Assembly: GCA_051362555.1 (NCBI GenBank)
Contig: CM120642.1
Coordinates: 4,216,001-4,280,000 of the forward strand
Length of the DNA: 64,000 bases
Direction: 5' to 3'
DNA from: Lingula anatina
Lineage: Eukaryota > Animalia > Brachiopoda
The position numbers and the translations under genes were made by a program. Numbering within the stretch: position 1 is the first letter of the stretch; every line of letters starts with the position of its first letter. The notes beneath the pieces are model-generated. The model was not told the origin of the DNA and made no database searches. It worked only from the letters and a program-made list of their open reading frames with translations. Below, in pieces: positions 1 to 64,000 of this stretch.

Positions 1-179
1 GTAACAAGTACACTTACTTCACTCCAAAATCTTATAAAATCTGCCATTTTAAAAAAAATTGCAACAGGGCATAATTTTGTTTAATATGAGTCTCTAAATC
101 TTCTTACTAGATGGTACAAAATGTGTCTTTTATTAAATAATTTGAACTGAAAGAAGAGAGATCAATTGATTTCATTTAC

Positions 180-2795
180 CTTGAATCCATGGGTTTTGTG
201 TTCACCATGTGGAAAACTTTCCCCATGGAAAGCATGATGTCTTGAGTCATCTGCACTATGGTACTGCTCACAAAGTCCACAGGCGTCATCTCCACCTTCC
301 AGTTGACATCTGGTGCCACCTTCAGTTCGATACATGACTTGATCATCAACAGGTTGAAGTCTTGTGCATTCCAATAGCCATATTTGCTGTCTCCAGACAA
401 ATTTCCTACAAAAATGTTCAATATCATTATATTATTTTATTATTAAACTACACATAAGCTTAAATTTCTCAGGAGATAAAATTGGACATGCTCTACTACC
501 CATTTACGAGCAGACATCTTTCTTCGTAATACTTACCCAGCCTATACTTGTTTACTGAGAAGCCTCTTCTCCATTCCTTAAGGACCAACTGTTATAGCTG
601 TCACTGATATATGAGTAGCTTTCATTCTCACTCGTACTTACCCAGCCTATAGATGGCGACAGGCAAGCCTCTGCTCCGTGCCTTCAGGACTAACTGTTCA
701 GCCACCCACTTGCTCTGAGAGTAACCATCAGCCAAGTTATCACAGTGCTTGGTCATGTCATCCTCCTCAGAGCAGTCCTTTAACCCATGGGGAAACACAC
801 CATCAGTGCTGGAACAGTGCATCAACTAGTCATTTTTTATCTGTGATCTATGGTCTGTGTATTGGTCAGGGTTTCTGTTACTTCAGTTTAAGGTACATCT
901 GTATGTGTATTTTGTGAAACAGTTACACATGTACATTACCCATTTTCCAACAAAGAGAGGACCGCTTTTCTATTCAGTAATCAGTCCATAGTGACAATAC
1001 AGTTTCATAGTTGGCAATCCTTACACTGTGGTTAGTAATCTCGTTATAAATTAATCAAATAAATGAATAAATAGATGTGTGTTAGTACCTGATATAATGC
1101 AGTGGTTTTATTTTACTGCTGCATGCAAACAAGATGATGTTCTCAGTCCCCAATACATTAGGACCTTGCAGTGCCTGGAGAGAGGAGAAATTAGCTGGAT
1201 TAGAACTGGTTAGTTATTAGTGAAAATATGTAGGTAAGAAATCCACACTAAGCTTTCTCTGTCGTGAAATAATATATAATTTCCTTCTTTCCTTTTTCTT
1301 TTTTTGAAAAAAAAGATAAATTTATGTTTGTGTCAATTTTTAAACCCCCCCCCCCCCCCCCTCCAAATAAGATATAATGAATGAAAATAGGAAAAACAAT
1401 AATAATAGTAGTAAAAGAATGATATAAATAGTAATGGATAGAGTAAGCCCAGCTGAATATGTATAACTTAGTATAGTACTTGAACATGCAGAACGTAGTA
1501 CTCTGCATATACAATGAATGTGTGCACTCAGTAAATAATGCTGATTATTACAAATTTTTATATTAAAATAATGATGTATCAAACATGCTGCTGTGCTTGA
1601 AATCTTTGAAACAATGTGTTTGATAAACTTCATTCGAAAAAGGAACAGTTAGTGCTTTTGAATTAGTAGCAATAAAAAGATATAGAAAATAAAAGAAAAG
1701 ACAAATCAAGTGCACTCAAATATTGCCATCACTAAATTATACCAAAACCCTTAAAATATATGAAAGGTGTGATAAAATCCATTTATTAGTCTGTAATTAT
1801 AATAAATAAATTGAGACTTCAACTTTAAAATTTTAGATCTAGACCTGTTAAATACATTTCAATGAAGCCAATCAAATAACATGGCATGCGTGCTTTTGTT
1901 CATTAGTTAATTACTGTACAAGTACAGGTCATGAAAAGTCCGCCTTACATTCATTCAATAGATCTTAAAAGCCCTAGAAACATTACCTATTTCTTCTCAT
2001 AAATTGTCTTTATCACTGCACAAGATATGTAACTCGATCAACATACATAACTATCAGTTTTAACAAACAGATAAGTGCTATTGATAGGCATAGACAATAG
2101 CAGGCTCACACTACATGATGAAAATGCAAAACTAGAAAATAGTTAGTTCATTTACCGGTAGTATGAAGGCAAGCAAGGTTCAGTTTTAGACATTATTGTC
2201 TAAATGTAATATATATAAGAGTGTATGTGTGCCTGGTTCTAGGTAGCTTCTCACACGATGGTATTTGTAACATCTAGTATATATCTCAGTTAATGTGTCT
2301 ATTTATTTGCAGGAATGTGTGAATTATGTAGGCTATGACTACTTTTAGGCAGAGGTGTGTAAGAGCCATAAGAGATCGAGGCATGGCATATAATTCAAGG
2401 GCACTCGCATGCATTCTCCAACTGTACTAGGCAACTTAATATTCTGACTGCCTTCTATACAGTACAGACAGGAGCCCAATACACCTTACCTTATGTAGTG
2501 CAAAGGTTTAATTTTGCATTTACAAGCAAACATGATAATGTTCTGTGTTCCTAAAGTATTGGGTCCATGGAGTGCCTGGGTCATACAGGAAATAAATACC
2601 AATCATAGCACACTGTCATTTTATGAGTTATACAACAAAATCCCATCATAAAATGCCAATTAAAAGCCTTTTTCACATTTCAAAACTAATAACATCAATG
2701 ATTAAAGCCTTGCAATGCAAATGAAATGTACAAAGAAGCAACAAAAACACCAATCTGTATTCACCATAGTGATAATAAATCAATCTCCTTTCTTT

Positions 2796-2845
<50 letters not shown>

Positions 2846-2846
2846 A

Positions 2847-2891
<45 letters not shown>

Positions 2892-5800
2892 TCACCTACC
2901 TGATATGGGTAGATAAGGTTGACATAAGCAGCAGCATGGATCACAGTGTCAATCTCAGTTGTGAAATGGTGGTAGTCTTCATCAGACATCCCCAGGTTTA
3001 CCAGAGTAATGTCACCTTATCAAAAATATAAGTTAATACATGTAGTAGAAGGGTAAGAGTGAACAGTGGTACATATAGCTTTCTTTCTGTTTAGTTTCAA
3101 TTAACATATCTGCATGTCAAGCTAATTAATAATGATCAGCTGAGGGTGTGTGTAGTGAGGGTGGGAATGGGGGGTCCCATGGCACACCCTTGATGAATCT
3201 CCCTGTGTATATTATATACATAAAAATAATTACATAATTCTAACCTTCAATTGTGGTGACCCTGTAATCCACCTCCTTGGCACAAATCTCCTGTTCCTCG
3301 GTCAAATCTTTCCTCGGAGACGGCAAGATGCCATACTGCTGCAGTGTCTCCTTCAATCTCTGAAGACCTGATTTCTCTGGGAGGGCTCGCACCACACAGT
3401 AGACATGAGTCTGAGGAAAGAGTGTACTTGATAGAAAAGGGTAGGATTTATTAATGTTCACAACACAGATTACAATGTAAGCCCCCCTCCCAGTTCATAG
3501 CATTTGAAATAACTATGCACCAACAAAATGTATATTCCGCAGTGTAGAGCAGAGCAGTGATATGAAATACTATGATATGAAAATCTACTCACCCCTGTGT
3601 TAAGTAATAAATCTCTCAGTATGAAAGCACCCAGGAAGCCCGTGGCACCTGTCAGAAGCACCCTGCCTCTATACCACTTGTTTTTATTACTGTACTGCAC
3701 TGACCTCCAGAAAGAGCGCAGTTCTATGTCCATGCTACATGAGAAAAAATACTTTCAATCAAATGCAATGTCTGTCTGAAGGTGCTAGTAATTCACTGGC
3801 TTTTAAAATGATATTAGCCAATAAATCTAATAAAATAATAATAATATTAATAAACAGTATCAATGAAATCAGATTTGGTGTGTTTACTGAGATCATACAA
3901 CATGTAGATAAAGGTATATGTGGCTGTTCTTCCTACCACATTTAATTGTGAGCAGACATTAACACAATCATCTCAGCAACCAGGGGCTCAACTATCACAT
4001 TCATATGCTTCTATATATACATCTTAAAATCTGCAATTATCAGGCTGACACTCTTTTTACAATCACCCAAACCAAAACCATCAATGTAAACAATACACCT
4101 TCCAAGGCTGTGGACCCCCAAAAAACCAAACAGGAATTCTAAACAGGCCTGAAGTAAATGATAACAATTGACATATGTAGTAAATGATAACCAAGTACTT
4201 GAGGCACCATGTATTATAGTTTCACCAACCTGACAGCTCCTTGGTTGTGCATCTCAACCTCTTTCCTCAGGTCTAACTCTGGCGACAGCCTGGCCAGTGT
4301 AGTGTCACCCGTCCCCGACTGCCTCTCTATCAGCTTGGCCATCATGGAGACCGTGGAATGGATGAACAAGTCACGGACAGTCAGCTCCGTCTTGAATTGC
4401 TCCTTCACTCTGTTCAGCAGCTTTGTGGCAAGAAGGGAATGGCTGAAAGTGGTTTGTCAAAACAGTATCATTTTAGAATATTCAGACTTAAACTAATTCT
4501 CGTTGACTGTCCTTGCGCTGTTATTTCTGATAAATAATGTTCTTTTGAAATTTCAGTCGACACTTCAGAGCACCACTTCCTAACACAGTGTCCACTTAAA
4601 AAAGAAGTGAATTACAAGTGAATTTCAATTAACCACAATGAACACCTTGAACACCTGACAGAAATAAATAAACATCCTGACTTTTGAAATTTCCTAAAAA
4701 AATCTATGAAGTTATAATATAAGTGGCTTTCGTAAGCAACTACGGTATGTAAGCTGTAAAGGAGTAAGCGTTTTTACGTAAAAAGGAGTTTGAGAATGAC
4801 ATCAAATGGGTTATAATTCAACCTACATTAAGCATTTTACCACAATAGGCATATTACAACAGATAACAGATAACAACAATCCCCTATTTGGTAGGAGGCC
4901 TCATTTTATTTTCTTCTCCATCCCCCTTTTAATTTCCTTCCTTTCTTGACCCCAGCCCCACCCCCGCTGTCCATATTTTTGTCAAAATATATGGAAGGCA
5001 AATAGAAATATATATATTTCTCACCCTCCCAGATCAAAGAAACTCTCCTGTACATCAATAGATTTGTGCTGCAGGACCTCAGCCCAGACCAGGGCCAGCT
5101 GCTTCTCCAATTCTGTGGTGGGTGCCCCCTCCTGGTCTGTCTCTTCATCCTCCTTCACAGGAGGGAGGGCCTTCTTGTCAAACTTGCCAGACGAAGCTAA
5201 GATGGGGATCCTTATAGAAATAGACTTTGTGTGTGTACAAGAATTCAGACTTAGTTGTGAATTTTTGAGAAGTACTGACCTGATACATCATACTGATCTT
5301 GTTATTTTAATATTATCGGTAACCTAACATCCAGTGAAATATATTTGTTCTATAAATTGAACAATTTAATACTACAAATTTTAAATTATAAATTCAAAAA
5401 CAGACCTTCCATATAAATAAATAAATAAATAACATTAAATAAAATTGAATTAAATTTAAAAAGTAACCAATAACAACACATACTCCTTCAGCAGTACAAA
5501 ATAGGATGGAATCATATAAAATGGCAGTCTTCTCTTAAGTGCAGCTCTGATTTCTTTCTTGGTGGTCTGTCCCTCAGGTACAATGTAGGCCACCAGGTAC
5601 TTGTCCTCCCCCTCTTCTCCCTTCACTATCACCACTGCAGCATTCACAGTGGGCAGGTCCAAAATGGCTGCCTCCACGGCCTAAAAATAAATAAATAAAT
5701 GAATTTAACTTTAATTTGCTTCAGACTTTTTCACTGGAACTTCCTTCTGAAGGAGGAACTTTTTCCATTTTCCAATTCTGTAATTTTTTAATTTAAAAAT

Positions 5801-8800
5801 CTATTTCAGTAGGATTAATTTGGTATTAGGTCCATATGTAAAATTACAAAAACAGCTGCATGTCCAACCAAAAGATATAATTCATTCATGATCTAAATCC
5901 TAACCTGTATTTCAATAGAATACCCTCGTATCTTCACCATGGAGTCACAGCGACCACAGATCTCAAAACTGCCATCCGAGAGCATGTAACCCCAGTCTCC
6001 AGTCTTGTATAGCCTGGCGCCCACCTCACTGGACACCGCACCTGGACTCTGGACGAAACGCTCCGAGTTCAGCTCTGGTCTGTTCAGGTAACCAAGAGCC
6101 AAGGTGGGCCCTCCAACATAGATCTGTTTGATGTCAAAATATTAAATGTCATGGATAAATGAATGAACAAATAAATGAGTAAGTATATTAATTGGCCATC
6201 TACTAATTCTGAAGATGATTAAATTTTGTTCTGTTTAACAAGGCCATTTGTTGGCTTTTTCACCCATTACGTCAAATCAAGTAATAATAATAAGCATTAA
6301 AATGAAGCATAAAGAGGATTTGGGGCTGTGATCAACACTACAACAGAAACATGATGATTCATGCACACACATGTATGAGTGCATTCACACACACACACAC
6401 ACGTGCGTGCGCAACCACGTACCTCCCCAGGCACCCCCACTGGCTGGGGCTTCATCTGGTCATCTAAAATGACCACTTTAACCCCTGGGAGTAACTTTCC
6501 CACTGGACAGAATTTGCGACCTTCAAGCTGGTGGAAGAAAAATGTTATGCCTAAGTATGCTGAGGAGCATCGGCTAGAATGATGAAACTGCTGAAAATAC
6601 TCATGAGTTTCTACCAACACAGTGACTTATTCAAATATTTCAAATTTTTAATTTATGTTACTCAAAAAATCAAAATCTTTGATGTGAAATCAAATCAACT
6701 TTAAAACCTATTAAATTGCCCTTTTCATATACAGTATTATTAATACAAGATATATTTGAATGAAAGGAATAAATTCAAACAAATCTTTACTCATATATTT
6801 CATTTTTGTGTTGCTCACAAAATAACATTACAATTATTATTAAAAATCTACACAACTTTTCAAAGCTTTTAGATAATCTTTTCCAGATAGAGTACATATA
6901 TGATATTCATTCAAGAAATAAACACAATCCACAGTAAATTGTTGGAATTAAGTCAATAATTACCACTGTAACAATTATCACAGGAAAACTGTCTGCTTAT
7001 TTAAATAATTAATAAGAAATTAAGTTTGGTATTAGTGTTTCTTTATGCACTGTACCATATCAATAAATAAAACAAATAAATCAATATCAAATAGAATATA
7101 TCAAAATTAAATTCATGATCTTTATTTTTATTTCCTTACTTATTTGGCTAGGACTGACATTTAACAATTCTCTCTCAGAAACCTCTTTTTTTCAGGATAA
7201 ATCTATATATACTTTTTCGTGACAAAATTTACTACTTATCTCTGACTGACATTTAGCTCTTCCTTCCAATTTCCTCTCAGAATTAACTAAACTTAATGAC
7301 AAGACCAAAAGTAAGCCTGACATTTTGAACATGCAACACTCACCTTCATATCCTGGTAGAAATGTGACAAGTCGGCCACAGCGACATCGTGGCACTCAGA
7401 GACACTGTACAAGTTGAAGAACCTAATCCACGGCATGGTTTTCATGCACCTGTCCAACAGCCCAATGGTGACCACCTCACCACAGAACCAGATGTGTCTG
7501 AAAATATCATAATTGTTAACTTTTAATTATCGAGTAAAATGATCCAGGCATTTTTTAAAAACTATAGTTGGCACCTATCTCAGTTCTGTGAATCAATCCA
7601 GTAAGTTTGAGAATAATTTGCAGCAAGTATAAATTCCAAGAAAGTGCAAAGTGCAGGTTACGAGAGGTGCTGGTGACATGTCCATTAAAATATGGTATCT
7701 AATAGAAGAGAACTTATACAAGCACTCGTCTTTTTTCATATTTAGTAACGTTTAAAAAAAAAAAGAAAAAAGTTATTACAAAGAGTACTTTTCTCAGTAG
7801 GAAATTAAATAAAAGAAAAGATGATAGTTATTACAAAAAGTACTTTTTTCAGTAGGAAATTAAAAACAAAGAATATAGTTATTACAAAAAGTACTTTTCT
7901 CAGTAGGAAATTAAAAATGGTAGTTGATTCCGGCATCACTAGTTCATCACATTTTATAATTTCCAAGAAATTACATAAGTGCATGTATATGTATGTCTCT
8001 TTTTGACTTGACAAGAGTCTCAGCTGCAATGAATGACTCAATCTGGTTCGAGTACGGAAATAATCAAGTGAAACCTCAGTGAAATGCAAAACATAGTATA
8101 ATGATCTCATTCAAAGTAAAAAATTGCACAAGATTCGTGTCACATGAAGCACTACTTATACAACAACTAATCTTCTCATACAACCTCCTTGCTGACTCTG
8201 TGTTAACATAACGAGTCAGCTACAGCACTAATTTCCCTCTCACCTCATACTCTTAAAAGCTGCCTGGAGGTCTGCGGTGTCGACATCAAGCACTGCTTCA
8301 AACAAAGATGGCGTAAACAGCATCCTGGTGATCTTCTGTCGCTGAAGAAATCCACACAGCTGTACTGGATCATAGATAATGGTGTCTGGTATGATGTACA
8401 ATGGAATACCTGGGAAGTGGATTAAATGAACCGTCTTAACACAGAATTTTCAAATAAATCACTCTTTCTAAATTTTTATTTTTTTTACAGATATTTCACC
8501 TAAAATTACCAACAAAAAAAGGACGTTTTATTAAAGAAAACCAACTTTTCAAAACAATTGAGACCTTATAAATATTTTCTGTCAAGAATCACAGTTTTGA
8601 CATTTGAAGCAGGAGGTGACACCTTTCAATAACTTCGTTGAACAGGTAGCCTTAAAAGGGTTTACTAAGACACAAACCTTTCAGTAATGGTCTCAGCATT
8701 TCCCACACAAAGAATACATTGCAGGCCTCCCTGTCATCCTCCTCGTAAGGTGCAAAATTGTGCCTCCAGTGGTAGGAGAACACCGCGCCGCGATGAGGGC

Positions 8801-10946
8801 ATTGGATGCCTACAAAGATAAGACGTATCGATGGATCTTCCACATCTCATTACATTCTGCTTCCTCTACAGCTAAGATTCTAACAGAAATCCGAAGTTGA
8901 AATATGTTCACATTTTAATTTTATATATAAAGCACATCAGAGGTTCTTCTCAAATATAAATTTTAAGTTCCCCTAATGTTTTAAACCAAGTGTGACATTG
9001 GAATGTATCTGTTGGGTTTTATACTTCATAAAAACTGCCAATAAGGCCCAGGTTATTCCACAGCATTTCTAGTCTCTGCCATATACTTTTTCTTTTATAA
9101 AACTTTTCTGTCTATTCGATTCTCAGAAAAAAATGTTGAAAATCATTTGCATTTTAAAACAGCACACAACAGAACCAGATTCAGGCATTATTTTTTTAAA
9201 ACTTGTTCCAAATAGACCACACAAACCCAGAGGTACTCACCCTTGGGTTTCCCTGTGGTCCCTGAAGAGTAAACCGTATATGCCAAACAGTCAAGAGTGA
9301 CCACTGGGGGGCCCGGGAAGGGGGCATGCTTGGAGTTCTCCTCCTTGAGCCTCTCGGCCCAGCCTTCATCCAGGGTTAACACGCACTCTGCAGCTGGAAC
9401 CACATTATGTAACCATAGTAAAGGAAAGATTTCAAACATATTCATTACATATAACTAATTTAAATAAGTACAATCTGGCAAATTTTATTGTTTTATTGTA
9501 AAAAAAATGTACTCCAGTCAGAAAATACATATTTTTTACAAACAATAGGGACAGCTCTGGGTCTTTCCTTTTTTACATTTACATTTTGGAAAAAGCAGAA
9601 ATACAATCCCAGAAATACAAGTAAGAATTTAGAAGATGCAGTTTTTTCTGTTTGAAAAAAATTTTTGGGTCCAACTCAACAAACATTAGTTCTAAACCAG
9701 TCCTGTAAGTGATTTAGTTTCTCTTTTACTGTGCAAATGCGAAACCAACTCTATTTTCCCATTTGCATATATGATGTTAAATTAAAGTAAGGCAAATAAT
9801 CTCAAAAACCTACACAAATTGATTGTATCAATACCTGGGTAATATCCTTCCATGATTCCTTAGTGATGCACAAGTGTAAATGCAAAATTACATGAATACA
9901 AGACGGAGCATATTCAAAAAATGCAGCAACATATTACATTGTAAACATGTACATGCAGACATACATGCCACAAGCATATAAGTATTCTTTTTTTTTTTTT
10001 TGCATATAACAAAACAACTGGTAAAATATTTACTGTAACAGCTACAATACTCCCCTTGATAAGAATAATGTTCTAGAGTATGGCTTCTTGTGAGCCTAGT
10101 AACTTCGATTACGTTACAAGAATCCTTATGAAATCTACACTAGCTGACAGTCTTCATATGATTGGATTCAGCCTAACAACACACTTCTTTACAATATAAT
10201 GTTTTGCTCTACTGTGCTCATGTTAAAAGTAAGCCTACTCTTAGGGTTCATTCACATTGAAACCAAGGGTTCACATGGATCGCTCCAACTCTTCGAAGAA
10301 GCTCTCACTGAATGTAATCAGTTTAACATGCATCCTCCTGGCATTAAGAAGAATAAAGAAAAGCGGGTGATTACACGCATATTGGCAACACGAGGTGCGT
10401 TAATCTGTTAAAATGATTGCATTCAGTGAAAATCCCCACAGAGTTGGATCAATATACACAGAATGATAGTTGCAATAGGAACGAGCCCTAATTTTGAATA
10501 AAATTGTGAAATTCATTGCAGCTAAGAGAGTATATTCAGGAAACTAGAACAAGCAGAAAGATGAAATCACACCATTATAAAAATAATTTTCAACTATAAT
10601 ATATTACTTGCAACTCTGTCCATTAATCCTTCGAATGTTACTACGGCAACAGGGGTTGCGTCTGCAATGATGTCTTCCAACAATGGCCGTGGGTAAGCAA
10701 GATCTAGAGGCAAGTATGCCCCACCTGGAATATTAAGTGAGATCGAAAAGTTGTCAAACAGGAAAGTTGTCAGACAGTCTAGAAATGATGAACAAACAAT
10801 TCAATTTTGATACAATATCACAGGGTGTTTTTGAGTAAAAAGTGCAATGCTAATGGACAGTTGCAGGCCACTGCTTCAATAAATCAGATTGGACTCAAAA
10901 TCAAACTCAATCATATTCAAGATAAACAAACAAACAAACAAACAAA

Positions 10947-10981
<35 letters not shown>

Positions 10982-13404
10982 AGCAGACCATTTTCTAACT
11001 GTATGTGCATTTGAATCCAAAATTCAGAGGGCAATATGATTTCATGTTATTGTCGTGACAGGAAATGTACTTTGTCTCTTGACTCGGTGTCAACTAATGG
11101 TAAAACAGCAAATCCTACAACTACTCCTGAAAATCAATACGTCAGCATTTCTTCAAGTCCATCACGCAGCATGATTGTTGTATATATAATGAGTGTAGAA
11201 GTTCTACTAGACAACAGAATCTTGAACACGGCATGATCCAGTATCTTGGCAAAAGTTCCTGACCGAATTTATAAAGTAGCACAAGGTAAAGTCTTAACAT
11301 TGACTAGTGACATATTAAATTGAATTTATGTATTGACGGCATTTAACACGGGCGAACGGAAGCCGTGTTCTGTGTCTTCTGGAAAACCATAAGAATTTTT
11401 CAAGTTTGTGTTAATGGGTAATTACCTAATTTTTTCTGTAGGAAGACGGTCAAAAATGGAGGAAGTGGTTCAACAAAGATAATTTGGAAGACCGTCACAA
11501 AATATCTCTGGATCTGCCCCTGATTAAAAGACCAGGATATCATTAAATAAATTCAGTGGGAATTAGTTATGTCTTTGTACAATACAAGTATTATCAATGG
11601 ATCAGAAGTGATAAATGGAACAATTAATTTTAAGGTAAAGCTAAACTTGATTGGCCACATTGCCATCAATGTCTTTGCAGTGGGAGGAATAATTTTGAAC
11701 ACATTGGCAATGGTTATTTTCTCCAAATACAGGAAAAAGAACAAAACTATGTTTCTGCTACTCATCATGGCAGTTAATGACAGCATATTTTTAATTCTAC
11801 GAATCCTGTTATCTGGTTATATAATATGCAAATCGACCTTTTTATCTGAGGAGATCAAATTGAATCAGCCAAGACTTTTCCTTTATGCTGGAACTTTGTT
11901 TAACTTCTTACAAACATTACAAGTTTATATGGCAGTTTTGGTGGCAAGAACTCGTTTCCAGAGCATCAAAAATCCTTACAACGCACATTTCTCACATTCA
12001 TTATCAACAAAAAAGGGATTCCTTCCAATTCTCGTTCTATTAGTGGTTCTCCTTCTGTTCAACAGTGCAAAATTGTTTGATGTGGCAAATATAAATGTTG
12101 GTCACTGTGACAACACCTTGGCAGAAATGTGTACAAAGTTGCACTTAAAACAAGGCCCTTTCTGGCAGAAGTACTCAGTTGTGTTTAGACTTATTCTCAA
12201 CATTCCAGTTTCTTGTGTTTTACCAATGGTTCTTTTCATATACTATACTGCCAGAACAATGAAAGAGCTATCGATGTATAGGAACAGAATTGCAACAGTA
12301 GAGAACTGTCCCAGGATTTCACAACGTAACAGGAAGTTACACTGGGAAATGTTAAAAATGTTGATAGTTATTACAGCGTTCATGCTTGCAACTGATATTC
12401 TGTTCATAGGATTGCAGGTGGGCACAGTTTTTCCAAATTTATTTGAAAACAGTTCAAATTATATAATGTTACCCATGGGTCTTATCTCTACCATAAGCGC
12501 ATCAATAAACTTTTTTGTTTACGGCATATTTGGATCTCAATTTAGAGAAGAACTCAAGAAGATGTACTGTAAGAAATAAGTGTATTTATAGATGTTGTAA
12601 ATTCAAAGACTGGGTATTATAATAAACTTGATTCACAAGCTGAAATGATCAAATGACAACTTTTTTTCTTAAATCATGAAAAAGCTCTTTTTCTTAAATC
12701 ATGAAATTTTGCACACATAAACATGTAGAGAGAAAAACAAATAAAGAGATGAAGACACAGGCCCTTGTATAGTCTAACAGAAAATGATGTAATGGACACT
12801 TTGTATCCACGGACATGACAGGACCAAGACAATACAGGTAAGTACCACCAATGCTTATACTGCTGGTAGTACAACATGCTGATGTTGCTCACAAACCAAT
12901 TTTTACCTGCTCTTAATATTGCTATATAAGCAATGGTATACTCCAGACATCTCTCAAGGTATATCCCCACACTGGTGTTGGGTTTCACCCCCTTGATCCT
13001 TAGAGCTGTGGCGAGAATATCCGTCAGTTCGTCTAGCTCTGCAAATGTAACTTGCTTGCCACTGTCTGTCACAACTGCTATCTGGCAGGATTAAAGAGCA
13101 TTAAGTTAAAAACTGCATACTTGCATAGGTAACTTTTTGAAGTGCAAGAGTCCAATAAAGTAATTATATGTAAAATAATATGTTTAATTAATAAAATCAA
13201 TAAAATCCACATGGTAGCATAGATACATATATTGACTCAAAACTTTGTAAATTTACAACTGTGGCAATTTAAATCATTTTTGTTCTTCAACACCACACAC
13301 CACGTTTCGATATGAAAATCTATTAGTGTACTCACTTTATCAGGTGTTGCCTTTGCTTGCCGCACAAACATTTCATGCAGCAGACCTTGGTTCTCATACT
13401 CCAT
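180..13404 (-). CDS. NRPS-like adenylation-thiolation-thioester reductase (A-T-R) enzyme, glycine betaine reductase ATRR-like; multi-exon, 3' part continues beyond window start
   Basis: ATG at 13404 with in-frame stops upstream. Approximate exons: 13336-13404, 12907-13081, 10608-10724, 9241-9393, 8678-8809, 8244-8409, 7344-7497, 6423-6528, 5905-6123, 5484-5681, 5025-5210, 4229-4442, 3593-3735, 3245-3411, 2900-3015, (2490-2575 or 1089-1174), 642-808, 180-405. A-domain motifs AGGAYLPLD, YTVYSSGTTGKPKG, GEIYVGG..LALGYLNRPE, YKTGD, GRCDSMVKIRGY, SGKFDKKAL. T domain FFDLGG|HSLL (phosphopantetheine Ser). R domain LLTGATGFLG and GYSQSKWVAE (YxxxK). Confidence 0.93.
1089..1174 (-). CDS. Reductase-domain exon copy B (ALQGPNVLGTENIILFACSSKIKPLHYI), candidate mutually exclusive exon
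   Basis: 86 nt, flanked by CTCCAG and GTACTA, same length and phases as copy A. Confidence 0.85.
2490..2575 (-). CDS. Reductase-domain exon copy A (ALHGPNTLGTQNIIMFACKCKIKPLHYI), candidate mutually exclusive exon
   Basis: 86 nt, flanked by AG and GTAAGG, phase 0 in / phase 2 out; homologous to 1089-1174. Confidence 0.85.
2800..2890. repeat. Compound (CT)n(CA)n microsatellite
   Basis: Visible dinucleotide runs next to a splice donor of the NRPS-like gene. Confidence 0.95.
10244..10488. mobile_element. Tourist/PIF-Harbinger-like MITE, family 1
   Basis: Imperfect TIRs GGGTTCATTCAC...GAACGAGCCC flanked by TTA/TAA. Internal CTGAATGTAATCAG / TGATTGCATTCAG arms. Interior matches the reverse complement of 30514-30751. 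Confidence 0.7.
11569..12579 (+). CDS. Intronless class A (rhodopsin-like) 7TM GPCR, invertebrate FMRFamide-receptor-like/orphan type, nested antisense in NRPS-like intron 2
   Basis: 336-aa ORF with N-terminal N-glycosylation sites (NTS, NGS, NGT), TM1 GIILN, TM2 MAVND, TM3 end ARTRF (DRY variant), TM7 SINFFVYGIFGSQFR plus helix 8; AATAAA near 12621. Confidence 0.88.
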   Translation: MSLYNTSIINGSEVINGTINFKVKLNLIGHIAINVFAVGGIILNTLAMVIFSKYRKKNKTMFLLLIMAVNDSIFLILRILLSGYIICKSTFLSEEIKLNQPRLFLYAGTLFNFLQTLQVYMAVLVARTRFQSIKNPYNAHFSHSLSTKKGFLPILVLLVVLLLFNSAKLFDVANINVGHCDNTLAEMCTKLHLKQGPFWQKYSVVFRLILNIPVSCVLPMVLFIYYTARTMKELSMYRNRIATVENCPRISQRNRKLHWEMLKMLIVITAFMLATDILFIGLQVGTVFPNLFENSSNYIMLPMGLISTISASINFFVYGIFGSQFREELKKMYCKK

Positions 13405-15451
13405 GTTGGATGGTGTTCACTGGGACACTATAACTCAAGGGAGGCTACAATTAAGGGAAAATTTTTCATCACATGAAATACATGTACTAGTGCATCTGTA
13501 AGTCAACATATATTATAAAACTAAAGGCATAAAATGCATCATTGGGGAGTGTAAATTTATCCTTGACTTTGGGTCTGAGGGAAGTTGGACAGTGAAATTT
13601 TGTAGACATGCTTTCTAATACTAGTAGATCCTCAGGCCTGCTTTGTGGAGAGAACAGTTTATATGCTGGTTTATTCAAATTCACTCACAAAATCTATATT
13701 CTTGCAATCATTTAATACTTAACGGCCAGTCAATTTTTTTCTGTGAAAATCTGTTATCATTGCCCTTTAAATTAAACCACCAAAGCTCTGCATACAGTTA
13801 AGAAACAAGACAGACAGACGGACAGACAGATGTCACAGACAAAAAAACAACCCCATGTAGGTGTATTAAAAATGAGGCCATCAGGCTCTCTTCATAATGC
13901 TTCTTGAACCTACCTCAAAGGAGAAGTTAATTAAGTTGCAGTAAAACCACGTCACATAATTTGCAATGAAAGTACGAAGCACACCTGATGATCAATAATT
14001 TTCCTTCAGTCACTTAGTGTAACTCAGCAGGTATATACTAAGTATTTCCAAGAAAAAATGTCACGCAGAAGCAGAATTATAATTAAAATTTGATCAAGAA
14101 TACTAATTTCCTTTTTAGAGTGCCTTGGGATATTCTCAAGTTGGCATGGGGCATACATGCACGCACAATAATATGATTTTAAGAAATAAATATGCATGAT
14201 CATCTAATGGCCAGGGATGAGACTGCCATGAAATAAGAAAGACAGAAAATGTGGCATGGGGTCAAGCCCCCCCCCCCCCCCCCCCCCCCCCCTGGGAAAT
14301 TGATAATTTTGGCTCCCAAAAAGTGACAGTTGGAAAAATGTCAGCACATCTGAAAGACACTTCATCAGAAAGGAAGTAATAAATCTCCCTTATTATTTTT
14401 CTACAAAATTTACAGGATTCCAAAATTAATTAGGTTTCAGATGTCTAATGCAGTCATTAGCAAAAAAGTTTCAATTATACTTCTTTCTTCTGAATCATCT
14501 TTATTTAGTTAAGACTCAATAAACTGTTATAAAAAATAACCTTTTTTCCTTACAATTAGGAATGAACTTTCTCATAAACACCAAGGTAAAAGGAAACCCA
14601 GCTCCCTCTCTAGGATTGAATTGGTTTCTGCAATACATATAGTAAAGACACAGGCGCCCTCTATACATGTGTACTGTCACTAGAGTTAATTGCTGTATCC
14701 ATAACGTAACTGATATATACTAAATGCATTGAAGACAAGGAAATTGCATAGAAGCTGAACAACAGTTGTAAAGGCCAAAATACATACATGTATATAACTA
14801 GATCAATGCTAAGTTAGTAAACTATCCCAAGAGCTCCATCAATAAGATCTTAAAGACCTATTATCCATCTCCCGCTTTATCTGAGCCACGGCACTGAAAC
14901 ACAATTACTGTATGACCTTGTTTTAGTATCTGAGGTCACATTGGCATATTCTGCTTTAAACCACACACCAAACTTATGATTAATTAAAAAAAATTTTTTT
15001 TAATTTATCTAAGCACGCAATTAACCCTCATAATATTCCACGGCACAATAGTACAGGTATCTTATTTTTTTACCTATTTTACTAAAAAATGATATCGATA
15101 TGGTTTCTCTAAAGTCACCTCATGAACAACTAGGGTCTGCATGGTTATGCACCCCTCCCCCCACAACCCTTAAACTGCATATAATCACTTAGCTGAAGAA
15201 TGTCTGAGGGCTGTGCACTACTAATTACTTTGGTATGAAATCGTCTCCACTGACAAAAACAAAATTAATGCTACATCTGGTGAGGAATGTGTTCCTGTTG
15301 ATTGCTTAAAAATTGCACAGGGTGCCATACAATAATTCTGTAACAGATTATACAATATGGCAACCTGTTGTCAGAGAGTAGCTGTTTGGAAATTATAATA
15401 AACTACTTAATTAACCATGACTTAATTGGCTTGGTTCATTAAAAGGGTTAT

Positions 15452-15496
<45 letters not shown>

Positions 15497-18003
15497 AAGC
15501 GCAACGGGGGGGGGGGGGGGGAGCTGAAGATGCCTTACTGAGGTAAAAATTTGTTTCAACCAGTTTACTTACCATTTAAATTTCAACATAGAAACACCTT
15601 CTTTAGTCTCAAATCCTTCACTTGCCCCTAAACCTTTCATTATTCCCCAAGATTATCCATAATAAATGCTGCCATTCTCTCTTTAGCCCAACAGAAAGTC
15701 AGAGGTTAAAATCTTCACCAATATTTCCCCATAACCACAACACACTCAATAGTCTACACTTTCCCAGCACTTAATCAATTGTAATTTTCCAGCCAGCTTC
15801 AATTATATTATAAGCAAGGAGTTGTATGAGATCTAGATCAAGCCACTGAGCTTATGGAATGGGCCACTGGTTTTTCCACATAATTTGGAGCTGCTGCATT
15901 AATTTAATAATTTAATTTGACTTTCCACAATAGGAAATTTGAAAGCTGTACAGAATATCATATCCTTTGGTCATAGGTGCTATTTACTAGTACTTTTATC
16001 TTAGAATGAAAAGTGTAAAAATGGGGAAAGTACAGTGCTTACGGAGTACAACTGAAAGAAAACTGTGATATGTCTTTCCTTAAAGCCACATCAATTAATT
16101 CTTTACCAATGTACTGTCTCACAAAGCATTTAGTTCTAACATACCGGGTATGGCAACAAATTGCCCATATGCAAACAAAAGTAAAGGGTTCATTAGACTG
16201 AAGTTGAATATATATTTCTCAAGCAGGGGTTTTCCCAGGATTCCAAAATGTGAATCTGAAATTTAGTCATTGATTTACAGGGAATTCAGCCCAAGCAAGC
16301 TCAACCAACCAACCCAATTTTTTTAAGCTGCCCAGCCATCTTTGGAAATATAGGCCCTCTTTTGAGGCTAATGGCAGTCAAAATGATGGCATGAATGGCT
16401 CTCTGGGGAAAACCTTGGGATCAAGTATGTAGGAAAATTTTGGTGTAAATTGCATACATATAAAATCTTTTCAGCAAGTTAAAAAACAATTTCTTATGCT
16501 GCTTTATACGATCATTTTCATAAGCTGGAAAATAGGGCATTTTCATACACGTATACGCCCTTCTTTACTCTAGGTGTGACAGCTAGCTAGGCCTAAATAA
16601 ACCCATGTATATTTTACATGTTTTTCAAAAGAAAGTGATACCAGTACTACCCTCCACCAGGGCCAGAGATTGATTTTCCACAAGATATTCACAGATACAT
16701 GTACCTGTATGTCTTTAGATAAACAGACCATCATTTGGTGCTGTGTGACCCTGTAACTTTTGGCCAAATGGAAGCAATTAAATCTGCATGTGCGCAGATG
16801 GCATTGTACCCACTCTGTAGGGAGCTACTTCAGAAGATACCTTGGTTAACTTCAATCTGAAGTAACAAGCAATTCAGAAGGGGCTATTTTTATCTGTCAC
16901 TATAAAGCAAGTGAAAAACTTCAGAGCAATTGACCATCTCGATTCCTGTCAGGGGGACTTAGCGGTACATATACATACAGTAGTTAAGTGGCAATTCCTG
17001 AGTAGTTACGCAAACAATTACCAGCCATGTAATCAACCTAGAAATTTCAGCACAGGGTCACAGTTTAAAGATTGACCATATTCAGCCAGAGACATTATCT
17101 ATGAATATCTAGTGAAAAATCAATCCATGGCCCTGGTACAGGATACAACAGGACCCACATAATTTAGTGAGTGCTAAATTTCAGGCACATTACATGTACT
17201 CTCTATCTTACTTACATTTCTATAAATATTACTATATATTGTTCCTATTTCAATTTCGACAGACTTCATTACCAGGTGACTGGAAATATCAAGTTCTGGT
17301 AAGTGCCAATTAAAGAGAGATCAAAAGCATACTGTTTTAAAACATCTTGCTTACAACCAACAAGTTGACCCTCATGCCATGTCCTCTCTGCTCTCCATTT
17401 CTACGGACGTGAGGCTTTGTTGTCTTTAAATTTCAAATTCCAAATAATCACAACACCACGAAAGCAAATACTGCATCTAGGATCTGTTCTTATACCAGCC
17501 TCGAAGTGATGGACCTGTTTTAATTAAGTACATTGACGCTTACCTGATATATTGGAGAAACTGGTACTAAATAACACAAGCAGCAGAGCATTCATGGCTT
17601 TTGTGGGTCTCTTATTTAGTCCTATACAGGAGAGTAACTATGGTGGGAGTATGTGGTGCTGAAAAATCCTGACGATCTCGATAAAAGCATCTTCCACTGT
17701 TATCAACACATTTCAATATAAGTATACTTTTCAGTTTGCACACTGTTAATTGCAAGAGAACAAAATGCATGTATTCTCTCCATAAAATATCCTTAAGTGT
17801 TTAACAGAAGCAGGCCTATTGACTTTTATTGATCCACATTTCTTTAAAACTACAGGATGTTCAAATGAAATAAAAATACATGGCTTTCAGCAAATCAATA
17901 GCTAGTTATTCAGTTTAAGTCCCGAGAGCAAAATTGTCAACGAATTACTGGATGTTGTTTTCATTCAGAATATCTAAGAAAATTTCCAGTTCTACTTTTA
18001 AGG

Positions 18004-18171
18004 CAGGCCCGTAGCCAGCAATTTCAAAAGGGAGGTTCTTTTTCTGAATAAGTGGAGCTTTTCCCATAAAAACCTCTTGTACCAAGATCAAATTTTACCC
18101 AGAGTCCACCTTTCCCAGCAAAAGGAGCAGTTCTTTCGAACCCCCCCGAACCCCCCCTGGCTACGGGCCTG
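18004..18171. mobile_element. Short non-autonomous element with 15-bp perfect terminal inverted repeats
   Basis: CAGGCCCGTAGCCAG ... CTGGCTACGGGCCTG; no clear target-site duplication. Confidence 0.65.
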
Positions 18172-19679
18172 CAAGGGTTTCTTAAAATTGAAAAACCATC
18201 AACTTTCTAATCAACAAAGTTCATATCTCATACCCCAGTTGCGAAAATGGGCAAACTGGCAAGCTGTCATCTATTCTAGGAATTGTGGAGGTTCTCTTTC
18301 CAGTGACCAATTCATTATCAGCTAACACCATATATTGCCCTCACATTCCCCAGACAATACATTGACGTAATGGTATAAGGGAGAGCAATTCTTTACGTCA
18401 AGACGGACAACAAATAAAATGCAATGATAAATAATATCAATATGTTTCCAACAATTTCCCCTTTAGATTAACCCTATCCCAGCAAATGATGAATGATGAT
18501 GAATGTTCCATTGATTTTTTTGTGGTATTTTATATCAAAAGGATCCAGCTTTTGGATTTATTCAAACTCAGTCTAATCATGGAGCTGTACGTACCAGTAC
18601 AGTACTATATGCCAGTAGGTGGGCTTAAAATGCAGAGAAAATTATGTTGAACTTTTCTGAACTGATTAAGATGAAGTATGTGAGAAACAATACCAGACAA
18701 TTATTTCTTATTTTTCTTCCACTCTGTTTCAGTGTGTATGTACATAAGTGTGTGTGTGTGTGTGTGTGTGTCAAAGATCCAGGATTCAAGAGGGGGAATT
18801 AATTTGCACCCCCCCCCCTCTCCTCCTCTGGAATATCTTTGGTATATAGAAGACCAATTATTTCAATACAATGCACAGTAAGAGGAAGGAAACACATACT
18901 GGTATGCCATACTATTTTTTTTTTTTCATTATTTATTAAGTTTATTCAGTTCAATGTATAGTGCATATATATAGTGTTGGAAGAAATAAATTCACTGATA
19001 ACTTACTAAAGTATATAAACACAGCATTTTATCAATCTAAAATGTCATAATTACTTGTAGTTATGCATCTAAATTTAATGCTTATTTGAAACACCGGCTG
19101 AGATTCAAAGCACCTGCTGATCCAGAACAGTGTAATTAGAAAATATGCATCCAGGAAACTGGCTGAAACCAGATACGCCTGAATCTGTAGACTGATTAGC
19201 CTTTGCTGATAATATTCAGACTCTTAAGTCCAAGTGCACAGAAGTAATTGGACTTTGTACAGGGCTGCCACGTATTTCTAGAGAAACGAAAACATCCACT
19301 ACTCCCCTTTCCAATAAAATAACACTTGGTTATATTTTACATCACTGATGCCAGATTTTCGAAATAAATGATAGTAATGTTTTTCTTTTAAAGAAACATA
19401 CAGTTATGTCGACCATCATCAGTATTCATTGCTCACACAAAATATTAGGGTGATAACGAAACAAAAACAGAAAACCTTTGACTTTGTGCTTCGCATCGAG
19501 TTTTATTGAAACAGTTTCGCTGAGTTTGTGTGCTTTACGCTGTGTCTATTGTTCCAACCAATGAAAATTGTAATCACATTCAATTTTACTGAAAAACTAT
19601 ATTAATAAACAAACTGAATACATTTAAAGAATTTGTGTTATGCAGATCTGCTTAATAAAATACATAAGTAGCCAACCTG

Positions 19680-20155
19680 CTGATCGTACGATGGAAGACT
19701 CGGTGTCAAAACGTCTCTGTTAAACTGAATGTATCGCTCGCCTTGCTCTGGAAAAACTACGACTTCTTCTATTTGTTGGTTGTCCTCGAGGTGTCATGTA
19801 GATAGGTTCTTCCCAAAACTGAGCTTTGGACAGGTCTATGTAACCTTAAATTAAATATCTGCAGATTGTAAACATTGAGATCGAAGCTCATGCCACATTT
19901 GAACTCGCGCCCTCTGACCTTTGAACTTTTGTGATGAAATTGATGTAAGTTGTTAGTTTCATTCCGATAATTTGCAAGGAAGGGCTTTAATTTATGGGAT
20001 TGAGGAATAATATAGTCAAGAAAATATTCCTACACTACAACAAATACTTTGCCATATGCACAATTATTACAAAACTTTAAAATTTAGCAAAATCTACCCT
20101 CTTGCTGTTTTATCGAAATCGAGGCCTCTACACGGAGGTGTCTAAACTAAACATC
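19680..20155. promoter_or_regulatory. Candidate bidirectional promoter region between the NRPS-like gene (5'UTR exons) and EXD1
   Basis: Head-to-head gene arrangement, local CpG enrichment, minus-strand donor-like sites near 19675 and 17542. Confidence 0.4.
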
Positions 20156-23100
20156 ATGGCGACACGTGTAGGCAGCAAGGTTTTGTTGACTGCTGTGGAC
20201 GGAAGTTATGAGGGAATAGTTCATTCCTTCAGTGCAGATGGAAAACGTTTAGATCTGAAGAAAGGTGAGTATTTTGTTTTAAATTTTTATGGGGATAAGG
20301 AAGGTTTCATTCAACAACTTCAGCATTGAACTTGGGCTGTTAAGTTGCCGTGTAACTAAATCTACTGTTTTGATTCTAATTAGCTCTCTAGAAGTTATAT
20401 TGTAAAGATAAAACATTTGAAGATACCAAAGACAGAGCTAATATTTGCTAATCTTCTTTTCCAGTGGTGTCTTTGCCATCTAGGAAGAAGTTACCAGGAA
20501 GCCAGATATTCTTTCGCAATGAGATTTTGGAGTGTGAGTACCACATGTACTACTGTATTTACATAGTGCCCTCAATATTCATGAGTGACTACGAATGTAA
20601 ATATACTATATAACACCTGAATTATACAGCTTACCTGCATGAATGACTTAATAGAAATATTGTATTTTGCCTTGTTAACACTATTTTCTAACTTTTGCTA
20701 TTTTCTATATAGGCATTTTAGTTAGTTGTTTAGGTCAAAGACTGCTCACACATTTTTTCTTTTCCAGTAGAGGTATTAGAGGCTGCTAAAGAGGAAGATG
20801 AAGATGATGATAAGGAAGAGTAAGGGCTTTGATGTTATAATTTCCCCCTTTGTTTAAGTAGTCTGTGTTCGTATTTAATTCATAAAATGAGAAATATGTC
20901 AGTGGTTTTTATTCTTTCATCAGTTTTATGATGAAGCATCAATTCAGTTCTGCTTTTTCCTTTGTCCACTTTCGACGTATTCTCACTGAGACCACTTTTC
21001 ACATTCAGTTCAGCTGTAGACCCTATTACTGGGTACCTTCATTATAATTCTATTATTTTACAGAATCTTCTATTATAATAATATCTTTCTATTTTGCTTT
21101 GATGTACCTGTACTTTTATTACAGTTGATATTTTTCTTTGACAAACATAATTTGACCTACAGAATTTCCCTCCTGTATGCTTGTAACTTTCAATAACATA
21201 ATAGGATTCCATTTTGCTTTGATATATACAGTTTGACAGACAGGTGTCTCCTACGACCTAAGCAAAGTACTCCCCACCTGAAAAGACTTCATGACTTGGA
21301 ACACAACAAACTTTTGCTCAACAGGCCCCAGGACACTGAGGCATCCAGCGGTACAGCTCCACACAGAAAAACAAGGAGGAGTATAAAGTGTAAGAAGTGC
21401 AGGTTCCAGAGGGCGATTTCACTAAAGAAGTACAGCATGAAAATTGGTCTAAACATTTTTTCTACCTAAAATTTGTTCTAATGAGAAGAATTTATAGTGG
21501 ACTAGTCCACTCAAATAAAGTGGAGATTAATCTGATATAAAAGCTTTAATTTCTGTTTTTAAACAAGAAATAATCAAAAACGTAATCTTTCTTTCCTTTT
21601 ATGAAACAGGCACAATATTTTATTCAGTTGGACTACTACTGATTTATCTTAATGTTATAAAAAATGGTCTAAAAGATTAGACCAGCAACTGAACAAATTT
21701 TGAAAGAAATGAAAACGGAGAGAGAGAGAAAATTGGCACACGTGTTTGAGCTTTACAGTGTAGGGTGTGTGGCCAATGTTAATGTCTGAGATTACAGTTT
21801 GAAAACACCTTTAATCTGACTTCAATCATGTACTAGTAAATTAGTTTAGATCTATTGAACAAGTTGCCCTAATTGTAATTGAAAATTGTGGCACATTCCA
21901 GTTAAACCCCTGGAGAGAATATTTGAAGCCCACCACCCTGAGGAACCAGGGGAAGTTATCTACACTGTGGTGGATCAAATAGATGATCAGTTTGAAAAAT
22001 TGATGGATGTTGTGAGTAGTTTTTTTTTTTCAAATCAGGACAGGAGATCTTGATATATAATGTCATTGTAATACTGTATCAGTTCAGTTCAAGACATTTT
22101 GATATATAGAATAATTGTAATAGATTATACTGTATCAGTTCAGGAAGATGTCTGTGGGTCCAGGACAGGAGGTTTTAATATAGTATATAAAATAACTGTA
22201 ATACTGTATCAGTTCATTTAAGGAGATTTTGATATAAAATATAACAGTTTAATAAATACGGTAATACTGTATCAGTTCAGGGAGATGACTTTGGGTCCAG
22301 GACAGGAGATATTGGGCGTGGCCCTGGAGGGTATTAACCTAGGCAGAGGAGGAGAGCTGTGCTGGATACAGGTATGGACATAATCTTTTTATATTACAGG
22401 GTGCCAGTCTGAGATAAGGCACCTGCTTACTGTTAGTTTTTTCTTTTTGTATGATTTTTGAGTTTGGCACTACATTTACACATATTAGGGATAAATTAAG
22501 TTTCCTTGATTTTTTCCTTCATAATATTACAAGTTGCTTACCAGATTTAACTAAAATAGCATAATTGGGGCTACTGCACAAATTCTAAAATATATACATA
22601 TATGAATTCATAAAAATTTTGTGAATGAAATTATTATGACGTCACTAAGCCATTGTATTAAATACAGCTGTAATAAAGAAGTATGATGTATAGATATTTG
22701 CTTGGCTTGCTTGGTTAATGTTGAATGTCTCTGAGTTTCAGTTAAAATAGTCATTGGAAAATTTTAAAATTTCATCTTTTAGATAGCCTGCAAGGAATAT
22801 GTCTTCCTCTTTGATGTATTAACACTTGGTGCAGACTGCTTTAAGTTTGGTTTGAAGGACATTTTAGAGAGCCAAAAATTTCTCAAGGTTGGTCAAACCA
22901 CCATATTTTTGTAGGTTTAAGAATAATTAGTGCTAGACAGTGATATCTATGCATTTTGTAATGATGCCTGTGTTTTTTGTCAATTCACAACTTGTTTAAA
23001 AATTGATGGAAAGATTGAAGTGCATTATTTTCAGAAACCAGATCAATGCAGTTTTGTGATACTTGTTGTACAACTTCGTAATTGATTTGTTAATCATGTG

Positions 23101-26100
23101 ACATTCTAAAAAATTAAATATTAATACAGTGGAATTAAAAAAAAAATGAAATACATAATATCATCATACAATTTTAATTGTATTCAGTTTTTAAGTCAAA
23201 CAACCTGATCTTGATGAATTTAGAGAAAAATGTGAATGTTTTATCTGGTTCAATGAAAATTTTGATTACACCAACAGGTTTGAAATTTTAGCCTCAGGAA
23301 CCACTCAGACAAGTCCATCCTTTCACACAGTTCACCAAAATGTCAATCAGGCTTTTTTATTATCATTAAAATTAAAATTCCAGGTGATGCACAATTGTCG
23401 CCAGGCCTCGGACATTTTGTGTCATCAGTATGGCGTAGGTCTGATCAACATCTTTGATACCCAGGTGGCAGATATCATTGTGTACAAAGTGGAACATGGT
23501 GGAGATCTGCCCATGTATGTCAATGGCCTGACAGTACTGCTTGACAACTATTTGGAGGTGGACCCAGATGAAATAAGTCCTGCCATGGTGCGGGAACACT
23601 GTAAAAAGGTTGGTCGGAGCAGCCCATGGTTATTTTCATTATATAATATTTATATGTTTGGTTACCACTTGAAATAAAAACTCCTGTGAGCATTTTACTT
23701 TTACTGCACTTATTTCTTTTTCGTCCACAGCTTGACAAATTTTTGGGGTATCAAGGACCCTTGTCTGTTAAAATAAGTACCATTGATGAATCTAAAGCAA
23801 ATTTTGCCAACTTCAGTTTGAAACAATTGATTGATCTCTATGAGGTTTTCCATAAACTTAGTTAATCTGAATTCTCCACCAGCATCAGGGTGTAAGATAA
23901 GTAACTATTAAAAGTAAATAAAAGGGTAAAAAAGTATAACACAGGACACATGAAATGGAATACTATAAAAGACAAAGCCAGTACATATCGAGTCCTTTCC
24001 ATCCTGTAGGAAGACCTTCAGGTGTGGGCCAAGAGACCCTGTCCAGAATACCTGCTGGACATAGCAGTCAGGAATGTCTTGTACCTACGGGATCTGCGCA
24101 AAGTACTGATGGAGCGCATGTTAGGCGAGTTTGTTGCTGGAGTAGACCTCTTTCTCAGTGTGTTGAGAGATGCAGATGATGATAAGGCGTCCAAGGCATG
24201 GGTGAGTTTAGAGACAGGGCAAGTGTCAGTATCACCATCTATAGTCACTGAATCTAACTTGGTGATTAGACTAGTATAATTGCACACAGAGGATAAAAAT
24301 TAGCTTGCTATTCATATTGATCACAAATTTTGATTTTTCTCTTAAATTAAAAATCTCAGTTCAGAAAACCTATTTGTTTGTGTGTTTGTGGTTTAAGATG
24401 AAAAAGGTGGTTTTCTATAAAAAATCTCTGACAGAATAAAAATCTCCTACAGTTCGCCCGTCTTCTGATTAGAACACATCTTCCCATTGCCTTCCAGGCT
24501 GAAATTCACAGGCTTCCCCAAAGTTTTCAGCATATTCCAAGGAGACTGGAGCGCTACCCAAGGGGGAAAATACGTGAGGGAGATTATAATTCCCAGGGTT
24601 TCCGTGAAAACTGTAGTGGTGTCCGTGACAGCTACATGGTATACAGCCATTCGAGTATTTGGCATGCTCAGAGCAGTGGAAGAGGTATAAAAATTGGTGT
24701 AGAAGAGAAAGAAAAAATATTTATTTTCTGTAACCGGGGTTTTAAAGTAAGGTCACTTTTGTTGACAGTATCTCTGTAAATGTTTTCCTCAGAATCTTTT
24801 TAAGTAAGATATATTAACTAATAAGAAATGACATTATAGTGAAAATATTGTTGTTTTATATAATAAGTTTGTTTTATTTTTGAAAACATAATTTATTTTA
24901 GGCTTTAGGTCAAAACTGAACTTGTAAAAGTCAACAGATTGTTCTAACTTTGATAAAAGATAAATCTTGAAGACTTGTTACCAACAAAATGATTAAATCT
25001 TGTAAAATAATATGTAGGTTCCTTGTCCAAGACCTCAGTATTCAGCAGTGTCTAATCTTCTCCAGGTCGACCAGCAGACAGTGGGCCACTTCAGGCAAGA
25101 GCACCAGTGTCCAGTACATTTAAGTCAGCACCTGGACAGGTGACCAGTTCAAGGTCACCCACTGGTCAGGTGACAAGTTCAAGGTCACCAACTGGCCAGG
25201 TGACAAGTTCAAGGTCACCAACTGGCCAGGTGACAAGTTCAAGGTCACCATCAGGACAGATGACAAGTTCAAGGTCACCAACTGGACAGGTGACCAGTGA
25301 GCATTCATCACCAGAACAAATAGTTAAGACTAAGATGACCAGCGCAAAGTTGCTGTCTGGACAGCCGACTAGCTCAGTATTTCCATCGTCCATATCAACA
25401 GAGCCAGCTTACTTACAGCATGACTTACAGTACTCTTTACCTGCAGAGGTAACTTTGATATCTTCTGAGTCACCTGACAATCTGTGCTCCTCACCAGCTT
25501 TAAATTCTGTTGTGAAGGAGAGGAATAAATCAAAACCAACACAGCCTTTTTCTGGACAAAATTCTCCTCAAGTGCCACCTGCTAATTTTGTTCCTCTTCC
25601 TACCAAGCCTTTAGTGTTCAAACCAGCAGGACTAATGCAGAGTCAAGATTCCCCAGGGAGAACTAGCCGTGGCAGGACTGCTAACAGGAAGTTTTCAAGT
25701 GCAGGGGAAAGTGACTCTAGTTGCTCAGAAAACGATAATTGGAAACCTGGGGGTGCTTATACAAAGGACAGTGGAAGTTCCAGCTCAAGAGAGCATGCAT
25801 TGTTTCCCTTGGACAGTCGGAGCATAACATTTGGTGTTCCTAGTTCAGATCTGTCTGAAGTCCAAAAGACACTAGACGCAGCTGTCCAGCACAGATATTC
25901 AGGAAGTGGGAGCACAGTGCATGCTGGGATTTCAAATGAGGGAGCAACAGTGCCAAGAGGGAGGAGCAAATACAAAATCCCCTTCACATCTCCAGTTACT
26001 GCTTCACATTTGTCTGAACTCTCAGAAACCCCTGTGGCTTCACTTACACCTCAAGAAAATAGAATAGCAAGAAAGATGCCAGAAAACATTGACAGTCCCA

Positions 26101-26564
26101 ATGAGAATCTCCTCCTAAGAGTTTTGCAGATGCAGAGCAAATCTCACCCATCCCAGCAGAATTCCCAGAGAGACACTGCTTTTGATGGACCCTCAACAGT
26201 AGATACTGGCACTAGTGACACTGGTCACCAACAGGACTCCAACTCACTGACAGACAGTTTTGCTGTCAGTCCACCAGAGATTCAAAGAATGAACAACCTC
26301 CCCATAAGACCAAACACAAGGTTTTCTAAGCCAGGGAAACTCATGAGTCCACTCAATGGAAATGATTCACCAGTGTATAATTGTCATTACACTGGTGCAG
26401 GGAGTGGTGGTGATGGTCCCCGAGGAGACAGCACTGGTGGATGCCTGGTGCAAGGAGCCAGGGAGGGTGGGACCGGTTCTGAGGAGGTTCATGTTCCATC
26501 TGGGGTACCAAGGATGGCCAAAGTGTATGGCAAGGGACGGGCACACTACTTACAAATAGACTGA
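20156..26564 (+). CDS. EXD1: Exonuclease 3'-5' domain-containing protein 1 (piRNA pathway; Sm-like N-terminus + DnaQ-like domain + long Ser/Thr/Pro-rich tail)
   Basis: Approximate exons: 20156-20264, 20465-20533, 20767-20820, 21232-21389, 21902-22011, 22276-22371, 22783-22887, 23384-23608, 24011-24201, 24453-24685, 25066-26564. Motifs VGSKVLLTAVDGSYEGIV (Sm-like), GVALEGINLGRGGELCWIQ, FLFDV, KVMHNCRQASD, FDTQVAD, WAKRP. Confidence 0.85.
25131..25300 (+). repeat. In-frame 30-bp coding tandem repeat (PTGQVTSSRS, about 5-6 copies) in the EXD1 last exon
   Basis: Repeated unit ACTGGCCAGGTGACAAGTTCAAGGTCACCA. Confidence 0.9.
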
Positions 26565-29154
26565 ACTGTTTTTTTTTTATTTTTTTTATTTTTTTTTTTT
26601 CCTCAGGCATTATGCGATCATTACTGGTTCTTCATTTTCCATCTTAAATACTCAGGACAATATATGTAGTGTACTCCACAATGTATGTAGTATACTCTTT
26701 CATACATTAGAGAATTTGTTTTTAGGTGTTTCATATTTATTTACAAATGCCATTCAAATATATATAAGGCATGCAAATTTGGTTTCCATCATATAAGACA
26801 TCTTGCAGCATTCTAATTTTGTATAATGTATTTTTTTAATTTACGGACACCATTCTGTCTGCAATATAGCTATGCAATACTATTGTAGACCATATTTCTA
26901 TCACAGTATTTTTTGCAGTGTGGAGTACTGTTAATATACAACATAATTAAAAACTTTGCCTTGGTTACAGAGCTGCTGCAGACCATGCAGCTGCTTCATT
27001 TTCAAATGTCCATACATCCCTGCTTGTCAAAGCTAAAGTTCAACAACATCAGATTTAAGTTAACTGTACCAATTACAAATGTAAGTTGTGCCTTATTGGT
27101 TTTGTCATGCGCCATTCTACAACTGCAGAACCACAATATCTAATGACAAGATGATGTTTAACTGTTTGGTAAATTTGAGACAGACTTGCTCTTGACCTTC
27201 CAAGCTTGATAAAGTGGGACGCCTATGATGATCTGAAAATGAAAAAGCTGGCATGGAAAGATCTGTAGCTAGAGGTATTAAGAGTTGGTTACAACTCAAT
27301 TTGCCCTTGTTAAAATATCCTTCAGGGTTTGCTGTAACATCCTTTACAGATTTGTTGTAACATTATTTACAGCAATACAAAAGCCTGTTTCACTAGGAAG
27401 TTTTGATCAAAGGATGGACAGAACTTTCTGGTCAAAATTTTTAAAATCTATTTACCTGAAGGTAAAGCCATAGGGGTACGTTCAAGTGTGATAATGTGTC
27501 CTTTTCATAAAAGGAAAGGAAATTGTTTCTGTTTAAAACCAGTAGTTATTCTGTTATTACAAGTGGACTTCTACAGATTTATCCTGAACAGAAATGGACC
27601 AAAAGTTTGATTGAAAAGTTCGACCACATCTGGTCTTTAGTGCCTTCATGAAACTGGACCGTCCCAAATAATCCTCAGGGTTTGCTGCACCATCCACACT
27701 GGAACTTCACAACTGTTGTAACACAAGTTAAATACTTTCTACCCCCATTGTAATTGTAATCAGTGAAAAGACTTAAGGATTTTTACATATTTTTTTGTTT
27801 GTGTCATGGAAGTATGTACTGACTTATGGCATTTTAGTTTTATTAGAAAGTTTCATGTTCTGTAGTTTAGTGTTGTTTGTTGTCATAGCTTGACAAGATA
27901 TTTAGATTTTCTATAACTGGTGCTATGTCAGAGACTTCAAGAAGAAGCTGAAAATAATAATTTTGGCATCCTTTATTTTGGATGTACTGGTTTTTAAAAA
28001 AGCAGTACATTATTTTGAAATTACATGTCAAACTAGTCACAGGTGGGATTTCCTCTCACTTTGGAAAATTTCACTGTTTTTCTGTTGACAATAAAGATCG
28101 CATGTTTTGGTTGGAAAAGTAAACAATTTGAAGTTGTAGTTTTACTTTTCCAATGGTCTCTTTTTGCATTTTGTGCCAGTAGACTATGGAGAGTGAGGAA
28201 ATGCTCATCTTAAGAACAACAATTAAAATGAAATACAAGTTAATTATTTTTAATATATAAAGTAAGTGGATGGACAAGATAGATCAAACCGTCTTAGAAA
28301 ATCATCAATGTTTAAGAAGCCAAAAAACCCATACTGTCACAAGTCCACAACTGATGTGAGGCACGATTCTGCCATGTTGTTTACTGCCTCAAAATTTTTA
28401 TTCCCATGTCCTTAAATAAAAATACAACAAATGCTAAACAGTGTTTAAGACAAGCAACACAAGATGAACTATTCTCCTTGGCAGTTTACTTATCACCAGT
28501 TACAATTTTACTATTAATCACATTCTACTGGCTACTTGTCTTTTCTGAATAATCTCTGAAGGCAAATGAAGAACAAATGTTTTCTCTAGTCAAATGCATG
28601 GTCACCACCCCAAGGTAGTCTAAACATAATCCTTTCCTTTCTCCACAATTGTTACAGTGGCTGTAACAGCATTTGTTCGACTTAAGTCAATTTACTGATC
28701 GAGGGGTAATGGCAGTGATCCAGTGAGCCCTTTTAACTTGCAGCTTGGGATTACTTGTCTCATAATTCCTCTCTGACAATTTAAAAACTTTATTGAGATG
28801 TTTAAGTCATTGCACTTTATTGATAAGGTTTATTGTGAACTTTGAAAACAATTCCTCTTTAAATAGTTGACCAACTTAGCTTTATCACTGGTGATGTGAA
28901 TGTCAAATAACTCCTTACTGGTATCTTGACTCAAGGGAAATGTACAGTCCAAAATATTTACTATAATAATAAATGTCAACAAAGGTCCTCAAAAATATTT
29001 TTCATAACCAAAAGCAGATGCAAATTTTCTGGCACGTTTCTGTCACCATGCATTTGAGCCACTGCATATCCGGATATAAAATGACATGAGCGCATCCATA
29101 ACACTGTGTTTCCTGTAACTATGAAAATCTAGTGAGCCTGTATTCTCAGTTATA

Positions 29155-32100
29155 TTAGCACAAATCCCAATTGGCCTCTGAACTGAACTCTTCTCCATAG
29201 TAATTGACAGCCACTAAGTCTGGCTTCTTCTTGATCACACCCACAATAAGTTCATCCTCAATCTGAAAGAAAAGAATTTTTAAATTCATGAAATTCAACA
29301 AAAATGTACAAATAAAGATAGGTGGACCCAATGATATCATGTCAATAATTATAACAATAATGATAACAACAATAATAATTTTAAAATAATAAAAAGACAT
29401 GAAGGCAATTTCATTCCAGTTACTCAAAAATATTTTTAAAATCTAGCACAATTTAGGCTGAACAAGTAACACATTCAATAAAATCTATTTATTTATGCTC
29501 ATATTTCGTAGAAGGACAAGTGCAGTTTTCCTTTTTGTGTCAATGGCCATCTTTTTACTTAGCCCAATACAACACAAAAGACCAGGGAGTCTGCTTGGAC
29601 AGCCAAGAACTAGTAGGTTGAGCTCTTAATTATCTGCAAACTTTTTTGAAGCTTACCTCAATATCATATAAGGGCATAAAACATAGCTAACAGACCCACT
29701 AAACCTTGTAACTGGGTGTCACGTTATAAACTTTGATTAAATACTGCAACTGACCCATCTAACATTCATCACTGGTGGTAAACTCCAATCAAATGCCTCT
29801 TAAATTCAGATGTGCACAATATTATAAGGAAATTTGAAAATTAAAAAAGCTGCCCCCCCCCCCCCTTTCCCTCCAGCTCTAGGACTAGTTGTAATGAAAA
29901 ATATAATAATATAATACATCACAGGACATACCAGGGTTTATCTGGCATCAAGGGAACACCCAGTCAGGATACAGTTTTCATGTGTGCAGAATATATCCCC
30001 ATAACAATTGACAGCTATTAAGTTTCGTTTCTTCTTTAAAACTTCTATCACTACTTGATCACAAATCTGCAAGGGAACAGTCAGTGTGACTCTTTACTAA
30101 TTTAGTAAGTTCCATGTTGTATAGTACACCTATTCTGTTTGACAACTGTTAATTGCACATGAAATCAAGTCAACAGAGTAGCTAACTGAAACAGTTATCA
30201 AGCCAAGAAGATAATCCTAAGGAACTGTACAAAATTAACCTTTCTTTTTGTATTACTACATAAGATCCAGTGAAAAAATTTATATAAGAGGGACTGTTGG
30301 TTACAGTGTTCAAGACCAATATCTTAAAGGTTAATGGGACAAATTAAAGTGACCCAAAATATCTTAAAAGATGATCAGGTACTCATAGAAGTAAAACTGG
30401 CATATTGTAGACTATTGTTCGGCCAGTGTCATTGAGGCCCGAGTGGTGTCTGTGACTTTCAGTGCCATGTCCAGCATCAGCATGGTATGCCATGGAGCTA
30501 GTGTCTAGTCTAAGGGTGCGTTCACAATGAATCTATCATACTAGGAAGTTTGGACTAACTCTGAGGACACTCGCTGAATGCAATCAGATTAACATACTTT
30601 CTGCTGTTCTCAACATACTTTATATAATCACCAGCTTTTCTGTATTCTTGTCAATGTCAGGAGGAGGTGTGTCAATCTGATTGCATTCAGCAAGAGTCCC
30701 CGTGGAGTTAGTTCAAACCACCAAGTACAGAGTTTCATAGTAAACGAACCCTCAGTCAAACCTATTCTTAATATACAATTTTTAAACATACCCCATTGCA
30801 AGCTTTGAGGTCCAGATAAACCAGTTTGGGTACCTTGACGGGCACCTGTCCCAAGCAGTCTCCCCGGATTACTTTCATGCCAACCAATTCTAAACGCTTA
30901 AGATTCCTATCAAATTAAATAATAAACACACAAAATAAGTTAGGTTTTGTAAGATGAATGAAAAAATAACAATTCAACAATGATTAAAATCAACTTGGGC
31001 TTTTTCTAGCATACTTTTTTTGCCAAAAAGTAGAATTCAAATTAAGGACAAGAACATAACATATTGGCAGAAAATAATTAAGATCTTGTCCCATTTTTCA
31101 GAGAAAAAATTGCTGACTATTGGCCAACTTTTTATTATTTTTACATGCTAGAGTAAGCCCAAGCCTACATCATAAATTATTGATGACCATAACTTACAGC
31201 ACCACACTGCCTCAAATCCATGAATTTTAAGCGTGGTAAACAGCCTGGGATCCTTTCTAAAGAGATTCCTTGAATCTTGTCCAAGCCCAGCAGATCCATA
31301 AACTGAAGGTGGCTAAACAGCAGAAGACAACTAAACAATATGCCTGTTATGGCAATCACTTAACTAATAAGATCAAAAGTATTTTATCATCATTTTTTTT
31401 TTTTTTTTTTTTTATGCAAATATGTGACAAAAAAGGCATAAAAATTAAATGAAAAGATATTGATTTATGCCAGAAAGCTTTTATCTCTTTTCTTTTCTTT
31501 CACATAAACGGTCCCCTCTCAAATACATACCTGCATTTGTCCACTATGCTGGCTAACCCATGGTCTGTGATGTTCCAACACCAGCACAGGGCCAGGTATT
31601 CAAGACTGCTCCCACAACTGAAATATTTTAGACAAAAATTTCATGAATTATAGTACTTAATATCAGCTAAAGCAGAGATATTAAATAATGTAATCTCATA
31701 TGATAAATAAGATAGGAATTTCATTAATTATATTACTTAATACCAGCTAAAGAAGAGATATCCCATAATGTAATCTCATATGATAAATCTAATCCTCACC
31801 CACAGGAGATATCAAATAAAACAAATCCACGAACAGTAAAAAAAATCTGCATATAATCAGTTCCTGGTCACTTTTTCTCCCTAAGGCCCAAAAAATTAGT
31901 TCCCAAGTTCCCAGAATAAAGCAGTTGGCTAAAAAATATTTAGGACAGGCAGTATAACCTTACCACTCTACCAGTTGCTGTACCCCATCATCTTCCAACT
32001 CTGAACACTCAGTCAGGTCCAGTAAATGCAGGTTACTAAGCTCCTCCCCTCCAAACAGACACTTTATCCCATCATTTGTCAGCTGATTCCCTTTCTTTAA

Positions 32101-35100
32101 TCTCAGAGAGGTAAGGTTGCTCAGTTTCTGTAAAATTTCAAACACTTTTCCCCTTCGTACTCAAAGATAATGATTTCTATGTAAGTTAAGCAGTGGCATA
32201 AAGTTCACCACCGTTACAGTTATATTTTTTAAGATACTTGAAAATGCAACATGAACATGCAAGCTGTGGGTTATACAATTTGCTTTTCATTTTAAAAAAG
32301 TGAATTTTCACAATAATTATATTCATTGTTTTAGTCTTTAAATAATACACCATAAAAATATATCAAAACCCACTAATTCCTGCAACCCAATACAAGGTTT
32401 TGAAAAAAGTATCAACAAAACACAAAACAACTTCTCTGTGGAAGAAATTTTAAGTCACTTGTGTTTTCACCTTTAAATGCTGCACCCCTACATCAGTGAC
32501 AAGCTCAGCGAAAGAAATGCTGAACTTTTCCAGGAGTTTGCACTTGCTAATCTCTGCCAAACTGTCATCACTCAGCTCCGCCCCATCAACACAAAGCTGG
32601 CGCAGGTGCTGCCCCTGGTGGGATACTAACACACTAATGGCACTAAAAAACAGAAAATCATATTTTAAATTATGACATCCTTTCCTGCAATTCACTGATG
32701 TTTGCTTCCCAATCAATGACATGTAACATGCATATGTATATAATGTGTAGGCTGTTTCATGTTTTTATGCAAGTAAGCTGACTCCGCATAAAAAGGGAAT
32801 ACAATTTTCCTAAGGGATGTAATGGATTTGTCTGACTTTAAAAGTCAGCTATGAATTGTGACCAATACTATAATGATGAATTCAGCCAAATAATATGTAC
32901 TTAGATACTCAGTGTTTGCAATGTTTCCTCCAAGGCCAGTCTCATATGGATGCTAAGTAGAATTTCTGCATGTACAGAATCATATTTCAAACATTTCACT
33001 TCCAAAAACGTCAATCTTGGCAGCCCTTCATTTGAATAATAAAATTATACAAAGGTGGGCCCATTATCACAGCACAAACATATCTGCTTTAATGGCTCAA
33101 TACTAACTCATCAGTGACCCAGGATATTCCATCAATATTGAGTGAGAACAGGCTCTTAATGTTCCTAGCCATGTGTTCAATGCTGTCATCCTGCAGCCCC
33201 GTGCAGTGGGAGAGGTTCACAGAGCACAAAGATGGCAGCTCACACAGCTTCTGGATACACTGGTGATCAATGAGGGTACAACCTGGAAATAAATGTATAC
33301 ATTAATGTATGTTAACAATTGTACATTCAGTAACTGGGAATGAATAATAACAACTTGTGTGATTATTATTTTTCCCCTAGACTATCCTAAGGGATATTAA
33401 TTTTGCCTTTGGAAAAAGTGCAGTGCCTATGAGAATCACCTGTTCAGAAAGTTGTCATTTCACTTCAGATTCTCAAAATATTGGTGAAAAAGTAACCTTG
33501 GAGGAAAACAGATTTTTTTCAATATATTAACTCTGGAATTATATAATATCTTTTAAAATTTGTTAAAACAGTAATCAAAAATGAGACAAGATCAAGGATA
33601 AAATATTTGCCTCACCTTCCACATTGACCACCTCCAACTCTCTGCAGCCTCTCACCAGAGTGGCAATAATTCCATAGTTGACAGAGTCACAGAAACCAAG
33701 GTTAATTGTATGGAGATGGCTGCAGCTATCTGCCAGTGCTTTTATCTCAGCATAGTTGAGCTGTTGGCGCCCATGGAGAGACAGGTGCCTGAGGAGAGTG
33801 GCATAGTGGAAGCAAATGCACAGGGATTCTGTGGAAATCTGGTCACTGTATTCAAACTGTAGCACCTTCCACAGCGCAGGATCTCGTGACAGAGCGTGCC
33901 ATTGCCTGCACACTGGGGACACATACCTACACAGCTCTTTGGGAGTCAGGTATGACAAAATGTGGTGCATAATCTCAACAGGTAAGTCAGATATAGACAT
34001 AGGTTTAACTGTAGCGATTGGGGTTTCATCTGAATCACAAATAGCACCATCTACTTCAGTTTTTGTACTAATTGTTTCATTTGAATTGGTGATATGTAGG
34101 TTTGGGACAACCTGGGTGGCAGAGGAAATGCTTTCTTGGTTATGACCTTGACCTTCACCTGGGACTATGTGACCTTGCACCTGACCTTCAACCTTGACAG
34201 GAATGTTTTCTTGGCTAAATACAGAACTAGACTGTTGTACAGAATGGCCTTCACCCTGTTCCTGATCTAATTCAATAGACTGTTTCTCAAAAGGCTGGCA
34301 GTCTTTTTCCAATTTATGCACCAATTTACCAGTTGTGGAATCAGCTGCTATTTTCTGGATTTCACTACGAAGGTAATTTGCACTACTGCTCATTTTTACC
34401 CTGGGATATGCCCAGCACTCCTTCAAACTACTGTCACTAGGACTACTAGAGAAATACTCAAGCATTGACATACTTCTGGGAGAACTATGATATAGCCCTT
34501 CTTGCTGAGGGTGACACCTGCTGCCCCCTGCTGGCAGATCACCCTCTCTGAATGTTGCCCAGTTCTGTGTAACCAGGAAATTGTGATCCAGGCTCCATTG
34601 CCTCTCTACCTGAGGATATTTCACCGCTTCTTGCGTGCTGTCTGACCATTTGCTGGTGAAAGTACAGGATGAGCTAAGACGAGAAGGCAGTGTATCGCTG
34701 TTACGTCTTATGTTATGAGCACCTTCATCTAAAAGCATGCCATCATGATCAATAACTCTGGTAACCTTGACCTTGTTAGAGTCAGGGTCAAGGCTGTTAT
34801 TGTTCAAGGTGGCTGAGGGTAGTTTTGAAATACTTTGATCATACCCTGCATCAAGTAGTATGTCTTCATTGGTCATGTTGAGTACATTCTGAGAATCCTC
34901 CATATCCTCCAAGAGGATGGCATGATCCTCAAGATCAGCAAGCTGTGATCCTCCTGGGTCTGTTGAGACATTAGATGCCTGGATTCCGTCCCTCTTGACT
35001 GCACACTGTGTAGGAATGTCAAGAAAGTCTGGTCTTGAAGGACACTCACCTGCAGATAACAACAAGGAATATCTGTTACATATTCTGCATTGACTGAATA

Positions 35101-35194
35101 CATTTACAAATTAAACCAAAATCAACTCAACAGCTGTTTTCTGGTGTAAGCTGTTCCATTTACCCGTGTAAGTGTGTCTTTTAGGGGGTGTCAT
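29155..35194 (-). CDS. F-box/leucine-rich-repeat protein (FBXL family) with long disordered N-terminus; start codon uncertain
   Basis: F-box ISDLPVEIMHHILSYLTPKELCRYVSPVCRQWHALSRDPALW followed by cysteine-containing LRRs (INLGFCDSV, VNLSHCTGL, LDLTECSEL, LALCWCWNITD). Approximate exons: 33616-35049, 33110-33282, 32472-32642, 31964-32128, 31531-31617, then 31198-31312 or 30792-30906, then 29938-30066 or 29155-29262. A possible first coding exon is 35164-35194. Confidence 0.85.
29938..30066 (-). CDS. FBXL alternative terminal exon B1 (ICDQVVIEVLKKKRNLIAVNCYGDIF...DAR*)
   Basis: Phase-0 acceptor TTGCAG; homologous to terminal exon 29155-29262 (IEDELIVGVIKKKPDLVAVNYYGEEF...). Confidence 0.8.
   Translation of the reverse strand: MCDQVVIEVLKKKRNLIAVNCYGDIFCTHENCILTGCSLDAR
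30514..30751. mobile_element. Tourist/PIF-Harbinger-like MITE, family 1
   Basis: TIRs GGGTGCGTTCAC...GTAAACGAACCC, TAA/TCA flanks, internal inverted arms CTGAATGCAATCAGATT / AATCTGATTGCATTCAG. Confidence 0.7.
30792..30906 (-). CDS. FBXL penultimate exon copy A2 (NLKRLELVGMKVIRG...LVYLDLKACNG)
   Basis: 115 nt, phase 2 in / phase 0 out, AG..GTATGT; same LRR register as A1. Confidence 0.8.
31198..31312 (-). CDS. FBXL penultimate exon copy A1 (HLQFMDLLGLDKIQG...LKFMDLRQCGA)
   Basis: 115 nt, phase 2 in / phase 0 out, AG..GTAAGT. Confidence 0.82.
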
Positions 35195-35399
35195 TTTAAA
35201 GAATTGATCTATTTTTGTATGATGTTACACCTCATCCAAGAAGTCATGCACTTAACTGACTTGGGGTTTTAAGTCAATAGTTTTTGAAAAAGTCTGAATT
35301 ATATAAACGTTGGTGTTACCAAATTTGTTTACTCCAGTGGCAGAAGTGCCTGCTTCTGCAGTCACTTGTTCTTCGTCTTCATTCATTCTGTATCCACAT

Positions 35400-35820
35400 C
35401 GTAAGTCCTGGTGTTGATTCAAGAACTTACTGAAAGCGCAGTGAGCTTATAAAAAGGGAATGAAACACGCCTTTCTTGGTATTTACTTGTTTTAACAATA
35501 TCGCACGATTAATTTGTACTTTTCAAGTGCGATGAGATACTTTCGAATCTCCGGAGATGGGAGACCTCACTAGAAACTAACCAAAAAGTTAACGTTACAG
35601 TACTTTTAGCCACTTTTGCACAGGAATCCTAGTAAACAGCAAACGTAAAACTTTCAACATCAGTAAGCGCATTAATTAAATAGAACCAAGACAGAAACAT
35701 ACCATTAAACTTGACAAAATTCGTGAGTGCATTTGTTGAGTTCATTTGCACCGCTAAAGCATCAGGAGTTTTCAGTATAACTTCCGGCTTCCTTGTCGTA
35801 GAGGAAGCAACAAGGTAAGA
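35400..35820. promoter_or_regulatory. Candidate bidirectional promoter FBXL / KLHL8, with a KLHL8 5'UTR exon ending near 35814
   Basis: Head-to-head genes, CpG-rich patch, ETS-like ACTTCCGG near 35780, strong donor AAG|GTAAGA. Confidence 0.45.
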
Positions 35821-37079
35821 TTGGTCATGAAACACGACCATGAGACAAATTATCAACTCTTTTGATCATTTTTTAGACATAAGAAGTGACTGGGAGACTT
35901 AACGCATTTTGAATGCTGTTTCTTTTGCATTAAAAGTTACACGCAGGATAGAATGTTGTGACGCCTTCACTAGACTGTCTTTAAACTTAAAACGTCATAG
36001 CTGAAAAGACAAAAATCGATTCAATATACACGGACCCGGTACCTTGTAGTAGAACTGTTACTCATCGATTGTTTCCAGGATGCGACAACTTGACTATCTA
36101 AACCGCTTGACCTAGTCGATAGTGATAGTAAGATCTGCCGTGTATATTATAAGGATCAAGATTATACTGTAGTGTTAATAAAATAGAAAAAATCAAGTCA
36201 GTATGAACCACTATAACTTTGTAATTTATGGGTTATTTATGTCCAAATTATATTATCATACAAAGAGTTAATTATTCATTATGATAATAGTGTTATTTAT
36301 GTCCAAATTATTTCATCACACAAGGAATTAATTATTTATTATGATTATAGTGTTATAGGGAATTATGTATTAACTTTGATTTAGATTTTAATGTGTTCAA
36401 ATTGTCTTTGAGTGTACATCTTATACATTTTTATGTCAAGGTTGAAACTTTTTAGTTCAAGTGACCAATAAAGATTCCTTTATTTCTGTTTGGTATTTTA
36501 TAAGGCTTGCTTATTATTTTGACAAAGTTGTTCTTGTATGAATAATTGAGCTCTATTGTTGAGCTTAATATTTATTTATTTATTTATTTATTTATTTACT
36601 ATAAGTATGCATGCATGTATATAATGATTGTATATGTTTCTTATATATTGCAGAACCATGTAGAGATGACAAGGAAGCATGACATGGCAGTTGACCTCTC
36701 GGTGTCAAAGTAAACAGTCTATTGTCACCTGGTATATGGCTTTCTAGTTCAATTGAATCAGTAATATTGCACAACTTGTAGCATTATTTTTCTGTTACTG
36801 TTGTACTGAATATATAAGTTGAGTGCCCTAGATTTAGTACCAAGATATTGTACCTTGATGGTATTGGTAATCAAAATATTATATCTGCTTGTTAAAAGTC
36901 AGTAAATCAGCTTTACCAAAATTTGTGTGACTGATTATTTTAAAAAGATTTATTGATGAAATGTCCAGGCTTAATTATCCTCCATATATGCAGATCTGAA
37001 TAAGTAAACTAGGACATTGACATATATTTTGTTTCTCTATTTCAGGTAACTATTGCACACAACTAAGTCACAAGAAAAC

Positions 37080-40000
37080 ATGAGTCAAAAACCTGGCAGC
37101 AGACAAGGGTCATTTACCAGTAGACCCCCACCACCCCCGCCTCCGGTTATACCCCCACCACCAGGAACCCCTCCTGAACCCAGATCTAACCCCCCTCCCC
37201 TACCCACAGGGGCTAGTGCAGCACCCCCCTTGGTGCCAAGGAGGAGAGAGTCTTTAGACACTAACAATACAACTGCAGGACAAGGTAATGCATACATGCA
37301 CTGGCATGCCTGTTTCCAAACGTTTGTATATGAGTATACACATGTATACGTATCTTGACATCTGGTGGCATTTTGCAACAGTTATATGTATCTTATAATA
37401 AATTTTTTCTACTTTTGTTTAGGGTGGTGGGTAGTTAATCTTTGCTGACAGTCCGTGTATTTATAAGATATGATTTGATGTCAGTGGACACAAATATACT
37501 GGTTTATCATTTGTTATGTTTGGGAGATCAGCTGTGATTCATGGTCTTGATAAAAGAAAAATAATTTGAAATTTATAAAAAGATGATTACTTATCTGCAA
37601 TGTTTATAAAACAGAAAAATGCATTTTAATGGGAGCCCCTGCATATATCTATGAAACTTAATTTTTTACCGCATGTATATGTTTTCAGGTTCAGGTCCAT
37701 TGAATGATCGTCCTCTAACTGGAAGTCCAAATATATCAAGTCGGAGTGCTTTTCGATCGGTGTCAAGCAACTGTGCCTCAGTGCAATCCACGTCGACATC
37801 CATGACCTCTCCTCCCCCAAGTTACATAGCTGGCAGTGTTGGAGGTGTGGGGAGTTCAAGCCCGGCTACCAGACCAGCCAGTGCATTCAGCACTCTGCCC
37901 ACCAGCTCCCCAAGTCTTCCCTCACGTCCTAACACTAACACCCCAGAGTCCATGTCATCACAACCCAGTCTGAAAGCCAGAGGAGAGGATGCTGCCACTC
38001 TAACACGGACAATGGAGTTACGCCCCAACCTGAACTTGGTGCCCAAAAATCAAGAATCCCACAGTGTCGATTCTCGTCGTGAGGACCTGAGAGGATCGTG
38101 TCTGTATGAAGCGAAGTCCCTTACCCAGGATGCCTTTAAGGTCCTACACGAGTTTTATCAATCAGGTCAGCTGTGTGACCTTGAACTGAAGGTCGGGGAG
38201 AAAGTGTTTAAGTGCCATCGTGTTGTCCTGGCTTGTGTGAGTAAGTATTTCCGAGCTATGTTCACGTCAGAGATGGCAGAGAGTAAACAAAATACTGTGA
38301 CCATCCAGGACATTGATGAGTATGCCATGGAGCTGCTGATCAAGTTTGCCTACACTGGCAAGGTTCTCATAACAGTAAACAATGTCCAGCCCATGTTGTA
38401 TGCGGCATCCATTCTGCAGGTGGAGGCAGTGGCAATTGCAAGTAGCGATTTCATGAAAACACACATGCACCCCACAAACTGTATCGGTATCAGGCAGTTT
38501 GCTGAAGCTCATGGTCGCACTGAACTGATCAAAATGGCGGATAAATTTATACAGGACCACTTTCAGGACGTCGTGGAGGTTGAAGAATTTGTGTCCATGA
38601 CAACAGAGCATTTGGAATTAATTATAGCCTCTCCAAACATCTTTGTTGAATCTGAGATCCAAGCCTACGAGGCAGTAATGAAATGGCTGATGCATGACTT
38701 GGAGCACCGTAAGCAATATCTGGCCAGGTTAATGGCTCATGTGAAGTTTCCTCTTCTTCCAGCCTCGTATCTGATGGGCAAAGTGGAGCAGGAGCCCATG
38801 ATGAAGAAAGATCTGGACTGCAGAGATTATATTGATGAGGCCAAGCATTACCAGCTGTTTTTGTCTGGTGTTTATCCCACTGTTCAACTGTCTGAAAGAT
38901 TACGACCACGGAAAAGTTGTGCTGGTATGCTAACATGCATTTTTTTTTCATTTATTTTTTTTATTTGTTTGATTTATTTTTTATTTATTTCTCTAAGCAT
39001 TTATTCTTATGAGAAAGTTGGCTTTTCATTAGAATGTACAATTTTGTACGGTAAAGTCTTGAAAATTTCGTCGTTCTTGAAAATTTCGTCGGCAGACGAT
39101 TTTCCGCCGAGGTAATTTTTTTCCCCTTGAAAACTTCGTCGACCTTGAAAATGAGGTACTCAATAATTTTTGAAAAGTTCGTCACCAAATATGGCCGCGT
39201 TGTCCAGCTCAAACATGAAGGTAATGCGTCAGTTGATTCAAGACAATGATACGATCAGGATATCATTGCCGATAACACTCTCAATGGGAGATAGGAACAA
39301 TAGTGCGCCCCTGCGAGCGGTTACTCACAATATAAGTGGTTAAGATGTGAATCCCCGTTCTTAATTGCGGGAACATCGGCCTTTTGTCTAAATAGTTTCA
39401 TTACTATTACCTGGCTCAAGGTGCGTTATCAAGCCGGCAAATAAAAGTCACAGGCCGCGGCTTTGTCATTTGTAACGCCGTTATTGTTATCGGCGGCTGT
39501 CCTAAATGAGGAAGACACAATGAAAAATCAAGATATTATCTCGAAGGGAAATGTACCCGTCACTTCTATTCATGTCCATGTTCAATTTAGGACCATTTAA
39601 CAATTACCTGGCTCATCCATGGAGATCGTTCGCAATGCGAATGGGACGATATGGCAATTTTCATAGCTTCAGCAGAGAATCTTTCGCGTAATATTGTCAA
39701 CAGATCGTTCGCGATCCAAACGAGACAAGAAGAAAATTTTCACATTTATAGCAGACTCCGTTCGCGTAAGATCATCAGCGGGAGATCGTTTGCGATCCGA
39801 GCGAGACGAAAAGGCAATTTTCATGTCATCATCGGGAGATCGTTCGCGATGTAAGCAAGAATGAAATGCAATTTTCAAATTAGTGCAAGGAACTTAGTTT
39901 GCAAAAGATCGTCAGCGGGAGATCACTATTCTAACCCCCCCCCCTTTGAATTTAACAAATAATATATATATATTTTCATTTTATCTTAAACCCCCCCCCC

Positions 40001-43000
40001 CTTCCCCGCTCATGGCATATCTTCGGCGGAGAATCGTTCGCGTAAAATAATCATCGCGGGATGGTTTGCGATGTAAGCAAGAATGAAATGCAATTTTTAT
40101 ATTAGTTCAAGGGATTTAGGGAACTTCGTTAACGGAAGATCGTCAGCGAGAGATCATTATTTCACTCCCCCCCCCCCCCCCCCAGACACACACACTTTGG
40201 ATTTAAAAAATATCTTTTTCATTTTATCTTTAAACAGCCCCCCTCCCCCGCTCACGGTATATATTCGGCGGAGAATCGTTCGCGTAATATCCTCAGGACT
40301 TTGTTCGCGTAAGATCATATCAGAGGGAGATCGTTTGCGATCCTAGCTTGACGTAAAGGCAATTTTCATATCATCGTCGGGAGATTGTTCGCGATGTAAG
40401 CAATAATAAAATGCAGTTTTCATATTAGTTCAAGGAACTTAGTTTGCAAACGATCGTCAGCGGGAGATCATTATTTTAACCCCCCCCCTCCCCTTTGAAT
40501 ATTATAAATAATATATATTTTTAATTTCATCTTTAACCCCCCCCCTTCCCCGCTCACGGCATACATGTATCTTCGGCGAAGAATCGTTTGCGTAATATAT
40601 CGCCAGGACTTTGTTCGCGTAAGATCGTCTGAGGGAGATCGTTCGCGATCCAAGCGAGACGAAAAGGCAATTTTCATATCATCATCGGGAGATCGTTCAG
40701 TTTTCATATAAGTTCAAGAAACTTAAATTGCGGAAGATCGTCTGCGGGAGCAATTATTTTAACTCCCTGTAAATTTTTAGGAAGTTACAGATGGTACTTT
40801 TAGAAGGCCTGACATTCAATCCTGGGAAAAGCCCTGCATGCAACAAACGTTGCCAAGTGCATAATTTTTTTTAAATATGTTGCGGCCAGGTTATAATAAA
40901 AGGAGGCAATTAAGCTTATCTTGATCCTTCTCCTCTATCAGGAGGTATGTTTCTTACCGAGAAGATAATTCCCAACACATTTTCGGGTACAGTAAGTTAA
41001 ATTTAACTTAATCGAGATGCAGTAATAAATATATTATTATTTACCACCAGAAAACGACTTAGGAAGTAGTTTTAAATATCCCACAATATAGGAGGGTCAA
41101 AGATAACAGTCGCTAAGGATAAAAGCCCAAAGGCCGGATTTTTGAAAATTTCGTCATACCCAGGAGTCGGGGAGAGGTAATTTTGAAAAATTAGTCGGAT
41201 TTACACAATTAAAAATATTAATTAATTTTTAAGCGACGAAATTTTCAAGACTTTACTGTAAGTATCAGAATATATAAATCTTGAAAGGGTAAAAGATAAA
41301 GAAAATGTGAAGTGTTTGAAAATCATAAGTAAATACTGTAGTCTTAAGGGGAACTATCCAAGTATGATATTTTGATATATTTCCAGGTGTTATGTTCTGT
41401 GTTGGAGGGCGTGGTGGGACAGGTGATCCATTCAAGTCCATAGAGTGTTATGATTTAAGGAACAACAGGTGGCTGACCATCAGTGAGATGACCACCAAGA
41501 GGAGACACGTGGGTGTGGTGTCTGTAGATGGTGAGTAACTGGATATGTTGGTGTGGTGTCTGTGGAATGTGGGTAGCTGGATATGTTGGTGTGGTGTCTG
41601 TGGAAGGTGGGTAACTGGATATGTTGGTGTGGTATCTGTGGAAGGTGGGTAGCTGGATATGTTGGTGTGGTGTCTGTGGAAGGTGGGTAGCTGGATATAT
41701 TGGTGTGGTGTCTGTGGAAGGTGGGTAACTGGATATGTTGGTGTGGTATCTGTGGAAGGTGGGTAGCTGGATATGTTGGTGTGGTGTCTGTGGAAGGTGG
41801 GTAGCTGGATATGTTGGTGTGGTGTCTGTGGAAGGTGGGTAGCTGGATATGTTGGTGTGGTGTCTGTGGAAGGTGGGTAACTGGATATGTTGGTGTGGTG
41901 TCTGTGGAAGGTGGGTAGCTGGATATGTTGGCGTGGTGTCTGTGGAAGGTGGGTAACTGGATATGTTGGTGTGGTGTCTGTGGAAGGTGGGTAGCTGGAT
42001 ATGTTGGTGTGGTGTCTGTGGAAGGTGGGTAACTGGATATGTTGGTGTGGTATCTGTGGAAGGTGGGTAGCTGGATATGTTGGTATGGTGTCTGTGGAAG
42101 GTGGGTAGCTGGATATGTTGGTATGGTGTCTGTAGATGATGGTAGGTAGCTGGATATGTTGGTGTGGTGTCTGTGGAAGGTGGGTAACTGGATATGTTGG
42201 TGTGGTATCTGTGGAAGGTGGGTAGCTGGATATGTTGGTGTGGTGTCTGTGGAAGGTGGGTAGCTGGATATGTTGGTGTGGTGTCTGTGGAAGGTGGGTA
42301 GCTGGATATGTTGGTGTGGTGTCTGTGGAAGGTGGGTAACTGGATATGTTGGTGTGGTGTCTGTGGAAGGTGGGTAGCTGGATATGTTGGTGTGGTGTCT
42401 GTGGAAGGTGGGTAACTGGATATGTTGGTGTGGTATCTGTGGAAGGTGGGTAGCTGGATATGTTGGTATGGTGTCTGTGGAAGGTGGATAGCTGGATATG
42501 TTGGTATGGTGTCTGTAGATGATGGTAGGTAGCTGGATATGTTGGTGTGGTGTCTGTAGATGATGGTGGGTAGCTAGATATGTTGGGGTGGTGTCTGAGG
42601 AAGGTGGGTAGCTGGATATGTTGGTGTCTGTAGATGGTGGGTAGCTGGATATGTTGGTATGGTGTCTGTAGATGATGGTAGGTAGCTGGATATGTTGGTG
42701 TGGTGTCTGTAGATGATGGGTAGCTGGATATGTTGGTGTGGTGTCTGTAGATGATGGTAGGTAGCTGGATATGTTGGTGTGGTGTCTGTAGATGAAGGTG
42801 GGTAGCTGGATATGTTGGTGTGGTGTCTGTAGATGGTGGGTAGCTGGACATGTTGGTGTGGTGTCTGTGGAAGGTGGGTATGAATAATGGAATTAAATAA
42901 TGTTGCTGTTTTCATTCAAATTTGTGTCCTAGAATTCAGGTCAAGTACTGCACTGGGCATGGACTTTTTTTTTTCAAAAAACGTTTATTAGATGATTTGG

Positions 43001-46000
43001 CCTTGTTTATTTATTTCTGTTCTGGTTTTCAGGTCTCCTGTACAGCATAGGTGGTCATGATGGTAATGAACACCTGAACAGCTGTGAGGTGTTTGACCCT
43101 GTGACTAATAAATGGAAAGCCATTGCTTCTATGGCAACATACAGGTAAATGCTGCTTACAATTTTGACTATAAAATGCATATCATGTAATATCTTCAGTG
43201 GAAGAAAAAAGCATCTGCAGCAGCAATTTAAACTATATCTCTAGTACATATAATGAATTAGCAAAGTCAGTACTAAGCTGTAAAGAGTATATCTAAGCAG
43301 ATTATAATACAGATGTATTGATATCAATTATGTGTAATAAAGTTGCTTAGATTTCACATGAGATGCTTTGTATTAAAAAAATAAAATTTGATTGTCACTT
43401 AAATCATAGAAAAGATTTTTTTCTTCTTATTTAAAATTTATTATTATTACTATTTATTTTTTTTATAATATATTATTTTTAATATTATTTTTGGTGTGTA
43501 CAGACGTGGTATTGCAGTGGCTTCCCTGAATGGTCCAATATATGTTGTTGGTGGTCTTGATGACTCTACCTGTTTTAATCAAGTGGAAAGATATGATATC
43601 CAATCAGATTCCTGGAGTTTTGTTGCCCCGATGAACACTCCAAGAGGTGGTGTTGGTGTAGGTGCTCTTAAGGTAAAGATGTTTTGCAAGAGATTGCCAT
43701 ACCTGAAAAGTAAATCTGAGAAATTTTGTCCTAGGTTTCCCTATGTATTGAAACCCTTTAAAGGGTTTGCTTCATGCCGTCAGAATGGCCTGAACGGAAC
43801 ATATTCTTCAGAAAACATGCCCAACTAACGATATCTTTATCCAAATACACAAATTAAAAGCTCATTTGGTAAATTTTTGGCTTTAAAAAACGTCCTATTT
43901 GCTCGGCCTGGGAGTTAATGAGCTACGTGGTCACGTGGTCCAATGACGACAATCGAGCCACTGGAGAACAGAGCGTGCTTAGCTGTCAAACTGAGCTGCA
44001 TTGTCTACCTGTAAGATGACTTCTCTGGCTTCTGATAAAAGTTTATACTCATTCAAATCTCTTACCCGAGGGGTCTAAATCCTCGTGAAGCTGTGTAAAA
44101 CCATTTCCCGTCTAGTCATTTCTTTAACAAGCATTTCATTATGGTTATCCCAAGTTGTATAAAACACTGCATTTGAATGAGTTAAGGGAAATGTTGATTA
44201 TTGCATATGAGGTCTATGTTATTTGTGAAATTCAATTTATTTTATTAAACCGCTGACACTCCGTCTTGCATACTTTTATTAAACTGAGGTAAACAATGCC
44301 CGTTACCTTTACAAGTCCTATCTTAATCATCCATCTACCTGGAACTTCCTTTACCTCTTAATTAGAGGGTTAAATGGCATTCAATTTGTCTTGCTTGTAT
44401 CGAACGCACTCTCTATCTAAGCTTTACTCCAGTTATCTCAGGTAAAAATCTACCTGTGCGTTAGTTACAAAGCGCAGCTCCCGTAGACCTGGGGGTACTA
44501 GATAAAATCTGAACACCAGGTTTATCGAGGAGCTAGAGAAAGAAAGGAAGAATTTTTCCTGCACAACTTCATAGGAATTTTAACACGGACTTGATCCAGC
44601 TTAGACCTCCAAACTAACAGGGTGACATGGGCAATTTTCACAAACAAATCATAAAACTATATTTCAGTTAACCGCCTTTAAAATAAATATACCGTTCTGG
44701 GTAAATTAAAATAGTTATTAAATCGCAAGAATATTTTTGACTTAAATGATGATTTTATTATTAATGGAAATTAAGCTACTATATGAGGTACATTTGCTGT
44801 GATTACGCTGTCCTTCATGTTTTGCGTAAGTCTACATTTTGCTGTATGTGCTTGTAATCTTTTTAAATATGTGCGTACAATTTTTGCAGGTCTGGTTACC
44901 CCCCTGTTATGTGATGAGAGTATTAATTTGGCAATTAGTTCCTTAGCTTATTTGAATAGAATTGCAGTGTAAAATTTTCAACAAGATGTTGGCGAAATAG
45001 CCCATTACTCTTTGTAGGTATTTCCCCCGTCAAAGTTTGTCTAAAATTATCTTTCAATCTTTACTCTTTCAAAGACAGTATAAAGTTACCTGACATATTT
45101 TCGTGTAAACTTAATGACAAGCCAAGTGTCTCCAGTTCATTCCGTACTCAATTTTACCCAAGCAAATTTTTTTCTTGAGTAGATCTTTATAGCAAGGTGT
45201 TATAAGCTTACAAATATGCAAAAAAAAATTGCGTACTGACGCAGAATTTGCGTTTCAAGTTATAAAATAATCAATCTTTTAAATAATTTAATATTTCAGA
45301 TGAAATAATCTTCAGAAACAAATCCTCAAAGCATAAACGAATTAGGATAACGAACCATTTTATTATAGAAGTTCCCATTTTTTCTTTAATATAACGCTCT
45401 TTTTCCTGTTTTTCCTCAACACGTTTTCTTCCACGGAAGCTTCAAGATACCCTGAGAGCAATTTCTTTTATTAATGTTCGCGACCGTGTTTGAACTTAAT
45501 TGTTTAAGTATTGATATTTAACGTCATTTACAAATACCAAAAAAATAACCCCATGAAATAAATGAGATATATTGAAAAATATGAAAGCCCACCAAGACGA
45601 GTTTCATACCTGTTATTACCTGGCTTGGGAATTGCAGCGGTGCATTTAACAGGTTTGTTGTAAACGAGCTTTTGGTCAACTACAATGCATTTAAAATGCA
45701 TCAGCAATCAGTAAGTTTGCCAACTGATGACAGTTAATCTGAAAGACTACCAGCTCTTGATATGATCTAAACCACCTGAGGTGACCATGATCTAGAGCAT
45801 CGCAACTATTGTCACCGAAGTTAGTAAGTAAGTCACGGAAGACCGTCACAGACAAAGAAAGATTGTCAACGAGAGCTGCAATTTTGGTGAATCCCACGGC
45901 AACACACCGAGGCATAACGAAAATTCCTCAACTCCGTTCAACACAACTTTCCTTAACTTCTAAACTTCCTAACTATGCACCATGCAGCTCAGTTGAGTCT

Positions 46001-49000
46001 CATAGACCTTTCTTTATCGTGATTGTCGTCACAGTACCACGTGACCCAGATCTGTTGCTTCATTTTTGCATATTGAGGTGAGGTTTACTAAAACGCTTTT
46101 TTTCTAGTAATAGATTGTTTTTATAATTTTTAAATGGCGGGGATCGATTAAAACATACCTCTAGTGTATAGATTGAGTGCTGTATCTTCAAAATTCGAGA
46201 AATGGATTTTTACATGAACATTGTCCTTTAAGTGTAAAAATGCATGTTATGGACAAGTATTCAGAGGTTGAATTGGCAAGATACATCATTTGTCTTATAA
46301 GAAAAGTGACCTACATGATAATTATTTTGTTTTTCAGAACATGCTGTATGCCGTAGGTGGGAATGATGGCACTACTTCTCTGGACACATGTGAGCGCTAC
46401 GACCCACATGTGAACCGATGGACATTTGTGGCCAGCATGAAGAAGAGACGAGCAGGAGCAGGGGTGGCAGTCCTGGATGGATATCTCTTTGTTGTGGGTT
46501 AGTATTATAATAGGTTGATGTGGACAACATGTCTGTAATTTTTGTCTGTTTCTTCCATTGAGGTATTTACTAGTTGTGTAATTTTGTATGATATCATTGT
46601 GTAATTGGTATTGGTTTTTGTCATTGCAATTAATGATGATTTATTTGTCACATAAAGAACACCAAGTTCATTTTTGTACCATGCCCATGTTTGCCTCTTA
46701 AGAAAATTAGTTGCAGGGCCGAAAGTTCAGCCATCTTGAAAAGTAGCTGGCTTGAATGTCTGCTGGGTGGGAAAACTTCTCAGCCCGTTCTGAAAGTTTT
46801 CAGCCCCGGGCAGATGGTCCAACCTTAATTTCTAACACTCTTCATGCCTCAATTTTATATGACTGAGGCAAAACCGAAAAGATTTAGGTCATTCAACAGT
46901 TATCATGGAAAATTACTATGATTAAAAAAGGAAAAAGGTTGACGTTTGAAGTAATGTTTTGGCATCAGTTACTACTTTCTCTGCATGTATTAAATGAATT
47001 AGTCTAACACCACAGTGATCAGTTAATTGATTATCAAAAGTCAACAAGTGACTAACAAGTCCTGTAATGTTGCACTTCTGTACTTCCAGGAGGATTTGAT
47101 GACAACTCTCCCCAGGACTCTGTGGAAAGGTACGACCCTGTTACCAACACATGGGAGGTTTTAACTGTCATGTCACGGCCACGAGGTGGCGTTGGTGTAG
47201 CTGCACTTGGTGGAAAGATTTATGCAGTGGGCGGTCACGATGGAACCAATTATTTGAATTCTGTGGAAGCCTTTGATCCCATTTCAAACAGGTACATGTG
47301 TATATTTGTTGACAACATAATAAATTAATGTAACTGGATGAATTAACTATTAAGAAATAGATAGAAGATGGTGCATATACTAGTCAGTGTATTAGTATTT
47401 CTCTGGATTCTAAATAGGCCAGCACACACTCTGAGCTACCAGCTGAGCCATTGATCTTGCACACATTTGAGCCAGCAGCTCTGTGTGTATTATGAAGTGG
47501 CGAGCTTTTTTGTCTCATACCTTCTGAGGCAAAGAACTCAGTAGAGCTGAAGTGCCAAGAAACTGAGGCTGTAGCTCACAATGTGTGCCAGAATAAACTT
47601 ATAACTTGTATGTGGAGGCTCTTGTTCCCCTCTTTAACTCTCCTCTTCCAAACATAATTCATGAATTATACAATAGTCAAATAACTCTGTGCTTAGTTCT
47701 TTTTCTTCTTCCGTCTCTGTCTAATAGTATCCTGTGTCTTCGTCTTTGTTTTATGTATGTCCTGCTTAATTGCTGATGGGGTTCTTGTGATGTTAATTAC
47801 ACAAAAAAACTTAGGGTTGGTGTTCTTAAAGGGAATAACTTTGAGCATAAGATCCAAATTTAACCAGTACATCCACACGTATGACCAAATTATTTTACAT
47901 GAGTCCCAACAAACAATGTTCCTTAAATCTCTTCTTTTGTGTTGGAAATGGCCACTTTTAAGAAAATTACCCCCTTTTTCTTGTACAGGTAGGGTATTCT
48001 TTAAGTAGTGTTGAGTACACTGGGTCACATAATCCTGTTTAGTTTTGATTCTAAGGCCCCATTCAGAATAGGGGACTAACTAGTCCGAGGGTCAAATATG
48101 GCCAACCCACTTCAATACTTTCCCATGAGATATCTACTCAGTGTCTATTAGATTAAACGGGAAGCTTTGTAGTGGGTTGCCATATTTGACCCTCAGACTA
48201 GTTAGTCCCCTATTCTGAATGGGGCCTAAGACTTGTGATCTTCTTTCAATTGTTTATTCCATCTTATATGCCGTTGAGTAGCTCTTTATTCAAACCAGAT
48301 ATGGTGCTACAAGAAACCGAGAGGCACAGAGCGTTTCAGTAACTGATATTGATGGTCTAGATTGATATTTATTTCCCCCAACCCTAAATGAATTGACAGA
48401 ATATATAATACATTCAGCCAAGGCATACATGTCAATTTCCATTACTGTATAAAAATAATAGCTTTGTCTAGATTAAATAAGTAACAGTGGTAAAACATTT
48501 ATTGGAATACATGCACTTTGAATGTAAATTTCTTATATTTCATTTCTCCTTTTCTCTGCCTTTAACAAGTGATGGGATATGATTCTCTAATTATTTTCTC
48601 TAATCTCAGGTGTACTCATTATTCTTATATATGATTCAATATGAATGGCCATGATGATAGTATGGATTACGACAGTACAATATGCTTTATTCATATTATA
48701 GTGCTAATTGTTAATGTACTATTTATAGTTAAAATTAGTATTGTAAAAGGCCTTTTTACATTGAGAATTATATCTAAGGAATACAGTTGTTTTGATATGT
48801 TTTTAAAGATTGACAACTTCGTAGCCTTTATGCTACAGAATAGAGTACAAAAGGAAATTGATATTAACTAATTTAATAAAATTAAACTAAGCCCCCACAC
48901 TCAACACAGCCAACTGATTAACTTCCATTTAATAAACAGCAGGAAGCAAAGTCCCCTCTAGTGCAATGGCATGTTAGAACTTTTCAGAATATCAGTGCAG

Positions 49001-51117
49001 CTGTATCGTTAAGATATAAGATTCAATGTGAGGAGGCCTGCCGTAGTATCATATTCCAATGTGTTGTTTGTTAAAGCTGGGACAGTGCGGCAGGTGTACA
49101 GAGTGGTCGCGCAGGTGCTGGTGTCACGGTGGTGGACTGCCTCATACACAGCATACGAAAGCAGGATAAACTTCACTTATCCTCTACAGGTACAAGGAGC
49201 CCGACCAACCCCCCTTCCCCCACCCCCACCCCCACCCCTTTCACTTGTTTCTGGTTTTTGATAACATTCCTGTATTTTCAACACATAAGCTGCATTCAGA
49301 TATGGCTGAAATATCAATTTATTTCCTCATTTTTTATTGCAATGTTAAGATTATTTCACTGAGTCTTGTGTTACATGCATAGAGACCCCAAAGTATCTCA
49401 AGCGTCTGAATTTCTGGTCACTGTGGTTTAATATGATTATCTGAAGACGGTATTTTCTACCACATAGTTCAGCATTAGAATTTATCTAAGTGCAGCTGAT
49501 GTTTTTTTTTCTGCTCCCTCCAAATTCCATAAAATTTTTCATTTTAAGATGTGATGTGCTGTATAAAATATGCCTGTGTTTCTTGGTTAAATTATCCCAT
49601 TCTAAATTAAAACTCATTGTTTTCCCTAAGATGTATGGTTTATTCCATGGACCTTTTCCTCTTTTAATCACTTTATTAAGTTTTTATGAAGTATTTTAAT
49701 ATTCATGTTGTTAAGATATCTTTGTGTAAAAAGGCTTTGAATGTTTGTACATTTCCCTGAAGAATAGTTAAAATAACTATTCAAATCTAAACTAAATTTA
49801 CGTCATACATGTTTGAAAAGCAAATGTCATCAGAACAAAAATATGATAGTGAAATAGTGTTAAGATTCATAAAATGCAACAAACATATTGTGATACATTT
49901 TTGTTTTGTCTTGTATTAATTTTTTTGTGAATCGTATAGGAGATCTATTAATATATGATGTTTCCAAGTTTTTATTTATTTATTTATTTTTATTTTATTT
50001 TTTTATTTTTATGAAGATATTCAAATGATTTACAAAAACTGAAATATTGGACAGCAAATAAGTCAATTTCCTCTTCGATGAAACTTACACAACTTGAAGC
50101 AAATGAACAAAAATTCAGTGAAAAGCAACATAAAATATGAAATAGATGATTGGATTTTTAAAGTGATTTTGTTATATAAATGTCAGCAGTATGGTTGGAA
50201 CAAGCTCTTTCCCCATCAGCTAACACCAGTGTTATTTGGAATGTTGCTCAACCCAGTACAAGGGGCTGTGGCATTAGTTTTAAAAAAAAAGCATGCATTC
50301 CTTCTTCTTCACTGTTCATAACCTTTGTTAAGTAGACTCTGCCATTTATGTACCAGGGTTTCAATGATGGGAGCTTGATGCATTTTTTTCTCTGACAAAA
50401 GCAGAAAAAAATTGGTTATTTCCCAGTCACTACAAAATTCTTGTATATTTATTTTGATATTTCCTATTTGTTTCATGAAAGTGCATCAAGGACCCTTAAA
50501 AGTTTGCACAGAGCTGACCTAATGAAAACCCTGTGTACATTATTGCTTTTAGTTAGGCATGGAAAGGGTGGTTCATGCTAAAGATGACAAAGGGGCACGC
50601 TTAGTGGACTCAATAATTTCAACAATTTTTCTCTAAAACACCAAGGTATACTCTTCAGGAAACAATAGGGTTGACCTCAGTGATTAAAGGCAAATTGCCC
50701 AATTTAAAAAAAATGTTTTTTTTTTGTTTTTTTTTTTTTTTTTTGTAAAAATAATTATAATACATTCCTTGTATGTGTAGTGTTTTCAGGAGCAAAATAT
50801 TTAATTTAATAGCAAGTTGTTTATCTGCATTTAGTAGCACAGCTATCAATCCATCTTTTCCATATCTACCACTGTTGATGTTATTTTATACCAGCTATTA
50901 CAGTAATTAATTATTTCAAGTAGTAGGCTGTTTTTATTGTGTACGTATATACTCCTATGCTTATTGTTCACTGTGAAGCTAATAACATAATAACAGTATT
51001 TTTAATTGATGTTTTTAGTGAAATGGTCAGCTTCAAAATCTTGCTTCTTAAGATGCTGTTAGATAATGCATGAAATATAACAATGTATGTAGACAGTTTC
51101 ACTATTTGCCTGTTTTT

Positions 51118-51150
<33 letters not shown>

Positions 51151-52512
51151 AAAGGGTTATAATAATTGCATATTATAATTGCATAAGATTTGCACTTAAT
51201 GTTGTCAATAATGATTTTTCATTGAAAAAGTTGAGACATTTTTTTTCTGTTTGATCTGTGTATGATCTGAGTGTTTTTCTCTTTAACTAGTTGATCAGAT
51301 TCAATGGAAGATAGTTTTTATGATGATTATAATATAAAATTTTTAAAAATATTTACCAGTAGTTAAAGTCAATGTACTGCAGCTTTAAGTTATGTCATTT
51401 AAGTTATTATTCATTAACAGTATGTAATTGAAATTTTGTGAAGAATGCTGAAAATTTAGATAAAAGCTGCAAACATTTTTCTTTCTTAACTAGAAGTGAA
51501 TTAGGGTGCTTTCAGAACAAGTTGATCCCCGTACTAACAGATCCATGGATCAGATATGGCCAACCCAATTAAAAGCTCCACTGTGATCTGAGCTTTTAAT
51601 TGCCGTGCCCTGCAGGGGTGGTGTGTGTGAGAGACTGGAAGTCCATTAGGGGATTTGGCGACATTGCTTTTAAGTGTTTTGTCCATATCTGATCCGCAAA
51701 TCTGTAAGTCCCCGGATCAACTTGATCTGAGTGTGCCCTCAGTCACATCAAACAGAATATTATAGGCAAAATGCTTTTTTGGCAGTTTGTACCTCTGTGC
51801 AGCCAAGCTGGTGTTTAGGTTGTAGAATTTTTCCTTTATTTCTTCCCCATCTTCTAACATTTTGTAAACTAGGACCATTTTCTGCTGCTGGTTCTATTAG
51901 GTCAGAACCTTGGCTTGTTAATTGGTCAGTTTGGAAAGTGGCCAGCCAACCAGCATCCAAAGACCACACATTTTATTATACATTGCTTGATTATTGTTTT
52001 CAGACCTAGCTTATCACTTGATTCCACAGCAACACCTGTTCTGCATAGTGGCCCTAACACATGTGTTATTAAAAATTACATGCATACACAGTTCCTTCTG
52101 CTTGATACTAAATATTTCACAAAATTTATCAGCTTATCATTCTGCACAAATACTAATGTTTAAAATTGTATTTTGTAATGTATTATCTTTTGACATATGA
52201 AGGGAATTTAAATCTGTTAAATTGGAAAATACATATATAAAAAAAGTTATATTGGAGCTTACTAAAACATGAAATACAACATCAAACCAGTTTGAAAGTA
52301 ACTGTACCATATATGCAAGTTTAAAGTTTTAATTATTGTTGATATGTGTACTTGATCCATTTCATCCAATTTTAATATTATCTTGGTTTTGTTTTAGCTG
52401 GGAAGCTGTAGCTAGTACCCAGGTATGCAGAGCTGGAGCAGGAATGGCGTACTCTGAATGCAACATATCAGTCATGCAAGAAGGAGGGCAGTCCATTAAT
52501 GCTGCTTTGTGA
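37080..52512 (+). CDS. KLHL8: Kelch-like protein 8 (BTB-BACK-6xKelch Cullin-3 adaptor) with Pro/Ser-rich N-terminal extension
   Basis: Exons 37080-37284, 37689-38924, 41387-41530, 43033-43144, 43504-43672, 46338-46497, 47090-47291, last exon 52398-52512 (or from 49077). BTB LCDLELKVGEKVFKCHRVVLACVSKYFRAMF. KLHL8-typical kelch segments CVGGRGGTGDPFKSIECYD, GGHDGNEHL, GGLDDSTCFNQVERYD, GGFDDNSP, RAGAG. Confidence 0.92.
39049..41258. mobile_element. About 2.2-kb non-autonomous TIR DNA transposon (TA target site, Tc1/mariner-like ends) with internal tandem repeats, in a KLHL8 intron
   Basis: TA-CGGTAAAGTCTTGAAAATTTCGTCG ... CGACGAAATTTTCAAGACTTTACTG-TA; CpG-rich internal repeats (GGGAGATCGTTCGCGAT) at about 39620-40750; no transposase ORF. 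Confidence 0.8.
41513..42880 (+). repeat. 38-bp minisatellite (about 35 copies) derived from a KLHL8 exon/intron donor junction
   Basis: Unit GTGGGTAGCTGGATATGTTGGTGTGGTGTCTGTGGAAG; first unit overlaps exon end GGTGTGGTGTCTGTAGATG|GTGAGTAACTGGATATGTT. Confidence 0.95.
43762..46227. mobile_element. Probable TTAA-flanked non-autonomous DNA transposon (Kolobok/piggyBac-like ends) filling a KLHL8 intron
   Basis: TTAA-AGGGTTTGCTTCATG ... CATGAACATTGTCCT-TTAA, weak TIR; interior appears CpG-rich compared with flanking intron DNA; no coding ORF. Confidence 0.4.
48055..48226. mobile_element. Tourist-like MITE, family 2, near-perfect hairpin
   Basis: TAA-GGCCCCATTCAGAATAGGGGACTAACTAGTC...GACTAGTTAGTCCCCTATTCTGAATGGGGCC-TAA; TIR over 45 bp and TAA target-site duplication. 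Confidence 0.88.
49077..49362 (+). CDS. KLHL8: KLHL8 alternative copy of the last kelch exon (WDSAAGVQSGRAGAGVTVVDCLIHSIRKQ...)
   Basis: Acceptor TTAAAG|C, phase 2 like exon 52398; W-x9-RAGAG motif. Either reads to the stop at 49362 or splices at CAG|GTACAA (49189). Confidence 0.72.
51504..51738. mobile_element. Degenerate Tourist-like MITE related to family 2
   Basis: GGGTGCTTTCAGAACAAGTTGATCC ... GGATCAACTTGATCTGAGTGTGCCC; shares ATATGGCCAACCCA with 48055-48226. Confidence 0.65.
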
Positions 52513-54139
52513 TTGGTCAGTCTGGGATAATGGTCCTTCAATGCTGATGTGGTCAATCCTCCTGTATTGGGTTTTGATCAATTAATCTGGGAGGATATTA
52601 CTTACTGCTGTTATGGGATTGGCTAATCTGGGATGAGAGTGCCTTCTGTGCTGTGTTTAGGCAGTCTTGAAAACCAGATAATGAATGGTCAATACTGCAC
52701 TGTGATACTTCAATATGGAAGGACAGTCATCTAACTGGTCATTTTGAGGGACAGGCCTTAAAACTGCATTTTATTTTGTCTTTGTCCAATGTTGTGGTCA
52801 GTTTTCAAGTAAAGTAAAATCTCCTCTTTGATTCACTGGTCATTGTAAAACTATGGGCAGAATTATTTTATCAGCTTTGTACATTTTGATATTAAATTGT
52901 TGAAATGACGCATTAACATATCTAGAGCTTTACTGATGTAAAATGTTGATATATGAGGCATTGGTCCAGAATGTATAGCGGGATCATTAATTTTTTCTGA
53001 TGAAATCCTTTACACTAGACAGGTTATCGTTGTTTTTTTTTTTTTTGTTTTTTTTTCCAATAATCCATAACGATTAAAAAAACAGCATATGTTTTCTTGA
53101 TTATTATACCACGTACCACAACAGACATATGAACCTTTTATCTCTCATCAAGTTGCACAAAGCTAGGTGGGTAATGGTTTAGCTAAATGCTATAAGAAAT
53201 CCTATTTATTTATTTGTTTGTTTGTTTGTTTATTGCTTTTTGATGTACCCAGGTTACAAACTTATTTGTTCCTTCATTTTAAGGTTTATGTCAATTGATT
53301 GAAATAAGTATGTGTAAGTCAAGTGATATCTGTGTGTTAAGTTAAAATTTGTTACATTTAGTTTTGTCTTGTTTTCTACTCTGACAATGTAAACACTTGA
53401 AAGGACCTATAATAGCTCGTTGTCTTGTTGCATGTGTTGTTTAATGGTAAAAATAATAATGTTATATTTTATGTTGACAGTGTTATTTTTAAATAGCCTT
53501 TAAAACCTTTAAAAGGTTCGGTTGAGAGAAATGCAGCGCAGTATTTTCCTTTGACGTATTCTGAAAGCATGAAAGTACTCCTTGTGAAACCTTTAAAAAG
53601 TTAGAATTAAACGGCATTAATAGAGTTATCGTTTACCATATGTTCGTCAGCCTTACTTTGTTGAATTACATTACTTAAGCTCATTAAGAAACCCATTCTA
53701 ACAGAAGTTCACCTGTTGCTTTAAAGAATTTTTTTTTTCAAATTGGGCAGACGCTTAAAATTCGAAAAAAAGTCGACTTTCAAATTAAGTCACAATATAC
53801 GCGGTCATGCTACCCTAAGCTGCGTCGTCAACTGTGGAGATTATGGAACTCGTCCCAAGTGCATGCCAGGTCGTTTAATAAGAATCTTACCATTCACTTG
53901 TGAAAACGGCCATTATTATCTGAAAACAATGATTAGCAACATGAATTCGCTACCAAACAAACGCAATCTTTATGAGTGAGTTTATAATTCGGCTAGTGTT
54001 TTCAAATTTGGATGTTTGGTCTGAAATGGACAAATGCTGGAATTAACATGTACATTTATTATAAGGATTAACCTCTGTTTCACCATGAAAATCGTGACAC
54101 CTGGATCGGAATAATCCTTGTCCACTGACTGGTGTCACT

Positions 54140-54193
54140 TATAAATAGTGCACTGTATTACTGTCCAGTAGCTTTCAGCATTTGGCAGTGAAG
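54140..54193 (+). promoter_or_regulatory. TATA box and short non-coding first exon of peptide gene 1
   Basis: TGGTGTCAC-TTATAAATAG with TATAAATA at 54140; donor AAG|GTAAGT at 54193. Confidence 0.6.
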
Positions 54194-55368
54194 GTAAGTG
54201 AATCAGGGCAGCGTTCTTTTTTCCAGAGGCGCAGTAATACGACTGCAGCTGCAGTGTATCGCGTGTATTCTCTTAAATTGTTGCATTTTTTGTCTGAATC
54301 AAGTTCAACGAAATGTTCTTGTTGAACATTATCTATGACCAGTAATGAGTGTAATCATATACAAACGGTATGAATATCTATATATATTGATCACTGGGTT
54401 TGTCGCCTTCCAAATGTCCTGATAACTGTCAAACCTTTTTTTTTTTTTTTCGTTTTTCTGTAAATTTAATTAGTAGCATTGTATGATTAAAAAATTTCTT
54501 TTGAAAATAAGCATTTTTGGATTAATTTTACGAAAAGTATTGACCTTATTTGTGGTGCTCGATGTATTTTGACAACTTACATCCTGTAAGTGCCGAACTG
54601 ATATTTTGGATTTACTTCATATTTGCTCAGTGACATTTTTAAGAAAAAAAAGCTGCCTTTTGACAGTGGAGATGATCGGATTATTATTTTTTTTTTTTTA
54701 CTAAATATTTTTCTAAATATTGTTGAAATGTTTTTGTTGTAGGGTGTTTGTATATTTGTCTGCTTTGCTGCTCAGTCTTGATACATTGTATGCAGCTTTT
54801 TACACCTTTTCTTCCATTTTTGAATTGCACATTGATTTTGTTTCCAAAATGTAACAATGACGAGTTCGATGATAAGGTCAAAAACTGAATTGTTCAACAA
54901 TGCAAACAAAAAAGATAAAAATCGGCTATATAGGCTATCAACGCATGTTTGCCTTTGTTCGAACATCTAGTTCACAGATTTGTGACACATACATTTTAAG
55001 GCGCAGAATCCTAGGCGCCATAACGCCCCTGCTACACCTGCTACTTTTGACCACTTAGTTTTTGTTCACGCTCACCACCCCTACAAAGGCTTGGCAATAT
55101 TTGACAGACATCTCAAAATTCATACACCAGTGTTAATGAACATAAAATATTACAGTATTTTCTTTTGTAACATATTTGTGGGGCTGGGCCAAATATCTTT
55201 CTTCTAACAGTCGCAAGTCAGGTGTGAACGTTTTTTTACGTTATTTTTCCTTTTATACCCAAAGTGAATATAAACCCTTCCATTCAATTTACTCAAATTT
55301 CTCAACCAAATTAAAACGAGCTTTGAAATGTTAAATACCCGATTTTGCGTTTTTTTTTTCTTTTTGTT

Positions 55369-55374
<6 letters not shown>

Positions 55375-55442
<68 letters not shown>
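55375..55442. repeat. (TA)n microsatellite
   Basis: Direct observation. Confidence 0.95.
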
Positions 55443-55444
<2 letters not shown>

Positions 55445-55518
55445 AACCCCTCTTTGTGTTTTGTTTGTCGCGTTAATGTTAATGGTATCATCATACAAAT
55501 GTTTTAGGACGTATCATC

Positions 55519-57679
55519 ATGAAGGTTTTCATCCTTTTGGTTGCTTGTGTGGCGTACGCCAGCGCAGGTATTTGTGAAGACGTGTGCAGTCCTCTGTGCA
55601 AAACTGGCGCCACGGCAGCCGGCGCTGCGATCAGTGGAGGCACCGCGGCCGCTGCTGCTGGCGCCGCTGGAACCGTTGTCTGCGGCCCAAGCTGCAGCAC
55701 GGTGTGTGACCTGGGCGGTAAAGTGGTGGACTGGGTCGGCGGTCTCTTCGGCAAACGCGACCTCAATGAGGGATGGGTCACGGTGAGTTTGGACTCTTTT
55801 TTTTTTTTTTTTTTTTTTTTCAGTATAATTCAATTTCAGTATAATCTTTGGCACAGTGTATTTTTTAGTATATTTTTTTCAGCAAAATTCCATCAAAGTG
55901 AAATTTCAGTATAATGTTTTTCGGTAAATTTTTTTTGGCATTGGATGCAGTGTCTTTTTGTTTCGAACGGTAGATTCTTATCTTTTCCCGATCTCTAATA
56001 GGTCTTTCATTAATATTGTTTAGTGAAATTAACGTATTTTAATACGTGGTTTTATTTTTAGTATTAAAATATAACTTTTGCTGTTTTTTTTTTCGACAAT
56101 TAAGCGCCACGAGAAATCACGTCTCGGTCTCTGACACCGTAAAGCATTCCTCATTAGGAGTGTTCCAAACAATTTATTATATTTGTTTTATTTTAAACAT
56201 GCACAACAACATGTATGTATATTTAGTGCATCTTGTTGTGGGCACATGTATTTACTTCGTTCAGTGATAACAAAACTGTTTATTGGTCCTGCTAGTACAA
56301 TTCTACCTGGATAAAAAAAACCCGTTAAATGCTTTCTTCTAGAATTGATTGTGCTTTTCATCTATTTATTCAATTTAATTACGTCATTTCTATATATAGG
56401 TCAGGACCTGGGAATCTGTCTTTCCACGTGCCTTCTCTGCTTACGACACCAACAAAGATGGCCTTATCTCTCACAGAGAGTTTGTCAACGCCATCAGTGC
56501 TGAAGTGAGAGACCTGCAGACACTGAGAGTGTTCAAGATGGCCGACTTGGACGGTGAGTAGAACACAGAACCCTGACTACTGAATTAAAAGGTCAAAATA
56601 AGGAACTAGACCCGCTTTGAAAAAAAAAGCACCTCGCTGAATATGCACAACCAGTGATTTGGCAGAGTAATATCTGTGAATATCTTGTAAGCATAATTTC
56701 ATCTGTGGCCCTGGAAGAGGGAAATTGTTTTGGCCATATTTTGTTGTACCTCATCAAGGAGGTGAGAACGACGACACCCAATCTGAATCAGGGCCAAACA
56801 GATATGCCAGGCATATTTCTGTAAACCGCACTAAGACGCAGTGTAGTGCGGTATGCAAGAACCAGACATGCTTTTTTTACTTTACTTCATGAGTAAATAC
56901 TCACAGTTGTATTGAGGTTGGAGGTGTTGAAATTTATTGATATTTTTGTATCAATCATAATTTTTGTATCAATCACAATTCCAACTCCTCCGCTGGGTTC
57001 ACTAAAGCCAGTGTGTCTGGTAACCAGAATGGCATGTCACGATTCTGTTCGCGTGGCTGTCACTGGGATAAAGATATTATACCCAAGTCATGCTTTCTGT
57101 GAGAAGAAACCACATGTGTCCTGTAAAGTAGTGCGGTCACTACGCCCACCTTTCAAATCGCCCACACTCTTTCCCCGTGTTTTGAAGGCCAGATAGTTCT
57201 TGATAGGTTCGCCGAATCAGAGATTAATTTGGAGAAACGACATCATTGTGAAGTCCAAAGAAAATTGCTAGCTTAGGACAAGAACGGTTTCACATATGAT
57301 GCTTTGTAACTAGAATGACTCCTTCGCTGGCTTTTGAGTTAAAAAACACTAAAGCGCCTTCGGATATGTAAACTTTCAGACCAAAAAACTGTTTGGTCAG
57401 TTCTAGTGAATATTCCGCCTCAAATTTTCCTTCTTTTGGGGACGCACCGTAGATCAGTATAAAGTCTGGAAAAGCATGTCTGGTGACCAAACAATAGGGG
57501 TATCATTAACTTAAGTTATTACATTTGCCTTAAAAACGCGCTTATCAAATATGTCTATAGTTACACTTATTTCTGTTAAACATTGATTACTGTAATCAAC
57601 TGAATCATTTTGTCCTCCAGGTGACGACCACATTAGTCCTGCAGAACTCAGAGCCGCTCCATTCCGCTTTGGGCCATGA
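55519..57679 (+). CDS. Secreted prepropeptide 1 (158 aa): signal peptide + Cx3Cx3C/Ala-Gly-rich/Cx3Cx3C amidated core + two-EF-hand C-terminal pro-domain
   Basis: Exons 55519-55782, 56400-56553, 57621-57679 splice in frame. Signal MKVFILLVACVAYASA, core GICEDVC...DWVGGLF, GKR site, EF loops DTNKDGLISHRE and DLDGDDHISPAE; AATAAA near 57746. Confidence 0.9.
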
Positions 57680-59650
57680 ACTTCGGGACATTGAAGATCA
57701 GCAATTCCTTTTTTCTATTTTGGCTGACTGTATTTCCTAACAGCTAATAAAGGAGTTCTGTTTAACATACATGGTTTAATTAACATACATTGATAATCAC
57801 TTTAGGCTTTGAGAGCTGTTTTTTTTTTTTTTTTTTTTTTTTGGGGGGGGGGGGGTAACTTTCGTTCAAGACGGTTCTTTATCACGCTCGTGTTATGATA
57901 GGGAGGATGAAAATAACTCAACCAACTTCAAATCATTTTTTCAAAAAATTATCAGTCATAATAAACATAATAAACAAAATTTCACTGTATACTTATATTG
58001 TATAAGGTACCCATGACGTTGCCTCTTACTCCATTTCTTTATAGTCAAAAATATCCTCCATAATACTACCGAGATTTAATATGAAAAAAATGAGGTGCTT
58101 TGGAGGCTCTTAAATGGTGGCCCTCTTTTATACTGCCTCGTTCTCGGCCCAATGCAAAATCAATTTTCCTAGCAGTGCAGGGCAGGATCAAGGTCACACT
58201 GTACATTAAAGTCAAATTATAATATTTTGATAAGTTTGAGAATGAATTCATAAAAGCAAGTGCCCGGATTTATGATCTCCGGATTCTAATGCATTGGTCT
58301 GTTGTAGCACCCAGTATGTAGGTAAAAAAAGAGCAAATCTTGAGACTCAGGAATGTCGTTATAGTTTGCAGGGTTTTTATTTTTCAAAATACGCTTTAAA
58401 AGTGATGCCACAAACTAACAAAACTGCAGTATAACCCATGATAGTTTGCAGAAAGTTTTTGTGGATTTGAAGCTTGTGTAATGTTTGAAACGAGAAAGGA
58501 GCGAGGAGAAAGTGAGAAAGGAGCGGATAATGTTTTTAGAGTTAACGAGTTAATTGACATACTGTCATAATACTAATACAACTGCGGGTAATGTCAAAGG
58601 GAGAAGGCCACTAGATATTGAAAGAAGTGGAAAGAGAAATAAATAGAAGCGGGCACCGGAATCAACTGGAAAGTAGTTAATAAATGACATGAAAATATAT
58701 AATTGTATTTACTACCTCATGTAACAGCAAAAGATAAACACAACAGCTTCATCACACCTGTGTAGTTTTTAGGGTAATTAGACCCTTGTTTGCAAGGTTT
58801 TTGAAATACAGCTTAATCAATATTCCAAACTTCGAAATGGTCTTTGCTTAGGGTGTGCCTCTATAGTCCAAAATTTTAATGATCCATTTACAATTACAAT
58901 TACAGGATTAAGCGGTTTTCCTTTCATGTAGGACCGCCATATTTAGGTCGCGGCCTTACTAGCACTCGGCTCTTCTCAGTCTGAATGGTCCCTATGACTG
59001 GTTCCGTGGCCCCATAGTTCTTTTGTCTGAATCTTTCTATATTTTTCAGAGTATTTAGATCTAGTGACTCAATAACAAAATCCATGAAGAAGGAATAGTA
59101 TCCACTAGAGATGATGTCCAAAGAAAATTTTTTAATGGAACTCAGTCGGCTGTCAGATAAGAACATCTTTGGTCTAACGTGCCTTCAAATCCATTCTTAT
59201 TTGAAGGGACTTTTCCATTCTTTTTGGACCAATGAATCTTCGGATGAATAAACTTTAGAAATGTTGAGACGCGCCAGTTTACACAAATATCACCTATAAT
59301 AAACAATTTTAATTATTGATAAAAGTGATGTAATATTCGAAAATAGATGGCAACACCTACATTGAAAAATAATTGATAGATAAGGCGAATTCTCGTATTT
59401 TGATGACCATTGGGTGTATTAGGAAAGTTAATTACAACGGGCAGCTCTTCAATAAATCTTGTAAAACTAACATGTATTTGACCTCAGAAGGTCAGGGTTG
59501 CATCCGTTTCTTAAGTGTTACACACGCGTGGTCGTGGGACGTTTGCATCTTGACAGAAGACGTTTTTATTCATCCAGCTTCGGGTCCATCACAGTACAAA
59601 CGTTGGATCGGAATGTGCATAACAATTGACTGAGTCTCTGTTGGTGTCCA

Positions 59651-59711
59651 TATAAAAATGAGGACTTAGATAGAGAAGTAGTGACTCCCGTCTACGAAGA
59701 GCCCGCATAGA
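59651..59711 (+). promoter_or_regulatory. TATA box and short non-coding first exon of peptide gene 2
   Basis: TGGTGTCCA-TATAAAA at 59651; donor AGA|GTAAGT at about 59711; same layout as gene 1. Confidence 0.6.
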
Positions 59712-60230
59712 GTAAGTAATCTAAAACAATAAGAAAAAGGATTTATCGGTTTTTCACCGATTTATTTGTGAACCACGTAATATCATGTAATGAGGTATTA
59801 ATCTGACAGTGGAGAATTTCTGATAGGTGTTGGATTTTTTGCGTAGAGTAAAAAAAAAAGTTTTTTTTAAATTAGCTACTAATGTGAATTTCGTAAGGTG
59901 CATATTGTAACTCTTATGTCGTAAAATTATATATATTTATATTTAAGCAACTTAAATACATTTAATCAGAAAACTTCGAACTCAAAAGCTGGTTAACATG
60001 GATCGTTAATTTGTCCACGTTTTTGGATATGGTAAACTTTTTTTTATTGTATAAAGGCCTATTGCTCATTATATGCCTTGTAGTACAACATACATTTATG
60101 ACATTAATTGTGTTGTAAAATTCTTCATAATTGTTTGCATATTGATATGTTTGATGTAACTGTAACCAAAATATGATACTATCCTACCCTATGTATGTAT
60201 TTATTTATCATCAACTAGAACGATAACGCC

Positions 60231-61828
60231 ATGAAAGTTTTCATCCTTTTGGTTGCTTGTGTGGCGTACGCCAGCGCAGGTATTTGTGAAGAGGTCTGCA
60301 GTCCTCTGTGCAAATCTGGCGCCACGGCAGCAGGCGCTGCGCTCAGTGGAGGCACCGCGGCCGCTGCAGCTGGAGCCGTCGGCGGCGTAGTCTGTGGCAC
60401 GAGCTGTGACAAGGTGTGCGACCTGGGCGATAAAGTGGTCAGCTGGATCGGAGGTCTCTTCGGCAAACGTGATGCACCACATACATGGGTGGTCGTAAGT
60501 GTTTAATGACTAACAGGCCCATACCTTAAATATCCACTCAACAATATTATTACGTCTCCCATGACGATTCTTTGATTCTCCTGACTGCTATTCAAGATCC
60601 GTGCCGCATTTTTGCATACCGTAAAGTTGTCGTCATACCTAGGTCAAAAACCGAATCCACTAAAATGTTCACTATATATATATATATATATATATATAGT
60701 GCCGTAATATGCTGGTTTACAATAAATGGTTCTTTGTATGCCAAAGGTTATTATCACAAAGTAAATGGATTCTTGCTTTTTAACTGGAAAAATGTTATTG
60801 TTTGTGAGAGGCGGCCTCCAAGTAACAAAGGCATGCCAGTTGTTTTTCATTTTAGTGTTAAGGGCATAAACTAAATAGACGGTTTTAAGTGGTAGTTCAG
60901 TGACCCACAGTCCCATTAATTTGGGATTCTGCACCTAAATCAAACTTTCAGCTGGTTCTCTGGTTTGCAGGTTGCCCATTGGGAGGGTGAATTCCCAAGA
61001 CATTTTAACGAGTATGACACCAACAGAGATGGTCTCATCACTCACAGAGAATTTGTCAATGCCATCAATGCTGAGTTGAAAGATGTTGCAGCATTGAAAG
61101 CTTTCCATTTGGCCGACAAAAACGGTAAGTGGGCCAAGAAACAGAGGGACAATGCGTCTTGGTGCTATACTTGACTGTTTTTGATCTTAACTTCCCCATT
61201 TGTAGCAATTATTGCAGAATGTCCATATTGTTCAAATCCCCTCACAAGGAATTCGCTTTCAGACTTGCAAACAATGTGGAGCAATTTCATGAAATGACAC
61301 AATTTCATGAAATAACGTTTATTTAAAATATGCAAGATTCCAACAGGTTTGGTTTAGTCACTCAAGCTATTGCACAGATTCCAAAGGTACCCTCGCTGAA
61401 TGCAAGCAGATTGACAGCCCAAACCGCCCCCTCCTGCTGGAAATTACACGAGAATGTTGGAAACAAAAGGAGGCGTGTTAGTCTGTTAATCTGATTGCAT
61501 TCAGCGAGAGACCCCATGGAGCTAGGACAATAAATCAATTGTGTACGGGCCCAAAGTTTTGTGAACAAAATTACATGTATTAATTTACTTTGATAAACTT
61601 CCACTTTACTGTTCTACAGATGGACGTTGTCAATATTTATCGTTACTGCAGCAGTATACTGTAATGTCAGTAGGTATACACCTTTATACTATCCAAGGAT
61701 ATTGAAAAAGAAAACATTTATTGAATCAACATGCATGTATATTTCTTTTTTGGTATTTCTTTCAAGGTGATGACTACATCGACAGAGATGAACTCAAGGC
61801 TGCCCCCTTCAAGTTTGCAAAGGACTGA
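60231..61828 (+). CDS. Secreted prepropeptide 2 (159 aa), tandem paralog of 55519-57679
   Basis: Exons 60231-60494, 60971-61124, 61767-61828, with the first two coding exons the same size (264, 154 nt) and phase as gene 1. Core GICEEVC...SWIGGLF-GKR; EF loops DTNRDGLITHRE and DKNGDDYIDRDE; AATAAA near 61901. Confidence 0.9.
61390..61520. mobile_element. Remnant of MITE family 1 in an intron of peptide gene 2
   Basis: Inverted arms CTCGCTGAATGCAAGCAGATT / AATCTGATTGCATTCAGCGAG shared with 30514-30751. Confidence 0.55.
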
Positions 61829-64000
61829 AGAAGAACTATTTGAGGAGCATTTAACAAAATTTTCTTTCTCCAGTAATAGAAATATCAATGTGGTTAGTTG
61901 AATAAAATCAATAAGATACACGTTTGGTTTCTGACTTAAACATGCATTTAATCTGGTTGCAGATCCATGACAATTGCGCTTCGTTGTATCATTTTCAACC
62001 AACAAAATCATTCATATATCGAATCGATATGTTGCTTTTCGGTTGGAAAAAACTAAAGTGACTCAGTAACATGAATTTAATATCGCTGTAATCGACCAGT
62101 ATATGTCAAACTTAATATGTGCACCTTAATTTTACATGTAAGAAAATAGCTTCACAAGTTTTTCCAAATTTAAGGATATTGTCACCCTTCGCCCAAAAAT
62201 CCTTGTTTGGATAATGAATAAATCTTCAGTGTTCAATGACTAAAATAATTATCATTATTCACACATTTGTCATCTTAAAGGTGACGTCATGATTGCGACT
62301 TGGGGTAAAAACTAGTTTCTCAAATTTCTCTTTTACCTAAGCACCCATGACCACCGTTTTAACGCCGATTTAATGACACTATTTAGTACTCAAGCACACT
62401 GCATGCTGAAAAGTCTTAGTTCAGCTTTTGTCGTTGATCAAGCAAAATAATACCATTGTTTAATAAAAATCTGTAATAAGGGGCTCATAACTCTACAACA
62501 AAAACATTTAAACCAAAATGACGAGATTGTACCCTATACACTCCTGGTCACCTTTACCAATTTTTGTGATAAAATCTAGTTCATGGATAAAGTTACGCTC
62601 CATACCGTTTGTTATCTCACCTTAAAATAGAAAGGTGTATAAATGAGTTGCCTATGCTTATACATTGCCACAAAAATATAATACACTGATATTTCATGTT
62701 TTCCAGGTATTTTCATTATTTAAAATCAGCACAGATATAGATGCATTACTGTTCATGAATAATAAGACGCAGGAAAAATATCTTTTTTGCATCTGGATGA
62801 TAATAAGGGGTTCAATAACCTTAAACGCGTCTTTTTAAAAACAATTTAAGTTAGGCGCCGTTTTTATCTCCACACCGTTGTAATTTTCAGTCTTTTGTTA
62901 ACATCTTTCAAAAAAGATTGGGTTGCCGATAACACGAACGCTTGAAAAAAATATATATGACTGCTACACGAAAATTTAAAACAAAGTTGTGTTTTAATAT
63001 CCCAACATTGCCCTATGGGATACAAATTGAGAGATTAAACATACCAGGCAGTTTATTTGCTCAACTTTTTCTCAATAAAAAGTGGATGTTTGGCCAGGCA
63101 CGATATAGGTTAGGCATTGCCATTGTTGAAAAGTATTGATCATTCTGGGCTGTAGTACAGGGGACCATTTGTGTCCCCATGATTTTCTTCAGATCCACTT
63201 GGTTGGTTTGACACAATAGTAAGAGGCAAGTCAAAAAACTGCTGAACCGCCACCACGAGCAACTGTTTTCACAGTTTCCAGAAATTGTTGCACAAACATT
63301 ACATTAAACACGAAGTTAGCCATCAAAACAAAAAACTTCAAGAAGGAATGTCAATTTATCAGAAAATCTGACATGTCACCAATGAACTTAGCAAATTACT
63401 GTAAATAAGTTGATGGACCCATTAAAAGTGCAGTTCATTCTTTGTTGGGTCATAAGAGATTTCTTTTGTGGTCTGCTTTACCAAAGGTCATCACTGAGGA
63501 TCCTGCCATTTACTGTTCCTCAGAAAAAAACAGGTTTTGACAGGCTGTTGACACTTAATAACAGAAGTTGCTGACAATGCTCACTCCTTACTACTACATA
63601 TCTGGTAGAGCATAAGGTCCTCTGTGGCGCTGTTACCTTAAAGATACATACAAAGTCAACTTTTTGTCATAAAAACCAACCAAATTTATATGCCAGCATA
63701 TAGTTTCAAGTAGTATAACTAAGAGAATTACCAAAAGGCATTGTTTAATTTTACCAGAAAGTGATGTTTGAACAGATTTTTCTGCTAGCATTCTATGCTG
63801 TATGTCAATGGGGCAGAAAAGAAGGTCACGAAAGTAGGTTAAATTGACAACCAAAAGTTTAAAGAAAGGAGCACTCTAACGCTCTTTTATGGCTGATCGG
63901 GTGATTTATTCAGTTTATCCCTTGGCATGTCGAATTTATTAGAGTCGTATACGAAACTAGTAGAAGTGGTTTACATGTGTTACTGGGAATCAACGCTCCA

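Follow-up and report, generated by a model that had tools for sequence, protein, structure and literature searches.

Gene structure and precursor anatomy

The window analyzed here, a stretch of 64,000 nucleotides from Lingula anatina (contig CM120642.1 of assembly GCA_051362555.1, positions 4,216,001 to 4,280,000), holds a tandem pair of forward-strand genes with three coding exons each. Gene 1 encodes 158 residues in exons 55519-55782, 56400-56553 and 57621-57679; gene 2 encodes 159 residues in exons 60231-60494, 60971-61124 and 61767-61828. All four introns are GT-AG, in phases 0 then 1 in each gene, and the spliced product of gene 1 is RefSeq protein XP_013384729.1 (P0001). RefSeq names that protein EF-hand-like, nothing more specific.

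Both precursors consist of a 16-residue hydrophobic leader ending A-S-A, a 61-residue core, Gly-Lys-Arg (GKR), and a further 78 or 79 residues with an EF-hand pair, which bears out the secreted precursor design read from this DNA in a first-pass annotation. In gene 1 the predicted signal peptide, recognized by eye, spans 55519..55566. The predicted mature peptide (55567..55749) comprises Cx3Cx3C, a 27-residue Gly/Ala loop, a second Cx3Cx3C and a 14-residue amphipathic tail; it is followed by GKR, the predicted convertase and amidation site (55750..55758), and by the start of the pro-domain linker (55759..55782), which closes the first coding exon next to a GT donor. The second coding exon (56400..56553) carries an FP-x-x-F-x-x-YD motif, EF loop 1 (56445-56480) and the beginning of EF loop 2, and the third (57621..57679) the remainder of loop 2, the motif E-L-x-x-A-P-F-x-F and the stop. 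Gene 2 has its predicted signal peptide at 60231..60278 (16/16 residues the same as in gene 1), predicted 61-residue mature peptide at 60279..60461 (50/61 the same), GKR at 60462..60470, linker closing the first coding exon at 60471..60494, EF loop 1 and the beginning of loop 2 in the second coding exon (60971..61124), and the remainder of loop 2 with the stop in the third (61767..61828). An AATAAA lies 3' of each stop on the same strand, at 57746..57751 and 61901..61906, by pattern only a candidate polyadenylation signal.

In both cores the Cys residues occupy positions 3, 7, 11, 39, 43 and 47, and the side-chain charge computes to -2, as estimated earlier. The tail, too, is amphipathic as claimed: the segment after the last core Cys has a moment of 0.465 in one gene, a value that 0.18% of 5000 shuffles reach, and 0.494 in the other, reached by 0.6%. 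Pfam EF-hand_1 scores above cut-off in exon 2 of both genes, while neither gene's exon 1 matches any Pfam family at E<=1. The two EF loops, 12 residues each, begin at residues 104 and 137. They had been placed on separate exons; the two loops are there, but loop 1 lies inside exon 2 and loop 2 is interrupted by intron 2.

At the DNA level the two genes can be aligned in their first and second coding exons only, and both the core (0.11 vs 0.34; dN/dS about 0.33) and the EF part (0.31 vs 1.87) have a dN lower than dS, so the pair is not a chance resemblance. Between the window's two genes, these rates indicate, the core is under purifying, not diversifying, selection. Exon reads for both genes numbered zero in all four RNA runs searched, out of nine listed (6-30% of each run, at 92% likeness, tissues unspecified and no positive control gene included).

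A family recognized through its pro-domain

Word-index searches with exon 1 and P0001 as queries returned Lingula proteins only; the family surfaced only through a full HMMER scan. Among the best 150 matches of an hmmsearch against 1.84 billion representatives, 7 non-Lingula proteins combined a leader and a Cys core with a basic site and an EF pair, and a second search round led to the analyzed set of 32 proteins. Its named members are four Lingula proteins, XP_064604097.1 from the chiton Liolophura sinensis and CAB4014420.1 from the octocoral Paramuricea clavata; the taxonomic range is based on these three species, and 26 of the 32 members carry no species name. GKR follows the peptide in 30 of the 32, which fits the processing signal first proposed, with cleavage and amidation themselves predicted; the exceptions are P0117, with Gly and four Arg, and P0101, with Lys-Arg lacking the Gly. 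Because in metagenome loci L001 and L002 a single uninterrupted frame runs from the core through the basic site to the EF pair, the joining of core to EF-hands is independent of the splice model. Sixteen of 18 metagenome loci were discarded as generic EF-hand proteins, scoring 37.6 bits or less.

Searched against the ESM Atlas, the whole protein reached only generic EF-hand clusters (at most 0.82) and the core gave no usable match. A sequence search of PDB gave only EF-hand proteins among the 60 of 347 matches listed, and the core found no match at E < 1. We found no prior description of the family in the literature searched, a scope outside which lie the 2018 study of immunity in Lingula by Gerdol et al. 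and the Eunicella supplement. This EF-hand-carried disulfide-ladder precursor family appears undescribed; the new family suspected from the window holds up, and with chiton, octocoral and further members it is wider than first thought.

The pro-domain profile was built from 26 pro-domains, leaving out Lingula, chiton and P0101. It scored the four Lingula pro-domains at 53.6-65.8 bits, vs at most 38.1 bits for 141 other EF-hand proteins; the chiton pro-domain, at 34.4 bits, falls within the range of generic EF-hand proteins. The C-terminal motif E-[FL]-x-x-[AGS]-P-[FY]-x-F occurs in 30 of 32 members vs none of the 141, and a tree of pro-domains puts 33 family rows on one side and 30 generic EF pairs on the other, with weak support (79/69). 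Judged from its sequence, the pro-domain is a recognizable EF-hand subtype common to the brachiopod, chiton and octocoral proteins. The 25 Pfam families listed for 29 of the members do not include BRICHOS. A model of core and pro-domain in complex, made without alignment, yielded an uninformative score of 0.00.

Lingula, the chiton and Paramuricea all biomineralize, which counts toward a quite different reading, that the protein is secreted as a component of shell or extracellular matrix, in which its EF-hands would bind calcium and its alanine-rich peptide would be structural. Among the proteins described from the Lingula shell matrix are novel ones, rich in alanine and 100-200 residues long (PMC4595640), and EF-hand domains are described from every lophotrochozoan shell proteome examined in PMC13425148. 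The supplement to the latter, a 2026 comparative shell-proteome study representing one data set, nevertheless contains none of the five RefSeq accessions, while a control accession appears there 13 times, and its Lingula EF-hand entries are other proteins. Two motif strings are likewise absent from a 2015 supplement, which may not print sequences, and the short cationic cores of the family do not look structural. We regard a shell role as very unlikely.

The peptide core

The Lingula core shares 22-40% identity with five non-Lingula relatives. Its likeness to the chiton core goes beyond the Cys frame: for each of four queries, 0 of 3000 Cys-fixed shuffles reached the observed score, and the pairwise E value is 3e-9. 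The chiton core is, on these comparisons, homologous to the Lingula core. The P0101 core, compared pairwise with that of Lingula, gave a non-significant E of 0.20, so P0101 is tied to the family by its pro-domain and its look only. The family-wide pattern to which the alignments point is a variable peptide carried on a conserved pro-domain.

That variability bears on whether the peptides might act on receptors, as neuropeptides, hormones or pheromones, with the EF pair helping to sort them into granules, on the model of precursors of the nucleobindin/nesfatin or snail HCS2 type. GKR is also a standard neuropeptide signal, and Bogdanov reportedly described in 1998, to go by the title, a snail gene for putative neuropeptides plus an EF-hand. 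The near-neutral Lingula core, moreover, is under purifying selection and conserved with chiton, and zero exon reads would suit narrow expression. Yet the peptide is the variable part of this family, and there are many paralogs, both unlike receptor-bound neuropeptides; a signaling role seems to us rather unlikely.

The exact frame Cx3Cx3C..Cx3Cx3C is found in 18 of 31 cores, with an inner loop of 2 to 27 residues, and the Cys spacing is mirror-symmetric. Five cores with four Cys are in clean register, three having lost C2 and C5 and two C3 and C4, the lost Cys mostly replaced by aromatic or beta-branched residues; the exceptions are the four-Cys core P0181, out of register, and P0171, with three Cys. 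Because these five in-register relatives lost their Cys in mirror pairs, the nested three-disulfide ladder suggested for the window's genes gains support, its bonds being predicted from these paired losses.

The helical form proposed for this hairpin is not supported. Modeled with its relatives, the core forms two beta-strands, with pLDDT about 65 on the strands and 51 overall, vs helices in a Lingula-only model with pLDDT 27-40 over residues 11-80. Of two unreliable models, the beta-hairpin is the better, though weak, and the short relatives have the look of beta-hairpins. A fold search with the weak core model had a best Z of 2.5, which is meaningless.

Most relatives have short cationic cores of an Arg/Tyr/Trp type: all 26 short cores are net positive, with a median of +5, and they look, from composition, like tachyplesin-type beta-hairpin antimicrobial peptides. 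Lingula and chiton cores have a net charge of -1 or -2, and with a 26-27 residue Gly/Ala loop these near-neutral members are, by the same measure, an odd branch of the family. Near-neutral cores of this sort differ from most membrane-active defense peptides.

A bacteriocin or halocin likeness had also been remarked on. The halocin C8-like domain (TIGR04449, halocin_C8_dom) resembles the core in that its Cys clusters bracket a hydrophobic segment of Gly/Ala, and both Lingula cores match it weakly over residues 2-50 (E 0.004 and 0.002), as would suit a core of prokaryotic origin that was joined to an EF-hand gene of the host. The scores of 18.2 and 18.8 bits are nonetheless below the cut-off of 24 and may be explained by Cys, Ala and Gly content; chiton P0029 has no TIGR04449 match at E<=1. 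The domain itself is prokaryotic and lacks EF-hand and GKR. In GTDB genomes, two sets of pattern matches, of 283 and 600, yielded no confirmed relative, nor did plasmids, while the Cys frame is common to the animal relatives. The likeness thus comes down to a sub-threshold match, the true relatives are animal, and prokaryotic acquisition is extremely improbable.

Comparison with known peptide precursors

In polychaete precursors BRICHOS is placed before the peptide, and it is a different pro-domain from the EF-hand pair found here. The likeness lies in the principle: polychaete arenicin, alvinellacin and capitellacin, in the portion of PMC10608444 covering them, combine a conserved folded pro-domain with variable disulfide hairpins, and BRICHOS pro-domains with amidated beta-hairpin peptides are a documented precedent. 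Closer in layout is mytimycin of Mytilida. The section of PMC8004829 on its precursors gives the same order as in Lingula, and so supports the analogy first drawn with it: signal peptide, Cys-rich peptide, basic site, and a C-terminal EF-hand extension of about 75 residues after the dibasic site, its role stated as unknown. The Cys array was correctly called different and denser, with about 12 Cys and a conserved central block in mytimycin vs six Cys in two Cx3Cx3C clusters here. By eye, four mytimycin isoform rows have no Gly before the basic run and neither the FP-x-x-F-x-x-YD nor the terminal A-P-F-x-F motif, and their loop starts are 35 residues apart vs 33 in this family. Our best reading, by analogy, is that the precursor design would work like BRICHOS or mytimycin precursors, yet is not a mytimycin.

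Peptides of the tachyplesin type have Cx3Cx4Cx3C spacing and come from a precursor with GKR plus an acidic tail; we know of no EF-hand in these precursors. They have two disulfides vs the three predicted here, and Lingula cores are unlike them, being 61 residues long, near-neutral and Gly/Ala-rich. It is the short family members that match the look of tachyplesin and polyphemusin, amidated cationic disulfide hairpins as treated in part of PMC10608444. Turgencins of the ascidian Synoicum turgens, in the passages of PMC7024374 concerned, resemble the core in having six Cys and the C1-C6/C2-C5/C3-C4 connectivity and amidation that are predicted here; they tend to helix-loop-helix form and are antibacterial. 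They differ in being about 36 residues long and cationic, and were compared as peptides, their genes being uncharacterized in that source.

Octocoral U-GRTX-Esi20/21 and acrorhagin-1 helical hairpins share with this family disulfide hairpins and intronless paralog families, and U-GRTX-Esi20 a C-terminal propeptide; the pages of PMC11896702 that present them do not mention an EF-hand, and by that description they would differ from this family. Such resemblances would fit released peptides that are toxins or deterrents against predators, foulers or competitors, with the EF-hand part as a storage pro-domain, a reading we consider unlikely. Lingula is, to our knowledge, a suspension feeder with no known venom, and the composition of the short cores is closer to antimicrobial hairpins. 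Octocoral nematocyst proteomes do include disulfide-stapled hairpins, C-terminal propeptides, intronless multigene families and an EF-hand 'calglandulin' (PMC11896702), and a sea anemone is reported to have an EF-hand toxin-like molecule, CjTL3 (PMC5673964), but a Cys peptide with GKR and an EF pair is not described in the corresponding parts of either source.

Discussion

We favor, at a little better than an even chance, the view that both genes encode host-defense precursors, cut and amidated to release a predicted three-disulfide hairpin that acts on microbial membranes. The precursor would enter the secretory route and form disulfides C1-C6, C2-C5 and C3-C4, and convertase, carboxypeptidase and PAM would process the basic pair to leave a Phe-amide. 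Until cleavage, the calcium-loaded EF-hand pair may aid folding, sorting or masking, in the role that BRICHOS has for polychaete beta-hairpin peptides; in Lingula and chiton an acidic pro-domain cannot be masking charge, because their cores are not net positive. Charge would let the short cationic relatives bind to anionic membranes, and the near-neutral Lingula and chiton peptides would instead insert their Gly/Ala loop, the amphipathic tail in Lingula perhaps serving as surface anchor.

A bolder proposal, possible but doubtful, is that of one superfamily older than the cnidarian-bilaterian split, in which the EF-hand pair would be a calcium-switched cleavable chaperone for many amidated disulfide-ladder peptides. 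In corals the ladder would hold cationic hairpins resembling tachyplesin, and in brachiopods and chitons a long Gly/Ala loop, giving neutral, bacteriocin-like membrane-inserting peptides.

No brachiopod peptide of such a kind was found in the literature searched, and databases list the Lingula genes under generic EF-hand proteins. It is the conserved pro-domain that links the short coral-like hairpins to the long neutral peptides of brachiopod and chiton, and it reveals, among soft-coral-like sequences, short, synthesizable, predicted amidated hairpin peptides ready for assay. The role of the EF-hand in defense-peptide precursors, given as unknown for mytimycin in the pertinent part of PMC8004829, becomes testable across variants of opposite charge. 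If the superfamily reading is true, the pro-domain would offer, as BRICHOS does, a handle for mining new peptide antibiotics in large number.

Structure of the two genes

Gene 1 (55519-57679) and gene 2 (60231-61828), both on the plus strand, each have three GT-AG-bounded exons with the same intron phases. Their translations, of 158 and 159 residues, confirm the layout proposed in the first-pass annotation: a leader of 16 residues, then a 61-residue core whose cysteines lie at positions 3, 7, 11, 39, 43 and 47, Gly-Lys-Arg, and an EF-hand pro-domain of 78 or 79 residues. Pfam finds EF-hands in exon 2 and no domain in exon 1; the two EF loops, earlier assigned to separate exons, need a small correction, as intron 2 interrupts the second loop. 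The gene 1 product is identical to Lingula anatina RefSeq protein XP_013384729.1, and three more distinct Lingula RefSeq proteins are of the same kind; P0004 is the RefSeq protein closest to gene 2. Because only coding exons 1 and 2 align as DNA between the two genes, with dN below dS, we regard both as constrained genes. Synonymous divergence is 0.10 in the leader, 0.34 in the core and 1.87 in the EF-hand part, and the DNA likeness (55519-55760 versus 60231-60472) ends just past Gly-Lys-Arg, within exon 1, a pattern for which gene conversion or exchange of a peptide module is a possible explanation.

Neighboring loci, named by eye, are what reads as a BTB-kelch gene upstream (37655-49140), with about 36 copies of a 38-bp tandem repeat in an intron (41512-42880), and open frames resembling an intronless rhodopsin-type receptor (11551-12576), an adenylation-domain exon (12677-13090) and an F-box protein (33578-35110). 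Pattern matches to a kappaB-like GGGACTTTTCC (59206), a TATA-like site (59651) and a donor-like GTAAGT (59712) suggest a candidate promoter, with a first exon that is non-coding, ahead of gene 2 at 59206-59717. Four RNA runs, 44.5 million records in total, yielded no exon reads for either gene; what reads there were mapped solely to short repeats in introns or between genes. At most, this makes expression that is both high and widespread unlikely in the samples behind these runs. In each of the four runs, short dispersed repeats at 58899-58979 and 61468-61521 attract reads that originate at other loci.

A family of EF-hand precursors

Word-index protein searches returned matches from Lingula alone. 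A profile of five Lingula records, run against 1.84 billion representatives, gave 1095 matches at E<=0.001, the best 150 of which are mostly generic EF-hand proteins and include at least seven non-Lingula proteins with a cysteine core, basic site and EF pair: one from the chiton Liolophura sinensis (XP_064604097.1), one from the octocoral Paramuricea clavata (CAB4014420.1) and five others. Six of the seven have a leader; P0135, truncated, lacks it. A second round from a 14-row alignment found 29 proteins at E<=1e-8. The analyzed set of 32 excludes P0183, P0186, P0188 and P0189 (fragments or frame-broken) as well as near-duplicates within clusters. The other aligned short-core proteins share 40-73% identity with the one from Paramuricea, and we therefore infer that they are probably cnidarian host genes. 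Two metagenome loci hold the complete design in a single frame within AT-rich, ORF-poor DNA, and no prokaryotic relative was confirmed among GTDB genomes and plasmids. For P0093, P0170, P0174 and P0206 the longest contig is listed as 65682, which suggests a tandem array encoding different peptides. P0101, a secreted-looking Logan protein of 301 residues, joins a Gly/Ala-rich cysteine core and Lys-Arg to two tandem family-type EF pairs.

A profile of 26 pro-domains, built without Lingula, chiton and P0101, scored Lingula at 53.6-65.8 bits, P0101 at 44.1 and the chiton at 34.4, while 141 other EF-hand proteins, a conservative control because chosen for likeness to Lingula, reached at most 38.1. 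Flanking motifs, derived from the family alignment itself, tell the same groups apart: a proline motif upstream of loop 1 occurs in 31 of 32 members versus 7 of the 141, and one downstream of loop 2 in 30 of 32 versus none. The pro-domain tree splits 33 family rows from 30 generic rows with weak support (79/69), so that a single origin of the pro-domain is neither rejected nor proven. Judged by its sequence, the chiton protein is joined to Lingula through the core, which matches beyond the cysteine frame; an 11-residue insert close to the end of its gene model may be a splice error.

Cores and a predicted disulfide ladder

The exact Cx3Cx3C-loop-Cx3Cx3C array, with a loop of 2 to 27 residues, occurs in 18 of 31 cores. 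Five in-register cores with four cysteines, spread over about four separate pro-domain tree branches, lack either C2 and C5 (P0149, P0167, P0176) or C3 and C4 (P0178, P0180), the paired losses predicted by three nested disulfides (C1-C6, C2-C5, C3-C4) of the kind first proposed from the Lingula genes. Among the rest, the cysteines of P0181 fall out of register, P0171 carries three, and in six cores cysteines are shifted or additional.

Each of the 26 short cores carries a net positive charge (median +5 and about 27 residues; the P0176 core as computed took in leader residues), and with much Arg, Tyr, Trp and Val and tight Gly turns they resemble beta-hairpin antimicrobial peptides. In Lingula and the chiton, the core has a net charge of -1 or -2 and a Gly/Ala loop of 26-27 residues (best 19-residue hydropathy 1.37-1.47); Lingula cores add a tail that computes as amphipathic, as the first reading held. 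The helical hairpin envisaged for the Lingula core is not supported by modeling: AlphaFold2 gave helices from Lingula rows only at pLDDT under 50; adding relatives to the alignment, a possible source of bias, turned the model into two strands with a pLDDT of about 65. With prolines between its cysteines, the Lingula core may take either fold.

Known systems, probable processing and role

The suggested halocin likeness comes down to a halocin C8 match to the Lingula cores that lies below threshold. Mytimycin shares the precursor layout, as had been noted, but in a comparison by eye (PMC8004829) its peptide differs and lacks the amidation Gly, and the EF part of four isoform rows lacks the family motifs. 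Turgencins (PMC7024374) have the kind of disulfide ladder and amide predicted for the family. The Lingula genes were not found in one Lingula shell-proteome supplement (PMC13425148). The literature searched, largely open-access and including these three papers and PMC5673964, PMC11359391, PMC4595640, PMC8398477, PMC12960093, PMC6425005, PMC11896702 and PMC10608444, contained no description of the family. The precursor family is real and, as first suspected, apparently new.

Prohormone convertases cut at Gly-Lys-Arg, and trimming and PAM amidation follow. Processing of the precursors by this route is highly probable by analogy: they would be cut, trimmed and amidated. A calcium-loaded EF pair could serve as chaperone or mask, as folded pro-domains of defence peptides do according to PMC10608444. 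Net-negative pro-domains (29 of 32 members) would suit masking of cationic cores, although EF-hands are acidic in any case and the cores of Lingula lack a net positive charge. These Lingula cores show conservation and not diversification, which we count against a role in defence; a peptide that varies while its carrier stays conserved, with many paralogs, fits it, and on balance we lean slightly toward microbial defence as the putative role of these peptides.
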